Positions 1 to 64,000 of a DNA stretch of 64,000 bases are shown here, piece after piece. The notes under the pieces were generated by a model. It was not told the DNA's origin. It made no database searches and saw nothing but the letters and a program-made list of their open reading frames with translations. A program made the translations under genes and the position numbers. Position 1 is the first letter of the stretch. The number at the start of each line of letters is the position of its first letter. Source of the stretch: Diplonema japonicum (Eukaryota > Protista > Euglenozoa: Diplonemea); assembly GCA_964019335.1 (NCBI GenBank), contig OZ025699.1, positions 434,001 through 498,000 on the forward strand. The letters run 5' to 3'.

Positions 1-1
1 G

Positions 2-820
2 GATGAGAACTCAGCAGTGGCTTCGGAGCTTGAGAGTCTTGTGGCAGCTGACCCTGATCTGGTTCTGGTGGTGGAAGTAGGGGACTCTCCAGCTGTCGAA
101 GTCTTGTACATAGGCAGCAAGAACCTTCCTTCTGGACTTCGGTTCCTCGTTGTCACCGACCCCACAGGCTGTGTTACAAGTATAGACGCTGGGTTTCTTA
201 GCTACTGCGACCACCTGACGTCTGTTGATCTCATCCTCCCCAATGTTACTTCAATTAATCATTCCTTTTTATCGGGGTGCAGTAACCTAGAAACCATCAA
301 CTTCAATTCAATGGCCAATCTTTCTTCCATTGCTAATTACTTCTTGGGTAATTGCGACAAGCTAGAAACCATCGACTTGAGTTCAATGACCAATCTTTCT
401 TCCATTGGTCATTACTTCTTGTTCAAGTGCAAGAAATTAGAAACCATCGACTTGAGTGCGATGACCAATATTTATTCCATTGGCTTTTGCTTCTTGGATG
501 GGTGCAAAGAACTAGAAACCATCAACTGGAATGCGATGACCAATCTTTCTTCCATTGGTGATTACTTCTTGTATGAGTGCGATAAACTAGAAAACATCGT
601 TCTGAGAAGAGGCGCTGCTACTTTTAACAGGCTCTTAAAGGCACAAATACCACCAGGGGTAAGAATAACACCTTCGGAAGGACAAAAACCGACTTTAGGA
701 GGTACGGTTCAGGTCAAAAGTAAGAAAGGTTCTTTTTTATTACTAGTTTTAAAAATATTTTGTTTCGTGTCTCTTTTTCTTCTTCTTCTTCTTCTTGGTG
801 GGGATAACATGGAAATATAA
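2..820 (+). CDS. Leucine-rich repeat protein (BspA-like), 5'-truncated by the window edge
   Basis: Frame is open from position 2. About five ~24-aa repeats of the form LETIDLSxMTNLSSIGxxFLxxCxK. The last ~30 codons run into a (CTT)n tract and a repeat, and GTAAGA donor-like sites occur at 659 and 720, so the true 3' end is uncertain. Confidence 0.75.
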   Translation, partial: DENSAVASELESLVAADPDLVLVVEVGDSPAVEVLYIGSKNLPSGLRFLVVTDPTGCVTSIDAGFLSYCDHLTSVDLILPNVTSINHSFLSGCSNLETINFNSMANLSSIANYFLGNCDKLETIDLSSMTNLSSIGHYFLFKCKKLETIDLSAMTNIYSIGFCFLDGCKELETINWNAMTNLSSIGDYFLYECDKLENIVLRRGAATFNRLLKAQIPPGVRITPSEGQKPTLGGTVQVKSKKGSFLLLVLKIFCFVSLFLLLLLLGGDNMEI

Positions 821-859
821 GAAGTACATCAGATGTTTTTACTTGCTGTTGACCTCCTC
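773..859 (-). mobile_element. Short 3' fragment of a second retroelement-like family with an (AAG)n tail
   Basis: 797-859 closely matches 19663-19724. On the minus strand both end ...TTATCCCCACC followed by an A-rich tail. Confidence 0.5.
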
Positions 860-911
860 CTTATTTTAATTTTATTTTTCAATTACTGTAAAACGAATAA
901 TGTCGGGCGGA

Positions 912-984
912 AAAAACTCCCGGACACCAAAGAAAAAAAAAAAAAAAAAAAAAAAACCGAACATTTTTCCGTCCGGGAGTTTTT
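912..984. repeat. 14-bp inverted repeat enclosing an A-tract (MITE-like)
   Basis: AAAAACTCCCGGAC (912-925) / GTCCGGGAGTTTTT (971-984). Confidence 0.55.
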
Positions 985-1029
985 CGTTTTACAGTATTTC
1001 TTTTACTCCTCACAGGTTTTTATTTCACT

Positions 1030-1349
1030 CGAAGAAAACCGGCTGTGTAGACGAGGGCCACGTGGCAACATTTCCCCCCATTTTTTCCCGATCCTAGAGG
1101 AGCAACTGCGAACTCATTGCATCCTCAACAGCTCGCTAGTTGGTTTCACGCCCAAGCTGCTGATGAGAAACTACGACGGGCCTAAGGCACTACCACGACA
1201 GAAAGGATCAAACACTAGATGAGTTGATTGTCGTTAGGCGATCCTGTCACATAGGTTCCCTTCAAAGACATCTTTTTTTTTTTTTTCTTTTTTCTCCCCA
1301 TAGGGCGGCCCTCTAGCGGGGGGCTTGTCCTGTACTTTGAGTTTTTTTT
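1030..1349 (+). mobile_element. Divergent 3' remnant related to the poly(T)-tailed non-LTR element
   Basis: 1302-1349 AGGGCGGCCCTC..GGGGG.TTGTCCTGTACTTTGAG(T)8 matches the 3' terminus at 58966-59043. The upstream peptide SLVGFTPKLLMRNYD loosely resembles the ORF2 C-terminus. The 5' boundary is approximate. Confidence 0.6.
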
Positions 1350-1727
1350 GTCGATTTTTGTAGTGTGCCTTCTTTCCTAAAAAGGTAAAGAGGGATAGAT
1401 GACGCAAACTTCGACACGTTTCTTTCTTTCTTCTACCCCTTGGTGTAGCTCCGGATGGGCATCTTTATCTTGATAGAAAGACAACTTTCTCCCTCTTCCT
1501 CCTCTCCTTGTTAGCAACGGTGATGACCGGTGATTCCATCAAGACTACCCGTTCTCCAGCGTGCTGCACAAGGTCATGGAGACAGAGGCATGCATCCTTC
1601 AGCGCAGAAGGGGAGCGACATCCGCTAGGGCAGATAGAAGTTACTCGTTACACAAATGCTCCCTTTTTTATTGTAGTTTTATCCCTTCTTATATTGCACC
1701 CTATCATATCACTCCAGGTTTCTGACC

Positions 1728-4700
1728 ATGCCTTTCGCAGGGTCCTTGCGCCCTAGGTACTGCCAGAAGAGCAAGCTGAAGGAATATGTTGCGGAGAAGC
1801 GCATCTTACTTCTCATCAACGAGCTAACAGACGAGCTGCTGAAAACCATGCCGAAGGACCCAAGGGCACACCTCACCGCGTACTTGCAACAAGGGACAAT
1901 CCCGAAAGAGCGGAAAGCACAGCGATGCACAGGTGACCTGCTGAAAGAAGAGCTCAGGAGCGCATGGTTGGGTTGCGGAGGGAATCTAGAACTATTCAAA
2001 CAAGCACTGCCTGCAGAAGTGAAGACGAAATGGGAAGGGCATGTGGCTCTTCAAGTTCCAAGAGCGAGGTCGGTGACAAAGTCTAAATTTGAAGCACCTC
2101 CCGAAACGGAAAGCGGAGTAGACCCTCTCATGAGGCCGGTGCAGCTAGTCCCCGATGGGTACCAGCCGCCTTGTGACATCTTCCAGATCGTGTCCGACCT
2201 AAGCACGTGGCACTTTCCAAGCAGGAAGCTGTGGCCCCAGACCGCAATCGCACGCATCGAGCAAAACTGCCGCAACATAGGCCAACGTCACAACTACGGC
2301 GAACCACTTGAGGTAGCGATCCCCCTGTACATCTACTCCATCACTGTCTATCGAGATGTCGTCTGGGCTGTATGGACGGTTACAGGGTCTGATGAACATG
2401 CCCGCTGGTCCCTCACCACAAGAGACTCTTTTACTTCACTAGAAGCGTTTTTCAAAAAAAACGATCAAACCCTTCCTGCAGATGCCACAAAGTACGCTAC
2501 CAGCCCGATGCAAGCCGTTGTTGCAAGGCAAGGCCTCACGCTCTTTGAAGAAGTAAAACCCTGCTGCCTCAAGTCAGTAGTGTACCTTAGCAGGTACGAA
2601 ATGAAGGCAACAGAGGTGAACAACGAGGCAAGCCCTCTCGCGGACACTGTCGCGTGGCTGCCCCCTCCATGCTGCATTCTGAACAAAACACTTACCCTCC
2701 CACCGCCTGGGGTGCTGGAGTACTTGTACAGCAGAAGAAGCATCGAAGAAACGTCTATGTACGAGGACACTGCCGACAGCTTTCGTTCAGAACCCCTCTT
2801 CAAAAAAAACCCGATCTTCGCAACGCTTGAAAGATGCCTCAGAAAGAACGGCGAGAGGGACCTCACGAAGACTATTCACAACCAACTGAAGGAGCTCGCC
2901 TTGCACGAAGGATATGCCAACGATGTCGTGGATCTGATTAGCGAGTGCTTTGATGATGATGATGATGATGACTCCGAGGAGTGCTCTACACGGGAACAGC
3001 TGAGGACTCTTCTTGAGAAGGAAGAATGCAATTTGCAGGTTACTAATCTGATAGAAGACTGCCTCGACCAACATAACCAACAGGAGTACTCCCAGGATAT
3101 TTACGAACGGTTGGTCGTGCTTCTTCGAAGTAACAGGAAGATCGAGAGGGTGAAGAAGCTAATCGAGATGAAGTTGGGACCGAAGACAAAAAACACACCG
3201 ACCCCACTGCAGATCGCGCATAGCCTTGACATCAATACTATCACGTGGGGAGGGCGCACGTTGAATGCTGCGCTGTCCGGGTCGTGTTTCTATATCGATG
3301 GCGATAGAGATGTCTTTCCCGATCCCATCAGGCTCTTCAGGGTGGACCACCCTTATGAGGAGCAGCCTTACTACCACCTCAACGCAACCATGCGGTGTCT
3401 TCAGGAGAACAAGACAGCCACAACCTTCGAGATGAGCTCTGCTAGCGCCAACGAATACAGCATAGTGGACGATGTATTCGTGGCGAGGCCTGACACTGTG
3501 TTGGGTACTGGCCTCAAATGTCTTAGCAAAGTGGCCAAGACGCCCAAAGCTCGGACGTGCCTTACGAAGCTGCTCGAACATAAGTGGCAGTGCTCGCTCG
3601 ACTCCACCACCCGCTCTGTGCACTACCACTTCGACCACAAGTACAACCACGCGAAGAGTGCCGACCAGTACTTCGACACCACCACTCACGAGGGCGTTGG
3701 GTGGTACCTCTTGCCGGACAACGTCAAAGTGACTGGTAGCTTTACCTCCGGCGCGTGGCTTTACCAACAAGTGAAGCCGCTCTTGTACTATGTAGACAGT
3801 GCAATGAAAAACATGTCGCGCACCATTGCGTCTACGGGGTGGGTCTGCGCACCGCCTGAAGGCGAGCGGGCCAAATGCTACCGCGGTTTGAAGGGTACGA
3901 AGCTGAACCGGAATGTCTACGACAGGGGCAACGTGGTGGTGTGGTCATCTTTCTCGTCCACGTCGTCAGACCAGGGCATCGCATACTCGTATGCAGCGGG
4001 AGGAAACGCGTCTGTATTCATCATAAGGGGGAAAGCGTGTAGACTAATCGCGCCATGGAGCAGGTTTGGGCGAGAGGAGGAGTGGCTGTACCCACTGAAC
4101 ACAAGGTTCCAGGTACAGTCGCTGCTGACCGAAGAGCAAAAGAAGATTTTGGGAAGGAGTGACCTGCAAGTGTTTGAGATCAGTGAGGTAGACGAAACCG
4201 GTGCGGAGCTCATCAAAGTACGTGGGTGCCTTGCCAAAGCCGATACGAAGGAGGCTATGGGAGTTGTATTCGCGGCGTCCACGGCGCTGGAAGATGGAAA
4301 TGGCGTGCTTGACCTTGCGCTGAACGACCAGAACGATGGTGTGACACAAGCGAAGTGGATCTACACAATAGCCGTCAGCTTCGACCCACAGGGCCACTGC
4401 CCCATCTTCACCAGTGATATTACGAAAGTGTGCTGTCCTACCACTGCGAAGGAACTTCTGAACAAGACTGGCTTCATGACGGAAAAGAAGACGAAGATGA
4501 TTCTAGAGCCAGACACAGATGTTAACCTGCAGGAGCCTGAAGCAGGTCTGGCAAACAAGCCCAACCGGCTAGCGCAGTCAAACATGGCACGGCCAACACG
4601 CCACAGGAGGGCAAGGCGTGCCTTCTTCTCTGGGAGCATCGTCGAGTGCTCCTTGTGTGGAGTGAAGATCAAGGAGAGACACTCAGAACAGCACAGGAAG

Positions 4701-7700
4701 CGGTGCGTGCAGCCAGGGCAGGCATTCTATAACAACAGTACTGAGGAGGGGAAGATGGTCCTTGCATTAGTTTCGAAGCTGCTTGACGTAAGTGAGCACA
4801 GGGGGCCTGACATCGTCGAGCTGAAGAAAAAGGGCAACAGTGCGATCTTTGTGACAGCGACGAAGCCGAGCGAGAAGTGGGAGCTGAGGTTAGAGATCCG
4901 GCAGGATGGGGGGCACAGGGGCTTTGCGGTGAGGAATGAAGGGGCACAAGTTCTACACCACATGCTAAAGAAGAAGGTGCGGCTCAAACGGATAGACCTC
5001 CGGAACAACCAGATTGACAACGAAGGGGCAGCTCAGCTACTGCTGGGCCTACGTGCGAACCCCCACGTGGTGCAGCTCACCATCACCGACATCGCTGGGC
5101 ACCTGCCGAAGGACGTCCGTGTTGTAGAAAAGAGGATGGCGAAGATCCTCAGCAACGTCAAACCACTGAAGGTTACCTGCCTCGCAGCTGCCGTCTTGCT
5201 CGCGAGCAGGGAGCTGCTACGAGTTGGACCGGTTGATAACACGTCAGCAGCGCTGCTGCGAAACAAAGAAGATCTCCTTCTTCAGACACAGCAGGTAATC
5301 AACATGCGTTGCCTGCATCACAAAGGCACTATCAAACCGGACCTGCTTCAGCTCGACTTCGGGAAGAACTGGCCGTACTACGCGGCGCTTGCCTTCTGGG
5401 ACCTTGAGGTGCTCGACATCGACTTCGGAAGCCTGTTCGACACCCAGAGAGAGGGAACCATCTGCTTCATCCAACATCTAGCCGTAAGGTGCTCCCTGTC
5501 AGGGAAGTATCCAAAAATGCCCGGTGCGTTGGTGGCGGCATGCAGAACAGTCGACTGCAAGACGCTTGACATACTGCTGCAGATGGGGTGCAGCCCTGGC
5601 GAAACAGACGGGTACGGCGAGACGCCACTGCTTAAGCTGGAGAGGAGGGCTAACTTCTTAAAAGACAAAGCAAAGATGCTGATAAGACTGCACGTGTGCC
5701 TCAAGAACCTTGCACCACGCTGCGTGCAATGGGGGGACGTCGAGTGGCAGCTGAAGAACTTCGCACTAGAGATGGTACGCGTCTGTGAAGCAAAAGACCG
5801 GGAGGCAAAGAAGGAAGTCTGTCTTTTAGGCGAGCTGTGCCGGAACCTCCGTGTCGACAGCAGGACATCTGTTGCGGACGTGCTCCGCAGCCACGTGAAA
5901 ACTCTGGAAAGGGATGCAAAACAGTGCACCCACATGAGCAAGATACCCGTGGAACGGATTAACACAACACTGCTGTCCTTAGACCTATTCGCATCTGATG
6001 GCAGGGATCTCGACGTCATACTAAAACAAGACATACAAGAAAAGTCCCGCCCCACAGGCCGTAGACAGAACCCACTGCACATCGAGAAAATAAAGCAAAT
6101 CCTACAGCCAAGCGATAAGACAAACAGGCTATCCGAAGAACCGTGGATCCACCGCTACCAAGTGTCAGATCGGGCCAAGCTGCTGTGGGGAACCTTCGAG
6201 GCTGAACTGGGCGTGCCGAAGCTGTGCCTCCACGGCGTGTACCTGTTCGAGTTCGAGTATGCAGAGTACAAGAAACAGACGGGCGGGACGGAAGATTGGG
6301 AACACTGCCCTGCTAAAGAAACAGGCCCCGAAGAAACAGGCAGACGCAAAGTGCCATTGTACGATGGTGATTCCATGACGTTCGCGGAGTTCAGCGGGAA
6401 ATTGTGGGACGACTGTGCAAGGGAACCAGCACAGATCAGGAGGCTTAACAATCAAGGGTTCTACGTCTTCAAGCATGATTGGGCAGAAGAGGACATCGCC
6501 GTGTTTGGGGAGTGGGCAAACGGGAAGGAAGAGACACCACCGCCTCTGAACAGCACCATTCGGTCGGTGCTGCTGGAGCCGTCACAAAACCTCTTCAGCC
6601 CTGATGTCTACGGTGGGAAAACAGCTCTGGACAAAAGCGTAAAAATGCTCGACAAATGGGCCAAGACGTGGGCGGTCCTGAATAGCACGCTCTCCTTTTG
6701 TGAAGAGCACGACGAGTTGCAGCTGCACCGAACGCAACGTGATGTCCCGCACCTTGTTGTCTTCCACCACATGAAGCTAATTAAAGGGCAGGTCTTTGGG
6801 CTGCCCGAGACATCGATGTGGGAAGTAGAGAAGAGGAAATGCAAGTCTAAAAAAGGGAAATTCCTTCCATACCGATACTTCGAAAGCGACAAGGAATGGC
6901 GGACGGCGTTGAGGAAGTGGACGGAAAAAGGCTGCAGGGGCATTGCGCTTGACAAGGACGAGTTTGGTATGCACCTGCTGTTTGGCGAGCAGGCGGACCC
7001 TGAGATACAAAATCTGTTCACATGCACCATCCTCACGGCACGTGCTACGGTCGTCATTCAAAGAGACCTGCAAGGCATCGAAAGGGACAGCATCCCAGAA
7101 GCGAACTGGACCCCGAAGTACTTACACAACGAAATTTTGAACAAATGGGTTCACGGTTCTTTGTTCGATTTACAAGAGGTTCTGGACACGGCATGGGGCG
7201 AGAAAGATCCCTTCCACGAAGCCTTGCGTTCAGCCGTCCTGTTGGCAGTCGCGTGCAAAGACGACTTCGGCTGTGCCATGCGTGAGGCCATACGCACGGT
7301 GTGCGACGAGGGTAACCTTTGCAACCCTTTTTACGAAGTCTTGTGCCAAGCAATCCACGAAGCATGGGACAAGGCAGAGCCGGAGAGCAACTGGACCGAA
7401 AAGACAGATGAAGGAACGTGCAGCACCATTCGGTTCATCGCGAGAGGGAAATTCCGGGGAGCCTTCATCACAAACTTCGGTTCCAACAAGGACCACCGCA
7501 AAGGCGATGTGCTGCTGCCTGCCCTAGAAACATTCTTCGTAGAAGACGTGACAATGATGGGAAACGTGCTGACCATTCGGCTCATAGCAAGGGGGTCCAT
7601 GCTCAACAACGACCCCGAGCTGGCCTCATGGTGCCGCGAAATAGGCAAGCGGCTCATAAATTCAGCTGAGGAGCAGCTTAGCGAGTCGAAGCCGATCCTT

Positions 7701-9494
7701 TCTTTACAGGACCCGCCAAGCCCATCTACTCGTGCTGCCTTCAGGAAGACATCAGTGGGGCCAGACGCGGTGCTGTACTTCAGTGCAGCGTGTGAAAGCT
7801 TTTCGGCAGGACAGCGTGCGGACCTCGTTGAGGACATCGAAAAAATCCTGGCGCCCGTCAACAAGTTTGGCAACCACACCAACTCTTCAGCAAGCGGCTC
7901 CTCATTGTGGAGCCACGCACGTGTCGTGGCGAAAGATGGGCAGAAAGCCCTACCGATTACGTACCGTCTTAGCTACACGTTCCTTTCTATGTTGGGTAGG
8001 GAACCCAGGGGGGCTGCAGAAGATTGCCCGTCTGCTCCACCTGTGGAATTCGGTGATTTAATGGAAAAGCCCAGCTCGACGGTGATAGAGATAAGTGCCA
8101 AAACCGTTGAAGAGGTGCATGATAAAGAGAATGCCAACATGGAACTCGACCCCGTGTACGATCAGCTTGCTGAAAAACCACCCCCTGCAGCGGAGGTGTA
8201 CGGCGACGGGGTCTTCAAGATCACTGTTGGCGAGCTACAACAGCTTGTCAGGTCAACCATCGTGACGACGTCCGCTTCGCTGCCCCAAAAGTTCTATGAA
8301 CACCTTGTGGGCCGTTTCACCTCGCACCCGAAATTCATGCATTTCTTCACTGTGTTCCGAACGTCCCCCTTGATCGATATCTGGGGGAAATGGAAGGCCT
8401 GTCATATCAGGCATCGCCAGCTTGCAGGGGAAGAACTGGAAGCACTTAAGAAAGCTGAAAGGAGGACTTCGAAAGAAGACCACGAGGGGATGTACATGCA
8501 CAGAATGCTGCAGAAAGCCGCTGAGAGAGACCTTGAGTTTCTGAAACAAGGGAACTTGTTGACAAGGTTGTACCAACAACCTTTCAGCAAATGGGTTCAG
8601 AGCGTGCTGGAGACCCCCGCTACATACGGGTTCACCTCACACGAACACGCTGTGCTAACACTCAACAAAACCTTGATGGAGCTGTCGACGGAAGTCTGCG
8701 TCTCCCAAAAGGGGCACTTCTTCGTCTCTGGAAGCCATTCAGGGAAGTCCAACCACATTGCAGAGAAACCCCCGCGAGCTGTAACATTCCTCTCAGCACC
8801 AGGACTTGACTTCCGCACTGTGCAACCGACACTAAAGGAAGCAAACAAGTACTTCCAGCGAATCAAAAAAGGCGATGCAGACGAATCAACGTGCCCCCAC
8901 AAGGGATGGAGCTACTTCAAAGAAGGCAAACGGAAGGAGTTTTGCCTGAGGGTGAAGGAGCTGTATCGGTGTATCTTTACAGCAGCAAGAAAGCAAGGTG
9001 TCCGTAATATGTGCATGCTGAATCTGGGGTTGGGTGCATTCCTCGAGAATATCAAACCTATCTTGAAGCCCGAGATCGTGAAGGAGTATTGCAGGGCACA
9101 GTTTGAGCTTTTATGCGAAGAAGATTGGGGCTTCGAGAACTACTTCCTCAACGCTGCCGCCTTTACAACCACTGCAAGTAACATCCTCGACAGACTACAA
9201 TCACACCTGAAGTGCAACCTTATTTTCCATGACAAGGACGTGAAATTCCTTGCAGCACACCTCGCAAAGCTGGGATTGACCTCCTCATTCCTGAACCCCT
9301 CCGACTCTCAAGCAGTGATGCAAGGCTGCATGGGCATGTACTGGGAATTAGGCAGGTCCTCCTCAACTTATGTTGGAGAGGAAGATTGGGCAGCTACCTC
9401 AACAGGTGTCCTGTCATGCTTCTCAATCTCCCACAGATCAATTGGTTTGGTTCGAAGGGGTGATGATGAAGAAGAAACCCAGGAGGATGATTAG
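1728..9494 (+). CDS. 2588-aa multidomain protein: Dpy-30/RIIa-like docking helix, R-S-E ADP-ribosyltransferase, Zn finger, RI-type LRR, ankyrin-like repeat, degenerate second ART, C-terminal macro-like domain
   Basis: Long intronless ORF preceded by a pyrimidine tract + CAG (1717). ART motifs: CYRG (R at 3882), WSSFSSTS (~3942-3965), REEEWLYPLNTRF (from 4071). Also CSLC..H..C, LKRIDLRNNQIDNEGA, DGYGETPL, and C-terminal SAPGLDF / NLGLGAF. Confidence 0.9.
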   Translation: MPFAGSLRPRYCQKSKLKEYVAEKRILLLINELTDELLKTMPKDPRAHLTAYLQQGTIPKERKAQRCTGDLLKEELRSAWLGCGGNLELFKQALPAEVKTKWEGHVALQVPRARSVTKSKFEAPPETESGVDPLMRPVQLVPDGYQPPCDIFQIVSDLSTWHFPSRKLWPQTAIARIEQNCRNIGQRHNYGEPLEVAIPLYIYSITVYRDVVWAVWTVTGSDEHARWSLTTRDSFTSLEAFFKKNDQTLPADATKYATSPMQAVVARQGLTLFEEVKPCCLKSVVYLSRYEMKATEVNNEASPLADTVAWLPPPCCILNKTLTLPPPGVLEYLYSRRSIEETSMYEDTADSFRSEPLFKKNPIFATLERCLRKNGERDLTKTIHNQLKELALHEGYANDVVDLISECFDDDDDDDSEECSTREQLRTLLEKEECNLQVTNLIEDCLDQHNQQEYSQDIYERLVVLLRSNRKIERVKKLIEMKLGPKTKNTPTPLQIAHSLDINTITWGGRTLNAALSGSCFYIDGDRDVFPDPIRLFRVDHPYEEQPYYHLNATMRCLQENKTATTFEMSSASANEYSIVDDVFVARPDTVLGTGLKCLSKVAKTPKARTCLTKLLEHKWQCSLDSTTRSVHYHFDHKYNHAKSADQYFDTTTHEGVGWYLLPDNVKVTGSFTSGAWLYQQVKPLLYYVDSAMKNMSRTIASTGWVCAPPEGERAKCYRGLKGTKLNRNVYDRGNVVVWSSFSSTSSDQGIAYSYAAGGNASVFIIRGKACRLIAPWSRFGREEEWLYPLNTRFQVQSLLTEEQKKILGRSDLQVFEISEVDETGAELIKVRGCLAKADTKEAMGVVFAASTALEDGNGVLDLALNDQNDGVTQAKWIYTIAVSFDPQGHCPIFTSDITKVCCPTTAKELLNKTGFMTEKKTKMILEPDTDVNLQEPEAGLANKPNRLAQSNMARPTRHRRARRAFFSGSIVECSLCGVKIKERHSEQHRKRCVQPGQAFYNNSTEEGKMVLALVSKLLDVSEHRGPDIVELKKKGNSAIFVTATKPSEKWELRLEIRQDGGHRGFAVRNEGAQVLHHMLKKKVRLKRIDLRNNQIDNEGAAQLLLGLRANPHVVQLTITDIAGHLPKDVRVVEKRMAKILSNVKPLKVTCLAAAVLLASRELLRVGPVDNTSAALLRNKEDLLLQTQQVINMRCLHHKGTIKPDLLQLDFGKNWPYYAALAFWDLEVLDIDFGSLFDTQREGTICFIQHLAVRCSLSGKYPKMPGALVAACRTVDCKTLDILLQMGCSPGETDGYGETPLLKLERRANFLKDKAKMLIRLHVCLKNLAPRCVQWGDVEWQLKNFALEMVRVCEAKDREAKKEVCLLGELCRNLRVDSRTSVADVLRSHVKTLERDAKQCTHMSKIPVERINTTLLSLDLFASDGRDLDVILKQDIQEKSRPTGRRQNPLHIEKIKQILQPSDKTNRLSEEPWIHRYQVSDRAKLLWGTFEAELGVPKLCLHGVYLFEFEYAEYKKQTGGTEDWEHCPAKETGPEETGRRKVPLYDGDSMTFAEFSGKLWDDCAREPAQIRRLNNQGFYVFKHDWAEEDIAVFGEWANGKEETPPPLNSTIRSVLLEPSQNLFSPDVYGGKTALDKSVKMLDKWAKTWAVLNSTLSFCEEHDELQLHRTQRDVPHLVVFHHMKLIKGQVFGLPETSMWEVEKRKCKSKKGKFLPYRYFESDKEWRTALRKWTEKGCRGIALDKDEFGMHLLFGEQADPEIQNLFTCTILTARATVVIQRDLQGIERDSIPEANWTPKYLHNEILNKWVHGSLFDLQEVLDTAWGEKDPFHEALRSAVLLAVACKDDFGCAMREAIRTVCDEGNLCNPFYEVLCQAIHEAWDKAEPESNWTEKTDEGTCSTIRFIARGKFRGAFITNFGSNKDHRKGDVLLPALETFFVEDVTMMGNVLTIRLIARGSMLNNDPELASWCREIGKRLINSAEEQLSESKPILSLQDPPSPSTRAAFRKTSVGPDAVLYFSAACESFSAGQRADLVEDIEKILAPVNKFGNHTNSSASGSSLWSHARVVAKDGQKALPITYRLSYTFLSMLGREPRGAAEDCPSAPPVEFGDLMEKPSSTVIEISAKTVEEVHDKENANMELDPVYDQLAEKPPPAAEVYGDGVFKITVGELQQLVRSTIVTTSASLPQKFYEHLVGRFTSHPKFMHFFTVFRTSPLIDIWGKWKACHIRHRQLAGEELEALKKAERRTSKEDHEGMYMHRMLQKAAERDLEFLKQGNLLTRLYQQPFSKWVQSVLETPATYGFTSHEHAVLTLNKTLMELSTEVCVSQKGHFFVSGSHSGKSNHIAEKPPRAVTFLSAPGLDFRTVQPTLKEANKYFQRIKKGDADESTCPHKGWSYFKEGKRKEFCLRVKELYRCIFTAARKQGVRNMCMLNLGLGAFLENIKPILKPEIVKEYCRAQFELLCEEDWGFENYFLNAAAFTTTASNILDRLQSHLKCNLIFHDKDVKFLAAHLAKLGLTSSFLNPSDSQAVMQGCMGMYWELGRSSSTYVGEEDWAATSTGVLSCFSISHRSIGLVRRGDDEEETQEDD

Positions 9495-9678
9495 GTTCGG
9501 GTTTGCGGAAGCTGAGACTCATCATCTTTTCATTTACACGTGCGACTAGACGAAACCCTATTTACATGGGGTTTTGTTTATCAGCCGGGATGTGTAGGCA
9601 GCATCCTGAAACACCCAGCTTTGGGGGGGCAAGAGACGATGTGGAACTGGGTCGTTCCTGTGTGGGATCGGAGGCGCA

Positions 9679-9811
9679 GAGCTGCTCTGATAGCCAGCCT
9701 GGTCCGGTTCGTCCCTCTTCAAGCTCTGTGTCGACGGGTCTTGCCTTGTGACTCGTCGACACAGAGCTTGAAGAGGGATGAACTGGGCCAGGCTGGCCAT
9801 CAGAGCAGCTC
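9679..9811 (+). repeat. 62-bp inverted repeat (long hairpin, 9-nt loop)
   Basis: Arm 9679-9740 versus 9750-9811 has five differences from perfect complementarity, four of them G-U compatible on the + strand. Confidence 0.9.
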
Positions 9812-10003
9812 CTAGTTCCCACAACGGACAGTTCCAGGATAGCAGAACTGAGCAGTGCCTGTGTCTCTGCCACTCAGACTACCTGAACCACATCGCCCAT
9901 CTTTTTTATGTGTTAAAATCTTTCAAAACGGTTTATCACTTTAGTGTCTTCCTCTTTCATTTCCCCCAATTACTCTTATTAACTCATCACACCACAAAAG
10001 AAC

Positions 10004-10744
10004 ATGCGCTTCGATCAGCTGACACTCAAGGTGCCCGACGTAGAAGGCACCACGAAGTTCTACTGCGACGTATTAGGCATGAAGGACACGGGTAAAGGGC
10101 TTGGATATGATGCTGGAGGACTGAAGCTTGTGCTGATTGAAGGAGATGAGAAGAGGAGCTCAACCGGGAAGGATGCCTACTGGAAGATAGGCATCACTGT
10201 GAAGGATTTGGATGCGGTTGTGAAGATCGTACGGGAGGCAGGTGTCGAGGTATCACAGCCAGCGCAGTTCAAGGATATTGGTTATCTGTGCCACCTACGC
10301 GACCCAGCAGGGCTCGGCATCGAGCTAATGCAGCAGGGGTTCGAAGGGCATGCTAAACCAGCTGGAACCCTCAGTGAGCAGGCCACGCTTGCTCACATCA
10401 CTTTAAGGGTTGCTGACTTGGACAAAGCACGCTGTCTGTGCGAGACAGATCTTGGCATGAGGCTCATGTCCGTGCAGCCTGTTCCTGAGTACAACTTCAC
10501 ACTCTACTTCTACACTTGGTCAGAAGAGGCCTTACCTGACTCCGACCTTAAGGCGGTGAGCAACCGCGAGTGGCTGTGGGCGCGCCCATACGCCCTCCTT
10601 GAGATACAACATCTTGAGAAGGCCACACCAGCTGATATCCGAGTGACACCTCCTTCTGAAGCCGGGCCTGTCAGCATCCACTGCTGTGACTCTGCCAATC
10701 CCGCTAAGACCCATGTGCTCACCAACAGCGATATCGATCTTTGA
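10004..10744 (+). CDS. Glyoxalase I / VOC-family protein (two VOC domains)
   Basis: LKVPDVEGTTKFYCDVLGM, LRDPAGLGIEL, AHITLRVADLDKA..LGMRL, FTLYF, LLEIQH. Confidence 0.85.
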   Translation: MRFDQLTLKVPDVEGTTKFYCDVLGMKDTGKGLGYDAGGLKLVLIEGDEKRSSTGKDAYWKIGITVKDLDAVVKIVREAGVEVSQPAQFKDIGYLCHLRDPAGLGIELMQQGFEGHAKPAGTLSEQATLAHITLRVADLDKARCLCETDLGMRLMSVQPVPEYNFTLYFYTWSEEALPDSDLKAVSNREWLWARPYALLEIQHLEKATPADIRVTPPSEAGPVSIHCCDSANPAKTHVLTNSDIDL

Positions 10745-11010
10745 GAATGATACACATAGATTGAATATTGCAAGGAAATAATTTTATTGTTGGGAACCAA
10801 CAGACTTAAATTTGGCTTTGACGTGTTTGAGGAAGTTCACGACACACACCTTTCTGTTCCTTACTTTCTATATATCATCCACTGTTTAGCCTAACTTTTT
10901 TTTCTTTTCGACCCAAGATTCCCTTAGCTTAACTTAATTTGTGTTTGTTAGAGCAACTTCAAAAACTATAATTACATCAAAAACAGGATTATCATTAACT
11001 AATTATCAAG

Positions 11011-11778
11011 ATGATGCAGAGACTCGCTCTTCGTGGTGCCAGGACCCCCGCCCTGCGCACTCTTGAGAACTGCCCCATGTTCAAGGAGGAGTGGAAGATG
11101 AGCTTCCAGGAAGGTGACAAGATCGTGTCGCCGTGGCACGACGTTCCCCTTGTCGCGGAGGGCGGGCAGACCTTCAACTACCTGAACGAGATCCCGATTC
11201 ACACGAGGGCGAAGATGGAGGTGGCGACCAAGGTGGAAGGGAACCCCATCAAGCAGGACATCAAGAAGGGCAAGCTGAGGTTCTTCACGTATGGGGACAT
11301 CCCCTTCAACTACGGGTGCCTCCCGTCCACCTGGGAAGACCCGGACGTAAAGGTTCCCAGCTGCAACAACGCTTCTGGTGACAACGATCCTCTCGACGTG
11401 TGTGAGATCTCGGGTGTGCGCAAGGAGGTTGGTGAGATCACTCCCGTAAAGGCTCTGGGTGTGCTGGCCATGATCGACGAAGGTGAGACCGACTGGAAGC
11501 TCATTGCACTCCCCGCCACTGAGGAGTTCGCCCGTTTCAACACTCTGAAGGACCTCCAGGCCGACCCTGTCTACAACCAGAAGCTTGCCGACATCGTTCA
11601 CTGGTTCAGGTACTACAAGACCACCGACGGCAAGCCCGAGAACAGCTTCGGTTTCAACAGCGAGTACCAAAACGAGGACTTCGCCATGAAGGTCATCGAG
11701 GAGACCCACGAGCAATACGTGGATCTCGTCAGTGGCAAGGCCAACAACCCCAAGAACGTTTGGACCCCAAGCCTGTGA
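11011..11778 (+). CDS. PPA: Soluble inorganic pyrophosphatase (family I), probable mitochondrial presequence
   Basis: SPWHDVPL, NYGCLPSTWEDP, GDNDPLD, IDEGETDWK, WFRYYK. The N-terminus is Arg-rich and acid-free. Confidence 0.95.
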   Translation: MMQRLALRGARTPALRTLENCPMFKEEWKMSFQEGDKIVSPWHDVPLVAEGGQTFNYLNEIPIHTRAKMEVATKVEGNPIKQDIKKGKLRFFTYGDIPFNYGCLPSTWEDPDVKVPSCNNASGDNDPLDVCEISGVRKEVGEITPVKALGVLAMIDEGETDWKLIALPATEEFARFNTLKDLQADPVYNQKLADIVHWFRYYKTTDGKPENSFGFNSEYQNEDFAMKVIEETHEQYVDLVSGKANNPKNVWTPSL

Positions 11779-11919
11779 TTTCATTCCAGTGATTTTAGCT
11801 ATTTTTTTTTTCTTGCTTATTTCTTCTCGTTGATGTCAGGTTCGGTTTCGGTTTCACTGTGTCTTATTGCTGAAGCACACACGCAGCAGAGACCCATCTT
11901 CTGTGGTTTCGTGTCCCTT

Positions 11920-12025
11920 GGAGTCCAGAAATGGAACATCCGTTAAAATTGGATCGATACAGAGAAGATTAGCATGGTCCCTGCGCAAGGATGACACGCA
12001 TTAATCGAGAAAGTATCACCTTTTT
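11920..12025 (+). ncRNA. U6: U6 spliceosomal snRNA
   Basis: ACAGAGA box (11959-11965), AGATTAGCATGG, CCCTGCGCAAGGATGACACGC internal stem-loop, 5' TCCA-GAAA-TGGA hairpin and a T9 terminator at 12021-12029. The 5' end is approximate. Confidence 0.95.
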
Positions 12026-12169
12026 TTTTCCCGAAAATGCTGCCAAGGGCTTCGGTTCAATTTTAGCTGACTCAATCTTTCTTCGTTGTCGTTGCAAATC
12101 GTTGCAAAACATGGCCAAGCGTCGGAAGGATGAAAGTTTTTCATTTGCTTGGTTGTGTTTCAGGGGGGC

Positions 12170-12312
12170 ATCCTTGCGCTCGGGAAGAAGCCATAGGCAA
12201 TGACCTAACAGGGACGCCATGGTGAGATTGCTGGTTGAAAACTACCCAATTACCCGCTTGTCAGCACTACGGTGCTGTTCAAGCAATTTCTCAAGCTGCT
12301 TCTGAGCAGTTC
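12170..12312 (+). ncRNA. U4: U4 spliceosomal snRNA
   Basis: 5' ATCCTTGCGC..GGGA is complementary to the adjacent U6 (stem II). K-turn-like 5' stem-loop (AATGA..GA), TGCTGGTTGAAAACT (stem I), 3' hairpin GCTTG..CAGCAC-TACG-GTGCTG..CAAGC, Sm-like AATTTCT (12285), terminal hairpin, then T7. Confidence 0.88.
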
Positions 12313-13011
12313 ATACTTTTTTTAAAACAGTGAGATTATGTCACAACCAACACAGGGAGGACAGATTTCAACAAGAAAGAAACAAATCCCGAAAACCTAA
12401 ATAAATGTCGCACTATCTAGAGCTTCAGGACAAGTAAGAGGAGCACTGCTAGAAGGCAACCTGGACGAGATGGGGTAGCGTTGACTCTGGTGCAAGGTAC
12501 AGCAAGGGCTCTTCATGCTGCAGCGGAACACAACTGTGTCATCGCTTCTCCCGGTGTCAACAAAGTCTCTCCATTATGCCGCACTCATGCCGAACACACG
12601 GAAGTGAGGCTGTCGTATCTTTTGGGTTAAGTCAGGGGGAACCGAAAATGGGTGTATCCACTCCGACGACTGCTGCTCCAGGTGGCGGGTTATACGTGAT
12701 GTGAAACCAAGCTTCGATCGCGTCTGTTTATGCAGGAAGTCTCTTTAGCAACCTGAAGGTTCTTCTTAACCCTTTCCCCTCCTTTTTTTTTATAAGTACC
12801 CAGTCTCGAAGAAGTGCTTCTTCTTCCACCTAGAGCTGATATAGGCAATACATGAAGGAGTTCCCTCCAGTGCAATGTGCGGATGAAGTTCTTTCTTAAT
12901 AGCAACTCGCCCCTTCTGAAAGTGATTCTTCTTTTTTTTCTTTATGTGGTATCTTCTTGTCACTCACTTTCCTTCAGCTCCAAATAAAGCACGTAACAAG
13001 CTCACAACAAC

Positions 13012-16000
13012 ATGGACCTTAACGATCTGGTAGACCTCAATGACCAAAGTGAGGACGAGGTGGACCCCCTCAGTACAGTTGTCGATATCGATGACGAAGA
13101 AGCCCCGTTAGCTGGTGTGTACGAAGACGAGGCCGGGGTGTGGTGGGTGGTGTGCCCCAATCCTCTGACGGCAGTCTCCTGCAGCACAGCTGAAAAGATC
13201 CGCGTTTACCCCTCTGAACCCAGATGGAGCAGATGGAAGAAAATCACCTACACCGAACAGCTCTCCGAGGGCAAAACCGTCATGTCCCCCGACAACCCCG
13301 ATCGCGTCTCTGAAATGCGGGCAGTGTTCAAGGCAGTAATGTTTCCCTACCTTGGAAAGTCGGGGAAGGTCATCGATGTAATGAAGGACTCTGTTCGAAT
13401 GGAGATCAACGGGGCCAGGATGTGTTTCGACCTCGACCTCTTCCCGAAGACCTTTGAGAGACTCTGCCCCCAAGGATGCTCCCTCAAATCCTTTCTAACA
13501 AAGAACGACAACATGATGCACACTTGCGACTGCTGCTTTTCTCAATTCGGGGATCGAACACCTCTGTTCGGGTGCAGGGCACACGACTACGACCTGTGTC
13601 TGTACTGCAGCGGGATGGAACCTAGTGTGAAGGCGGGGACTAAGGTGGTTCGAGGCCCCACATGGGTCTGGAACGACCAAGACGGCGGGGAGTACAGACA
13701 GGGCACCGTGCAAAAGATCGAGCATAGTTGGGTGAGCGTTCGCTGGGACACCGGGGAGACGAACCAATACAGGAGTGCGCCCTTCTGCGATGTGATGGCC
13801 AACGACTCAGAAATCAATGTCAATCAAGACAGCCAAGAGAAGCGTAAGATATTAGCCCAGAAGCGCAACACCGCAAGGGAAAAGTCCTTCATGCCACACT
13901 GCAAGTACAACCCACGCAATGGGTTCCACTTCACGAACTTGCTTCCCAGAATGAAGGTGGGAGACGGCAAGAAGACGATAACCCCCACTGTCGCAGGCCC
14001 TTGCAGCGTGTTCCTCGAGGAAACCCTCAAAGGGAGCGTCTCGTGCAGCTTTGAAGCGACCAAGCTGTCGCCCGGTGGGAAGATGTGGTTTGGTATCGAA
14101 GTAGGTAAAATCGAGAAAGGGTACGCTTCTCGCAACATAGGGACGGTTGGCTCACTGGCGCTGATGTGCACGGAGGAAGAGTGCTATGCCATCAACAACG
14201 AGAAGAGGGACACGGACAAGCATAGCTGCCCTCCTCTGGAGAATGGTGATGTGGTGACGGTTTCTGTGAGGGAAGGGGAGATTTCTTTCTTTAAAAACAA
14301 GGATTTTGTCTGCGGTGGCTTCGGTTTTGGAAAAGATATGACGTACAAGTTCGGGGTGTCTGTGGAGACAGTGGGTGACGTGGTGACACTGGTGGAGACA
14401 ATGGACTGCAACCTGCCTGAGCTGCCATCACTGGAATACAAGCCGGAGGAGGGTTTACACTTCACAGACTTGCTGTCGAGCATGGAGATGAGCGAAGACA
14501 AGAAGACCGTGAAGCGTGTTACCGCTGATCAGCCCTGCAGCGTGTATGTTGCGGAGACCCTCCGGGGGGACACCTTGTGCAGCTTTGAGGTGAAAAAATT
14601 GACACCCGGTGAATCAATGTGGTTCGGCATCGAAAGCGTACCCATCAGCCCCACCCTTCATAAGCGCAATATTGGTGAGGTCGGATCGCTGGCACTGCTT
14701 TGCACGAGTGATGAGTGTTACCCCATCAACTCAGGGAAGAGGGTGAAAGACAAAGGGACGTGTCCTCCTTTGACAGAGGGAGACGTGGTGACTGTGTCTG
14801 TGAAGGACGGCAGGGAGATCTCTTTCTACAAGAACAACGAGTACATTTGCGGTAGTTTCGGCTTCAAGGAGGCTAAGCCCTACAAGTTCGGTGTCTCTGT
14901 GGCAGCTGTGGGTGACGCTGTGACACTGGTGAAGTGCAACGACTCGTCCCAAATACCGGATGCCGAGTACAAGCAGGAGGAAGGGTTCCACTTCTCGGAC
15001 TTGTTGCCCAGCATGAAAGTGAGCGACGACAAGAAAACCTTAACCTGCACTGAAGCGAAGCCTTGCAGCCCCTTCGTTGCTGAAACCCTAGGGGGCGACT
15101 CTTGGTGCAGCTTTGAAGTAACTAAGCTGTCGCCAGATGGGAAGATGCGGTTCGGCATTGAGATCGGCACTGTGAACAGCTCCTTCCACAAGCACGACCT
15201 TGGAGAAATCAGCTCGCTGGCACTGCTCTGCACAACTGAAACATGCTACACTGTGCAGAACGCCAAGAAGGTGAAGAACAAACGGAGCACCGACGGTATT
15301 AAGGAAGGCGATGTGGTGACAGTGGTCGTGAGAGACGAGGAGATCTCCTTTTTCAAAAACAGAGAGTACATCTGCGGGGGCTTCGGCTTCAGTGGATACG
15401 TGACCTACAAGTACGGTGCATCCATGAGCACGGTTGGGGATGTTGTGACGATCGTAGGCTACGACAACCCTTCTCAGATCCCGTCGCAGGAATACAAGCC
15501 AGAGGAAGGCCTCCATTTTTCCAACGTGCTGCCCAGTATGGATGTAAGCGACGACGAGAAGACCCTGACACGCACCGCAGAGCAGCCGTGCACCGCTTTC
15601 TGCAAGGAGACCCTCCGTGAGACTGTTCTGTGCGGCTTCAAGGTGGTGAAGTTGTCACCCAACGGGAAGATGCGGTTCGGTGTCGAGTGTGGTGAGATCA
15701 AAAACGAGTCGCGCTTCGGAAAGCACATGGGAGAGGCAGGGTCCCTTGCGCTGTCCTGCTCGGATACGAAAAAGTGCCGCCCTATCAACAACGGGAAACA
15801 CATCAAAGACAAGGGCGAGGGTCCACCCTTAAAGGAAGGTGACGTGGTGATGATCGCTGTTCGCAGCGGCGATATTTCATTTTACGTGAACGGGCAATAT
15901 GTCAGCGGTGGCTTTAGCTTTGCAGAAGACTTAGAGTACAAGTACGGGGTGTCCATAGGTACGGTGGGTGACGCGGTGGAAATTGTGCAAGTGACGGACC

Positions 16001-17751
16001 CACGCCCTGTCCTGGGGGAAGCGGAGTACGTCGAAGACGAGGGGTTCCACCTGATAGATTTCGAGGACGGGAAGATGACGCGCGACGGTGCAAAGCAGAC
16101 ATTCGTCACGAAAGAGCTTATGGGGGTGAGCGATGAAACGCGGACAGTGCATTTCAAGGTGGCGATGGAGGGCGAGCTTGTTTTTGGGGTCTTCGGGAAG
16201 GAACTCGTGAAGGGACAAGAAGTGCCGCTCCAAGACCAGCCGGGGTCCTGTGGGCTTGTTGTCAAGATTGGTAAATCGAAGGCAAAACTCTCGTTCGGAA
16301 GGGAAGTGAAGCTTCCTGCGAAGGTGAAGCGTGATGACATCTTCTCCGTTAAAGTGGAGAACGAGTCAGGTGCAATCAGCTTCTACCTGAACAAGAAGCT
16401 TGTCGACAGGTCTACCTCTGTGAGCGGGATGTACAGGTTCGGCATCACACTGTGCGAACAGGGCGACCACGTAGTGCTGCTTAAGAACCTGGACGATGTT
16501 TCAGACTGTGACACCGACAGCAGCGACGATAATGGTGGCAACGAGAAAGCCAGCACTTCGAGTCTTCTGCAAGAGCTGTTTCAGCGAGCACAGGAAAACG
16601 GAGATTATGATCAGCTTCAGACACTCTTGCAACACGTGCAAAAACAAGGGAATGCCAACAGCGACAAAGAAGACAGCGACAACGGCAACGAAGAAGAAGA
16701 CGACAAGGACAAAGAAGAGGGACAAGAAACGGACGTTACAGGCCAGATGAAAATGTTGATGCAGTTAATGGGTGGGATGCTATCAGGTGAACAAGAAGAC
16801 AGCGACAGCGACAGCGACAACGAAGAAGAAAACGACAAGGACAAAGAAGAGGGACAATTAGGTGGGATGCTATCAGGTGAGCAAGACAGCGACGACAAGC
16901 ACAAGGACGGCAACCCATCAGCCGCCGAGGCCAGTGATTCCGACAGCCAGAGCGACGAGAGCGAAGAGAACAGCAACGAGGCCGCCTTGAAGCTGCTGAC
17001 AGATCTCGGAGCGCTGCAGGGTAGAAAGACCGAACAGGTACCCAGCTCTGAAGCAATCTACGAACTTTTGAAAAAGACGAACCAGATCTTCGAGGAAAGC
17101 GAACTTCCTCCACAAAGCACGTGGGAAAAGCTCGGCTGTGGCGGGTTCGGTACCGTGTACAAGACGAAGTACAAGAGCTTCGATGTTGCCGTGAAGGTTC
17201 AGAGCGGCAAGGACCTCGAAGAGTACAACCGTGAGGTGAAGATGGCGATGGATATGGAGAGGGTCGAGAATGCTGTGAAGATCTTTGGCTTTGTCCCGAA
17301 AATGCGTGCGATCGTGATGAAGTACTACCCAGACGGGGACCTTGAGACGTACGTGAAGAATGGGGGGCTGAAAACGCGGGAAGAAAAGTACAAGATGATG
17401 CACAACCTTGTGAAGGGACTGGAAGTCATGACGAGCGGGGTCGTGCACATCAGTCCGAAACCAAGGAATATCCTGATCGACAAATGTGAGCCTGCCATCG
17501 CTGACCTTACAAAGAGCAAAGATGCCAAGAGCGCCACGGAGAAGGACGATGTGCACGCCTGTGGCATGATCTTCTACTTCATCTTGACTGGCGGGGTCTG
17601 GCCCGAGAAGACCCAGCCCGACCTCGAGCATGAGGCCTTATTGAGCGATAAGGAGTCAGTCGATATCCTGAGTGAGTGTTTCGCGTGTAAGGCAGACGAG
17701 CGCCCTACTCTTGCGAAACTCATTAAGAAGTTCAACCCTTCAGATCCGTAA
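13012..17751 (+). CDS. ZZ-like Zn finger + MIB/HERC2 domain + five SPRY/B30.2-like repeats + acidic linker + C-terminal pseudokinase
   Basis: CDCC..CRAHDYDLCLYC; GTKVVRGPTWVWNDQDGG..VRWDTGETNQYR; ~176-aa repeats starting near 13894, 14431, 14962, 15487 and 16021. The kinase has GCGGFG and AVK, but HISPKPRN and DLT replace HRD and DFG. Confidence 0.88.
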   Translation: MDLNDLVDLNDQSEDEVDPLSTVVDIDDEEAPLAGVYEDEAGVWWVVCPNPLTAVSCSTAEKIRVYPSEPRWSRWKKITYTEQLSEGKTVMSPDNPDRVSEMRAVFKAVMFPYLGKSGKVIDVMKDSVRMEINGARMCFDLDLFPKTFERLCPQGCSLKSFLTKNDNMMHTCDCCFSQFGDRTPLFGCRAHDYDLCLYCSGMEPSVKAGTKVVRGPTWVWNDQDGGEYRQGTVQKIEHSWVSVRWDTGETNQYRSAPFCDVMANDSEINVNQDSQEKRKILAQKRNTAREKSFMPHCKYNPRNGFHFTNLLPRMKVGDGKKTITPTVAGPCSVFLEETLKGSVSCSFEATKLSPGGKMWFGIEVGKIEKGYASRNIGTVGSLALMCTEEECYAINNEKRDTDKHSCPPLENGDVVTVSVREGEISFFKNKDFVCGGFGFGKDMTYKFGVSVETVGDVVTLVETMDCNLPELPSLEYKPEEGLHFTDLLSSMEMSEDKKTVKRVTADQPCSVYVAETLRGDTLCSFEVKKLTPGESMWFGIESVPISPTLHKRNIGEVGSLALLCTSDECYPINSGKRVKDKGTCPPLTEGDVVTVSVKDGREISFYKNNEYICGSFGFKEAKPYKFGVSVAAVGDAVTLVKCNDSSQIPDAEYKQEEGFHFSDLLPSMKVSDDKKTLTCTEAKPCSPFVAETLGGDSWCSFEVTKLSPDGKMRFGIEIGTVNSSFHKHDLGEISSLALLCTTETCYTVQNAKKVKNKRSTDGIKEGDVVTVVVRDEEISFFKNREYICGGFGFSGYVTYKYGASMSTVGDVVTIVGYDNPSQIPSQEYKPEEGLHFSNVLPSMDVSDDEKTLTRTAEQPCTAFCKETLRETVLCGFKVVKLSPNGKMRFGVECGEIKNESRFGKHMGEAGSLALSCSDTKKCRPINNGKHIKDKGEGPPLKEGDVVMIAVRSGDISFYVNGQYVSGGFSFAEDLEYKYGVSIGTVGDAVEIVQVTDPRPVLGEAEYVEDEGFHLIDFEDGKMTRDGAKQTFVTKELMGVSDETRTVHFKVAMEGELVFGVFGKELVKGQEVPLQDQPGSCGLVVKIGKSKAKLSFGREVKLPAKVKRDDIFSVKVENESGAISFYLNKKLVDRSTSVSGMYRFGITLCEQGDHVVLLKNLDDVSDCDTDSSDDNGGNEKASTSSLLQELFQRAQENGDYDQLQTLLQHVQKQGNANSDKEDSDNGNEEEDDKDKEEGQETDVTGQMKMLMQLMGGMLSGEQEDSDSDSDNEEENDKDKEEGQLGGMLSGEQDSDDKHKDGNPSAAEASDSDSQSDESEENSNEAALKLLTDLGALQGRKTEQVPSSEAIYELLKKTNQIFEESELPPQSTWEKLGCGGFGTVYKTKYKSFDVAVKVQSGKDLEEYNREVKMAMDMERVENAVKIFGFVPKMRAIVMKYYPDGDLETYVKNGGLKTREEKYKMMHNLVKGLEVMTSGVVHISPKPRNILIDKCEPAIADLTKSKDAKSATEKDDVHACGMIFYFILTGGVWPEKTQPDLEHEALLSDKESVDILSECFACKADERPTLAKLIKKFNPSDP

Positions 17752-17995
17752 AGTGGGCCCCGCCTACAAACCCTTTTCGTCATTTTGCGGGCGGTGATCA
17801 GACGCTTTACGAATCTGAGGCGTTTTGCTTTAAATCTTTTTTTATTCTCCCCCCCCCCCCTTTTTTACTTGAAGAAAAGCATATTTTTGATAATGAATTG
17901 TTGGCCGGCTATGCACAAACAATCGACTGGGTCTCTTTTTTCTTTTTTTTACTTTCCCCCCCCCCCTCTTTTTTTGCTCCATTTTTTATTCCATG

Positions 17996-18200
17996 CATCT
18001 TCGCCACCCACTCCACGCACGACAAGCTGATGGAACTGAAAGCCGCTTACAAGCGAGACCGCATCACACGACTCCGCAAGACGCTCAAGGCCTCGATTGG
18101 AACGAAAGCAATGCTCCAGAAGGGGTGTATAAATAGATAGCCCCCCCCAACCCACCCAAGGGCGGCCCTCCATGAGGGGGTTTGTCCTGCACTTTGAGTT
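17996..18200 (+). mobile_element. 5'-truncated copy of the non-LTR retrotransposon 3' end
   Basis: Near-identical to 58803-59007 (one substitution seen by eye). TTATTCC occurs on both sides as a candidate target-site duplication. Confidence 0.93.
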
Positions 18201-19362
18201 ATTCCCCTTTTTCTTCTGTAAGAAGTGTTGGGCATGTGAGGCAGACGATCACCTTGGTTATCATGCTCAGCTACATTCTTTCCCCCCCCTTTTTTTTTCT
18301 CTCCCCTTTTCTTTTTCTCCCCCCCCCCTTATTTTTTTAGCTTAAAGACTGTTATTGCAGGCCTTTCGTTTTTTAAGATGAGCAACTCCTCCCTAAGCGA
18401 GTTGCTTTGAAACTGGGTGTCAACACCCTGACATGAGGACCTTTAAAAATTCTAGGGCCGGAGTTGCTGCAAGGGATTGACAACCGCTAGCCTCCAGGCC
18501 CTTGCAGTAAGCAACTCGTGAAGAACATTGTTGGCTTACCGGGGACATTATCTGACCCATGAACACAAACAGCGCAATGAGGAATGCTGTGCACCCCCCT
18601 TTTTTTATTCCATGTCTCTCACTTCTTGTTACAAGTCCCTGTTGCCACCATGGAGCCTGCACAGTCACAAAAATAGTGGCCCCAAAAAAAAGAAACAAAA
18701 TATGGTCAAGAAAAAAAAAAAAAAAAAAAAACACTAAACCAGGCCACTAAAAAACCTTTTGGGAATCGTGTTTTTTTTGACAAAATAGTAGTGAAATAAT
18801 GGACCATCTTATTTATCCCACTTGTCACACACTAACGTTTAGCAAGAAGACTTCCCCCCCCTTTTTCTTTTCTCTTCTCCCTCCTCCTCTTCCCGTGGTT
18901 TTGACCTTTTATTTCCTTGTCTTCCTCGCGGCTTTTAAACACATTACAGGAAGAAAGAAACAAATGTCGCGCTGTGGAGCCTGAGAAGAACAAGCAAGAG
19001 GAGAGGCTCGGGCATGGCCTTGTACTGAAAGGTGCAAGGGCATTCGTGGCGGGATCTGCTCTGTCACGAGCCGAACACATGCCATTTGGTAATCAAGCCC
19101 AAGACGCCTTCACGGCGACCGGTGGTGGGGTGTCCTCGTGCAACTCTCAGAGATTCTAGACGGGTAGGTATTGTTGACGATATACAAGTTGAAACTGGGC
19201 CAGCCGGCGCTGGCTGAAATGGACTGTACAAAGGCATGGACCTCGTGATTGGCGTTGAAATAAGGATTTTGAAATCGACCTTTCAGCATGTTGCCGAAGT
19301 GAAAATTCGAATAAAACAGTGCTCGGTGTCGGTGCGTTCTTGCGGGAGCCCCCCCCCCCCCA

Positions 19363-19555
19363 GGCCTATGCTGGCATGGAAACGCGTTTCCATGCATTTT
19401 TTGAAAAAAAGGGAAACGGAAACGGATACGGAAACGGAAACGTTTCCTTATGTTTCCTTAAGAAGGAACCGCGTTTCCATAAGAATTTTGAAAAGTATGG
19501 AAACGGAAACGGATACGGAAACGGAAACGTTTCCACGTTTCCTGCCAGCATAGCC
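19363..19555. mobile_element. MITE-like element with terminal inverted repeats and internal GGAAAC repeats
   Basis: CTATGCTGGCA(T)GGAAACG ... CGTTTCCTGCCAGCATAG. The internal GGAAACGGAAACGGATACGGAAACGGAAACGTTTCC occurs twice. No clear TSD. Confidence 0.65.
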
Positions 19556-19640
19556 GGACGGCGGGGCATATGCAACGCTTCGTGATGCGGTTGGAGAGTG
19601 AAGCAGGACTTGTTTAGGGGGAACGCACGGGTTTCCATGC

Positions 19641-19970
19641 TTTTTTTTTTCTTCTCTCAGGTGGTGGGGATAACATGAAAATATAAGAAAAACATCAGAT
19701 GTGTTGTTCGCTGTTGACCTCCTCGTCGGTCATCACCGGTAGCACCCGAGTGGAAGAACGTAACGCAGATGCTCAGGGTGACGAACAGGCAGCAAACTGC
19801 ACGAGCGCAGAATCTTGGTTACCCGGGACGCCCCGGCTGGGGTTGAGCTGTACACCGCACGCATTAAGGACACGACGCGGAACGCAGAAGAAGCTACAAC
19901 TCGGCCGCGGTGCGCCCCCTGTAATCAAGCAGACAGTTCTTGTGCAGGGCGCCGCCAACACCGGCCTCTC
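19641..19970 (-). mobile_element. Longer 3' fragment of the second retroelement-like family
   Basis: Shares ~62 bp with 797-859 and has an A-rich tail on the minus strand. The GC-rich body extends to about 19970 (boundary approximate). Confidence 0.5.
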
Positions 19971-20130
19971 TAACTCATATATATATTTTTTTCTTTTTTT
20001 TTTTTCCTTGGTCTTCTTTCGTTTCTTTTTTGATATGCATTTTGTTGTCTCTTCAACTTAGCTACTTATATACACCACAGTTAATCAACACCACTTTTTG
20101 AAAAAAAGAAGAAAAAAACAAAAGAAAACG

Positions 20131-23100
20131 ATGGGTACGAGTCGCAGCGTTGCGGTGCTGACCGCAGCGGTGGCAGCGTTCGCATGGACGGCTGAAGGGG
20201 TCGGGGTGACGGAGCCTTGCACGAAGCTCGCGACGAGCTACCACGTGAGGGTGAAAGACGCGGTCGATGCAGTGGCGCAGGTCGCAGCGAAGGCGGAAAG
20301 CCGCATCGGGAGCACAGCGCTGTCGCTCCTGGGCGGGGCGCAGACGGTATCGGAACTGGGGCTCCCGATCAAAAGCTTGAACTTCTCAACGGTAATGCAG
20401 GACCTGCTGCTCGGGGAGTCAGAGCTACTGATAGCAGACATATCTTCGGCGCTGGCAAAAAGCGACACGAAGGTAGGCTGCAGCAGGAACACGAAAACCG
20501 GGACGCTGCTTCTGTCGTTCGAAGTTGACAAGAAGGTGCCGGTGAGCTTCGGGGCAGACCTGGATACGCTCCCAGACCTGTCCTCCCTGGGGATCACGAC
20601 CTTCGGAGGCCCCTTGAGCTTCAGTGGGACAGCCGGGGTGCTCTTTAACCTCACGGTGAGTATGGAACCCGAAGCGAATGGCGCGGTCGGGATCTCGTTC
20701 CCAGTTGCGGAGGCCACATTCGACGGAACGGCAACCTTGGCGGCGACAACGATCAGCTGGAAGGACGTCGCGTCTGCGACGGTGGAAGGGAGCATCAGCG
20801 TGAGCGGGGGAAAGATCGGCTTCTTCTTCCCGAGTGCAACGGGGGGGACGGACCTCGTGAACAGGCTGGCAGAGGTACGCGTGAGCTCAAAGATGGCGGC
20901 TGTGGAGGCGCAGCTCCCGGTAGCCCTGGAGGCTGCAGCGCCCGTGGGGCAGCTCCCTTCGCCCATCTTCTCAGTTGTGGACGACAACGTGTTCGACTCC
21001 GCGAAGCCTCAGGTGTCGGTAGACGTGGACATCACCGGTATGGAGGAGACAATACTGGGGCTCTTGGAGCAGCTCGGAAAGGTCGACCTGCCCCTGAACG
21101 AATTCGGGCTGACAGGAGTAAACGTGCCGGGTCTGACAGACGTTTCGCAGCTGGTGAGCGGTTTCAATGCGCTGTTGCAGCTGCGCCCTGTGGCGGAGGA
21201 GTACTTCCTGCTGTACAGGGACGGTCTTGTGTCCGGGGTTCCCACCTTCAAGGGGCTCACTCAGTTCTTGAAGCAAGCGATCCCCGTGCCGCAGACCGAG
21301 ACCTCGATGTCCGCCTCGGGAGTGGTGCTGACGGGAGGGTGGTACCCAGATGCAAACGAAGTATCTATGAACGTGCGCTTAGAGGCATCTGCCGACAAGT
21401 CCCTCCTCAGCCTCACGGACATGGCGCAGGGGACAATCGGTGACATGGAGCAGTTGCAGGTTCTGTTTGATCTCCTCGGGGTGTCTTCTTCCCCCGACGG
21501 TGCGGCGATGTCCTTCGACGTTCCTGACTTCTCGACCGAGATGGTGTTCGAGGCCTCTGCGGTGATCGACGTGACGCTCGGGCTGAACACACAATTCATC
21601 AACGACGGGGTGCTCACCGGGAAGGCCCTTGCGCTGAACTCATTTATGCGGGTGAACGAGGTGAAGGCGTTTGTGAACATCGGGTTGGACCCGATCAACT
21701 TCGAAACACTGCTTCCTGGTGATGTGAAGCTCGGGCTGGACGGCGGGTTGTTCAAGGTGGGACTCGGTTTCGACGCGGACTTCTCTGGTTCACCTGCTGA
21801 CGACACGGGAAGCGTGGCAGATGACCCGACGAGCGCCCCGACGACAGATGTCGAGGTAGTGACGGAGATTACGCTTCTGCAGCTACAGGCAGGGGGCGCC
21901 ACCGCGGTCTTGGACTTTTTAAAGCAACTGAAGCTCGTCCCTTACGCAAGCATCGACACGGTGCTCCCGGTGGAGCTGACGACTGGCTTCACGGGGGACC
22001 AGAGCCTCATCCCCGTGGTGGAGCTGCACCACACGGCGCTCTTGAACAACGCGAGCCTCCCCTCTTTCTCCCTTGACATGGATCTCAGTATGCTGGTGCC
22101 GAGCCTGCCGCGTGGGAGGGGCGAGGTGACAGGGCACACGGGGAGCCGCACCGACTTCTTCAAAGACGTTACGGCACAGCTTGGCGAGCTTCTGAACGGA
22201 GTTGCAGACGTCGACATCCCGATTCCCTCGCTGTCGTCCATCCCCGGGGTGGGGAGCATCCTCTCAGGTTTCAAGGGGAAGGTGGACTTTTTCACCGTCT
22301 TTGACGAGTACGTGACGCTGCTGTCCTTGTTCCGAGAGCTGAACGGCGGTCTCTCCATGGACCTCACGATTGACACGACGGCAGCAACGGAGCTGATTAA
22401 AACAACAAAGTTCCAGCTCGACATCCTGGGGAAGATGAGCGAGACGATGCCTTCGATCTTCGGACGCTTCGACACGGGGCTGCTGGACCCTGACACCGAC
22501 GAGCTGTTTGACGTGCTGAACTACCTGAGCCACTTCCAGTACTACTACGAGCTAGCCCCTACCATTGCCTCTGCGGACAACAGCTGGGGGGTTGCGCACC
22601 TCGCGCGTTTCATGTCGTTGCACCCCGACTTCACTCTGTCGAAGAAGATGGCGCTCGCCTTGAAGAGGCTGTCGGGTGTCAACGGGTTTGATACCCTCGA
22701 CGAAGCGGGCTTTCCCATTGACGCCTCGCGTGTGCGCTTCAACCCTCTCACTTACCTCTCGGCGATTAAGGAGAAGCTTAAAATCACCACATCCACCTTC
22801 AACCTGAATGACCTGAGCGTGATCCTCGGATCGGCGACTGCATCCCTCGGAGACAACACAGGCTTCCAGCAGGCGATCTTCGACATGTTGTCCGCACGGT
22901 TCTCAAGTGTGTTCTCGCGCTTCTCCACTGTGAGTGGCACCTTCAACCTTCCGATGGACTCCCTCACGGGCGAAGTCTTCTCCTTCATGAACTTCCTACC
23001 CGAGGTGGGGACCTTGTTGGGGCTCGGGGAGGTTGGAGTAACTCTCGCGGATATCGAGGCCTTGTTCGGGCGCAACCCAACGGTGGCGGGCTTTGTGCGC

Positions 23101-26100
23101 TACCTGCAGAAGCGCCTCTTGAACGGGATGGAACTCGGGATCACGGTCGGGCCTGTTTCCTTTGACGCGGGGGTAACGATGCAAGGGGGCAGGACGAAGC
23201 TGGCGCTGGCGCTCGGACTTGACTTCGCTGCATCGGCAACCCCGTCGAAGCTCTTGGAGTCTCTGAAGGCCGCACTGACGGGGATTCTGGACCTCGTGGG
23301 CGCAGACAGCGTGGTGCAGTCTGTCGGGAACATCGGACAGGGGCTGGACAACATCCTCCCGGATCTCGACAGCGCGCTGACCTTGTCTGCCTCGATGCAG
23401 CTGAACATGGAAGCAGGGCTGGACGTGACGGATCTCATCAGCTCCGGGGCGGCCCCGACTGTATTCGCACAGGTGAACGGGCTGAGCTTCGCGGTGCAGG
23501 TTGCCCTCGTGGACTACGATGCGACGCTGGACTTCGGCTCTGATGACTTCAAGTTCGAGCTGAAGGCAGCGGACCTCGACCTCAGCTTCGGGGTTTCATC
23601 CAATGCAACGGAGGAGGCGCCTGCCGTGATCGTGGACGGGCAGAACGGCGTGGACTTCTCTCTTGGACCGCTGGTGAACTCGCTCACGATGAAAGGGAGC
23701 CTGGACGCAAGGGTGCCACTCACGGGGGGTATCCTCGGGAGCAACAGTGTGATCATTGAGGTGGCAGACCCGGCGCTCTTCGACTTGACGAGGCCGAAGT
23801 TCTCGGTAGACGTGACGATTCCGCGTGAGCTTGTGGCGGTGCTGCAGCAGGGACTCAGCACCGTGTCGACGGCGGCGGACACAGTGCGGGGGATCAGCGC
23901 CTTTGACGAGACGATTCCCTTGGTGAACAGGTCGCTGAACGGGCTGCTGAAGTCGGAGGGGCTGGGGCCTGACTGGGCGGATTTCCTGGATTGGAAGGGA
24001 CCTCTGGAGACGCTGCTGGAACAGTACCCGGACTGCGTATCTACGGAGGGAGCGGCTTGTCCCACCGCAAGAGAGCTCCTCGCCATCAACAAGGAGCACA
24101 TGCAGAACCTGACGAGGGTGGCGGTGGTGGCAGCGGAGGGGGTGCCCCCCTTCAGCATCGATGTCGGACAGGTTGGTGGAGAGTTCCAGATCGAGGTGGC
24201 GCTGAACGGGCGCTTCGAGATCGCGGTGACCCCGCCGATCGGGGAGCTTATCGACGAGGACGACTTCGAGTTCACGGGGACCGGTTTCTTGCAGGTGGGG
24301 ATCGACTTCTCTTTCGGGATGGGGCTGAAAGTGAACGCGTCGGCAGGGCTCTCTAAGGTTACATCGAGCGACATCTCCGTTGCGGTGAAGGACTTCAAGG
24401 CAACGATGGAAGTGATCGCGAACGTGGACGCTTCGGTGAAGGTAGGGATTCTGTCGGCGTCCGTGAGCGGCGGGAACGGGAACCTCACAGTCGGGTTCGA
24501 GGGGACTGTCGCGAATGGGGACTATGTCCCCCTCAATATGTTCGGAGGCTTCGTTGTGCAGAAGGCCGGGAGCCTGGACGCCTGCCTCCCTTTCACGGCA
24601 AGCATCGGTGGCGCAGACCTTGGGCAGATCGCAGGTGGGACAGGCGAGACCCCGCAGATCTGCGTGAGGGACGCGGAGGTGTTCGTAGCGCCGGGACCGA
24701 ACATCGAGGCAAAAAACATGGACAGGCTCTTCGACTTTAGGGGGTTCGGGCCGATGCAGGTTCTCGGTGTTCTCAGGGGGCTTGCCAACTTCCTTGGGGA
24801 GTTCCGCACCTCGCCTGTCTTCGACCTCCCTGTACCCCTCACGGACATTGACCTCGGAGACATCCTGGATTTCACGGACGAGTTCACCACAGCGCTCACG
24901 GCAAAGCTGGTGAAGCCCCAGCCCGCTGCCGACAGGCAGTCGTTGTCCATCTGCATCGGCGGGAACGCCTTCCTACCGGAGTGGAACGTCTCGGGAGGAA
25001 ACGACTCGCTCGCTTATTTGTCGAGTCTTGACCGGAAGGTTCTGGCGATCGCATTGAACCTCGGGGATGCAACGGTGGTGAGCCTGGACGAGTCGGCGCT
25101 GGCGGCGGCGGTTACAATCGACGAGGTTGTGATCTCTGTGAACCACTCGCTGTACCAAGCTGGTCTCCACAAGTCTGTGGAGGTAAACAAGGTGGTGGAC
25201 GGGGAGGGAGAGGCGATCGAGCTGTGCACGCTCGCGGCAGTGCAGGCAACGGACCTGGAGACCTTCGTAAGCCTGAAGAAGACCGGGAAGAATGCGTACA
25301 ACGACTCGGAGGAGGCCGGGGTCGTCTCTGTGCTGGGTATCGAGAACGGGGCGCTCGTGAGCGTGCCGCGTGTGCCCTCCTTCAGCAATGTCCCCGAGCT
25401 CGTGGAAGTGCTGGCGGTGGCACTGGGGCTGGACGAGTCTATCGTCTCGGTGACCTTCGACGCCTATGTGGACGAGCACGGCATAGTGGACAACAGCAAA
25501 CGAGAGCTGATGATCCACGCGCAGCTTCCGCTGGTGCTCCCGAGCCCTGCAGTGTCGCTGGCACTCGGTGCTGAGGTAGAACCTCTCTTGGAGGTGGACG
25601 CGAGCGCGGACTTCATCCTGGAGACGACGATGGACCTGAGCTTCGACTTCGGTGTGCGCCTCGGGGCTTCGGCTGGGAACCTGTCGGTACTGGGAACGCC
25701 GAGTGTCGGGGTCCTGAACTTCACAATTGAGGAGGCGCTGACCTTCGACGTTTTGATTGATAAGGTGGCGTACCCTGTCTCTCTCGCGAAGGAGACAGTC
25801 TTCATCGACGAGCTGGAAACAAATATCAGAGCAGTTTCCGCGCTCCTCGCGAGCCCGAAGAAGATCAAGGTGCTGACCTTCGGGGAGACCTTTTTGATCC
25901 AAACCTTCGGGGCGAAGAGGCTGGAGCTGAGAGTGTCGGAGGCGTTCGAGACCGCGACTGGCCTTGGGAACGAGCTTGTGAAGACGCAGCTTTTCGAGCC
26001 TGCGTTCAGGAACGTCGCCTTCAGCGGGGACGTGGCTCTCAAGGTGTCGGACCTCAGCATGTCGGCGACGTTTGCCGTGCTGGAGGCAGCGGCTTACGAC

Positions 26101-29100
26101 GGGAACGGTGAGATCAGTGCGCACCTGGAGGCGGCAATCGGGACAGACGGGAGGACCGTGACACTGCAGGAGATGAGGACGACGCTCCTGGAGGACCCGT
26201 TCGGCCTGATCTCTGCAAACGCAACGCTGAAGTGCAACCTGTCTGCCCCGGAGGTGATCGTTGGGGTGCCTAAGATCGGGTCCGTTTCGGCGGCAGTCGA
26301 AATCTACCTGAACCCCCCGTACAAGGTGAGCCTAGCCAAGGACTTTGCCCTCCCGAACGGGTCGAACTTTGTGATTGCCGTGGATGCCCCGGCGCTCCCC
26401 AACCTTTCAGACCTGCGGAACCTGAGCCTCTCAGAGATCGTGGGGCTGATTAGAACGGGGGTTGACATCGTGTTCGGATCGAACGACGTGCCCCAATCGA
26501 TCAGCGGGATCGTGGGGAGCACCGGGATCGCAGGACTCCTGGACAAGGAGATCCCGATCGCTGGCTTCACGGCAGGGGAAGTGATCACCGAGATCCAGCA
26601 GCTCCTGGCAGAGGTGGAGACAGTGCTCGCAGGTCTGGAGTCTGGGAACTTGAACGCGTTGGAGGACCTCATCGAAGGGGTGCTGAAGCTCCCGGACGAC
26701 AATCGGGACGACTGTTACAAGTCGTGCCTTTTGGAGTTCGAGTGGGACACCGTCGCGAATGCAATCATCACGAAGTTGAACTACGAGTTGTCAGCACCGG
26801 TGCTGGACCTGGCGTTTGAGCTGGACCTGGAGGACCTGATGAACCTCGCAGGGGTGGACATCGCAGCGGCGGGGCTAGATGGGCTGACCGACATGGTCGA
26901 TGTGAGTGGACAGGTGAGGATGGCCTTCAAAGGGAAGGCGAGGCTTGCCTTGGAAGTCGGGGCGACAATGACAAACCCCCCGCAGCTCTTCATTGGGGGC
27001 GGGACGGGGCTGTTTGTGGACGTATGGGCGAGCGCATCTGGGGAGCTGCAAGTGATGCTTGGGCCCTTCGAGTTTGGGATCGACCAGGCAGCAGTCTCCA
27101 TCGACGCCGACGGCGTGCCTGGGGTACAGTCTGCAAACCCCGCGACCTTCTCCTTTTCTTTGACAGACGGAGTGAACTACCCGCTGAGCTCCGGAGTCTC
27201 GAACATCATCGGCGGCTTCGGAGTGGAGCTGAGTGGGAAAGCGGGGGTCAGCCTGCAATTCAGCATCTTCCCAGACGAGCCACTCGCCTTCAGCATCCCG
27301 TCCCTCAGCAGCTTCATGCGGAGGACCCCCGAGACGAACCTGAGCAGCCTCGTTGTAATGAAGGGGAACGCGATCCAGAACCTCTTCGACACCCTCGGTA
27401 GCAAGTTCGCAGAAGTGAGCCCCATCAAGGTGCTGCTGACAGACAAGGAAGCGATGATCAACGGGTTGAACTCTATGCTGACGAAGATCAACCTGGCGAT
27501 AACTGGTGCAGAGGGCCTGTTGGGGGACCTCGCGATCCCGATGATTGGAGACAAGCTGCGGGAAGGGCTGGCGAGCAAGCTCATCTCGCGTTTCCAGGAC
27601 CAGCTCATCACGAAGGTCACGACCTTCATGAACGACGTTTCATGCCTCGGGGGCGAGGCGGAGTGCAAGGACAAGAACAACAACATGGCAACCTTCCTGG
27701 CGCAAGTCTTGCACACGTTGTTCAACACGGAAATGGAAATCCTGCTGGACGCTGAGACGGAGGAGAAGGCGGTGGACGAGCATGCGATCAAGATCAAGGT
27801 GCGGAAGGAAGACGGGACAGACATGACAGCGGACGTGTTGGACCCAGTGACGAGGATCTTGAACGACGACGCAGACCTGTCGGAGGCGGATGCGGTCGAG
27901 TGGAACGTGCTCCTCGGGACGACAGACGAGTTTACTGACGCCTTCGAGTTCGACCTTGGACTGGACGATAACATCCCGCTGGAGCTGAACATGTCGACAG
28001 GGGTGAGCCTTCTCATCGGCTGGAGATTCCGTCTGTTCTTCGGAATGTCTTTGACGCGCGGCTTCTATCTGAACGTGGAACACACAGAGGCAGAAGTGTT
28101 CGCCGGGCTCTCTTTCCCTGACCTGGAGATCAACGGGAAGCTGATTATCCTGGAGGCGGCGGTGAAGAACAGGCAAGATGCTACCAGGCTGTTCGGAAGC
28201 TTGTCAATCGACGTCGGGGACTTGGACGCGGACAACTACCTCACTTTCAAGGAAATCAAGTCTGGGGGTAAGAACCTCCTCAGCATGTCGTACGAGTTTG
28301 CAGCAACGATGGAGATGGACATGACCCTTGGTGTCGCGGGTGGTGCGGAAGGGATGCCACGGTTCAAAGCGGGGCTGTACACCTACCTCGGGGTGAGCGA
28401 CACGGTTTCTGCCAGCAAGGCCTCGTCCCAGTCTGGGGTGGGCCTCCCTTCGACAGTGCCGTCGAACTTCAAGGTGATCACGACCCCACCTGTGATGTCG
28501 GGTACCTTCCTCATCCTAGACGTGACCTTGGACCTCGGAAAGTTCGTCACGGAATTGCTGAACCCGATCTTCGGGAAGCTGAGCGGGCTCCTGAAGCCCC
28601 TGACGCCCATCCTGGACGCTCTGGGTAAGCCGCTCCCCGTGATCTCGGACATTGCGAAGCGCGACGTGTCATTGTTCGAGCTGCCAGAGATGCTGATCAA
28701 CGGGCTTCTCGGGTCTGGCGGGCCTGTGCGGGGTTATGTGACGGGGGTGCTAGACTACCTCACAGCGATCTCAGACATGATCGAGCTCATCAAGCTTATC
28801 ATCGAGGTTGTGGACGAGATTGCCACGAATCCGCCGGACAGCTTCAAGGTCGAATTCGGCGATTTTGAGATCGGGGGTGTCAACGGCTTCTCGAGGTACG
28901 CAGGGGTGCGGCCTGGGACCTTCGCGACGACGACGAGGTCGGCGGCGATCCTGGAGGACCTGGATGCGGTCCCCGCGTCGGCGACGAACCAGGGCTCGAA
29001 CAAGATGAAGAGGCTCCTGGCAAGCCTTACTGACTCTGGGAAGGTGTTCTACCTCCCCTTCCTGTCCGCGAGCGGTGTGATGAAGCTGATCACCGGGGAC

Positions 29101-32100
29101 GACGTCGACCTCTTCATCATCAACTCCCCGACCCTCGACATCGATGTGGTGGTGGACTTCTGGATCCCCTTGGGGCCGTGGATCACTATCGACATCTACG
29201 GGGCCTTCAGGTTCAAGGCGCACATCGCGGTAGGCTACGACACGTCCGGGATCAGAAGGGCAGTGGCGAGCAAGCCTTTCAACCCGCTCCTCGCGCTGGA
29301 CGGGTTCTTCATCAGCGACACGGACACCCCGGACGGAAAGGGAGTTGACGTCCCGGAGCTGTACAGCAAGGGTGTGCTGAAGCTCGGGGCAACCCTGAAC
29401 CTGCTTCTAGTGAGGGCGAGCGCGGAGGGGAGGTTTAGTTTCGAGGGCTCGGTCGACCTGTTCGACCCGAACGACGACGGGAAAATCCGCTTCAGCGAGA
29501 TCAAGAGCATCATTGAGAAAGGGTCCTTCCTCGACATCTTCAACATCAAGATCAAGATGTGCGCAGGGGCGACTTTGAAGATCGAGCTGTTCAACCCGTT
29601 TGTGAACTGGAAGTGCAAGTGGTTCTTCTGCTGGCCGCGCGGGAGGTGGGATACGAAATGGTCTTACACGAAGGACGTGTGCTTCCTCGAGATCGACACG
29701 ACCCCAGAGCCTCTTCCGATCCTCGCGCCGCAAGACCAATCAACGCTGAGGCTGAACGTGGGGCCAAACGCCGGGGAGAGGAAGTACCAGAACACGAAAG
29801 ACTTCGGGGAGTACATGACGGTGCGCCACGTCGACGGGACAAGCGGGTCGGAGTCGGTGGAGGTGCTGTTCGGGACGCCGCCTTCCGGGACGCAAGAGGA
29901 CAACCGTCTGCAGAGCGAATTCCAGGGGATCGGAACCTACGACGGGCAGGGCGGGCGCTTCGGCGACACCTTCCTACTGGTGAACCCGGTGGGCCGCGGA
30001 TCATTCTCGGGGGACTACGGGGCTGGAAAGGCGGCAGCAGACAACTCGAAGGACAGGCTCATATTCGACTGGGCAAGCTACGGGGACAAGCTCCCTGCGG
30101 GAACGATCGAGGCCGACAGAGTGACCGGCTTCGGCCTCGGCGCCGGGGGCGTCTCCTTCGATCACTTCGAGGAGGTGGTGTTCCGGTTCCCGGACCAGAC
30201 AGACACGATCACAGTGACGGGGTCCCCTGCAGGGGCGAAGACCTTCCTGTACCTGAACGGGGGGAGCGACCGTGTGTCGGTGACGCAGCAGACCGCTTTA
30301 GACGGGGAGCTCCACGTGGTCGGCGGGAACGGGCAAGACACTCTCGTGGTGCAGGTTCCGTCGAACGCAGGGAGCCAAACAGGCTCTCTCACGGAGAAGG
30401 AAGTGAAGGGACTCGGGATCCCCGGGCGCTTGTTCTATTCTGAAATGGAGCTGGTGATCGTGGATCTTGGGACCGGGGACGACCAGTTCGTGGTGGAGAG
30501 CACAGTAGCGGGGACCTCTGTCTCTGTGAAAGCGACGGGCGGGGCGGACACGATCACAGTCGGGGCTGGCACGGTGAACAACATCCGCTCGCCTCTGTCG
30601 GTGACGGGGGACCACGGGAAGACCAGCACAGTTGTTTTCGACGACACGGCAGACACCTCTGGGACGCAGAGGGGATACCTCACCGACGCCAACATGCAAG
30701 GGCTCGGCCTGTTTGGGGAGGGTGTGCTGTACAGCAGCTTCGGGAGCATGATCGTGAAGCTCTCGACGCAGAACAAGAATGTGTTCGAGGTGAGGGGGAC
30801 GCACTTTGGATCCGTGAAAGTGATGGGCGGGGACGAGGCGGACGAGCTCACGGTGAGCGCGATCAAGGGGCCAACCACAGTCCTGGGCGGCTCCGGAGCA
30901 GACACCCTTGCCATCCCCCTCACCTTGGAGGGAGACGTCCGCATCAACACAATCACGAGCAGTCTGACTCTGGACGGGCAGCTGGGGGATGACCACGTGT
31001 CGATCGGGATGGCTGGAACGGGGACCTCGAGGGTGACAGTGACAGACTCCGGTTTCTTCGACACGAACGGGAAGGAGAAGAACACGCTGGAGATCAACGG
31101 GACCCCTTTCGAAGACCAATTCTTGATCAGGTACAATTTCATCGCGCTCATCCACAACACCGGAGCGACGCGCTCTGCGGAGAGGATCGACATGGACCGC
31201 GGGATCAACAACGGGATCACAATCAACGGGCACGACGGGGCCGACACGTTCGCCTCTGACTCCACCTCTGGGATTATCACGCTGAACGGTGGTGCAGGAG
31301 ACGACCGATTCTTGGTGGGGCAGCTGTACAACGCGATCCGCGACTCGGTGCACATCCCAGGGATCGAAGACGTGTTCAACACAACGAGAACAACAGAGGG
31401 ATACCTGTCGGACGGGAACAATTTCCACCTGAATGCGAACGGGGAAGCGGGGGAGGACACGTTCGTCGTGATGAGGAACAAGGCAACACTCTCCCTGCGC
31501 GGCGGGGTCGGAAACGACCGCTTCACAGTGCGTGCCTTCGCGTTGTGGGACGCCGAAGACCAAACGAAGCCTGATCCGGAGATCCAGAAGACCGAGGTGG
31601 TGACAGACGAGGGGGACGACACCGTCTTCTACACGATCAACGCCCCCGTGTCCATCGACGGTGGGCCAGGCTTCGACACGCTGGTGGCGATCGGGACAGA
31701 CCTTCCAGACACCTTTGTGATCACGAGAGACGGGATCTACGGGGCGGGGCTCTACATCACCTTCACCGGAATCGAGAGCGTGGAGCTGACAACGCTGGCT
31801 GGAGACGACACGGTCTACGTGCTTTCAACTGCGGAGCAGGTGCAGACGAGTGTCTTCATGGGGCTCGGGAGCGATGCGATCTACGTGACCCCGAGTATGT
31901 CAGAGGCGGTGGACAGCAACGACCTGAAGGGCCACAGCGGGGTGATCAACCACCTCGTGACGAGCGCGGCCGACGCCGACTACAACAACCTGGAGGCGCA
32001 CGGGATCTCTGCAAACGTTGCAGATGATGAAGCTTCCGACATAGTCTTCAACACCCCCACCCTGATCACTCTGGAGGAAGGGGGCGCTGTGAGAAAGGCT

Positions 32101-35100
32101 GTTTACACAGCGAGGCTCACGAAACGCATCACCGCTGAAGTAACGGTTGGGGTTGTGGTTCCAAGCGCCCCTTCCCAGATCAAGAACGGCGCCAGCGTCA
32201 CGGTTTCCCCGGACTTCCTCGTCTTCTCCCCGGGCGCGAACTGGGACCAGCCACGAACTGTCACGGTGACGGTTGTGTCTTACGATAGGGCCGTGGAGGG
32301 GAACGAGGTGGTGTTCCTGGGGCACAACGTGGTGCAGCTGCCGGACAACAACAACGGATACGACACGCGGGTTGTGGAGGCGATGCCCGTGCGCATCATC
32401 GACCGTGACGAGAACGAGATCTACGTTGTGGAACCAGACAGCCACGGGCTGAAGATCTCGGAGACGGGTCTCGGGTCGATCGGGAAAAGCGTTACCTACG
32501 AGATCGTACTGAAACCTTGTCCTTTCCCCGTGTCGTCGAAGCCCGTGCAAATCGTCGCAGAGTACGACTCGGAGCAGGTGTCCGTGAGCCCAGCGAGCTT
32601 CTACCTTACTACCGCGACAGGATGCAGGCAGACAGTCACGGTGACCTCGGAGGATGACGGAAAAGTGGAGGGCTTCCACTACACCACGGTGCAGCACAAT
32701 GTGATTACAGAGAATCCAGTCTACAAGACAAAGTCTGTGGGCTACGTGAGCATCCAGATCCTGGACAACGAGGCCCCCGGGGTCGTGGTGCTGGAGTCGG
32801 AAGGCTCAACAAACGTGCTGGAGGGGGGCTACACAGACACCTATCTGGTGTACCTGACGATGGCTCCCGAAGGAGAGGTGACGGTGACGGCGGACGTCGC
32901 AAAGACCTACGCAAAGGTGTCTGCAGAGGAATCGAAGCAAGTTACCGTGTTGCCGGAGCAGCTCACCTTCACCTCCTCGGACTACTTCAAACCCCAGACG
33001 GTGACGGTGACAGCGATTGACGACTCCGAAGAGGACGACTCCACAATCAAGCAGTTCCCATCGCAGCCGGCACTTGCATATCAGATACAGGGGCCTTTGA
33101 CAGCGGGCGGCGGTGAGGCGCCCGAGGCGACGGGCCTCCTCGACCCGATCATGCTCCCCGACGAGACGGACGCAGCGTTCTTCCCCGGGATCGACAACCA
33201 GTGGCTGAACGTGGTAGAGTCGGAGCAGGTAGACACAATGGTGATCCAGAACACAGGTGGCTTCCTCCCAACCTTGACGACCCTCGTAGAGGGAAGAGTG
33301 ACCGGGATGGGGATGGGGGCAGACAGGAACCTAGCGGGGGAAATTATCCCTGGGGGCGTGACCTACATCGACATAGAGACGGTGGTGGTAAACCTCGGAG
33401 CTGCTGTGGACACGGTGATTGTGAACGGGACGCACACGGGCTCGACCTATCTGAACGCCGGGAAGTCGAAGGACAACATCACGGTGCTCGGGGTGGACGG
33501 CCCAACCTATGTGGTAGGCGGAGAAGGAGACGACGACATCACGGTCGGTGACGAGAACGGGCTCCTCGTGAACATCAACGACGTGGTTGCGGTTATTGGT
33601 GGCTCTGGGACGGATACCCTCACGGTAAGGAACGGTGGAGGCAACCCTGGGAACACTGCTGGTGTTCTAACGCAGTCGGACATCACGGGGCTCGGGATGA
33701 CGGCGGCACGCCCTGCGGGGTCGCTCGTGCTGCAGGAGCTTCGGGTGAAGGGAAGCGGTGGCTCCTTCGGGATCGAGTTCAGCTTCAATGCCACGACCTA
33801 CCCACTGACCTTCGCTGTGGGTGTCTCCGCCCAGGACATGGAGGACCAGCTGCAGGCAGCGATCTTACCCGTAGGGAAGAGGGACACCTGCGGGAAAGCA
33901 GGACGCAGCAGGTGCACGCAGGCCTTCAAGGTGGATAAGGTAGACGACGAGACCTATCTCGTGAAGTACCAAGGGGAAGTTGCAGGACCGACCACGGACA
34001 TCACCTCCCTGCGTTTGGACTTGTCAGGGGTGACCGGAGCTGAGCACGAGTATTTGGCAGGGGTGGACGTGAGCTCTCGGCCGCGCTTCTCGGGGGTGAC
34101 CTACGGCGAAGTGGAGTCGCTCGCGATCGACATGGGGGTGACAGCGAAGGATGTCTTGAACGTGAGGGGGACCTCGATACCTACCAGGGTGCGCACCTTT
34201 GGGGGAGACGACACTATCGCCATCAGCTCCGATGCTGGGCTGGCGGACTGGTTCGCAGCAGAAGCAGCGACGAGCCTGCAGGGGTGGATGAAGTACGTGG
34301 AGTCTCCGCTCGTGCTTGACATGGGTACAGGGTCGAACAGGCTCATGGTGTCCGACTCGAAGGGGGAAGCAAAGGCAAACGTGCGCCTCCTTGCGGGGTC
34401 CATCAGGAACCTCGCCCCTGCCGACATTAACTACCTCGGGAACTTCACCAGAGGGATCAGCTTCTGGCTGAGCGAGCACGACGACGTGGTTGCACTGGAG
34501 TCAACGACGGGAGCGGATGGAGAAACCCGGACCGTAACGACGGTGAACGCGGGGGCCGGAAAGGACACCATAACGGTGAGCCTGAAGGCAGGGAGCGACG
34601 GGTTCGCGGTCGTGCACGGCGAGGAAGGGAACGACGTGATCAACGCAACGGGGTCGTCTCTCCCGCTGCTGCTGCTGGGAGGAGCAGACGACGACAGGAT
34701 CCTCGCAGGGAGCAGCGACGACATCATCTTCGGAGACGACGGCTTCGTGCGCTACGGAGCGGCAGGATCGGGCTACATACTCGGGCACCCACACCTCGCG
34801 ACCGCGCCCCTCACCGGTGCCGTGGAACTTCCCTCAGTCGCCTTCACGGACCACTGCTCGGCTGGCGGGAACGATGAGATCATCTGCGTCGGTGCCTCTT
34901 CGGAAGTTGTGTTCGGCGGTCTCGGGAACGACAACATCACAACGGACTCCGGGCTGGACGTGGTTCTGGGAGACTTCGGGAGCGTGACCTACGACGAGCA
35001 GGGGAGGGTGAAGCAGGCTGCGACGACGTGTGCATCGATGGGCGGGAACGATATTCTAAAGACGCGGGCCTCGGACGACATCGCCCTCGGCGGGACCGGT

Positions 35101-38100
35101 GATGATACCTTGGAGACAGAGGACGGGGACGACGCCTTGTTCGGGGACCACGGGTCTGTGGAGGTGGTATACCTGGAGCTCCCGAACGCCGTAGGGAAGA
35201 CGCGGGAGATCATGCTGGCGCAGGCCACGTCTGCCGGGTTTGGCGGCGTAGACCACCTGTACGGCGGGTCTGGGCGAGACGTGCTCGTAGGCGGTGCAGA
35301 CGGCGATTTCTTGTGGGGCGGGTCAGAACCGGACGTGGTCTTCGGAGATTACGGTGCGTACGACAGCAGCGTGCCGGGTGACTTCACGGCAGCATCGTCC
35401 CTGACGGAAACGGAGCAGGACGGCGGGGATGACGTTGTGTTCGGTGGGTCGGCCAGGGACGTGCTCTTTGGAGGCCAAGGAAGCGACACAATGTATGGTG
35501 AAGAAGGCGAGGACCTCATGTTCGGGGACCACGGCGAAGTGACCGTTAAGGACAGTGCAGGCGAGCTGGAGGCTCTGTCTACGGCGGTCGGGAACTCCGG
35601 GAAGGCAGACACGATGTACGGTGGCAGCGAAGCAGACTTGCTGGTTGGCGGCGCGGGTGGTGACACGATTCAAGGGAACGGTGGCGAGGATACCCTTTTT
35701 GGAGACTTCGGCTCTTACAGCAGGAAAGGCGCTGAGGCTGCAGACCTCGTGCTGGTCTCGATGGCGGAAACGGAGTACCTGAATGGGAACAACGACTCGC
35801 TGGTCGCTGGATCGGAGAACGATGTTGTATTCGGTGGGCAAGGCGAGGACGAGATCAGCGGAGAGGGCGGGCTGGACACCCTGTTCGGAGACCACGGGCA
35901 GGTGCAGCATGCCAGCAACGGCGACTTCGAAGCAGCCTCGACCTCGCCGCTCTCGGGTAACAGTGACACCATCTTCGGTGGAGACAACGAGGACGTGGTC
36001 TTCGGAGGGGTTGGCGACGACACAATTGAAGGAAACGACGCCGCGGACGTGGTGTTTGGAGACTTCGGGTCGTTCACGGCACCGGCACCCGGTCTGAGCA
36101 ACACGGTGAGGAGGACGATGCAGTGCTTGTTCACAGGGGAGACAGGCGGAGACGACGAGATGCACGGAAACGATGGAGACGACGTGATCATCGGAGGCCA
36201 AGGGAAGGACACCATCACCGGGAACCTCGGGGACGACTGGATCCTGTCGGACTGCGGGAAGGTAGAGTACGACCCGTCGAACGACGGCTCCGACCTGCGC
36301 AAGGCACAATCACAGACCCCCACAGTCGGGGACGCAGACGAGGTAAGCGGAGGTCCTGGGAAGGACGTGCTTATCGGCGGGAACATGGGAGACACCTTGA
36401 AGGGCGACGCCGACGAGGACATCCTCATCGGAGACCATGGAAAGGTCGAGACGAGCACGGCAAACGGTCTCGTGATCGTGTCCCTCCCAGAGCTGTCGGC
36501 AGGTGGGGATGACGAACTCTATGGCGGGGCGCAGGACGATGTGCTGCTCGGCGGAGAGGCCGCGGACACGATGCACGGAGGCACAGGGAAGGACTGGCTG
36601 TTCGGCGACCACGGGGAGGTGACTGTGGCCCCCAGTGGGGTGGAGACGCTCAAGACGGTTGAACCGCTGAACGGCGGGGACGACACGATGCACGGAGAGG
36701 AGGAGGAAGACATCATGTTCGGGGGGGCGGCCAACGACACCATGGAAGGCGGGGACAGCGCAGACGTGCTCTTCGGAGACTTCGGGTCGTACACGCTGTC
36801 GGGGACGGTGAAGACGATCACGTCGATTGATACGAACAACCTGTACTTCGGGACCGGGGACGAAATCTACGGCGGGGCTGGGAACGACTTCGTGCTCGGG
36901 GGACAGGGCAAGGACACGATTCAAGGGGACAGCGGAGCGGACTGGATCTTTGGTGACCACGGGACGATCGAGCTGAACTCCGCCGCGAACCTAGAGCGCG
37001 TGCAGTCTATGGACCCCACCCAAGGCGATGCCGACACGATTTACGGCGGCCCAGGGAGGGACTACATATTCGGCGGGACAGGGGGAGACACAATCGAAGG
37101 CGGAGAGCACAACGATGTGATCTTCGGTGACTTCGGGAAGTACGAGACCCTGGTCCCTGGTGCGCTAGGGTTCGTGTCGACATCGACCGCTGTGGCGGAT
37201 GCAGGTGGAGACACGGTTCACGGACAAGGCGGTGACGACTACATGTTCGGTGGCCAGGGTGACGACGAGCTCAGCGGCGGGACAGGTACAGACTGGATCT
37301 TCGGCGACCACGGGCGCGTCATGACTGTCGGGAACAACGACATCACGGCTGAGGTGACAGACCCTGTGAACGGAGGTGGAGACGACGAGATCCACGGAGG
37401 CCCAGAGGACGACATTCTGTTCGGCGGTGCTGGGAATGATGACATGCACGGCGGTGAAGACCATGACGTGATGTTCGGGGACCACGGCAAGTACAGGCGC
37501 CTGCGCGGGCACACCACGTACACCACAACAGAGACGACCTCAAGCAGAGACGGAGGGGATGACGAAATGCACGGGAACTCCGGGAACGACATTCTTTTCG
37601 GTGGGCAGGGTGCGGACAACATGACGGGAGACGCTGGGCTGGACTGGATGTTTGGGGACCATGCACGGGTAGACCTCCTTCCGACTGGGAAGACCCTGGA
37701 ATGTTTCGACTTCGATGCGGCGTCCAGTGGTGCGGACAGGATCCACGGTGGGCTGGGCGACGACTACATCTTCGGAGGAGGGTCTGACGACTTCCTGTAC
37801 GGTGACGGGGACGAGGACGTGGTGTTCGGTGACTTCGGGAAGCTGGAGCAGGCTGCACCGAACTCGGTGTCGGACAGAACCTTCACTGCGATCGCTACGA
37901 GCGAGGCCTCAGGCGGCGCGGACTACATGGAAGGCGGGACGGGAGACGACGTGCTCGTGGGTCAGCAGGGCGGGGACACGATCTTCGGTGGCTCGGGACG
38001 AGACATGGTGTTCGGAGACCAAGCGGTGGTGCTGATGGAAGGGGCAGCGACGCACCGTATCAAGAGGGCAGAGACAATTGACCCCGTGACCGGTCTCGGC

Positions 38101-41094
38101 GGCAGTGACACGATCGACTCAGAGGAGGACGAGGACTTCGTGTTTGGCGGAACAGGAGAGGACACAATCCGAGGCGGGAGCGGCGGGGACGTGCTGCTCG
38201 GGGACCACGGGCTGTTCGACGCGAGCCAGGCTCCTGACAAGCAGTACACGTCGATCTTCACAGCAGACGCAGACATGGGCGGTGCAGACACCATCTACGG
38301 AGAAGAGGGCGACGACTTCATCATCGGGCAGCAAGGAAACGACCACATCTACGGTGGTCCGGGCCAGGACGATATCACCGGCGGGCACAACGTGCTGCAC
38401 GGGTCCGACGGGTCCGACACGATCGAAGGCGGGGCAGACGCAGACGTGATCCTCGGGGACAACGGGGTGATTGGGCGGGACCTCATTGAGTCTTCCCCCG
38501 TGGGCGTGACGTCCCCGTTCGAGCACACAAAAAGGTGGAGGCTGCACCCCACAATCCTTGGCAGGGGCTTCGACGACGTGCGGAGGTCGGTGCAGCGCTT
38601 TGACGACGTGGACGAAATCTTCGGGAACGACGTGGTGTATGGCGGAAGGGGGGCAGACATTATCCACGGGCAGCGCGGGGACGACGTGCTCAGCGGTGAC
38701 GAGGGCGACGACGAGATCTTCGGGGAGCTCGGTGACGACACGTTGAACGGTGGGGACGGGGACGACGTGCTCCTCGGTGACGTCGGGCACGTGGTGCGCG
38801 CCCTGAACTCGGATAACGGGAAGCCGAGGATGAACCCAAAGCACAACAACTGGCACAAGGACATCGTGCTGGAGGAGCCCGCGACAGTGACGAGCTGGCT
38901 GCCGACCTGGAAGACAGTCCTGTCGACCCCCGAGAAGGCAGCGGCGATGTTGCAGACGGACCTGCTCGTTGCGATGGGCGGGTACAATAATGTGAACCCC
39001 ATCAGCGGGGAACTCGGCACAAAGACCCTGGCTCCAACAAGCGGGCGTTTCCAGCCTTGGGAAACCGCAATGGTTGGAATGAGGTTCAAGCAGCCTGGAA
39101 ACGACGAGCTGAACGGAAACGACGGTGACGACATCCTCATCGGGCAGCGTGGGGATGACGAGCTGAACGGGAACGACGGGGAGGACTTGCTGTACGGGGA
39201 CGATGTGTCCTCCGCTTACCACTACGACGCGTGCTTGCCACTCGTCTCGAAGGTGGTGCGGGTGCTCTCGGTAGAGGAAGACGCCTCGCACAGCCCGCCT
39301 CTTGCGACTGCGCAGTTCGGGACTGCGATCCACATCCCGGTGCATCTGGACCCTGAGCAGGTGACAAGGTCATCCGCGATGAGATCGTTGGAGAGGGCTG
39401 CAATCGGGACGGTGCTGCCGAACGCCCTATTGGAGATGCACCGCGCTGTGGGGGTGAGCGACCTCTCAAGGACGGACGGCGCTTCAAGGCGGGTGATGCG
39501 CGCTTTCGCTGGCGTTGTCCCGGACGCGGCGCGGCACAGGCACATGGTGGCAGGGAACGACGTGCTGAACGGAGGCGAGGGCGCGGACGTCCTGGTGGGG
39601 GACACAGCCCTTCACCACGCGATGGTGCACTTCCCGCAAAAGGAGATGGTGGAGCTCAGAGAGGACACTGCCGCGAGGTGGGAAGAGCTGCAGTACCGAT
39701 TCTCGAGGATGTCGACAGACGTTGGCACCTACCAGCATGAGGAAGGCACCTACAGCCTCCCTGCCGATGTGAGGGTGGGAGGGGACACCATCAACGGCGG
39801 GAGCGGTCACGACATGCTTGCAGGCGACTCGATGGAGGTGATCGTCGATGTTGTCTGGATGAACGACATGAGCCCCTTCTACGCGGGCGATGCCGTCGAG
39901 GGGGTCATGCGCTCGCTCCACGACTTCGCCATCCTTGCGAGCGACATGTCCCACGCTGTCTTTGAGGCCCACCACGCAGTCGTCGAACGCCTCTACGCCA
40001 GCAGACGCACGGGCTCTGCAGCCCCCGAGCTCCGTCTTCACACCTCGAACGACAACCTCTTCGGCGGGCAGGGCAACGACGTGGTGGTGGGAGACTCCCT
40101 TCTTGTCGTGGCGAAAGCCGTGTTGAAGCACGGGCGGGAATTCAACGACGGCCCTAACAACGGCGACAGGAGGTTCCGCGACCTTGGGAGGCACTTGCAA
40201 GGCGCGCTTGAAGACCACGTGAGGTGGCACTTCCACCCTTCACGCGACATCAGCAAAGGGACCTTGAAGAGAAGGTTCCAACACAAGTGGGACAGCCTCC
40301 CGTACACGAGGTGGGGTGCTGACGAGGTGTCCGGCGACGAGGGAGCCGATGTTCTGATCGGCGACTTCGGGACGGTGTACGTGAACACCTTTGCAGGAGT
40401 GCACGCACGTCCTGTCACAAGGCGCGACTTTAAGGAGATCGACCAGGCACAGATGGAGTATCTGAGGCAGGTCGGGGACGAGATGGAGCACCGCGTGACA
40501 GGCTCCGAGGAGAGGCGTCAGCTGGCTCACCACCGCAACCAAGCAATGCGGCCATATGGACACATCGTCCTGTACCACGACAAGGGGTACGGGGACGCAC
40601 ATGGGGAGCCGGACTCGGGGAGCATGTCGGACAGCATCTCGGGCGGCTCGGGAAGCGATCTGTTGGTGGCGAACAATGCTGGCGTGGTGGTACCTGTGCT
40701 GCACGGGACAGGGCGTGTCATCAATAACAGGGAGGTGAAGGTTGTCAGGGACGGCCGTCTTTTCTTGCCGACCTCGCAGTGGGGACGCATCAAAGAGACG
40801 CTGAAGGACCGCACCGCCGACAGGGATGAGTTGAATGGAGAGGGCGGCGTAGACTTCATCTACTCCGAGGAAGCCGACAGAGTGATCCGGACGTCTGGTG
40901 ATCGTATGGAGCGTAGTGCCCACAGCCTCAGGGACGATGCTCGGGAGGTTTTTGTCAACACTGCCATGTCTGCATTCACTGATATGTGTTTCTTCGAGGT
41001 CAGCAACGCAGGGGTGCCTAAGCCGCATTCGCCGCTGCCTGACGTGGTCCCAACCACTTCTGAGGGTGTCTTCGGCCTTGTCAGCCCTCCGTGA
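20131..41094 (+). CDS. ~6990-aa secreted RTX-like calcium-binding giant protein (adhesin-like)
   Basis: First ATG at 20131 with signal peptide MGTSRSVAVLTAAVAAFAWTAEG. Dozens of GGxGxDxUxG / FGDHG hemolysin-type repeats, mainly ~34500-40900. Calx-beta/cadherin-like modules (NWDQPRTVTV, DDGKVEG) at ~32000-33050. No introns. Confidence 0.92.
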   Translation: MGTSRSVAVLTAAVAAFAWTAEGVGVTEPCTKLATSYHVRVKDAVDAVAQVAAKAESRIGSTALSLLGGAQTVSELGLPIKSLNFSTVMQDLLLGESELLIADISSALAKSDTKVGCSRNTKTGTLLLSFEVDKKVPVSFGADLDTLPDLSSLGITTFGGPLSFSGTAGVLFNLTVSMEPEANGAVGISFPVAEATFDGTATLAATTISWKDVASATVEGSISVSGGKIGFFFPSATGGTDLVNRLAEVRVSSKMAAVEAQLPVALEAAAPVGQLPSPIFSVVDDNVFDSAKPQVSVDVDITGMEETILGLLEQLGKVDLPLNEFGLTGVNVPGLTDVSQLVSGFNALLQLRPVAEEYFLLYRDGLVSGVPTFKGLTQFLKQAIPVPQTETSMSASGVVLTGGWYPDANEVSMNVRLEASADKSLLSLTDMAQGTIGDMEQLQVLFDLLGVSSSPDGAAMSFDVPDFSTEMVFEASAVIDVTLGLNTQFINDGVLTGKALALNSFMRVNEVKAFVNIGLDPINFETLLPGDVKLGLDGGLFKVGLGFDADFSGSPADDTGSVADDPTSAPTTDVEVVTEITLLQLQAGGATAVLDFLKQLKLVPYASIDTVLPVELTTGFTGDQSLIPVVELHHTALLNNASLPSFSLDMDLSMLVPSLPRGRGEVTGHTGSRTDFFKDVTAQLGELLNGVADVDIPIPSLSSIPGVGSILSGFKGKVDFFTVFDEYVTLLSLFRELNGGLSMDLTIDTTAATELIKTTKFQLDILGKMSETMPSIFGRFDTGLLDPDTDELFDVLNYLSHFQYYYELAPTIASADNSWGVAHLARFMSLHPDFTLSKKMALALKRLSGVNGFDTLDEAGFPIDASRVRFNPLTYLSAIKEKLKITTSTFNLNDLSVILGSATASLGDNTGFQQAIFDMLSARFSSVFSRFSTVSGTFNLPMDSLTGEVFSFMNFLPEVGTLLGLGEVGVTLADIEALFGRNPTVAGFVRYLQKRLLNGMELGITVGPVSFDAGVTMQGGRTKLALALGLDFAASATPSKLLESLKAALTGILDLVGADSVVQSVGNIGQGLDNILPDLDSALTLSASMQLNMEAGLDVTDLISSGAAPTVFAQVNGLSFAVQVALVDYDATLDFGSDDFKFELKAADLDLSFGVSSNATEEAPAVIVDGQNGVDFSLGPLVNSLTMKGSLDARVPLTGGILGSNSVIIEVADPALFDLTRPKFSVDVTIPRELVAVLQQGLSTVSTAADTVRGISAFDETIPLVNRSLNGLLKSEGLGPDWADFLDWKGPLETLLEQYPDCVSTEGAACPTARELLAINKEHMQNLTRVAVVAAEGVPPFSIDVGQVGGEFQIEVALNGRFEIAVTPPIGELIDEDDFEFTGTGFLQVGIDFSFGMGLKVNASAGLSKVTSSDISVAVKDFKATMEVIANVDASVKVGILSASVSGGNGNLTVGFEGTVANGDYVPLNMFGGFVVQKAGSLDACLPFTASIGGADLGQIAGGTGETPQICVRDAEVFVAPGPNIEAKNMDRLFDFRGFGPMQVLGVLRGLANFLGEFRTSPVFDLPVPLTDIDLGDILDFTDEFTTALTAKLVKPQPAADRQSLSICIGGNAFLPEWNVSGGNDSLAYLSSLDRKVLAIALNLGDATVVSLDESALAAAVTIDEVVISVNHSLYQAGLHKSVEVNKVVDGEGEAIELCTLAAVQATDLETFVSLKKTGKNAYNDSEEAGVVSVLGIENGALVSVPRVPSFSNVPELVEVLAVALGLDESIVSVTFDAYVDEHGIVDNSKRELMIHAQLPLVLPSPAVSLALGAEVEPLLEVDASADFILETTMDLSFDFGVRLGASAGNLSVLGTPSVGVLNFTIEEALTFDVLIDKVAYPVSLAKETVFIDELETNIRAVSALLASPKKIKVLTFGETFLIQTFGAKRLELRVSEAFETATGLGNELVKTQLFEPAFRNVAFSGDVALKVSDLSMSATFAVLEAAAYDGNGEISAHLEAAIGTDGRTVTLQEMRTTLLEDPFGLISANATLKCNLSAPEVIVGVPKIGSVSAAVEIYLNPPYKVSLAKDFALPNGSNFVIAVDAPALPNLSDLRNLSLSEIVGLIRTGVDIVFGSNDVPQSISGIVGSTGIAGLLDKEIPIAGFTAGEVITEIQQLLAEVETVLAGLESGNLNALEDLIEGVLKLPDDNRDDCYKSCLLEFEWDTVANAIITKLNYELSAPVLDLAFELDLEDLMNLAGVDIAAAGLDGLTDMVDVSGQVRMAFKGKARLALEVGATMTNPPQLFIGGGTGLFVDVWASASGELQVMLGPFEFGIDQAAVSIDADGVPGVQSANPATFSFSLTDGVNYPLSSGVSNIIGGFGVELSGKAGVSLQFSIFPDEPLAFSIPSLSSFMRRTPETNLSSLVVMKGNAIQNLFDTLGSKFAEVSPIKVLLTDKEAMINGLNSMLTKINLAITGAEGLLGDLAIPMIGDKLREGLASKLISRFQDQLITKVTTFMNDVSCLGGEAECKDKNNNMATFLAQVLHTLFNTEMEILLDAETEEKAVDEHAIKIKVRKEDGTDMTADVLDPVTRILNDDADLSEADAVEWNVLLGTTDEFTDAFEFDLGLDDNIPLELNMSTGVSLLIGWRFRLFFGMSLTRGFYLNVEHTEAEVFAGLSFPDLEINGKLIILEAAVKNRQDATRLFGSLSIDVGDLDADNYLTFKEIKSGGKNLLSMSYEFAATMEMDMTLGVAGGAEGMPRFKAGLYTYLGVSDTVSASKASSQSGVGLPSTVPSNFKVITTPPVMSGTFLILDVTLDLGKFVTELLNPIFGKLSGLLKPLTPILDALGKPLPVISDIAKRDVSLFELPEMLINGLLGSGGPVRGYVTGVLDYLTAISDMIELIKLIIEVVDEIATNPPDSFKVEFGDFEIGGVNGFSRYAGVRPGTFATTTRSAAILEDLDAVPASATNQGSNKMKRLLASLTDSGKVFYLPFLSASGVMKLITGDDVDLFIINSPTLDIDVVVDFWIPLGPWITIDIYGAFRFKAHIAVGYDTSGIRRAVASKPFNPLLALDGFFISDTDTPDGKGVDVPELYSKGVLKLGATLNLLLVRASAEGRFSFEGSVDLFDPNDDGKIRFSEIKSIIEKGSFLDIFNIKIKMCAGATLKIELFNPFVNWKCKWFFCWPRGRWDTKWSYTKDVCFLEIDTTPEPLPILAPQDQSTLRLNVGPNAGERKYQNTKDFGEYMTVRHVDGTSGSESVEVLFGTPPSGTQEDNRLQSEFQGIGTYDGQGGRFGDTFLLVNPVGRGSFSGDYGAGKAAADNSKDRLIFDWASYGDKLPAGTIEADRVTGFGLGAGGVSFDHFEEVVFRFPDQTDTITVTGSPAGAKTFLYLNGGSDRVSVTQQTALDGELHVVGGNGQDTLVVQVPSNAGSQTGSLTEKEVKGLGIPGRLFYSEMELVIVDLGTGDDQFVVESTVAGTSVSVKATGGADTITVGAGTVNNIRSPLSVTGDHGKTSTVVFDDTADTSGTQRGYLTDANMQGLGLFGEGVLYSSFGSMIVKLSTQNKNVFEVRGTHFGSVKVMGGDEADELTVSAIKGPTTVLGGSGADTLAIPLTLEGDVRINTITSSLTLDGQLGDDHVSIGMAGTGTSRVTVTDSGFFDTNGKEKNTLEINGTPFEDQFLIRYNFIALIHNTGATRSAERIDMDRGINNGITINGHDGADTFASDSTSGIITLNGGAGDDRFLVGQLYNAIRDSVHIPGIEDVFNTTRTTEGYLSDGNNFHLNANGEAGEDTFVVMRNKATLSLRGGVGNDRFTVRAFALWDAEDQTKPDPEIQKTEVVTDEGDDTVFYTINAPVSIDGGPGFDTLVAIGTDLPDTFVITRDGIYGAGLYITFTGIESVELTTLAGDDTVYVLSTAEQVQTSVFMGLGSDAIYVTPSMSEAVDSNDLKGHSGVINHLVTSAADADYNNLEAHGISANVADDEASDIVFNTPTLITLEEGGAVRKAVYTARLTKRITAEVTVGVVVPSAPSQIKNGASVTVSPDFLVFSPGANWDQPRTVTVTVVSYDRAVEGNEVVFLGHNVVQLPDNNNGYDTRVVEAMPVRIIDRDENEIYVVEPDSHGLKISETGLGSIGKSVTYEIVLKPCPFPVSSKPVQIVAEYDSEQVSVSPASFYLTTATGCRQTVTVTSEDDGKVEGFHYTTVQHNVITENPVYKTKSVGYVSIQILDNEAPGVVVLESEGSTNVLEGGYTDTYLVYLTMAPEGEVTVTADVAKTYAKVSAEESKQVTVLPEQLTFTSSDYFKPQTVTVTAIDDSEEDDSTIKQFPSQPALAYQIQGPLTAGGGEAPEATGLLDPIMLPDETDAAFFPGIDNQWLNVVESEQVDTMVIQNTGGFLPTLTTLVEGRVTGMGMGADRNLAGEIIPGGVTYIDIETVVVNLGAAVDTVIVNGTHTGSTYLNAGKSKDNITVLGVDGPTYVVGGEGDDDITVGDENGLLVNINDVVAVIGGSGTDTLTVRNGGGNPGNTAGVLTQSDITGLGMTAARPAGSLVLQELRVKGSGGSFGIEFSFNATTYPLTFAVGVSAQDMEDQLQAAILPVGKRDTCGKAGRSRCTQAFKVDKVDDETYLVKYQGEVAGPTTDITSLRLDLSGVTGAEHEYLAGVDVSSRPRFSGVTYGEVESLAIDMGVTAKDVLNVRGTSIPTRVRTFGGDDTIAISSDAGLADWFAAEAATSLQGWMKYVESPLVLDMGTGSNRLMVSDSKGEAKANVRLLAGSIRNLAPADINYLGNFTRGISFWLSEHDDVVALESTTGADGETRTVTTVNAGAGKDTITVSLKAGSDGFAVVHGEEGNDVINATGSSLPLLLLGGADDDRILAGSSDDIIFGDDGFVRYGAAGSGYILGHPHLATAPLTGAVELPSVAFTDHCSAGGNDEIICVGASSEVVFGGLGNDNITTDSGLDVVLGDFGSVTYDEQGRVKQAATTCASMGGNDILKTRASDDIALGGTGDDTLETEDGDDALFGDHGSVEVVYLELPNAVGKTREIMLAQATSAGFGGVDHLYGGSGRDVLVGGADGDFLWGGSEPDVVFGDYGAYDSSVPGDFTAASSLTETEQDGGDDVVFGGSARDVLFGGQGSDTMYGEEGEDLMFGDHGEVTVKDSAGELEALSTAVGNSGKADTMYGGSEADLLVGGAGGDTIQGNGGEDTLFGDFGSYSRKGAEAADLVLVSMAETEYLNGNNDSLVAGSENDVVFGGQGEDEISGEGGLDTLFGDHGQVQHASNGDFEAASTSPLSGNSDTIFGGDNEDVVFGGVGDDTIEGNDAADVVFGDFGSFTAPAPGLSNTVRRTMQCLFTGETGGDDEMHGNDGDDVIIGGQGKDTITGNLGDDWILSDCGKVEYDPSNDGSDLRKAQSQTPTVGDADEVSGGPGKDVLIGGNMGDTLKGDADEDILIGDHGKVETSTANGLVIVSLPELSAGGDDELYGGAQDDVLLGGEAADTMHGGTGKDWLFGDHGEVTVAPSGVETLKTVEPLNGGDDTMHGEEEEDIMFGGAANDTMEGGDSADVLFGDFGSYTLSGTVKTITSIDTNNLYFGTGDEIYGGAGNDFVLGGQGKDTIQGDSGADWIFGDHGTIELNSAANLERVQSMDPTQGDADTIYGGPGRDYIFGGTGGDTIEGGEHNDVIFGDFGKYETLVPGALGFVSTSTAVADAGGDTVHGQGGDDYMFGGQGDDELSGGTGTDWIFGDHGRVMTVGNNDITAEVTDPVNGGGDDEIHGGPEDDILFGGAGNDDMHGGEDHDVMFGDHGKYRRLRGHTTYTTTETTSSRDGGDDEMHGNSGNDILFGGQGADNMTGDAGLDWMFGDHARVDLLPTGKTLECFDFDAASSGADRIHGGLGDDYIFGGGSDDFLYGDGDEDVVFGDFGKLEQAAPNSVSDRTFTAIATSEASGGADYMEGGTGDDVLVGQQGGDTIFGGSGRDMVFGDQAVVLMEGAATHRIKRAETIDPVTGLGGSDTIDSEEDEDFVFGGTGEDTIRGGSGGDVLLGDHGLFDASQAPDKQYTSIFTADADMGGADTIYGEEGDDFIIGQQGNDHIYGGPGQDDITGGHNVLHGSDGSDTIEGGADADVILGDNGVIGRDLIESSPVGVTSPFEHTKRWRLHPTILGRGFDDVRRSVQRFDDVDEIFGNDVVYGGRGADIIHGQRGDDVLSGDEGDDEIFGELGDDTLNGGDGDDVLLGDVGHVVRALNSDNGKPRMNPKHNNWHKDIVLEEPATVTSWLPTWKTVLSTPEKAAAMLQTDLLVAMGGYNNVNPISGELGTKTLAPTSGRFQPWETAMVGMRFKQPGNDELNGNDGDDILIGQRGDDELNGNDGEDLLYGDDVSSAYHYDACLPLVSKVVRVLSVEEDASHSPPLATAQFGTAIHIPVHLDPEQVTRSSAMRSLERAAIGTVLPNALLEMHRAVGVSDLSRTDGASRRVMRAFAGVVPDAARHRHMVAGNDVLNGGEGADVLVGDTALHHAMVHFPQKEMVELREDTAARWEELQYRFSRMSTDVGTYQHEEGTYSLPADVRVGGDTINGGSGHDMLAGDSMEVIVDVVWMNDMSPFYAGDAVEGVMRSLHDFAILASDMSHAVFEAHHAVVERLYASRRTGSAAPELRLHTSNDNLFGGQGNDVVVGDSLLVVAKAVLKHGREFNDGPNNGDRRFRDLGRHLQGALEDHVRWHFHPSRDISKGTLKRRFQHKWDSLPYTRWGADEVSGDEGADVLIGDFGTVYVNTFAGVHARPVTRRDFKEIDQAQMEYLRQVGDEMEHRVTGSEERRQLAHHRNQAMRPYGHIVLYHDKGYGDAHGEPDSGSMSDSISGGSGSDLLVANNAGVVVPVLHGTGRVINNREVKVVRDGRLFLPTSQWGRIKETLKDRTADRDELNGEGGVDFIYSEEADRVIRTSGDRMERSAHSLRDDAREVFVNTAMSAFTDMCFFEVSNAGVPKPHSPLPDVVPTTSEGVFGLVSPP

Positions 41095-42513
41095 GAAGGG
41101 TGTTTGAAAAAAAAAAAAAGAGAGAGAATAGTAGACTCGTACCCCCTCCCATTTTTACTGAATTCCGATCTAATCAAAAAGGAGTTCTAAATGCTTTATT
41201 TTTTTTCTCTTCTCTTCTACAAGAGAAAAAAAAAAAAGAAATTATTTTTTTTATTATGCCCCTTGTGCTTTTGTGCCGAGCAAAAAGTTTTTTTTTTTTT
41301 TTCTACTTTTACTCGTGCGAAACAACAAATGCACACATGTCATAATAAGAATTTTTTTTTTCTTCCTTTTTCTCTCTCTCACTTTTTCTTTCTTTTATTT
41401 CCCTTCCCTTCTATTACAACCAAAAAAAAAAAAGGGGGTTTCTCAGAGCTCTTCGTAGCTGGACCCCTTCTATCTTATACTTCAAAAAATACCCCCTTCC
41501 CTTCCCTCCCCCATTCCAATTATTTTTTTTGTTTCTTTACCTTCTTTTCCCCCCCTTTTCTTTTGTTACGACTTCTGCCTTTTGTTGGCTGCTCTAGACA
41601 GGTATTGAGGCAAAAGCCGCCATCTTTCTTAGAATGAAGCCCTCAGTTCCACAGCCCACTCTGTGGGCTGTGAGGAAAAGCCATCGTTCTTCTTTTATGT
41701 GCGGTGCCGACTGGCCAGGAGCTTGGCAGCTGTTTTTGCTTGAGTCGTTCCTTTCCTTTCTTTTTTTTTTTTTTTTTTTCTTTCTCTTTTTCTTTTTTAA
41801 ATTCCATTTTTAAAACCTAAACAGTGCGCATCTCCCTTGCATACTGAAAATTTTATCGAAAAATCTTAAAATCTCATATACATCAGCTGCTACGGCAGCT
41901 GAAGGGCTCTCTATTCCCCGCACCCCGCCCCGCCCCACCCCTCTTATTGCTCCCATTGAAAATTTCCCAGCTGGTTGCAGTTGTTTTCCCGCTTTTTTTT
42001 TTTTTTTTTTTAAATTTTCTTTTTTTTTTTTTTTTCTGGTTTCTTTCTGTTCTTTTATATTTATAAATATATATAGATAGATATATATATTTCTTTTTCT
42101 TCTTTTTATTTTCTCTTTTTTTTTTTTTTTTTTTTTTGCAAGAAAAGGATATGTTGGCTGGATATCTACATTCCCAATTCCCCCTTTTTTTTTCCCCCCA
42201 CTGCCTTGCTCGAGAACATTCGAGCAGATGTAGAAAAGGTAGAGAGAAACCGAAAGAAGAAGACGACAATGGCAACAAAAAAAAAAGGAAAAAAAAAAAA
42301 AGGAAAAAAAAAGCGGCTTTATTTTTTCTCGGCAAAATGAATAGTAAAACAACTGTGCATCTCCCCCCTCCCCCCCCCCCCCCCTCCCTCCCCTTTTCTT
42401 CTTCCTCTTTTTCTTGTCCCTCCCTCCCTCCTTCCTTTCTTTTTTTTCCCCCCCCTCTCTTTCTCTCCCCGTTTTACCGCACAGTTCCCACCCCCCCCAA
42501 AAAAAATAAAAAC

Positions 42514-43845
42514 ATGCTTAGCCTTCGGGTAGAGGAAGATTGCGTTCCGTTCGTGTCCGATAAGAAGGCGTGCGAGTCCCCCTTCGACACCCGCAGCACG
42601 AAGAAGCTCATGAAAGACCTGGGATGGTCGCTGGACAACTGGACAGACTCGCTCCTCGAACAGCTCAACACAGACAGCGACGAGAAGCTCAGCAATGTTC
42701 TACGCATCATACTAAACAGCAGTACGTGCAAGGACAAGGTGTCTGTCAACAGACTTTTCACAGAAGCTGCCCGCCGTGGCCTTCCTAAGTGTGTGCAATA
42801 CCTCACCGACGAGCAGAATGTGAACAGCTACGCCTACGCATTGTACTGTGCAGTGGCCGCTAGCCACGGGGACGTCGTAAGGGTTCTTTTGAAACACACC
42901 GAATATGTCAGCCCGTTGGTCGTTTATAAAGCCGCTCGTAACAATGACACCACAATTTTGGAAATGCTCCTTTCGCACGGTGGGGGCCTGAACGAGATGC
43001 TTCCCAGTGGTATGGCGCCTCTTCACGACGCGGTACGGCGCCGTGACGTCACTTGCGTGCAGATACTTCTTGTGTATGGTGCGGATCCTAATGTGGAAAC
43101 CGCTGCCAAGGAGACGCCCGTGTTTGTTGCATCAAGAAAAGGATACGTTGGCATCTTAAAGCTGCTGTTGTCGTACGGTGGGAAACCGAACACAGGTTCC
43201 GGATACGGTCCGCTGCACACCGCGGTGCTACGGGGCAACGACCGACAACTTCGAAAACAGATTCAGGAAAACAAATTCATCCATCCTGTGTTAACCTGCG
43301 CACCACCACCACGCACAAAGTACTCCACTGTGGTGGAACTGCTTCTTGCCTATGGAGGGGATCCTAACGCGCTTTCATGCGATGGGCATTCACCTTTACA
43401 TCTTGCCGTCATGGTGCACAGCGATACTTTAGCGAGATTGCTACTCGCGCACAATGCAAATCCCAATGTGAAGACTTTTAATGGAGCGACGCCGTTGGCT
43501 TTCGCTGTGACGTTGGACGCGATGTGTGGTGGGACTTCCTTCGCTGAGATGCTGCTTGAATATGGAAGTGATCCTGGAGTGATGGATGCCCGGGGGTGGA
43601 CACCGGTGAATGTCGCAGTTGCTTTCAAGGATAAGGCGTTGGAACGGGTGCTGCTTGATTCATCGAAGAAGGTGAAACGGGCGAGGAAAGCGACGCGTGC
43701 CTGTTACAGCCAGGGTGCCACGCCGCCGCCGCCGCGCTCGCCGCCTTCTTGTCGAACGTTGAACGTTTCCTCCGTTTTTAGAAGCAGCGTTGTGAAAGGC
43801 GGGGCCATGGCTTCGAGGCAATGTGTTTGTGTTTTGTTGCCGTGA
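42514..43845 (+). CDS. Ankyrin repeat protein
   Basis: GMAPLHDAV, ETPVFVAS, GPLHTAV, GHSPLHLAV, GATPLAFAV, GWTPVNVAV. The ATG at 42514 follows low-complexity sequence. Confidence 0.88.
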   Translation: MLSLRVEEDCVPFVSDKKACESPFDTRSTKKLMKDLGWSLDNWTDSLLEQLNTDSDEKLSNVLRIILNSSTCKDKVSVNRLFTEAARRGLPKCVQYLTDEQNVNSYAYALYCAVAASHGDVVRVLLKHTEYVSPLVVYKAARNNDTTILEMLLSHGGGLNEMLPSGMAPLHDAVRRRDVTCVQILLVYGADPNVETAAKETPVFVASRKGYVGILKLLLSYGGKPNTGSGYGPLHTAVLRGNDRQLRKQIQENKFIHPVLTCAPPPRTKYSTVVELLLAYGGDPNALSCDGHSPLHLAVMVHSDTLARLLLAHNANPNVKTFNGATPLAFAVTLDAMCGGTSFAEMLLEYGSDPGVMDARGWTPVNVAVAFKDKALERVLLDSSKKVKRARKATRACYSQGATPPPPRSPPSCRTLNVSSVFRSSVVKGGAMASRQCVCVLLP

Positions 43846-44165
43846 AGAACAAAAAAAAAAAAATTTATGAACTTTTTTTTTTTTTTATCCTGGCACATAA
43901 TGCTCGCGGTTTGACACGAAGCATTCTAGTTTATCTCTAAATAGATGTGCCCCCCCCTCCCCTCCCCCTCCCCCATTTGTTTTTTAAACCCCAATATGCC
44001 TACTTTATGTCTCGACACGCGACGGACTCAGAGTCGAGGGCGTCACCATCTTACACAGAAAATATTACTTTTTTTTTTCCGTTCTTGTTATAAAACCTCT
44101 ACCTATCCATCTCCTATTTTTTTTTTTTTTTCTTCTTTAGTTACTTATAGTAATTCCTTTACCAA

Positions 44166-44212
<47 letters not shown>

Positions 44213-44292
44213 AACCAACAAAAAAAAAATCAACCAGGGTTTTTTTATTTTTATTTCTTTATTCCTGCTTGAGCGATATCTCTCTGACTTTT

Positions 44293-44451
44293 TTATTTAT
44301 TTTATTTTATTTTATTTTATTTTATTTTATTTTATTTTATTTTATTTTATTTTATTTTATTTTATTTTATTTTATTTTATTTTATTTTATTTTATTTTAT
44401 TTTATTTTATTTTATTTTATTTTATTTTATTTTATTTTATTTTATTTTATT
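44293..44451. repeat. (TTTTA)n microsatellite
   Basis: About 30 tandem pentamers. Confidence 0.95.
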
Positions 44452-44552
44452 GCCCTCCCCCCCCCCCTCCTTCTTTTTTTTTTACAACAACCCCTTACTC
44501 ACAGGTTTCTCCTTTTTTTGTCAAAAAAAAAAAAAAGATTAGTTCGACGGAG

Positions 44553-47500
44553 ATGACTGACACGCCCCCCCGGGCTTCCAAAATGCTCGGCAACGAAGAA
44601 GGCGGACATGGCGTGAAAGTGGGGGAATTCGAAAGGCCGAACCTCATGGCTGCGGTGTACTTCGTGATGGTGAAGAACGCGCGGCTGAAGATGCGGTCGT
44701 GGGTGGGGATGCTGGTGGAGACCCTCCTTCCCGCCCTGTTCATGACAATGCTTGTTCCCGCCTACGTCGCTGCAGGTTTTCAAAACCACGGGAACAGGGA
44801 ATTCCTGGACAACCACATGAACCCCAACGATTACTTCCGTCCCTGGATGTGCACGCGGAACGGGCAGACGGTCCCTTCAGGGTACTCCCTCTGCACGGAC
44901 AGTCCGCCTGAGCATCATTGCCTTGGAAACCTGTGTTTGAACTCATCTTTATCTGACAACGGTAAGGTCAGTGAAGTGCTGCAGCCGTGGTATCAAGTCA
45001 CAAATTCCACGTCCATTCCCAGCTTCGATGTTGTAGCCCTGTGGAGGAACTACGCAATGACGAAATCCCTTCCTGGAGAGAGCGAGGAGGGGGTCAATAT
45101 GGCGAATGCGTTGAGAACAGGGATCAACATCAGCGTGCACGGGGATGGTGCGGCACGCTTCGACGACTGGTTCACGCAGAACACGTACACGTACCAGTTC
45201 GTGAGGACGAACCAGTTTGCAACGGAGAAGGAAGCGACCGACTACGCGTCCACACGTTCCGGGTCTAGCAAGATCTGGGCTGTCATTGTCCTCACAGGAA
45301 ACACCGAGATCTCCATCAGAATGAACCGTACCTCCACGCCCACTGAGGTGGAGTCTTCTGACACCAACGGTCTTAGCGGAAGTTTCCGCACCTACCTTGG
45401 CGGGGGATTCCTCACCATCCAGACACTCTACACTCGCAACATCACAGGGTCAACTGTTGCAGACGAGCCTCTCCTGGTCCCCATGCCCGTGCAGGGGTAC
45501 CGCTCCAACAGTTTTCTGAAGAGTGCTGGAGACTTCCTCCCGATGATCATGACGCTCGCCTTCCTCTTCCCCCTCTCGCAGATCGTGTCCGCCATCGTGA
45601 AGGAGAAGGAGTCGCGCATCCGAGAGGCGATGCTCATCATGGGGCTGCCCTCCGCCGCCTTCAAGCTCTCCTGGCTCCTTACTACGATGCTTCAAATGAC
45701 AATCACGGGCCTCCTCCTCTCTATTGTGGTGGTAGCCTCCTTCTTGAGCGACGTGAACTACAGCATCGTCCTCATCGTGTGCCTGAGCTACTGCCTGTCT
45801 CTGGCGGCAGCTGGAATCCTGATGTCTGTGTTCTTCTCGAAGGCGTCGCTCGCGAGTCTTGTGAGCCCGATGATCTACCTGATGACGGCGATCCCTTCGT
45901 TCATCTTGACAAATCCGGCTTTGACTACAAAGCGGGGTTTGTCTTGCTTCAACACGTACGCCTTTTCGCAGGCCTTGGACATCCTCTTCAAGGCATCAGG
46001 CAAGGGCGACCCGATGACCTGGGGCAACGCCGGGAACGGTTCGTACTCCCTGCTGACGGCCCTGGGCTTCATGTGGGGCGACATGGTGGTCTACCTCCTG
46101 CTCGCGGCGTGGCTGGACCAGGTGCTGCCCAGCGAGTGGGGGGCGAAGAAGCCCTTCTACTACTTCTGCTGGCCGCCCTTGTGGTTCAAGTCGGAGGGGA
46201 CTGAAGACGAAGATGATATTGAAGACGGGATGATGAACCGGGACAACCTGGAGGCAATCACGGACCAGAATCTCCTCCAAAAGGAGAGGATCAAGGTGAA
46301 GAACCTTCGGAAGGAGTTCCACATGGACGGCAACACGAGAGTCGCTGTGAACAACGTGAACCTGTCGCTGTACGAGGGGCAGATCCTGGCGCTGCTGGGG
46401 CACAACGGAGCGGGGAAGACGACCCTCATCAACATGCTGACGGGGATGCTGCCTGTGACCTCGGGGGATGCCTCCGTGTTCAACAACTCGGTGCGGTACA
46501 ACATGGAGGCGGTGAGGAAGGACATCGGGCTGTGTCCGCAGCACAACATCTTGTGGGACAACATGACGTGCGCGGAGCACCTCCGCTACTACGGACGGGT
46601 GAAGGGGGTGCCCTCGGCGGAGTTGGAAGAGCACGTGGACGACATCCTGAGGAAGGTGGAGCTGGACGACAAGAAGGACGTGTACTCGATGGCGCTGTCT
46701 GGCGGGATGAAGCGGAAGCTCAGCGTGGGGATCTCCTTGATGGGGGGCCCGAAGTTCCTGATCCTCGACGAGCCGACTGCCGGGATGGACGTGCAGGCAA
46801 GGAGGGCGGTGTGGGATCTGCTGAAGACGGTGCGGGCGGGGCGCACCATCCTGCTGACGACGCACTTCATGGACGAGGCGGACCTCTTGGGGGACTCGAT
46901 CGCCATCCTGCACGACGGGCGCGTGAACTGCTGGGGGTCGTCGTTCTTCCTGAAGCAGAAGCTGGGGGTGGGCTACAACCTCACCATGGAGCTGGCGCCG
47001 GGGACGAACGTCTCAACCATCACCAACACCATCAAGGAGGAGGTGGGCCCGCTGAGGGGAGATGGTGACGAGCAAAACATCGAGCTGCTGTCGTCGGCCG
47101 GGTCGGAGCTTGCATACAGGATTCCCATGTGGGGGCTTCCGAACTTCGCGAGCCTGTTCGAACAGCTTGAGGTGAGGGGCAAGGAGCTGGGGGTCAACAC
47201 CTTCGGGATAAGCGTGACGACCTTGGAGGAGATCTTCATCAAGATCGCACACGACAACACGGAGCCGACGAACACGACGCCCGACGTGCAGCCCTCGGGC
47301 ACAGGGCAGCAGCATCTCCTGAAAAACATCGACATCGACCCGGCCGACAAGATGCGGGGAGCGGAGCTCTACAGCTCGCAGTGGACGGGCCTCTTCTACA
47401 AGAGGTTCATCTACAGCAAGCGCGACAAGTGCACCGTGTGCTTCCAACTCGTGCTGCCTGTAGTGGTGGTGCTGTTCACGCTTGCTTTGGTGACGACTTC

Positions 47501-49628
47501 TGTGGGTGAGCTGGGTGAGATCAGCCTGTGGGGGTATGAGGAGGAATCCATCTTCCCCGTGTCGCCTGTGAACAGCCCGTACGCAGTGGGAGGGTTGATC
47601 GGTGGCATGACCCCAATGCCTGCTGACTACGGGACAGCGGCGAACATGAGCAACTACCTGCTGCACAGGGACGGGAGAAACGTGAAGTGCTGGCAGGCTC
47701 TGTTCCAAGAGACGGCCGGTTTAACAACCCCACGAACAGCCTTCTTCAACTCAAGTGAACCACACAGCATTCCTATCATGTTGAGCGGGTACGCTTCGCT
47801 GCTTTACAGAGAGACCCAGAATGCGTCCGGTGGGATCTACGTGACGAACAGCCCCCTCCCTTACAGCGACTACTACAAAGACAGGGAGAAGTCCATGATG
47901 GCTGTGATGATCGCGATCAACATCATCCTCCCCTTCTGCTTCATCCCCGCCAACTACGTCGCCTTCCTTGTGAGGGAGCGCGTCAGCAAGTCGAAGCACG
48001 TGCAGATCGTCTCGGGGGTGCGCCTCAGCGCCTACTGGATGTCCAACTTCTGCTGGGACCTGGTTTCCTTCATCGTCTCCACCTTCCTCTCCATCCTGAT
48101 ATTCCTCCTGTTCAACAGGGAAGAGTTCGTCGGGAGCTCGGAGGCCTTCATCGCCGTCTTGTTGCTGTTCTTCTTCTACGGGGTGACCGCGATCTTCGCC
48201 TCGTACTTTGCATCCTTCTACTTCGAGAGCGCCACGACGGGGCAGAACACGGTGCTGCTCGGGAACTACTTCTCGGGGTTCGCGCTGACCATCACAATCG
48301 CGATTCTGCAGCTACTCAGCTCAACGAAGGACGTGGCGAAGGTGCTGCGGTTCATCTTCCGCGTGGTCCCGGCCTTCTGCCTCGGGGACGGGGTCCTGGC
48401 CTTGGCACAGCTGCCGGCGAACCGCAGAATGGGAGCGACCTCCGACACGCCGCTGTCGATGGACGTGGTGGGGTGGGACATCGTGTTCATGTGCATCATG
48501 TTCCCCCTGTACGCGTTTGGGGCGATGTCGCACGACTTCCCGGAGATCTGGTACAAGCTCGGGCTGCGGACGCCTCCCAACACGGACGGGGTGGCGGACG
48601 AAAGGGCCGCCATCATGGACGACGACGTCGCAGCGGAGAAGGCAGCGGTGATGGCGAAGCGGGACGGGGACGTGGTGGAGGTGCGCGGGGTGCGAAAGGT
48701 GTACCCGGCCCGCGGGAACCAGCCTCCGAAGGTCGCGGTGCGCGAGGTGACGTTCGGTGTGAAGACGGACGAGATCTTCGCCTTCTTGGGGACGAACGGG
48801 GCGGGGAAGACGAGCACCATCTCCGTTCTGGCGGGGGACTACGCCCCGACGGCGGGGACGGCCTCGATCAAGGGCCACGACGTAGTGACGGACGCTGCGG
48901 AGGCGAAGAGGGAGCTTGGGTACTGCCCGCAGTTCGACGCGCTGCTGGACATGCTGACGCCGAGGGAGCACATCGAGCTGTACGCCTCGCTTCGCGGGGT
49001 CCCGACAAGCATAAGGGGCGAGATGGCGAACAGCCTGATCCAGGTGCTGGGGCTGCAGGAGCACGAGAACACGGTCTGCAAGAAGCTGTCGGGAGGGAAC
49101 AAGAGGAAGACGAGCATCGCGATCTCCCTGATCGGGGGCCCGTCGTGCATCCTGCTGGACGAGCCGACCGCGGGGATGGACCCTGTGGCGAGGAGGGGGA
49201 TGTGGTCCGCCCTGCAAGTCATCGGGAAGGGGAGGTGCGTGGTCCTCACGACCCACCACTTGGAGGAGGTGGAGGCCCTGGCCCACCGCACGGCGATCAT
49301 GGTGGACGGTGGCCTGCAGTGCTTGGGGACGCTGTCGCATTTGAAGAACAAGTTCGGCGGGGCCTACGAGGTGCAGGTGAAGGTGGCCCCCGAAGGCGAG
49401 GCAACGCTGCAGAACTTCTTCAAGACCACCTTCCCCTCCTCCGACCTTGTGGAGCAGACCAACCACAGGCTCACCTACCAGCTCCCCGCAGGGCAGAGGC
49501 TCTCAGAGATGTTCTCCATCATCCAGTCCTCCAGGGACAAGCTAGGCATCGTGGACTACTCCATCAGCGAGACCTCCCTCGAACAGGTCTTCATTGCTAT
49601 TTGCAAGAAGTATGTTTCTGAGTCATGA
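44553..49628 (+). CDS. ABCA: Full-size ABC transporter, subfamily A
   Basis: Two TMD-NBD halves. GHNGAGKTT / LSGGMKRKL / LDEPTAG and GTNGAGKTS / LSGGNKRK / LDEPTAG; VKEKE and VRERVSK motifs; TTLEEIF and TSLEQVF. Confidence 0.96.
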   Translation: MTDTPPRASKMLGNEEGGHGVKVGEFERPNLMAAVYFVMVKNARLKMRSWVGMLVETLLPALFMTMLVPAYVAAGFQNHGNREFLDNHMNPNDYFRPWMCTRNGQTVPSGYSLCTDSPPEHHCLGNLCLNSSLSDNGKVSEVLQPWYQVTNSTSIPSFDVVALWRNYAMTKSLPGESEEGVNMANALRTGINISVHGDGAARFDDWFTQNTYTYQFVRTNQFATEKEATDYASTRSGSSKIWAVIVLTGNTEISIRMNRTSTPTEVESSDTNGLSGSFRTYLGGGFLTIQTLYTRNITGSTVADEPLLVPMPVQGYRSNSFLKSAGDFLPMIMTLAFLFPLSQIVSAIVKEKESRIREAMLIMGLPSAAFKLSWLLTTMLQMTITGLLLSIVVVASFLSDVNYSIVLIVCLSYCLSLAAAGILMSVFFSKASLASLVSPMIYLMTAIPSFILTNPALTTKRGLSCFNTYAFSQALDILFKASGKGDPMTWGNAGNGSYSLLTALGFMWGDMVVYLLLAAWLDQVLPSEWGAKKPFYYFCWPPLWFKSEGTEDEDDIEDGMMNRDNLEAITDQNLLQKERIKVKNLRKEFHMDGNTRVAVNNVNLSLYEGQILALLGHNGAGKTTLINMLTGMLPVTSGDASVFNNSVRYNMEAVRKDIGLCPQHNILWDNMTCAEHLRYYGRVKGVPSAELEEHVDDILRKVELDDKKDVYSMALSGGMKRKLSVGISLMGGPKFLILDEPTAGMDVQARRAVWDLLKTVRAGRTILLTTHFMDEADLLGDSIAILHDGRVNCWGSSFFLKQKLGVGYNLTMELAPGTNVSTITNTIKEEVGPLRGDGDEQNIELLSSAGSELAYRIPMWGLPNFASLFEQLEVRGKELGVNTFGISVTTLEEIFIKIAHDNTEPTNTTPDVQPSGTGQQHLLKNIDIDPADKMRGAELYSSQWTGLFYKRFIYSKRDKCTVCFQLVLPVVVVLFTLALVTTSVGELGEISLWGYEEESIFPVSPVNSPYAVGGLIGGMTPMPADYGTAANMSNYLLHRDGRNVKCWQALFQETAGLTTPRTAFFNSSEPHSIPIMLSGYASLLYRETQNASGGIYVTNSPLPYSDYYKDREKSMMAVMIAINIILPFCFIPANYVAFLVRERVSKSKHVQIVSGVRLSAYWMSNFCWDLVSFIVSTFLSILIFLLFNREEFVGSSEAFIAVLLLFFFYGVTAIFASYFASFYFESATTGQNTVLLGNYFSGFALTITIAILQLLSSTKDVAKVLRFIFRVVPAFCLGDGVLALAQLPANRRMGATSDTPLSMDVVGWDIVFMCIMFPLYAFGAMSHDFPEIWYKLGLRTPPNTDGVADERAAIMDDDVAAEKAAVMAKRDGDVVEVRGVRKVYPARGNQPPKVAVREVTFGVKTDEIFAFLGTNGAGKTSTISVLAGDYAPTAGTASIKGHDVVTDAAEAKRELGYCPQFDALLDMLTPREHIELYASLRGVPTSIRGEMANSLIQVLGLQEHENTVCKKLSGGNKRKTSIAISLIGGPSCILLDEPTAGMDPVARRGMWSALQVIGKGRCVVLTTHHLEEVEALAHRTAIMVDGGLQCLGTLSHLKNKFGGAYEVQVKVAPEGEATLQNFFKTTFPSSDLVEQTNHRLTYQLPAGQRLSEMFSIIQSSRDKLGIVDYSISETSLEQVFIAICKKYVSES

Positions 49629-50075
49629 AAGGCATAGAAGAGAGACATAGAAGAGGGGGTTTTACTTTTTACAATCAAAAAGAAAGGGGGGAAATAACAT
49701 GAAGAGAGAAATGAAGAAGAAGAAAAAAAAAGGAATAAAAAGAAATTTTTAAATAAAAACCCCGCTTTCCTCCTGCTTTCCTCTTTCATTTACATTTTTT
49801 ATTTTATTTTTTTTTTGAGCACAGGATCCCGTTTCGTATTCTTGTTCTGTTTTATGCAAGAGGGGGTTCTTTTACAATCCTCAAAAAGAAATTTAATTGT
49901 CCTGGCAAAGTAAAAAAAAAAAAAAATGTATGGGACTTATACAATAAAGGGGAGAAGAAGAAGAAAAAAAGGGAGTGGTAGTGCCTTCTTCTCTTCTTTA
50001 CCCATTTTTTTTTTTAAAGCAAATTCTTTTGATTTTGTGCTTAGTGAGCCTTCAACCACAGGTGATCCAACACAG

Positions 50076-50115
<40 letters not shown>

Positions 50116-50878
50116 CCACCTTACAGCCTACATAGGAAGGAGGAAGAGAACACAGAGGGAGGAAGTGGGAGGGGCGGGGGAATCTTCCCCCCCCTCTCCC
50201 TTGCCTTAGTTCCTTTCTCTCGGCACTTCCATATTGATTTCTTTTTTTTTTTTTTTTTTTTTTTTCTTGTTTCAATTTCAATTGTATTTACAATTCCTTC
50301 CTGGATTATCCATGAACGAACCAAAATCCCTATCTACATGATTTCCCCCCCTCTTTTTTATTATTATTATTTTGTTTTCCCCTCCCCCATTTTGTTCCCT
50401 GTGAAGCTTTGGACATTTGAAGCAAGAGACACGTAATGATACCACAAGGACCCTGCTTTGTGGTACATTCCGTTGGCATTCTTGCCTACTCCCCGGATTG
50501 GATGGAAAAAGAAATAAGAAAAAAAAAAGAAAAAGGAAATACAACTGCAATCTGCTTGCATCTTCCCTTTTTTTTTTGTTTTGATTTTTTGAAGGCAGAA
50601 AAATTAAAATAAAATAAAATAAAAAGATGATGAACAAGAGAAGGGGAAAAAAAAAAGAAAAAAGAAAAAGTAAGGGTGTGCGTGCCAACCCTCTTTTTCT
50701 ACCTTTCTCTCTCTTTTATTTCTCCCCTCCCCCCATTCTGAGCCCAGTCCTCAGGAAATATACAAAGAAAGAATTATTCATTAAAAAAAAACCTACCTCC
50801 CTTCACTTCCTTTCAATCTGCATATTCCTTTTTTTTTTCTTTCTTTTTTTCTTTACCCACTTACTTCCATGCCTAGCT

Positions 50879-50919
<41 letters not shown>

Positions 50920-51408
50920 AGAGGAAACGAGAAGAAAAAAAAAAGAAGAGGCAGTACCCCTGCCTTGCCTTTTTCTCTTCTTCTTTTTTTTTTTTTTTTT
51001 TTTTTTGTTTGTGAGACAAGACAAGTCACAAGCAGCAGAGAAGTATATGCCCATTCCACGTTGAACATTACTTTTGCCCAAGAGAAGTACTCCTTGAACC
51101 ACCCAAGCAACTGGGGAAACTTCAAAAGTAGGGGCGTAAAATATAGTTGCCCTGGAGGGGGGGGGACACTTAATATGGGTGGACACCCCCCCCCTTTTTT
51201 TCGCCTCATTACTCCAGATCTTCGACAAACCTGTAAAAGAAAAAAAAAGCAAAGTTTTTCTGATAAAACCGACACTCCTTTCTTGGGCAAGGGGCATTCT
51301 TCTTGTTTTTTTTTTTTTTTTTTTTTTTTTTTTCGTTGACTTTCTTTCACGCTGCCCTCTTTTTTTTTTTTTTTTTTTTCCATTTTAAAAGATTCGATTC
51401 TTAAGAAA

Positions 51409-51439
<31 letters not shown>

Positions 51440-51449
51440 ACAGATTTAT

Positions 51450-51501
51450 GTATTTCGTTTTTCTTTGTCAAAAAAAAAAAAAAAAAAAAAATTATTATCA
51501 G
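51450..51501 (+). other. Candidate 52-nt poly(A)-filled intron in the 5' UTR of the U-box gene
   Basis: GTATTT...(A)~22 TTATTATCAG, the same architecture as the kinase introns. No reading frame is available to validate it. Confidence 0.4.
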
Positions 51502-51512
51502 GTAGGGGAAAG

Positions 51513-52220
51513 ATGAACAATGAAAAGCTTGGAAGGATCCTTCAAGAAATCTTCGGCGACAAGTTGAACCGTGTCGGTGGCGGCAGGTGGATGGCTCTGC
51601 TTGAGGATGGCTTAAAGTTCCAGTGCATGACTGACGAAAGGGCAGACAGAATGCGTTTTATCGTACCGGTGATGCCCGTGGGTGGCGCACCCAATGAGTT
51701 CCTCCAAAGGCTGCTCCAAGCAAGCTTTCACTCAGCACTGGACGCAAGATACGCAATAGCCGATGGCCTTGTATGGTCATGTTTCATCCACCCCTTAGGA
51801 AGCCTTACTGAAAGCTTTGCTAAAGATGGTGTAAAGCAGGTGCTGAAGCTAGCCCACACCACGGGTTCTACCTATTCTAGTTGTGATTTGGTTTTTGTAG
51901 GATCCGTGGAAAGGGGTGAAGCACCCAAGGCGAGAAAGACGGCTTCGGAAGCTTTTGAGGCCGCTGTACAGACTCTCAAGCCGGAGGTCCTGAACGCACC
52001 GCCTCATCTTTGCGATCCGCTGACTTTTGAGCTGCTTCAGGACCCGGTTCTGATCCCTTCCGGGCACACCTTTGAAAGGGCCACCATTATGGAGCATATT
52101 GCAAGGTTTCACAACAATCCTTTCACCAGAGACCCGCTCAGCGTGAGCGACCTGACGCCCAACAGGGCCATCCAAGAAGCGTTGTCGGAGTGGTCTGGGT
52201 CGAGCGAAATGAACCGGTGA
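51513..52220 (+). CDS. Bacterial CesT/YbjN-like chaperone domain fused to a U-box (putative E3 ligase)
   Basis: N-terminal DRMR..LLQASFHSALDARYA..WSCFIHPL..TYSS; C-terminal PPHLCDPLTFELLQDPVLIPSGHTFER..PFTRDPL..LTPNRAI. Confidence 0.85.
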   Translation: MNNEKLGRILQEIFGDKLNRVGGGRWMALLEDGLKFQCMTDERADRMRFIVPVMPVGGAPNEFLQRLLQASFHSALDARYAIADGLVWSCFIHPLGSLTESFAKDGVKQVLKLAHTTGSTYSSCDLVFVGSVERGEAPKARKTASEAFEAAVQTLKPEVLNAPPHLCDPLTFELLQDPVLIPSGHTFERATIMEHIARFHNNPFTRDPLSVSDLTPNRAIQEALSEWSGSSEMNR

Positions 52221-52222
52221 TG

Positions 52223-52256
<34 letters not shown>

Positions 52257-52258
52257 CC

Positions 52259-52297
52259 AACCAACGATTCTAAAGCTACAGTTTCTGTACTTTATTG
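52259..52297 (+). other. SL: Complete 39-nt spliced-leader (mini-exon) sequence
   Basis: AACCAACGATTCTAAAGCTACAGTTTCTGTACTTTATTG has the euglenozoan SL length and the conserved CAGTTTCTGTACTTTATTG 3' half. The AACCAACGAT start is the diplonemid type as I recall it. Confidence 0.93.
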
Positions 52298-52504
52298 GTG
52301 TCCGACCGTGCCAATAAAGTTCACACAGCAACGGTTTGAAAAGAAAATACAAATATTGGAAGTTGAAGCGCGACACAGATCAGCAACGTAAAGGAGAAGA
52401 GAAGAGAAGAGAAGAGAAGAAAAATCGAGTCATATCAGATCATATCAGATCATATCAGATCACAGCAAACACATTGACAATCTAAGCTACCGCGTCAGTC
52501 TAAG

Positions 52505-54737
52505 ATGGACGTTCACAAAGCTTTGAAGGGGTACGGGATGACAGCCCGCGGGAAGGGGTACCGGATTGGAAACGGAAACTCCTTCTACGGAGTGGTCGGA
52601 GAGAAGACGGGAAAGAAGGGGAGCGACGTTAGGCGCCGCATGATACAAGAGCTGCGAGGAAGCGAGGAGTACCGGGCGAGTGTCATCGGAGACTACGACC
52701 TGTACTGCTCCCAGCACGCCAGGGAGGGGACCGCCGCGGACCCGGTTACCATCCAAGCCACCGCCCGCGCACTGAAGACCGACATCCACCTGATTACGGC
52801 CGACGGCGGCGCCCTCATCGTCTCCCCTATCGTGGGAGAGTCCAAGTCCAAGAAGCAGCCCATCCACGTCGCCTTCGACGGCCGGGCATACCTCAACGCC
52901 ACGGAGCCGTTCAACGTGAACGTGCTGAAGAAAGCTATGCAGCAGTTCAAGCTGCCACGGGTCGGGATTCCAACCTCAGACGGAGAGGCGAAGGCATGGA
53001 GGGGACCGAACAGCAAGCCACCACGGAAGGAACCGCAGGCAAAGAAATGCTGGCTCCTCGAGCAGGGACAGTTCGACCTACCCTTCATAGAGTGGGAAGA
53101 GCTGGTGGCAGGAAAAGATGGCATAGCCATCGCGACCGAGGTCAACGTGGAGGAGGCAGAAAAGATGTCCTGGGACGGGAACAAGGCAGTCCTCCTCAAC
53201 GCAACGGCAAGGGTCGATACGAACACGACGTCGTGCTCAAGGCGGCTGGAGAGTACTCGAACAGGACAATGTTCTTGCACGTACTGAGCGGAAAGATCTC
53301 GCGCTCTCAAAAAAACAAAAACACGGTGGGTATTGACCTGGCCGCGATGTACACGCGGGTAGCTTTCGTCGTCTCGAAGACGCACACCCCAGCCCAGACA
53401 TGGGAGAGGGTGACCTCCGAACCCCGGAAGCTGGTCCAGGAGATGCTGGGCTGTAGAACGATCCACAGGATCGACAAATACGTGGATGGACCGGCCCCAA
53501 GGGTTGACGTGCTCGTCACGATCGCAACCGAGAACCGCCGCCGCCTCGTAGGTGCATCCGGGAAGATGGGGGTCTTCGTCAAGCCGAAGGACGTGGAGAA
53601 GTCCCCTGTCGCCTGGCTCCCGAAGGAGATCACTCTGGAAGAGGCACTCGAGCTGGCGGAGACTGAGAAGCAGGGGTTAGCGCTGCGCGAATCCGACGGC
53701 CGTCTCGGGGTGAGGACATCGGAGGAGAGGAAAACCACGCTCCTCGACAAGGTATTAGGCGAGGAGGAGCGACAACGCGGGCAGCATGGGGAGCCCAGGT
53801 GGCGTTTGTCGGGACTGTACGGGCAGTGCGGAGCCGAACACGTTGAGGCGATACTCGAGGCGATTAAGTGGGAGGCCACGGCGGATGGTGCAACAGCATG
53901 AGGTGCTGGTACATCCGAGGGGGCGAACCCCCAACCACGTCACTGAAGATCACGTCCCCAACTGGGCGGGTCCTCAACTGCAGGATAGCTCCCGACGTTA
54001 GAAACCGACCCGCCAAAAAGACACCGCCAGCTCAGTCCTGGGGAAGGCCGAAAACGGGGACCACAAACAACGCGGGCAAGTCGTACCTCGGAGCAGTGAC
54101 GGGGTCCTCTCAACCAGACCACAAACCACCAGCTTCAGGAAAGAAGGTTGCCCCTGCGGGTAAAGCCGCCCCACCGAAGTCCGGTAAGTCGCCCACAACA
54201 TCGAAGAAAGCCGATCCCCCGGCCTTTGAGGACCGCCTCACAGCAATCGAAAACGCACTTCGTAAACTAGCAGGGGAACCGGTCAGCGACGTCAAGCCGC
54301 CGGCTGAGGTGGTCAGTCTACGGAGGGAGAACGCGGAGCTACGGGAGGAGGTCCGGCAGATGCACATCCAGATGGCCGCGCTCACCGAGCAAATTAAGAG
54401 ACTCACGGAAGCGACGCTCTCGAAGCCCGTCCCCGGGAACCGGGCCCCGATGATGCGCCCTGCTGCCGGGGAGGAGATGATGGACGACTCCGAAGATGAC
54501 TTGGGTCCCCCCCCAACTGACGATGACACCGACATCGACCTGGACGAGGGCCCCGCCGACATTGACGACTGCCTGGGCAAGGGCATCTGCCACGTCTACA
54601 ACGGGACATATCAATGCTGGAAGGGTGTATGCCACTACTGCGGCGGGAACATCACAAAGAGCAACCCAGCACAGACCTGCATATTACCAGACTGCAAAAG
54701 GGTAAAATGCCGCGGGTGCGAACAATGCGAACAATGA
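52505..54737 (+). pseudogene. Retrotransposon ORF1 (OTU-like N-terminus, coiled coil, Cys-rich C-terminus), two frameshifts
   Basis: Three overlapping ORFs (52505-53287, 52996-53901, 53868-54737) join by frameshifts near 53215 and 53880. Coiled coil LRRENAELREEV; terminal CHYC..C..C..C..C cluster. Confidence 0.75.
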
Positions 54738-54830
54738 CTCCATGAGGGCTCCCCCCAAACCCACCCCCCAAACCCATTCCCTCCGCCCCGTTCCCATCCT
54801 TCCAAATACAATCCGATACGCTTATCTGAC

Positions 54831-57800
54831 ATGAAATTTGAACGTCTCACCGAACAGGGTATCGAACCCCACCCCGGACCAGAGCCAGAACACGAGAAAT
54901 TCACCATTTTCACACACAACGGCTCATCACTTAACAACAGGCTGAGCGAGTACTCCACCGTCCTCCCGGACGCATTCTGCATCCAGGAGACAGCCCTCAC
55001 GGCTCAGACGCAGCTGGAAATCGAACACGTGCTGAGAGACGATGACTGGGGCAAACGATACGCCAGATTCTGGAGCAAGCCACAGCCAGGCAGGGAGTCC
55101 AGTGGTGTCACATCTCTGACGATAGCGAAAGCAAACGGTGGCTTCACCTGATCAACGTCTACTGCCACTCGGGCCAGGACCAAGCCAAGACGAAATACCG
55201 TGAAGAGCTTCTCCACTACATCCTTTGCCGTCTTAAGTTCGAACTGGGAGACGTGCCTGTGGCCGTGGTGGGCGATTTCAACACGGACGAAGTACGATCC
55301 CCCACGTTAAGGAAAGCTATACAGACAGACTGGGTAGACGCCGCTGCGTTCTGTGCAAGAAGGGATGGTGTGCAGGCGGAGGACACGTTCGTTAGGACCA
55401 ACTGCAGCACGAGGATTGACAGGGTCCTGCTGAATAACATCGCGGCCCAAGGTCTCGAACATTGCGGAGTAAGCGATATGATCACCGGGTCGGACCACCG
55501 ATGCTTGTCGGTGACACTCAACATCCCAGCTTTTCGTCAAGAAGTCCTGAGGTACACCATCCCACAGGAGATACCGAAGACCAAGAAGGCGCCTGGCGAG
55601 GTGGCGAAGGCACTGATGCAGAAGTCGAGGTACCGGGAGTTCATAGCAGCACAGGAGCCCACCGAAGCTTTCTCGGAGATATCAGACCTCGCAGAGGAGT
55701 ACCTATTACATGGGTACAAGGGGCCGACGCGCAGCGTGTACACCGGGAGAGGCAAAGTACGGGAACCTACGAAATCGGAGCTAAGTGCGAGGTCGGCGGA
55801 GTCGGCGGTCGGAGCGGCATCGAACAGACAACAAAGACTGGAAAAGCTGAAGCACAAGATCCGCAGTGCGCAACAGCAAATGCTAAGGCTTTATGAAAAC
55901 GGACACTGCGGTCCGCTGCCGGTAGAGTTACGGAACGTCCTCAGAAATATTGCGACACTAGGAGAAGAACTGAAGGTTGACAACTGCCAGGTGGACGCGA
56001 CAGGGGGTATCGACGGCATCAGGGAGGAGCTGGACATAGCAGAGGACTTCGCTCAGGGAATGCTATCAGAGCTACTCCAATACCGCAAGAGAACGCAGAC
56101 GAAGGCCTACGAACGCTCAGTCCGTGCTGACTTTGGGAAAGAACGCAAGCACATCACAGCCTGGGTCAGAGACCGCCCAAACCAGAGAACGGACGTGGTT
56201 GAGGTAGCAGACGGAGGGGTGACGGCGAACCTACAGGAAATGGACAAGGTGATGCGGAACGCGTGGTCGGGCGTCTTCTGTGCGCGAACACCCGAGGAAG
56301 AGCCACAGTATGAGCGGTTTGCACAACGTTACGGGGACCTGATCAAGAAAGCCCCAATGGCACGGACTCCCATCACAGCAGAACAGCTGAGGGAAGTGAT
56401 CAGGAAGAAGCCGGAGAAAGGAGCATGTGGCGTGGACGGTTGGCGGATGAGTGAACTGAAGCGTCTCCCAACGAGCATCCTGAAGGCTTTCGCAGACCTC
56501 TTCAACCTGATCGAGGAAACAGGCCAGTGGCCGAGACAGATCACGACAGCACTGGTGTCCCTGATTCCGAAGGGTGAGGGGTCAGCACCACTGAATCATC
56601 GTCCCATCACAGTGACCAGCACCATCTACCGCTTGTGGGCGTGTACGAGGCTGAAGGGTGTCTTGACTGGCAAGAACGCTGGATCACGCCGAGACAGCAC
56701 GGGTTTCGACCCAAACACAGTACGACAACTGCCCTCATGGAGTTATGTACCAAGCTGGAACTAGCTCTGGTGGAAGGAGAACCGCTGGAAGGACTAGCCC
56801 TAGACTTTCGGAAATGCTTCGATCTAGTGCCACAACGGCTGTCTCTCGACCTCATGGACGCCCTGGGGATGGACCAATCCATAGGGAGAGCACTCCAAGG
56901 GATGTACACCCAAATCACAAGGAGGTTCAAGTACCCCATAGGAGTGGGAGAAACATTTGAGACAACGAACGGAATTCTCCAAGGATGCCCCCTGTCAGTC
57001 ATCGTCCCCTGTCAGTCATCGCCCTGTCAGTCATCGCCCTGTCAGTCATCGCCCTGTTGTCCATCATGGTGCGGGCAGTCGAGCAAGTCGCGCCAGACGC
57101 CGAAGTGCTAGCCTACGCTGACGACGCATACCTGCTGGCAAAGCTGCGTGGCTCACTACAAGCTGCGGTCAATGGGACATTGGAGTTCTGCGACCTGACG
57201 GGGATGGAAATCAAGAGAAGACTGTTGGTTTCGGCACTGCTGAAGATTTCAAGTCGAAAGTCATAGGAAACCGAACGGAGATGAGGAAAGGCTTGGAGGT
57301 CGCGGTACCCTACAAGACGGTGACAGACCTCTGCGGACTGGGGGTGAAGATCAACAGACGCAGGACAGGAACGACGTGGAACAAACCGACCACGGGGGCG
57401 CTTGGCTCGCTGGACCGACTGGGGGGCACAAGGATTGCTTTCGAAACCAAAGCACACTTGGTCAGCACGACGGTCCTGCCATCTTGCCTATACAGTGGGC
57501 CGTTCTCCCCTCCATGTGATGAGGCACTCAAGAAGCTAACGACGAAGATCACTTGTAACCTGTGGGGCCCTCATCACCGTGGACGGTCGCCCACCGCGGT
57601 AAACACAGTCCTGCTGAAGGGGCACACCAATGACCCCCTTTCCTACGTAATGTACCACTCCCTGAAGGTAGTATCCGGAGCACTCGATGACAGTCGGCTA
57701 CGGCAGAGATGCATACAGATCGCTGCGGGGTATGACGCGGGTTCCATCCCGATGGGGCCGGTTGGCAACCTGGTCTGCCGGTGGCTTCCCCGAATAGGAT

Positions 57801-58947
57801 GGAGTTGGGCGCAGCTACTAGGTTGCAACACATCTTGGGCCGAACGCGGACACATCTTTAGAGAGGTGGTGAGGAAGGCCCGAAGTAGGACGCTGGCGGT
57901 CGAGAGGAGCACGATAAGCGGGATAGAGCCGGGGGCGGACCCCAAGACGAACCGATTATGGAGGACGGCCAAGGACCCGCTCATGTCCTACAGCCTGAGA
58001 CGAGTGATCGCAGGAGGGGTTCCCTACCTAAACCCGCACGCAAATGCGAAGCGAAAGAGCGTCCCACTGGCGCCTGAAGGTGACGACAACGGTGACGACG
58101 AGGAGAACATGGGCCAGGCACCAACGACGGAGGTATCGCACACGCAAGGATTCAGATGCGACCTGTGCAAGTCTCCACACCCGGACACGGTGACCTTACT
58201 CCGCCATCAGCTGTATGAGTGCGCCTGTGCACAAGAGGAACTGGCACTAGACGGAATGGAGCCGTTGCGCAACAGATCAGGATGGCCCCTATGTCTGGAG
58301 CTGCACGCGATACTGCCGAGGGGGCATGTCTTCGCACACCTGGAGAAGCTGCAGCAGTACATGGCTGTGGTGGTCGGGAAACGGGATGTGGAGCTCATGC
58401 AAATAGACAACGCCAGCACACAGCCGCTGCCGTGGGTACGCAATGTGGAGGGAAGGAGATGCCTCGTGCCAACGGCGGGGGAGCTCGAAGGAGTGGGAGG
58501 AATCGTCGCAGAATTCTTGAACCCGCTGCTGCAGTGGTTGTCACAGCTACGATGGGTGAAGGAGGACACCAGCTCTGAAGTGTCAGCGGTGGAATTGGCC
58601 ATCGACTTCGAATGGACGACAGGCAAGTTACTGGGAGGTCTGCTGGAAGATAGGGCTCGCAAGATCATAGCACTGATAAGAAAGCTGAACGCGGCATGCA
58701 GGGCACGGAAGAAGCCACGCCCCTTCCCAGCAGATGAACAGAAGAGAGTGAAGTCCCTCATCGCAATAGGTGGGAAGACGGCTATGGGTTCGCCAGGAGG
58801 CCCATCTTCGCCACCCACTCCACGCACGACAAGCTGATGGAACTGAAAGCCGCTTACAAGCGAGACCGCATCACACGACTCCGCAAGACGCTCAAGGCCT
58901 CGATTGGAACGAAAGCAATGCTCCAGAAGGGGAGTATAAATAGATAG
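54831..58947 (+). pseudogene. Retrotransposon ORF2: 2A-like peptide, AP endonuclease, reverse transcriptase, CCHC-like knuckle; multiple frameshifts
   Basis: APE motifs THNG, CIQET, LINVY, VVGDFN, RIDRV, SDH. RT motifs GVDGW, LIPKG, RPITV, QHGFRP, LDFRKCFD, GILQGCPLS, YADD. CDLC..H..C knuckle. Frameshifts near 55140, 56660, 57005, 57250 and 58790. Confidence 0.92.
56990..57051. repeat. Four tandem copies of CCCTGTCAGTCATCG within the RT
   Basis: 15-bp unit with 2 extra nt after the first copy, causing a frameshift just after QGCPLS. Confidence 0.9.
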
Positions 58948-59002
58948 CCCCCCCCAACCCACCCAAGGGCGGCCCTCCATGAGGGGGTTTGTCCTGCACT
59001 TT

Positions 59003-59045
<43 letters not shown>

Positions 59046-59738
59046 CCCCTAGCCCTCGCTTTCTCAATCGATCAAAAAAAAAGTTTTTTTTTTTGATGTG
59101 ATTGATTTTTTTTTTTTAATTATTCGTTCTCTCATTTTTTTTTTACACCCCCTCTTTTTGCTTTTTTTTGAGACTTAAGAAAGAAGAAAAGGGGGGGGGG
59201 GGGGGGGTGAAGAGGATGGGGGGAATTGTGCAAATCTGCTCTCCCCCTGCAAAAAAAAAGAAGAAAAAAAAAACGAGCGAAAAAAAAATTGTTTTCTCTC
59301 ATTTTTACTTTTTTTTTCTCCCCTTTTATTTCCCCTTCCTTCCCCCTTCTTTTACTTTTTTTTGAGACTTAAGAAAGAAGAAGGGCAAGGAGGGGATGGG
59401 GAGAGAACCGGAACATATGCTCAAACAAAAAAAAAAAAAAAAAAAAAAAAACAAAAAAAACATATCTACCATATCTGCAAAACTTCTGCTGCCTCTCTAA
59501 ATCCCCCACTGTGCTGCAGTGAATTTCCCTTCCCCCCCCACCTTTTTTTTCCCCATGCCAAAAAAAAAACGTTACTTTTATTTTTCCTCCCCCCTCCCCC
59601 ATTCGTTTTCCCCCCAGCACCAACACCAAACAGGGTTTTCTTTTGCTTCTTTTTTTTTTCTTCTTTTTTTTTTTTCTTTGGGGGAGGAGAGGGGATTTTT
59701 TTTTTGTCCCCTCTTTGGGTTTAAAAAAAAAAAAAAAA

Positions 59739-62008
59739 ATGGGGCTCACCGACGAGCAACAGGACCTGATGGAGGAGAGCTGGAAGATGGTAAACAGCGC
59801 GGGACTCGACCAGCTGGGCTTCAGGCACTACAAGATCCTGGTGCAGATGGGCGGCGACGAAATCAGAACCATGTTTATGTACACCCATCTGGACAGACAG
59901 CAGAAAATGCTTATATCAACAATGAAATGGATGATGTTCAACGTGAATAACTCGGAAGGGCTGAGAAGGCTAGCCCTATACCACGCGCACCTAAAGGTCA
60001 CCGAAAGACTTTTCGGACTATTTGGAAAAGCCTTCATCGAGGCCATGAAGGAGACGGTGGGTCCTCAATTCGACCTTAAGTACCAAACAGCTTGGGCTAC
60101 TGCTTATCAACTCATCGCCGACTCTTTCGTGAAATTTTTAAAAGTGTATGGGGAACAAGTAACCCGCGCTGCGAAGGAAGAAGAAGAAGTCGCAAAACGA
60201 AATACCTACAACGAGCTACGAAACTATTTTAGAGACGAACGGGCAGAGAATTTTCTCGCCTTGTCGGACAAAGAGGGTTCCGTGTACGTCTCTCAGTACG
60301 AGCGGGAGCAGCTCCCCACATCAGTGGAACAACACGACAGGACCATGTTTCGAAAAAGGTGGTTGGTTCTAAGAGGCAGATACCTTTACATCCAGAAGAA
60401 AGAGAACCAACCTCCTCAAAACATTCTCGACTTGGGCTATTGTTCACTTGAGGACACCTCTACCCCCGGTGGAAGGCTTCCCTCCCCATCTCCCTTTTCA
60501 TTCGCGCTAACCGACGATACCGGCATGGTCACGTATTTCCTACTATCTGGTGACGATGAAAAAGAAGTCTGGGGGCAGATTCTACTCCAGGTCCTCTCAA
60601 GATTTTATTACTTAAGAGAGGCTGTTCCAAGATCAACTGGTGTGTTGTCCATCACCGTGTTAGGCGAAGAACTCATACCGAAAGAATTTTGTGAGGATGA
60701 TTTTGAAATGCTTGTGCTTATAGGTAAAGGGACCTTCGGCAAGGTGTACAAGGTGAAGGAGGTTGCCACAGGGAAGATCTATGCGGTAAAGGTGTTGAAG
60801 AAATCCGCATTGAAGCGCGAGTCGCAGATCACAGACCTGAGAAACGAGAAGGGGATCTTGCTAAACATCTCGCACCCGTTCATCGTGAAGCTGCATGCTA
60901 CCTTCCAGTCGAAAGACCGGCTCTTCTTACTATTCACCTTCCTCAGCGGAGGCGAGTTGTTCTTCCACATCCAACAGTCAGAGTCGTATTTCTCGGTATT
61001 TTTTTTTGGGGGGGGGACCAATGTTTCCAACCTCCCTGTGGTGGTTCCTGGTAATTGTGGTTTGGAGAAACACAAGCGAAAGGGAAACTCTCGTTCTAAA
61101 GCCGTACACGTGGGGAAACCTGAACGGGGGTGGAGAGCCCACCCTACGCGTGGCGCCAGTTAGCATCGCCCTCAACGGAGAGTCCCTTATCCCATTACAT
61201 CGAACAAGGAGGTGGCTTCACCAGGTCAGGCAAGTAGCCTCCCCGCGGCATCGTGCCAGTGAAGCTAGCCTCCCACAACTCTCTAGTTGGTGTTTAATTG
61301 CTTCTGTGGCCCCTCTCCCTATTTCAATTTCCAAGCTTTCTTTACCTCTCCACTTTTACTTTCTACGGGACCACAGGGGACTTGGGAGGCTTCGGGGCGA
61401 AGTTTCACAAGGGTGGCCGCTGTGTCACATACTGCATGGCACCACTAAAATCGAGACAACTTTTTTTTTTTTTTAAAGTCGATGGTGACCTTTAACGTTG
61501 ATCCTGACCTGCTGAGGGTGTGCCTGCTGAGGGTGTGCCTGCTGAGGGTGTGTGCCTGCTGAGGGTGTGTGCCTGCGTCCTTTTGGTGAACTCTTCCACG
61601 TACACCTTGTCAAGCTCCACACGGCCTCCTTCGCCTAAGTGCAGCACCACCATACCAGCATCCGTCAGCACGGAAGTCCCTAGGGATTCTGACTTTATCG
61701 TTTCCCGTCGCATCTTCTTTTCTTGGATCACCATCTTATAATTGTAAAAACCCCCTTTTTTTTTTTTTTTTTTGCTTACGCTCCATATTCGCTAATGTGA
61801 CCCGGCCTATGTCCTAAAAGGATTATAAATAAAGATAATTTGTTTCCCCCTCCCCCCCCCTCCCCCAAATAAAAAACCTTCAGGAAGCCAAGTCTCGTTT
61901 CTACATCGCCGAGACCGCGCTGGCGGTGTCGTACCTCCATGAGAACAACATTGTGCATCGTGATTTGAAGGCTGAGAACCTGGTGTTGAGCGCAGAGGGG
62001 TATGATTG

Positions 62009-62043
<35 letters not shown>

Positions 62044-62444
62044 CAGCCACGTGTGTTTGACCGATTTTGGCTTCGCAAAGACCATCGAGAAGGACGCGGT
62101 TCCAAACCAAACCTGTGGAACTCTAGCGTATATGGCCCCAGAGATCTTCTCGAAATCAGCAATGGGGTACGGACAGGAGGTGGACTGGTGGTCGTTGGGG
62201 GTCCTCTTGTTCAATATGCTAACCCTGTGCTACCCTTTCCTGAGGGCCACCACCATCGAGACTGTGACAGCCATCACCAGCGAACCGCTGAAGTTTCCAG
62301 AACAGCCCATTCTCAGCGAGGATGCCGTGGACTTGCTCATCCGATTGTTGACAAAACGGCCCAAAGACAGATTGACGGATATGAACGATATGAAGAACCA
62401 CCCGTGGTTCAGAGGCTTCGATTGGGAGGCGTGTTTGAGGTTAG

Positions 62445-62481
<37 letters not shown>

Positions 62482-62881
62482 ACAGGAAAGAACTTGCCCC
62501 ACCATTTGTGCCGATCTCGACAGGGCGGAACACGAAGTACTTCAGACCGTGTGAGAAGGGAACATCTTTGGCGAGGTGTGTTTCAATAAAAAACAAAAAA
62601 AAAAAAACAAAAAAAAAAAAAAAAAAAAATACAGCATTGCGCAAATAGAGGAACAGATGGAGTTGTCATCTTTTTTCGACGTTCACCAAACATATTTCAC
62701 GCAGCACGTGGTGGCTGCAGAGAAGGGGACGAGAGATGCCTTAAATTCTAAGATGGACATTCAGGGCCTGATGACCAGAGGAGAGGAGCTGAAGCGAAGA
62801 CAGGAGAGCGGCGAGGCAGAGGGTACAGAGACCATTGATAAGACGACCGGCGATAAAGTAACAGACAAAGAAAAAGAGTGA
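59739..62881 (+). CDS. Globin-PH-AGC (Akt/PKB-like) protein kinase; exons 59739-60995, 61884-61999, 62047-62439, 62486-62575, 62635-62881
   Basis: Globin (LMEESWKMV, RTMF, RQQKML, LALYH), PH (FRKRWLVL..EKEVW) and kinase (GKGTFG, AVK, HRDLK, DFG, CGTLAYMAPE, DWWSLG, PPFVP tail). Four GT-AG introns restore one continuous frame. Confidence 0.9.
60996..61883 (+). other. Intron 1 of the kinase gene (888 nt, contains GC-rich inserted material)
   Basis: GTATTT...AAATAAAAAACCTTCAG joins SYFS to EAKSRFYIAE in frame. Confidence 0.85.
61509..61577. repeat. Four tandem copies of CCTGCTGAGGGTGTG(TG)
   Basis: Visible 15-17-bp tandem inside intron 1. Confidence 0.85.
62000..62046 (+). other. Intron 2, 47 nt, poly(A)-filled
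   Basis: GTATGATTG(A)32CCTCAG; splicing gives AEG-HVCLTDFG. Confidence 0.92.
62440..62485 (+). other. Intron 3, 46 nt, poly(A)-filled
   Basis: GTTAG(A)36CACAG; splicing gives FDWEACLR-KELAPPFVP. Confidence 0.92.
62576..62634 (+). other. Intron 4, 59 nt, A-rich
   Basis: GTGTGTTTCAAT(A-rich)TACAG; restores the frame into the final exon. Confidence 0.82.
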
Positions 62882-63539
62882 TTTCTTTTCTTTTTTTTTT
62901 TTCTTCTTCTTTTTTTTTTAGCCCATAAAATGAAATGATAGTGTTTTTTTTTTGGGGGGGATGAGGGGGGGGGTTCTTTTTTTAATTCTTTTCTCTTTTA
63001 CATTTTGCGAGGGGGGGAGTAGGGGGGGGGGGGGGGGGGGGAGGGGGACAAAGAAAGAAAGATAAAGGGTGGGAGAAAAAAAGGGGGGGGGTACTATAGA
63101 TCTCATAAAAAAAATGAAAAAAAAGGGGACAAAAGCTTTTTCTTCCCTGCCAAAATTAAGAGATTTACAGTAACGTCTTTTGTGTTTTTTTTTTCTTTTT
63201 TTTTTCTTCTTCTTTTTTTTGGTGGGCCGTTGCTAACCACTTTGTTTCCTATCATGCTGATTGAATGTTGAGTTGGGCCAGGGATAAAAGGAAAAATAAA
63301 AAGAATAAGAGAAGAAAAAAAAGGGGAAAAAAAAAAAGAAAAGAAACGAAAAAGAAGGAAAAAAAGAAACTGTAAGTTTTTTGATTATTATTTCCTCATA
63401 AAAATATTTTCTTCTGCTTTGCTTCTCAAAAGTAGTTGGTGGCAGCGTAATGAGCCATTTCAATTTTTTTAAAAGTAAAATTCCGAAATTTCTTTTTTTT
63501 TAAACAAATAATTTCGGGAATAATACTTAAGAGGTTTAC

Positions 63540-63599
<60 letters not shown>

Positions 63600-64000
63600 A
63601 AGAGATTTATTAGCCCCTAAAGGACCAATTGCCTATTTTACGGACACAGGAAACGGTGTGATGGCAGCAAGAGAGAAGAGAAAAAAAAAGAAAACTACGA
63701 GGAAAAGTGAAAAGCGTCCGCTTGGTCCTTTAGAGTTTAAAAAAAAAAAAAGAAAAAAAAAAGGATGAGACTTACTTCTTCTTTTTTATGTTCATTTTGT
63801 TTCTTTTCCCCCCCCCCCCCAAAGAGAGAAAAAAAAAGAAAAAAAGAAGAAAAAAAGAAAAGAAAAAAAAAAGGGCTCAAGGCAATTCGCAAAAAAGTTT
63901 CTTTTTCCCTCTCTTTTTTTTTTAAAGAAAGAAAGAATGAAACCACCGTATTTTGCTATTCCCCGCACCAACTGAAGGACCCCCTCCCTATGGACTATGT

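Follow-up and report, generated by a model that had tools for sequence, protein, structure and literature searches.

In Euglenozoa, the cap and 5' end of nuclear mRNAs come from trans-splicing, and, to our knowledge, hardly any gene-specific Pol II promoter has been described. A retrotransposon in Diplonema japonicum, located in the window (the 64,000-nt stretch of contig OZ025699.1 analysed here), begins with a complete spliced leader (SL) exon in its own DNA. This raises the questions of where the exon came from, whether it is renewed in each cycle of retrotransposition or inherited, and how the 5' end of the element RNA is made.

The window copy and its family

The element, 6.8 kb in length and lying on the + strand like all large ORFs of the window, begins at 52259-52297 with the sequence AACCAACGATTCTAAAGCTACAGTTTCTGTACTTTATTG, followed by GT. 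These 39 nucleotides match the host SL exon at every position and constitute the only SL match in the whole window, where the chance expectation is 0. Upstream are a CC dinucleotide (52257-52258), which represents extra junction bases, and a T31 run (52226-52256), which is the insertion target or a duplicated target tract; the ORF of the preceding gene stops at 52218-52223. The initial annotation had described this arrangement of stop codon, (T)31CC and intact exon correctly. A T38 run (59006-59043), a T-tail and/or target tract, lies downstream.

The 3' end of the SL, together with the adjoining GUG, is predicted to pair with ...GCCAAUAAAGU in an anti-SL hairpin with a 12-bp stem (52286-52321). 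The hairpin extends into the 5' UTR (52298-52504), which contains a conserved block, ACGGTTTGAAAAGAAAA..ATATTGG, and (GAGAA)n and (ATCAGATCAT)n microsatellites that differ in copy number between family copies. ORF1 (52505-54737) is broken near 53199 and 53876, is Cys-rich at its end and stops with TGA at 54735-54737; a weak match to an OTU-like protease covers 52604-52888, and in seven sibling 5' ends the frame is open over all 505 visible codons. In frame past the TGA and immediately ahead of the endonuclease is a putative 2A-like peptide, GIEPHPGP (54858-54881), with HPGP where the canonical motif is NPGP.

The element's reading frames are interrupted; the ORF pieces were searched one by one, with frames neither joined nor repaired. 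The APE-type endonuclease domain (54882-55600, with a frame break near 55050-55150) matches Exo_endo_phos at 55247-55498 with an E-value of 1.9e-4 and 21.7 bits, under the cut-off of 24.5, while the homolog P0001 (64% identity) scores 25.5 bits, over the cut-off. The reverse transcriptase (RT) domain (56168-57108, broken near 56661 and 57110) matches RVT_1 with an E-value of 7.7e-7, as compared with 2e-21 for P0001, and its nearest solved structure is human L1 ORF2p (E 4e-4). The remaining 571 codons of ORF2 (57122-58837) have no recognised domain, with no match in Pfam or PDB. The 3' UTR (58838-59005) contains a terminal stem-loop (58966-58995) and ends in ...CACTTTGAG. The window element is full-length but dead and belongs to a young APE-type LINE family; the APE and RT matches bear out the earlier classification of the element as a LINE that keeps the SL exon whole, distinct from the SLACS/CZAR/CRE type.

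The family has approximately 13 5' ends and at least 40 3' ends (509 candidates), and it is young, its copies being 97-99% identical. As in other LINEs, there are many 5'-truncated copies with a common 3' end and short target-site duplications, of which TTTGTT and TTATTCC are the informative cases. Two of the truncated copies are in the window: a 203-bp copy of the same family (17996-18198, +; 99.5% identity) with TTATTCC on either side, and a 45-bp 3'-terminal remnant of a related subfamily (1297-1341, +) between T-runs. The 3' end of the at least 40 copies is always ...CACTTTGAG followed by T-rich DNA, and a poly(A) or A-rich tail is absent; such tails are not universal among LINEs, so the assignment stands.

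More than mere context, the T-tract upstream of the element is the insertion target and is found on both sides of the element: both flanks are T-rich in 7 of 7 paired copies, as they are in nearly all copies of the T-tract family, and one copy sits within (CTTTT)n. Relative to the downstream ORF, 15 copies have the same orientation, 4 the opposite, and 10 are ambiguous. The element thus inserts into T-rich tracts that are left on both sides, and is mostly co-oriented with neighbouring genes. The element body has no run of five or more Ts, which we considered as a sign of termination at T-runs and dropped; the feature is non-discriminating because host ORFs likewise lack runs of six or more.

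The element-to-gene depth is about 264:15 in run X2, which we judge to be DNA-like, and element contigs are present in runs judged to be RNA-like, each with roughly 1000 SL-tagged contigs. In the latter runs the leader is also found on the upstream gene, joined to its 5' UTR near 51234. Transcriptome proteins match the element at 64-97% identity, and a homology search returned only four relatives; in the Atlas there are generic APE+RT clusters. Two joints, 52298>52852 and 52298>57159, were considered as internal trans-splice sites and rejected: on the element side the match covers just 20-21 nt, and we take them to belong to other mRNAs because the contigs continue into unlike sequence.

The SL head as an inherited module

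An isolated SL exon next to a retrotransposon could be an orphan SL gene adjacent by chance, as the initial annotation had itself warned, or an artefact of assembly. Short-read contigs end at T31, as they do at the 5' UTR microsatellites, and do not bridge the junction. The same type of T-run/SL junction, however, recurs at dozens of independent loci with different flanks, which refutes both explanations, and the assembly is HiFi if it is the one described in the genome note (PMC13598402). From 52259 onward the match to the SL gene is limited to the exon and GT, and we regard chance or artefact as scarcely credible.

The genuine SL RNA genes (e.g., L063 and L188, whose exon is identical to the window SL) are found on other contigs, with another intron and promoter context, in agreement with the earlier statement that the element lies outside an SL array. 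Sequence past the SL is no more similar to the SL RNA intron than shuffled sequence is. Upstream, the genuine genes have a conserved GGGAGGTT..., where the element has T31. Judged by these comparisons, the head is not an SL RNA gene, in which the exon would run on into an SL intron with its Sm site, terminal stem and T-run, behind an upstream promoter context. Rfam, searched with 50000-61000 at E<=1, returned only chance miRNA and sRNA matches in low-complexity DNA, and no SL RNA.

Genome-wide, the SL core has 218 matches with up to two mismatches, 185 of them exact, as compared with 0 for the control. The SL and the 22-nt anti-SL hairpin are common to about 13 copies of the family and to at least four other LINE families. 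Between the families SL nt 3-39 are 100% identical and the following 22 nt (nt 40-61) are 91-100% identical, even though the families are diverged, with ORF1s that are 71-74% identical, 47% identical, or unalignable. The predicted hairpin fold has a dG of -12.7 kcal/mol (z -3.6), and we found 42 copies of it in the genome. All 36 exact hairpin arms are preceded by the SL, and none is an SL-less master with an AG acceptor before GTGTCC, in a search whose pattern excluded G at one upstream position. Because the hairpin, which is not a host sequence, is as conserved as the SL, and because its arms are always SL-linked, the SL/hairpin junction is inherited as DNA. Sequence comparison thus shows the SL exon and 22-nt hairpin to be a DNA-encoded 5' module, under strong constraint and common to several diverged LINE families, as one of the two alternatives in the initial annotation (a permanent 5' module) had proposed.

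Could the module have been derived from SL RNA itself? In U6-L1 chimeras, the RT switches template from LINE RNA to a small RNA. Likewise, the head could be the SL exon with the start of its intron, caught by a template switch from LINE RNA to SL RNA, and could act as an SL-RNA mimic (with a stem-loop and an Sm-like site) that gains the SL cap modifications. The GT that follows the SL is that of the real gene and is found after the SL in only 5 of 81 environmental mRNAs, the anti-SL stem resembles the real exon-intron pairing (TTTATTG...CAATAAA), and a conserved GGUUUGA / AUAUUGG block comes next. Moreover, this genome contains clear retro-copies of SL RNA, two of which (L194 and L195) are fused to identical downstream sequence. 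However, past the GT the head shows no significant resemblance to the present SL RNA intron, the few independent captures make the GT enrichment a weak one, and a functional mimic would give its SL away and so be parted from the element body. We therefore consider this origin unlikely. Of 80 loci read from a metagenome scan for SL heads, nearly all are ordinary SL-tagged metatranscript contigs, and none matches the element proteins.

The 5' end of the element RNA

The sites at which copies begin and the relics that some of them carry bear on how the RNA 5' end is formed. SL nt 2 is A in 82 of the 100 heads listed, while nt 1 of those 82 is A in 23 (four of which are the real genes), T in 26, C in 22 and G in 11, also where the flanks are not T-rich. 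Among the heads listed, 16 of the 22 with C at nt 1 have a further C before it. In the window copy nt 1 is A, preceded by CC, whereas over all copies the conserved start is nt 2. Three promoter-less retro-copies of genuine SL RNA (L194-L196), situated after T-tracts, likewise begin at nt 2. Copies of the element normally begin at SL nt 2, which could be ordinary slop in LINE 5' end-joining, or could reflect an RT that stops one base short of a modified cap-adjacent nucleotide. The cap4 chemistry that this calls to mind is known from trypanosomatids, not from diplonemids.

The SL contains AGs at nt 16-17 (52274-75) and nt 22-23 (52280-81), which the initial annotation had suggested could act as trans-splice acceptors. 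They do: sibling L013 has a full SL above a relic that begins at nt 18, and sibling L007 one above a relic that begins at nt 24. Genome-wide there are one relic head from nt 18 and seven from nt 24, about 4% of heads; the window copy itself has no relic beneath its SL. Trans-splicing of a second SL onto the AGs of the encoded SL thus occurs in a few per cent of copies, and these heads prove that trans-spliced RNA can serve as template.

It is conceivable, then, that the element is a promoter-less cistron, transcribed as part of a host polycistron, trans-spliced under the direction of the T-tract, and copied from the spliced mRNA, so that the SL is renewed in each cycle. Insertion into sense-strand T-tracts in the orientation of host genes, relics cut precisely at AG16-17 and AG22-23, and an SL that is 100% identical to the host SL throughout the families would all be expected, and in Hydra transcripts of transposable elements are often SL-trans-spliced (PMC12220107). 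However, trans-splicing cannot rebuild an exact single SL followed by GTGTCC, because it would find no AG either at the SL start or ahead of it. Relics should accumulate under this scheme, yet just about 4% of heads have one. Trans-splicing onto the encoded SL, as once envisaged for this element, is therefore not the main route by which the exact single SL is propagated. Nor would renewal explain a non-host hairpin as conserved as the SL and linked to it in every exact arm. We find this account doubtful, and prefer an RNA 5' end that arises at the SL itself, through initiation or processing, to one made by trans-splicing.

Processing alone could in principle suffice, if read-through RNA were cut at the T-tract/SL border, be it by a host nuclease or by a ribozyme of the sort that L1Tc and R2 have. 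The first 77 nt of L1Tc hold an HDV-like ribozyme (PMC3185411), and co-orientation with host transcription fits such a scheme. Against it, Rfam at E<=1 contains no ribozyme family, HDV-like or other, that matches 52259-52400, and the whole 122-nt head folds no better than shuffled sequence (z -0.29); we hold it to be very improbable.

On balance, we lean towards a LINE with an inherited SL and hairpin module, whose template RNA starts, or is processed, at the encoded SL and is not trans-spliced. The SL exon may first have been captured from a trans-spliced element mRNA. Transcription would begin at the first As of the encoded SL, just past the T-tract (or the RNA would be precisely processed there), placing the SL at the extreme 5' end of the template RNA. 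The element RNA would therefore resemble a mature host mRNA, with an SL and possibly a hypermodified cap that serve stability and translation, while the hairpin would mask the pseudo splice donor formed by SL-GU. Because the endonuclease presumably nicks A/T tracts, the U-rich 3' end of the RNA (...CACUUUGAGUU) could prime on the A-strand. Promoter-less read-through would account equally well for the co-orientation with host genes and for the polypyrimidine tract upstream, and the absence from the element of the GGGAGGTT... motif counts against initiation at the head. Pr77 of L1Tc, a LINE-internal Pol II promoter that uses SL-gene factors, provides a precedent (PMC1874656, PMC8190864).

More tentatively, the SL and anti-SL head could be a self-contained counterfeit of the host mRNA 5' end, one that makes the encoded SL the start site of Pol II, with upstream context provided by the T-tract target, and that gains an SL-type hypermodified cap without trans-splicing. 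If so, this retrotransposon escapes the euglenozoan rule that caps come solely from SL RNA, and the gap at nt 1 of its DNA copies is a genomic footprint of the cap.

Polypyrimidine tracts organise RNA processing in euglenozoan genomes, and a LINE superfamily with a DNA-encoded SL, a conserved hairpin that guards it, and targeting to such tracts represents a new life style for mobile elements in these genomes. SL-headed LINEs offer a natural tool for examining the role of the SL sequence, be it in translation, cap modification or initiation. They may also give rise to retro-copies, those of SL RNA among them, in abundant marine protists, and the start at nt 2 that they share with the genuine SL RNA retro-copies may record a cap-adjacent modification in diplonemids.

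Comparison with known systems

Literature searches turned up no description of a DNA-encoded SL head on a LINE, in keeping with the initial suggestion of an undescribed system. SLACS, CZAR and CRE, which are likewise euglenozoan non-LTR elements physically tied to SL sequence, insert into the SL RNA genes of SL arrays, split the exon at nt 11/12 and use a restriction-like endonuclease. The element described here is instead APE-type (its C-terminal 571 aa being unmatched), is dispersed in T-tracts and has no SL intron; its exon is whole and forms its own 5' end, intact between T31 and the element body with a protein gene upstream.

L1Tc/ingi elements too are APE+RT LINEs of polycistronic, trans-splicing genomes and have a short conserved 5' module common to several families. 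Just ahead of the endonuclease they encode a 2A-type peptide, a position taken here by the putative 2A-like GIEPHPGP, with HPGP and not NPGP. Their module, Pr77, acts as an internal Pol II promoter, binds the SL-gene factors TBP and SNAP50 (PMC1874656, PMC8190864) and contains a ribozyme (PMC3185411). In contrast, the module here is the SL exon and anti-SL hairpin (the first 61 nt), the 3' end and target are T-rich, not A-rich, and an in-frame UGA parts ORF1 from ORF2.

The transposon RNAs of Hydra carry the host SL, but it is added at the RNA level, and a DNA-encoded SL head is not reported there (PMC12220107). U6-L1 chimeras are, like the SL RNA copies L194-L196, small-RNA retro-copies made by LINE machinery, but they are dead by-products and not a functional module of an element. 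Finally, dinoflagellate retrogenes carry relict spliced leaders (Slamovits & Keeling; PMC5585692, PMC3229502). They share with the diplonemid elements an SL that heads a retroposed sequence in the genome, relics truncated at an SL-internal AG beneath a new full SL (here in L007, L013 and a total of 8 loci), and the idea of the SL as a supplier of promoter motifs. However, the dinoflagellate sequences are retrocopies of host genes with decaying relics, whereas here the unit is an autonomous LINE in which relic stacking is rare and the SL is kept perfect, together with a hairpin dedicated to it.

The spliced leader at the front of the element

The APE- and RT-encoding non-LTR retrotransposon at 52259-59005 opens with a complete 39-nt spliced leader (SL) exon on the + strand (52259-52297), followed by GT. 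Upstream lie T31 and CC and, before these, the stop codons that close a U-box-like ORF. The genome searched (62.5 Mb, 132 contigs; the genome note for Diplonema japonicum YPF1604 gives 62.3 Mb, HiFi; PMC13598402) has a diplonemid-type SL, and the exon of its genuine SL RNA genes is 100% identical to the 39 nt in the window. These genes, found as 352-bp repeats at one contig end and at a few further loci, have a conserved GGGAGGTT upstream and, besides a T-run, an intron of 90 nt that carries a terminal stem. Identity between element and SL gene ends past exon and GT, and the next 86 nt resemble the SL intron no more than shuffled sequence does, which rules out the orphan SL gene that the initial annotation had named as a potential refutation. 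The leader is also that of host mRNA, a comparison proposed in the same annotation: contigs of three public runs, taken as RNA because in each the SL is covered by ~1000 contigs to a depth of ~3x10^4, place it on the 5' UTR of the upstream gene near 51234. All large ORFs of the window are on the + strand, resembling a polycistronic unit; one of several giant ORFs runs uninterrupted for 6998 codons (20098-41094).

A head shared among LINE families

With up to two mismatches, SL nt 3-39 has 218 genomic matches (0 for the control), only nine of which are SL RNA sequences. The SL opens at least five LINE families whose ORFs are long. Across families SL nt 3-39 are 100% and the following 22 nt 91-100% identical, and identity falls off only beyond ~nt 110, while ORF1 is 71-74% or 47% identical to that of the window element, or without detectable similarity. 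The 22-mer is not host SL sequence; with the SL 3' end and GU it is predicted to fold into a 12-bp stem (dG -12.7, z -3.6), and the same span of the real SL RNA gave no comparable structure when folded. A head derived from SL RNA as a mimic seems to us improbable, and ribozyme-type processing still more remote. The SL precedes the hairpin 3' arm in 36 of 36 exact copies; a source copy in which a plain AG would serve as acceptor, a class that the initial annotation had proposed to count, was not seen among them. Judged from these alignments, the head is inherited as a module under constraint.

Other SL-headed families, with the SL followed by GTCGTTCGTG..., occur at the ends of contigs C20, C9, C43 and C35 (loci L062, L066, L067 and L064, respectively), where they adjoin (GCAAACCC)n repeats. 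Some of these copies are arranged head-to-tail after A-runs, and at L064 two heads lie 17 nt apart.

Anatomy, copies and target sites

Downstream of the head, a 207-nt 5' UTR contains two microsatellites, (GAGAA)n and (ATCAGATCAT)n (52394-52470), whose copy numbers differ between sibling copies; short-read contigs end at these repeats and at the T-run. ORF1 shows a weak OTU-like match, is Cys-rich at its end and stops at a TGA (54735-54737), and a 2A-like peptide, GIEPHPGP, follows in frame 40 codons later (up to 54881). This TGA is all that separates the two ORFs, suggesting that they may be expressed by read-through and peptide skipping at GIEPHPGP. Next come the APE endonuclease, the RT and 571 C-terminal codons for which domain and structure searches returned no match, all on the + strand, and a 168-nt 3' UTR with a stem-loop, ending in ...CACTTTGAG before T38. 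In the window copy the reading frame is split into six or more pieces; small indels near 53199, 53876 and 56661 distinguish this copy from siblings and from DNA and RNA contigs. In seven sibling 5' ends ORF1 is open through all 505 visible codons, and a transcriptome protein of 64% identity contains PF03372 and PF00078.

The 5' 295 nt have ~13 genomic copies (89-100% identity) and the 3' 411 nt at least 40 (97-99%; 509 candidates), the usual 5'-truncation pattern of LINEs; two truncated copies lie in the window itself. Contigs of one DNA-like run give the element ~13-30 times the depth of the neighbouring gene, and all three RNA-like runs contain element contigs. On contig C69, copies 35 kb apart (L005/L006 and L037/L038/L039) have identical flanks and are a segmental duplication that includes the element, not separate insertions.

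Every copy ends in ...GAG followed by T-rich DNA, and the 5' end has T-rich DNA before it as well; one copy lies within a (CTTTT)n array that extends to either side. Target duplications (TTTGTT, TTATTCC) are visible at sites other than pure T-runs. The 5' and 3' T-runs are of similar length (31/38, 18/19, ~12/9, ~17/14), which could result from a long duplication or from tail slippage. A crude test, based on the longest ORF of the downstream flank, gave the next gene the same orientation as the element for 15 copies, the opposite for four and an ambiguous one for ten. The sense strand of the window has only a slight excess of T-runs (41) over A-runs (29).

Origin of the 5' end and nearest published cases

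Two siblings carry, behind the intact SL, a partial SL starting at nt 18 (L013) or nt 24 (L007). They are cut exactly at the internal AGs that the initial annotation had singled out as possible acceptors, bearing out that suggestion and proving that some element precursors begin upstream, are trans-spliced and then retro-copied. Genome-wide there is one relic of the nt-18 type and seven of the nt-24 type (~4% of heads), and no AG is present that could regenerate the exact SL + GTGTCC junction; from these two observations we infer that the main template RNA starts at the encoded SL itself. The element as a promoter-less cistron is the less probable reading. Two environmental mRNAs on metatranscriptome contigs (L080, L098) have a full SL and then a second from nt 6 (ACGATTCT...), which could be stacked leaders of other diplonemids or an artefact of the library.

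SL nt 2 is A in 82 of the 100 heads listed, and nt 1 of these is mixed (A 23, including four real genes; T 26; C 22; G 11), also at flanks that are not T-rich, which places the conserved start at nt 2. The complete genuine SL RNA, exon and intron, is itself present as three promoter-less retro-copies (L194, C30:484462-484599; L195, C107:8806-8944; L196, C2:150554-150679), which likewise begin at nt 2, immediately past a T-tract. One common downstream sequence is fused to both L194 and L195, which look like chimeric retro-copies. In trypanosomatids the cap-adjacent SL base is hypermodified. Run-off of the RT on an RNA whose first nucleotide is such a base would fit the nt-2 start, for which ordinary slop at the 5' junction is the alternative. 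Often one or two additional Cs stand before the A (CCACCAACG or CCAACCAACG), as in 16 of the 22 listed heads with C at nt 1 and in the window copy (CC at 52257-52258, then AA); RT stutter, non-templated addition and a miscopied modified first base are candidate origins. Overall, we lean towards a model in which the 5' end of the element RNA would be made at the head, by initiation or precise processing.

SL-headed elements go unmentioned in the genome papers of D. papillatum and D. japonicum, and we found no description in the literature searched on spliced leaders and retrotransposons in diplonemids or euglenozoans. Metagenome contig Ga0172376_10022903 (L129; 5448-5530, minus strand) has an internal partial SL (AAAAGTTACAGTTTCTGTACTTTATTG) past a (TGTTGAAAT)n array, 24 nt upstream of the ATG of a 985-aa ORF with an RT domain closest to R2-type RTs, possibly an SL-headed element from another euglenozoan. 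The nearest published cases are dinoflagellate retrogenes with a relict SL (PMC5585692, PMC3229502), SL-trans-spliced transposable element RNAs of Hydra (PMC12220107), the SLACS/CZAR/CRE elements, and the Pr77 module of L1Tc/ingi. The proposed initiation at the head of the diplonemid element has a precedent in Pr77 of L1Tc, which acts inside a LINE as a Pol II promoter and binds SL-gene factors (PMC1874656, PMC8190864).

Follow-up and report, generated by a model that had tools for sequence, protein, structure and literature searches.

A 6.75-kb retrotransposon of Diplonema japonicum carries at its exact 5′ edge a complete 39-nt diplonemid spliced-leader (SL) exon and, just behind it, an antisense arm complementary to the leader end. 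We propose, at a probability of about 0.4, that leader end and arm form a hairpin in cis that would shield the SL|GU junction and a CAG close by from splicing and could so let leader-headed RNA survive at full length for copying. An earlier note on this DNA had offered three functions for the arm, namely masking of the junction, a recognition hairpin for reverse transcriptase (RT) or ORF1 protein, and recruitment of host SL RNA in trans; judging from predicted folds, masking appears the best supported of the three.

A broken LINE headed by a spliced leader

The element spans positions 52257-59005 of the window (the whole 64-kb stretch of DNA analysed) and lies between two T tracts, T31 and T38. 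Its parts, and two related fragments in the window, are the following.

52226..52256, + strand: T31 tract, the likely target site, matched by T38; a probable target duplication of undefined length
52257..52258, + strand: two surplus C at the 5′ junction, probably gained by addition or slippage during reverse transcription
52259..52297, + strand: diplonemid spliced-leader exon, 39 nt, in DNA; single copy in the 64-kb window
52298..52504, + strand: A-rich 5′ untranslated region (UTR; 42% A, 207 nt) with more CAG sites and two short tandem repeats
52505..54737, + strand: ORF1, frameshift-broken, starting with a weak OTU-like domain that misses the Pfam cut-off (E 0.002) and ending in a Cys-rich stretch
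54831..58945 (end approximate), + strand: ORF2, frameshift-broken, with AP-endonuclease (APE) and RT
58966..59005, + strand: 3′ end of the element, with a predicted GC-rich hairpin, conserved last 9 bases and no poly(A) tail
59006..59043, + strand: T38 tract behind the element; holds no SL
17996..18198, + strand: 5′-truncated family copy, 99% identity over 208 nt; a 7-nt flanking repeat is read as target duplication
1297..1341, + strand: remnant of a related element, a short and diverged 3′ end (87% over 53 nt) within T-rich sequence

Six distinct SL gene loci from metagenomes and a genome bin (L008, L013/L102, L014, L072, L115 and L134) have the identical exon, and 39 nt is also the length given for the D. 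papillatum SL exon in the available text of its genome paper (PMC10161547). T31 starts 5 nt past the stop codon of a U-box gene. Native SL genes with the identical exon have T at −1, and a contig of public run X15 has one C after its T run.

Within ORF2, profile matches to Exo_endo_phos (E 1.9e-4) and RVT_1 (E 7.7e-7) both fall just under the cut-off. Five of the eight protein matches are APE-RT proteins, 34-39% identical and one of them with an OTU domain, and the APE domain precedes RT in the window and in five of six relatives scanned. For one relative (P0002) the best solved-structure match is LINE-1 ORF2p, with R2 a close second. ORF1 gave no match in a search among longer proteins, and RNase H gave none in 57122-58834 of this broken copy or in the five closest relatives. 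Judged by its sequence, with APE and RT behind ORF1 and a 5′-truncated copy bearing a target duplication, the element is an APE-type non-LTR retrotransposon (LINE), and the broken copy is a diplonemid LINE. At 54735-54870 ORF1 ends and ORF2 begins in a common frame, interrupted by a single TGA, and a sequence GIEPHPGP, 2A-like by the 2A consensus, stands before the endonuclease; L1Tc/ingi elements likewise have a 2A-like motif before the endonuclease.

The 3′ hairpin and the same last bases recur at 58966-59043, 18159-18205 and 1297-1349, the last keeping the hairpin despite several changes. Both the truncated copy and the diverged 3′ end lie in T-rich sites and have the same orientation as the long host ORFs; such targets suggest priming on U-ended RNA. 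The ORF1 contig is 10-14 times as deep as the contig of the flanking gene (207.9 versus 15.3 in run X1, 986.3 versus 99.7 in X2), an excess that gives no copy number and is a sign of many copies. The window also has two long stop-free frames, at 1677-9494 (2,605 aa, including an ADP-ribosyltransferase domain of the ART family) and at 20062-41094 (7,010 aa).

A predicted hairpin across the leader junction

The earlier note had described 52289-52298 as the exact reverse complement of 52311-52320 across a 12-nt spacer, with a donor-like GT on the 3′ side of the leader; both statements are correct, the GT being at 52298-52299. The partner of the arm is thus the last nine SL bases and the G behind them. 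The predicted stem comprises 12 pairs (10 Watson-Crick and two G-U) and an 8-nt loop. Extension by G-U pairs, also claimed, is predicted but weak, pairs 11, 12 and 13 having probabilities of 0.71, 0.46 and 0.06 when the 82-nt head is folded. The parts of the head are as follows.

52289..52300, + strand: 5′ strand of the predicted hairpin, the last 9 SL bases and the first 3 after the junction, with GT at 52298-52299
52301..52308, + strand: predicted hairpin loop, its 3′ part conserved among variant heads
52309..52320, + strand: anti-SL arm, a 10-nt exact complement plus two G-U positions
52325..52332, + strand: second, degenerate complement to SL nt 23-30, including CAG 52326-52328, a possible acceptor 31 nt behind the GT

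The assertion that such complementarity is unlikely by chance was borne out: dinucleotide shuffling of the 60 nt that follow gave a match of at least 10 nt to SL plus G in 42 of 20,000 trials, and shuffling of the 207 nt that follow gave one in 63 of 5,000. Among the 97 distinct SL|GT mRNA-like contig ends listed, 49 of which are of diplonemid type, the longest arm-like match was 7 nt, and none (0/97) was as long as that of the element. The 32-nt hairpin has a z score of −3.9 (0/200 shuffles as good), for a stretch chosen after the fact, whereas the wider region is not unusually stable (142 nt, z 0.55, 142/200 shuffles as good) and, with the SL held fixed, 439 of 2,000 shuffles were as good in folding energy. 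Because total folding energy is not unusual, the signal is one of position and register and not of stability.

Folded alone, the 82-nt head gives the arm a pair probability of 0.72, which rises to 0.93-0.96 once the whole 5′ UTR is included, while the SL internal hairpin, mutually exclusive with the arm, falls to 0.04-0.07. With the fold continued to 52700, adding 200 nt of ORF1, the probability for the arm drops to 0.01. The junction is paired at 0.999 in the element; the 97 mRNA-like ends have a median of 0.44 and reach 0.99 at most. The degenerate second complement, which the earlier note did not describe, lengthens the predicted stem to SL nt 23-30 past a 4-nt bulge; it also hints at a 5′ inversion, for which twin priming is a known route, and this was considered as an origin of the arm. 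The arm itself lies downstream of the SL joint and 8 nt upstream of a CAG, and no SL-to-CAG joint is among those listed.

The arm is kept while its flank drifts

Copies elsewhere were seen through contigs of public runs, which lose rare forms. Seven of 20 listed runs (X1, X2, X4, X6, X12, X13 and X15) were compared with the head; X1-X4 possibly include the window's own sample, and X13 and X15 are RNA by guess. Variant heads were found in X1, X2, X4 and X13. The arm is nearly invariant across these contigs while the 16 nt that follow its core vary by many indels: of the 17 difference rows listed, 14 belong to these 16 nt, one to the loop and two to the core (52311-52319). Of the two in the core, an A-to-G change at 52318 retains a G-U pair, and a deletion breaks the arm in one shallow X13 contig (depth 4.96, a possible error). 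Among the loose ends listed, some heads keep the core and then diverge (GAACCAG..., TCACTCAG...), with a CAG soon after in each, at roughly the position of the one in the window, and one variant head begins GTAT, as most native introns do. The earlier note had proposed conservation across copies as a check, and the outcome favours it; on this comparison of contigs, the arm is a family feature of the SL-headed LINE.

The loop at 52303-52310 is conserved as strongly as the arm, so pairing is not proven to be the cause of the conservation. The difference rows listed hold no compensatory change, and none would be expected because the SL is invariant; the paired SL bases are, moreover, fixed by the search pattern. 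Searched more widely, the pattern of SL end plus arm matched four viral contigs, none with an SL, and none of 125 metagenome loci, and a 16-mer of loop and arm gave 17 viral matches with an SL upstream in 0/17. Rfam gave no family for the head at gathering threshold or at E up to 10, and none near gathering score in 52200-52520. Behind the metagenome SL loci listed, for which GT was required, no related element was found except for a weak RT-like match in L058.

Proposed masking of the junction in cis

The masking model begins from heads in which the SL forms the very 5′ edge of an APE-RT element, with the complementary arm common to variant heads, and from a hairpin that is predicted to form in the 5′ UTR at the expense of the SL internal hairpin. 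SL-headed copies would themselves be the templates of new copies, since new full-length copies begin with the SL and its TG end makes no ordinary acceptor, there being no AG at the joint of an SL-headed copy. If they are, their RNA would meet the spliceosome with SL|GU unspliced. SL|GT and arm are probably permanent in the template RNA, because re-splicing at SL-internal AGs would leave duplicated relics, and none is listed. T31 as a pyrimidine tract for such re-splicing was set aside, as acceptors follow A tracts and no SL-relic joint is listed. By analogy, RNA could start at SL base 1 either from an internal promoter, as in L1Tc, or from masters behind an SL gene promoter.

D. japonicum introns are described, in the available text of PMC12621601, as having a G/GTATG donor, an A-rich tract and a CAG end, a median length of 41 nt and GT-AG termini in 98.3% of cases. 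The kinase gene of the window, at 59750-62880 and with globin, PH and protein-kinase domains, agrees with this pattern: frame continuity places in it three short introns (47, 46 and 59 nt) with donors GTATG, GTTAG and GTGTG and with CAG acceptors behind long A tracts. An open SL|GU is a likely donor because donors appear loose and the UTR, at 42% A, contains several CAG; with acceptors defined by A-rich tracts ending in CAG, an open junction and the A-rich UTR would be read as an intron. Also in the window are adjacent snRNA genes for U6 (11913-12026) and U4 (12170-12308), both on the + strand.

In favour of masking are the probability of the arm (0.72-0.96 in head and UTR), the near-complete pairing of the junction relative to mRNA-like ends, the placing of 14 of the 17 listed difference rows behind the arm core and of two within it, the agreement of the kinase-gene introns with the species pattern, and the burial of the junction in a stem in native SL RNAs too. 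The seven runs list neither an SL-to-downstream joint nor an SL-relic dimer, which is weak evidence as contigs lose rare forms. Against it, all 97 ordinary SL|GT mRNA-like ends do without such an arm, although these formed after splicing, and the GT has been kept although a single point change could abolish it. Descent or a protein site could account for a conserved block in which the loop is as constant as the arm. The pairing of 0.01 with sequence to 52700 and the one X13 contig with a broken arm also count against masking, as does the length of the would-be intron, which at 31 nt is below the 41-nt median.

Native SL genes and a possible origin of the arm

In 18 distinct native SL gene starts, stem-loop I is built from exon UGUACU and its pairing partner G|GUAYR, with UUAUU as the loop; native SL RNAs likewise place the junction within a predicted stem. 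The 18 were chosen for GTA, but in the unchosen list, too, all distinct internal matches listed begin GTA except L105 and the cut L091. The window head has GTGT after the exon and folds in a register other than that of native stem I, and its CAATAA occurs within 45 nt in none of the 18 native starts (0/18). By eye, it is also without the Sm-like U-rich site, last stem and T terminator that L008, L013 and L134 have within about 75 nt, and its SL, single in 64 kb, is not part of a tandem array. The earlier note had allowed that the arm might simply be the native stem-loop I of this species. The canonical form of that stem is ruled out, but a locus in run X12 partly agrees with the suggestion.

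X12 contains a third of the element's words. Upstream of its deep SL locus the sequence is constant, with T at −1; the locus starts at base 1 and reads GTAC after the junction (four of the 18 native starts have C at this position), features that make it a probable native SL gene. One loose end of the locus reads CAATAAA and gives a 9-bp duplex (−6.1 kcal/mol) in the same register as the element. The arm could then be a relic of an SL RNA gene, the founder having captured exon and intron start either by a template switch onto SL RNA or through masters sitting at an SL gene donor and using the SL promoter; it would descend from a pairing that already existed in SL RNA and may do little now. GTAC fits native stem I, the X12 locus aligns with the window head better than all but 122 of 5,000 shuffles, and the variant head that starts GTAT resembles most native introns. 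Without the arm core, however, the similarity is not significant (389 of 5,000 shuffles as good), and the X12 locus may be another element, because it is known from 30 bases and its alignment with six native introns is no better than chance. The absence of CAATAA from the 18 native starts and of an Sm-like site or T terminator from the head also speaks against such an origin, and the arm of the element is longer (10 exact) than that of X12 and persists while its flank drifts. We regard a relic as unlikely, if by no means far-fetched; it is compatible with masking in cis, since the two readings are not exclusive.

Possible pairing with host SL RNA in trans

The arm could instead bind the exon end and donor of an incoming host SL RNA and keep it beside the joint of the element, a fresh capped leader then replacing the embedded one through splicing at a non-AG acceptor or through a template switch of the RT. 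This would account for one exact SL per copy, and SL copies that are preceded by T-rich or other foreign sequence begin at SL bases 1, 2 and 3, although the arm is evident in only some of them. With native GUAU SL RNAs the arm would form 13 pairs (−15.5 kcal/mol), slightly better than in cis, with A-U where its own strand gives G-U; with a GUAC SL RNA the last pair would be C-G. In co-folding, the minimum was clearly the intermolecular duplex for three of six native SL RNAs (L008, L072 and L134). With self-structure counted, binding is nevertheless weak: net values of −7.2, −6.9 and −4.1 kcal/mol compare with shuffled means of −4.6, −5.1 and −4.1 (5, 12 and 62 of 150 shuffles as good), and a cis partner 12 nt away should win. 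The 98.3% of GT-AG introns (PMC12621601, available text) also argue against a non-AG acceptor.

The nematode Ur element offers a precedent. Ur is reported to pair with the donor region of SL RNA. The likeness lies in a pre-mRNA motif proposed to engage that region. In the part of PMC7668243 available, however, Ur of nematode operons has 6 nt and precedes its AG acceptor by about 50 nt, whereas the arm measures 10-13 nt and lies downstream of the joint with its cis partner adjoining. On these models, we consider trans capture rather unlikely, and still more doubtful the fuller proposition that the LINE pairs with SL RNA across the exon-intron junction and swaps in a fresh capped leader each cycle, so that pairing would replace a promoter.

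A possible site for ORF1p or RT, or a possible control of translation

A further function would be a 5′ hairpin serving as a site for ORF1p or RT, or as a switch that opens the SL internal hairpin and lowers translation of the RNA destined for copying. The conserved loop suggests a protein site, and the arm and the SL internal hairpin cannot form together. Joins of three different flanks to SL bases 24-25, close to the base of the extended stem, may mark pausing; they are equally explained by microhomology to T-rich targets, and the arm is evident in only some of them. The family has, moreover, a separate 3′ hairpin, and its 5′-truncated copies show the head to be dispensable for insertion. 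A role of this kind, read from predicted folds, seems improbable. Chance complementarity spread by descent would fit the ordinary total folding energy and a stretch noticed after the fact, but is very improbable in view of the 42 in 20,000 shuffles, the 0/97 mRNA-like ends and an arm kept while its flank diverges. Masking in cis is the reading we prefer, at the probability given above.

Leader copies in other DNA

The 237,777-bp giant-virus contig IMGVR_UViG_3300046534_001516 (loci L130-L133), which encodes VLTF3, an A32-like ATPase and Bro-N, has the exact diplonemid SL in its DNA at four places and a copy with three changes at a fifth. Each copy stands about 20 nt behind AAAA(T/A)TGA, which we take to be a giant-virus early promoter motif, and 35-65 nt before an ATG. 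These leaders point to a diplonemid host for the virus, and no report of a diplonemid SL in giant-virus DNA was found in the literature searched.

Two diplonemid-type mRNA contigs (L025 and L100) have a leader followed by a second leader copy from base 6, that is, relict leaders as in dinoflagellate retrogenes. Euglenozoan SL sequence was also seen in two bacterial genome bins, L134 (NZ_JABSOU010000224.1) and L135 (RFGH01000242.1). The contigs are likely contamination, because euglenozoan SL, including the whole diplonemid SL RNA gene that L134 represents, sits there in bacterial bins.

Relation to known systems

The head resembles stem-loop I of kinetoplastid and diplonemid SL RNA in having the same exon and an exon|GU junction predicted to lie inside a helix. 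It differs from native SL RNA in that the last 9 bases of the exon pair with a separate arm 12 nt on, and in that a LINE body follows.

Among retrotransposons, the CRE clade (SLACS, CZAR and CRE1/2) comprises trypanosomatid non-LTR elements with SL sequence at the 5′ flank, an RLE endonuclease, a poly(A) tail and insertion into SL genes, as far as the text of PMC12278014 available goes. The present element has, by contrast, an AP-endonuclease, T-rich sites, no poly(A) and no SL at its 3′ end. Identity with CRE/SLACS was rejected for the window copy, which has APE and, in T38, a 3′ flank without SL. L1Tc/ingi with their Pr77 head are likewise LINEs with APE and RT, found in euglenozoans that trans-splice, and their 5′ head is conserved too; the available text of PMC1874656 describes L1Tc RNA as starting at +1 from an internal promoter and as unspliced, and L1Tc DNA as without SL. 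The INGI clade is defined in PMC12278014 (same portion) by APE, RT and RNase H, the last of which was not found in the element or its five closest relatives; a further INGI feature is a Pr77 head or HDV-like ribozyme, and the Rfam comparison of 52200-52520 gave no match near gathering score.

Relict spliced leaders in the DNA of dinoflagellate retrogenes are a footprint of reverse transcription (PMC12014239, as excerpted). Those relicts tag host genes and decay, whereas in the element a whole, exact leader stands at the head of a mobile family and is followed by an antisense arm. The literature searched on SL-bearing retrotransposons and diplonemid elements showed no SL-headed LINE with an antisense arm, subscription papers and Repbase being outside this scope. 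The accessible part of the D. papillatum genome paper (PMC10161547) gives LINE and SLACS proteins and leaves element structure open.

Implications

In a trans-splicing host, a LINE has to acquire a defined 5′ end with a cap while its sequence neither grows nor shrinks from one round of copying to the next. Known euglenozoan answers are an internal promoter, as in L1Tc/ingi, and residence in SL genes, as in the CRE clade. The SL-headed family keeps one exact leader as its head, together with a conserved arm against the junction. The genome sequence of D. papillatum, and related APE-RT proteins in transcriptome sets, put a test within reach. If masking or pairing in trans is true, the head would be a testable module, either a natural block of a donor site or a natural handle on SL RNA, and such a handle would bear on the question of how an SL RNA meets its target.

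What the first reader, a model, noticed from the sequence alone, without database searches (positions are those of the whole stretch)
62000..62634. Miniature GT-AG introns filled with poly(A) instead of a polypyrimidine tract
Seen: three consecutive 46-59-nt introns are essentially GT-N(3-10)-(A)30+-N(2-3)CAG, and each splice restores conserved AGC-kinase motifs. Intron 1 also ends AAATAAAAAACCTTCAG, and a similar unit sits at 51450-51501. Putative trans-splice acceptors upstream of genes (e.g. 1717, 42484, 44504) follow pyrimidine-rich tracts. Known: U2AF65 normally needs a poly(Y) tract and U2 a branch motif, and neither is visible here. Inference: A-tracts may mark cis acceptors so they are not hijacked by SL trans-splicing, implying a different 3' splice-site recognition code.
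Basis: partly seen in the sequence, partly recalled or inferred. Interest (0 to 1): 0.78.

Follow-up and report, generated by a model that had tools for sequence, protein, structure and literature searches.

The report
Diplonemid introns filled with A-runs
Three tiny introns in a marine flagellate's kinase gene are real and are made mostly of adenines instead of the usual pyrimidine stretch; the organism is likely Diplonema japonicum, where this trait is already published, and the A-run likely serves as a passive spacer rather than a new signal.

Summary
The introns are real. Removing 60996-61883, 62000-62046, 62440-62485 and 62576-62634 gives a 700-aa globin-PH-AGC kinase identical to a transcript-derived protein. 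One public contig skips 888, 47 and 46+59 bases. The genome is a Diplonemidae flagellate, 77% to D. ambulator in this kinase, and likely D. japonicum. The cis-versus-trans code is unproven. For it: U-poor tracts are poor SL acceptors in T. brucei, and SL hijacking of introns occurs in Leishmania. Against a positive A code: intron 1 has a C-rich tract; relatives appear to fill the same positions with (CACAC)n or CA-rich sequence; and the 51450-51501 unit more likely lies upstream of an SL acceptor than forms a confirmed intron (indirect). Best reading: ordinary major-spliceosome short introns with a U-poor, G-free slippage filler. The scan's notes hold no diplonemid case, only unchecked A-rich acceptors in Bonamia.

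The parts
59739..62881 (+). Globin-PH-AGC protein kinase gene, 5 coding exons, 700 aa
   Evidence: In-silico splice equals P0123; Pfam Globin, PH (below cutoff), Pkinase
60996..61883 (+). Intron 1, 888 nt, GTATTT...CCTTCAG, phase 0; C-rich then short A-rich 3' end; holds a very high-copy repeat (about 60987-61480)
   Evidence: X5 record 20 joins 60994 to 61883; position shared with P0127-P0129 and D. ambulator
62000..62046 (+). Intron 2, 47 nt, GTATG donor, A32, CCTCAG acceptor, phase 2
   Evidence: 47 bases skipped in X5 record 20; junction fixed by P0123; position shared with P0128/P0129
62440..62485 (+). Intron 3, 46 nt, GTTAG donor, A36, CACAG acceptor, phase 2
   Evidence: With intron 4, 105 bases skipped; junction fixed by P0123
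62576..62634 (+). Intron 4, 59 nt, GTGTG donor, interrupted A tract (A13, A21), TACAG acceptor, phase 2
   Evidence: the two alternative GT donors break the frame
51410..51501 (+). A28-CCACAG (51443) and GT...A22-TTATTATCAG (51450-51501) upstream of a U-box gene; likely includes the SL acceptor (51501 or 51443); intron status unproven
   Evidence: 4 of 4 runs have a U-box contig with 22-24 unplaced letters before 51504; arithmetic; letters not shown
52259..52297 (+). Spliced-leader-like 39-mer at the head of a LINE copy; marks the organism as SL trans-splicing
   Evidence: 37 of 39 letters as in row 'Euglenozoa 14' of PMC3795323 (compared by eye)
11913..12026 (+). U6 snRNA (major spliceosome), ACAGAGA box intact
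   Evidence: Rfam RF00026, 88.9 bits
12170..12308 (+). U4 snRNA (major spliceosome)
   Evidence: Rfam RF00015, 71.3 bits

Best explanation
These are real, very short GT-AG introns that are cut out of the mRNA, likely by the ordinary major spliceosome, with the A-run likely acting as a passive, unstructured, U-poor spacer rather than a read signal. Shown: the ends, the removal, the lack of structure, and no internal AG after position 5. Inferred: in a 46-59-nt intron U1 at the GT and U2AF35 or proximity at the only available CAG define the intron across its length, so a U2AF65-bound pyrimidine tract is dispensable, and any A in the run can serve as branch point, as in trypanosomes, which have no branch consensus. 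Inferred: the filler is whatever simple repeat the lineage's slippage produces (A-run here, CACAC in D. ambulator, CA-rich in another relative). It is kept free of G (no cryptic AG/GT) and likely poor in U, because a U-tract before AG is the euglenozoan signal for SL trans-splicing and upstream polyadenylation. The constraint would be avoidance of U, not recognition of A.
For: Exact splice equals P0123; spliced contig. U4 and U6 of the major type in the window. Small introns fold to 0.0, 0.0 and -0.9 kcal/mol. The 30 nt before the 4 cis CAGs hold 0 G and 5, 1, 0, 1 T. Intron 1 splices with a C-rich tract. D. ambulator isoforms P0130/P0132 read through an HTTPH repeat, which among units of 1-6 nt only CACAC rotations encode, and rejoin the EAKSRF exon in 1 of 12 shifts tested; P0128/P0129 read through a 72-nt intron 1 whose fixed letters are 18 C, 10 A, 11 G, 3 T and which ends in CAR. 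All 48 homopolymer runs >=12 nt lie in non-coding DNA, 19 A and 23 T. T. brucei: (U)20 best, (C)17 inactive, purines harmful, branch at any A (PMC9639853 passages). SL joined to exon 2 or inside introns in kinetoplastids (PMC11613528 passages).
Against: Thakur et al. call the A enrichment 'significant conservation' across about 10,000 D. japonicum introns, which a positive signal would also give. In the window, A>=20 runs precede YAG on the sense strand more often than on the antisense strand. The U-avoidance step rests on unverified trans acceptors picked for being pyrimidine-rich, so p=0.014 is circular. E. gracilis uses one tract type for cis and trans. The relatives' intron content is back-inferred from proteins, not read as DNA. 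Branch points and U2AF use were not tested.
Confidence: 0.6

Rival explanations
1. One reading: the A-tract is positively read by an altered U2AF65, SF1 or a poly(A)-binding protein and marks cis acceptors, while SL acceptors use pyrimidine tracts.
For: 3 of 4 cis acceptors have 27-29 A in 30 nt; 6 candidate trans acceptors have 2-9 A. Genome-wide A enrichment in D. japonicum. SL hijacking occurs in relatives.
Against: Intron 1 is C-rich. Orthologous introns in relatives use other fillers. U-box contigs best fit SL joining behind an A tract (indirect). A-runs also sit in 5' UTRs and intergenic DNA. U2AF1/2 are reported present.
Confidence: 0.17
2. Fully neutral: the splicing machinery ignores the middle of short introns, and a strand-biased slippage process fills it with A; trans-splicing plays no part.
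For: Homopolymers pervade all non-coding DNA here (48 runs >=12 nt in 12,648 non-coding bases). A-rich stretches precede several ATGs (13-16 A in 20 nt for 3 of 9 genes). E. gracilis shows no cis/trans tract difference.
Against: T runs are as common as A runs on the sense strand (23 vs 19), yet 3 of 3 small introns hold A and none T, and the published logo is A-dominated.
Confidence: 0.18
3. The introns are recent insertions of poly(A)-tailed or introner-type elements, and the A-run is the remnant of a tail.
For: Retroelements are present (LINE at 52259-59005; repeat in intron 1).
Against: Positions of introns 1 and 2 are shared with relatives at 54-55% protein identity. The three introns share no sequence beyond the A-run. 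The LINE here ends in T, not A, on this strand.
Confidence: 0.04
4. The A-runs are assembly artefacts or are retained in mRNA.
For: Long homopolymers are error-prone; exact run lengths were not verified because the tool masks them.
Against: A spliced contig and a transcript-derived protein lack them. Seven contig ends from 3 runs of 2 studies overhang 32-35 letters into the introns, as expected for 21-25 A plus flank. The trait is published from a short-read assembly.
Confidence: 0.01

Closest known systems
Diplonema japonicum canonical introns with poly(A) in place of the pyrimidine tract (Thakur et al. 2025, PMC12621601; parts 1-5 of 8 read, figures and supplements not seen)
   Same: GT-AG ends, CAG acceptor, GTATG as commonest donor, short length (median 41 nt), A as dominant base before the acceptor, rare YTRAY (13.9%), major snRNAs.
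   Different: None found. The paper gives a logo of 20 nt and does not compare SL acceptors or map lariats (0 hits for 'spliced leader' and 'lariat'). Species identity of the window is inferred, not shown.
Trypanosome SL trans-splice acceptors (PMC9639853, passages)
   Same: No branch consensus; branching at an available A; same phylum.
   Different: They need a U-containing tract; purines harm them. The introns here have none.
Human short introns with truncated tracts spliced through SPF45/RBM17 instead of U2AF (PMC8363638, abstract)
   Same: About 56-nt introns spliced without a normal U2AF65 tract.
   Different: They keep a short pyrimidine tract; no A-run; use of SPF45 in diplonemids is untested.
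Euglenid and hemistasiid nonconventional introns (PMC12621601; PMC11170887 passages)
   Same: Same phylum; short; unusual 3' ends.
   Different: Those lack GT-AG and have paired ends; these are GT-AG and unstructured.

Membership tests
Major (U2-type) spliceosomal introns | GT...AG termini | tested here: met
   4 of 4 introns, junctions fixed by P0123
Major (U2-type) spliceosomal introns | Removed from mature mRNA | tested here: met
   X5 record 20; P0123
Major (U2-type) spliceosomal introns | Major snRNAs in the genome | tested here: met
   U4 and U6 in the window; U1, U2, U5 not in the window and no genome held
Major (U2-type) spliceosomal introns | Polypyrimidine tract and YTRAY branch motif (typical, not universal) | tested here: not met
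   3-10% pyrimidine in introns 2-4, 70% (C-rich) in intron 1; no YTRAY in any
Major (U2-type) spliceosomal introns | Lariat formation and spliceosome dependence | not testable with these tools
   Only contigs were available
D. japonicum poly(A)-tract introns | Host is a member of Diplonemidae | tested here: met
   Pyrophosphatase groups with P. papillatum and L. lanifica, 95/84; kinase 77% to D. ambulator
D. japonicum poly(A)-tract introns | Host species is D. japonicum | tested here: inconclusive
   Not D. ambulator, P. papillatum, L. lanifica, R. humris, R. euleeides or A. motanka (50-77% identity); inferred from closeness to D. ambulator and the matching trait; D. aggregatum or an undescribed Diplonema not excluded
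D. japonicum poly(A)-tract introns | Short, CAG-ending, A-dominated before the acceptor | tested here: met
   3 of 4 introns A-dominated and 46-59 nt; 4 of 4 end CAG; 1 of 4 starts GTATG
Euglenozoan nonconventional introns | Non-GT-AG ends | tested here: not met
Euglenozoan nonconventional introns | Base-paired intron ends | tested here: not met
   0.0, 0.0, -0.9 kcal/mol

The most novel reading that the evidence does not exclude
This Diplonema runs two acceptor codes in one nucleus: its cis spliceosome positively reads an A-tract (through a re-specified U2AF65/SF1 or a poly(A)-binding protein), while SL trans-splicing reads U-tracts, which is how an intron-rich polycistronic genome keeps thousands of introns from being hijacked.
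Probability: 0.17. Interest if true: 0.75.

Novelty: already known. Interest (0 to 1): 0.3.

Why it matters
The trait is in print, so the finding itself adds a clean worked example. What stays open is how a spliceosome with U2AF handles a 45-nt intron of nearly pure A, and how diplonemids, which trans-splice essentially every mRNA yet keep many introns, separate the two reactions. The comparison made here (A-run, CACAC and CA-rich fillers at orthologous positions) points to U avoidance rather than an A code. It can be tested with public genome and RNA data for D. japonicum and with minigenes in P. papillatum.

Tried and rejected
No whole genome is held, so no genome-wide intron, SL-acceptor, U2 or U2AF analysis. 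No run is on record as RNA: 'no RNA holder listed'; X5 is taken as RNA only because its contig lacks the introns. Joint tables did not list the kinase junctions (repeat zones masked, high-copy repeats fill the top rows), so piece arithmetic was used; only 33 of about 19,600 pieces were shown. The kinase 5' end (66 letters before 59750 in X5 record 18) fits no single acceptor; left open. Metagenome scan gave 1 locus from 148 stretches, a generic kinase at 49%, not examined. Supplements of PMC12621601 could not be read, so its D. japonicum U4/U6 sequences and logos could not be compared; the splicing section of the P. papillatum supplement was too large to read and may bear on cis versus SL acceptors. 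Searches for another report of the trait or a cis-versus-trans comparison in diplonemids surfaced only PMC12621601 in the listings; 30 of 96 and 25 of 38 hits were listed, and most subscription journals are not held. Rejected: nonconventional paired-end introns, alternative donors in intron 4. The scan's notes on this genome had no match.

Full report
Observation. The sequence is as described. The gene starts at 59739 and has four GT-AG introns: 60996-61883 (888 nt), 62000-62046 (47), 62440-62485 (46) and 62576-62634 (59). Introns 2-4 are 74%, 85% and 75% A. Introns 2 and 3 hold unbroken A32 and A36; intron 4 is interrupted (A13, A21). None has YTRAY, and they fold to 0.0, 0.0 and -0.9 kcal/mol. 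Retaining any one intron stops the frame early.

Splicing is shown in two ways. A protein search with residues 1-315 returned 7 proteins; the top one, P0123, is a 700-aa transcript-assembly protein with 0 differences from the four-intron splice. Of 4 public runs laid on 59050-63500, one (X5) has a 984-nt contig whose pieces skip 888, 47 and 105 = 46+59 bases. The other three have contigs that run into the introns and stop 32-35 letters inside the masked zones (7 ends). That is what 21-25 A plus flank would give, but the letters were not shown and exact run lengths are unverified. Run types are not on record, and P0123 and X5 may not be independent.

Chance. A runs of 20 or more are followed by YAG within 12 nt in 6 of 9 cases on the sense strand and 1 of 10 on the antisense strand (p=0.02). 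Homopolymers are general here: all 48 runs of 12 or more (19 A, 23 T, 4 C, 2 G) lie in the 12,648 non-coding bases.

Organism. The window's pyrophosphatase is 71% identical to Diplonema (Paradiplonema) papillatum and groups with it and Lacrimia lanifica (95/84). The kinase is 77% to D. ambulator and 60.5% to P. papillatum and Rhynchopus euleeides. The genes I annotated all lie on one strand, major-type U6 and U4 are present, and 52259-52297 matches a published euglenozoan spliced leader in 37 of 39 letters (that this is the diplonemid leader is recalled). The organism is therefore a Diplonemidae flagellate near D. ambulator. D. japonicum is inferred (about 90%), not shown.

What is known. Thakur et al. 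2025 (PMC12621601; parts 1-5 of 8 read; supplements unavailable) analysed 10,131 D. japonicum introns: 98.33% GT-AG, median 41 nt, GTATG donors, CAG acceptors, YTRAY in 13.9%. [quoted passage not shown] The text has no occurrence of 'spliced leader' or 'lariat', so the cis-versus-trans question is not addressed there. Searches listed no other report.

Testing the interpretation. In its favour, SL joining to exon 2 or inside introns is seen in kinetoplastids (PMC11613528 passages). In T. brucei (U)20 is the best trans tract, (C)17 is inactive, purines harm, and branching uses any nearby A (PMC9639853 passages). In the window the four cis acceptors have 5, 1, 0 and 1 T in 30 nt against 12, 11, 14, 15, 11 and 6 for six candidate SL acceptors (p=0.014). 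Those six were picked by eye from 10 gene starts for being pyrimidine-rich, so the test is circular.

Against A as the signal there are four points. First, intron 1 splices with 16 C, 5 T and 9 A before its CAG. Second, relatives appear to use other fillers at the same positions. Two D. ambulator isoforms read into an HTTPH repeat that, among units of 1-6 nt, only CACAC rotations encode, and rejoin the exon after intron 1 in 1 of 12 shifts tested. Two unnamed gene calls (P0128, P0129; identical over this part, so one observation) read through a 72-nt intron 1 rich in C and A and enter an intron at position 2. This is back-inferred from proteins. Third, the 51450-51501 unit: in 4 of 4 runs the U-box contig begins with 22-24 unplaced letters before 51504. 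An unspliced or A28-containing form should overhang about 32-35 letters, as the intron-containing contigs do. The lengths fit SL joining at 51501 (20-22 leader letters) or at 51443 after removal of the unit (14-16). Both acceptors lie directly behind A22 or A28. The letters were not shown, and T28 and T20 tracts lie further upstream, so this is a hint only. Fourth, E. gracilis uses the same C-rich tract for introns and outrons (PMC11170887 passages).

Mechanism. Shown: GT-AG ends, removal, no structure, no G in the 30 nt before any of the four acceptors. Inferred: the major spliceosome defines these introns across their short length from the GT and the only available CAG; the tract is a spacer that offers many branch adenines; its letters follow the lineage's slippage bias; and U-runs are likely selected against because they signal trans-splicing and polyadenylation. 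A U2AF65-independent route for about 56-nt introns has a precedent in human SPF45 (PMC8363638, abstract), untested here. I give this 0.6, a positive A code 0.17, pure neutrality 0.18, insertion remnants 0.04 and artefact 0.01.

Verdict. Real and odd, but already published for the likely species; interest 0.3. The additions are a junction-level example, the filler turnover across Diplonemidae, and a defined test of U avoidance against A recognition. The scan's notes held no diplonemid case; two unchecked notes describe A-rich acceptors in Bonamia.

Noticed in passing
window 52259-59005: LINE-like element (weak endonuclease and reverse transcriptase Pfam hits, frames broken) between T31 and T38, headed by a full spliced-leader-like 39-mer; likely a retrocopy of a trans-spliced element RNA. 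Partial 3' copies at 17996-18203 and 1297-1346.
   Followed up: partly
window 59739-62881: Globin-PH-AGC kinase fusion; only 7 proteins matched residues 1-315 at E<=1e-8 within 230-734 aa, and the three looked up are diplonemid. Possibly an oxygen- or NO-sensing kinase (inference).
   Followed up: partly
window 60987-61480: Intron 1 holds a repeat with summed contig depth of about 260,000-1,040,000 against about 500 in exons in run X2; no second copy in the window.
   Followed up: no
window 11913-12308: U6 and U4 snRNA genes lie side by side inside the gene cluster.
   Followed up: partly
P0130, P0132 (D. ambulator): Isoforms diverge at residue 381 into an intron absent from the window's gene and look like assembly chimeras joined across (CACAC)n-filled introns.
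   Followed up: partly
window 20131-41094: Uninterrupted 6987-aa ORF; no Pfam hit in the first 5000 residues.
   Followed up: no
window 1728-9494: 2588-aa ORF with an ADP-ribosyltransferase domain (PF01129) at residues 681-805.
   Followed up: no
window 44553-49628: ABCA transporter gene; contig depth about 1000 over parts against about 30 for the U-box gene, with variant letters, suggests an expanded family.
   Followed up: no
window 20111-20130, 42494-42513, 59719-59738: A-rich stretches directly before start codons (13-16 A in 20 nt for 3 of 9 genes).
   Followed up: partly
window about 44290-44450: (TTTTA)n microsatellite upstream of the ABCA gene's candidate acceptor.
   Followed up: no
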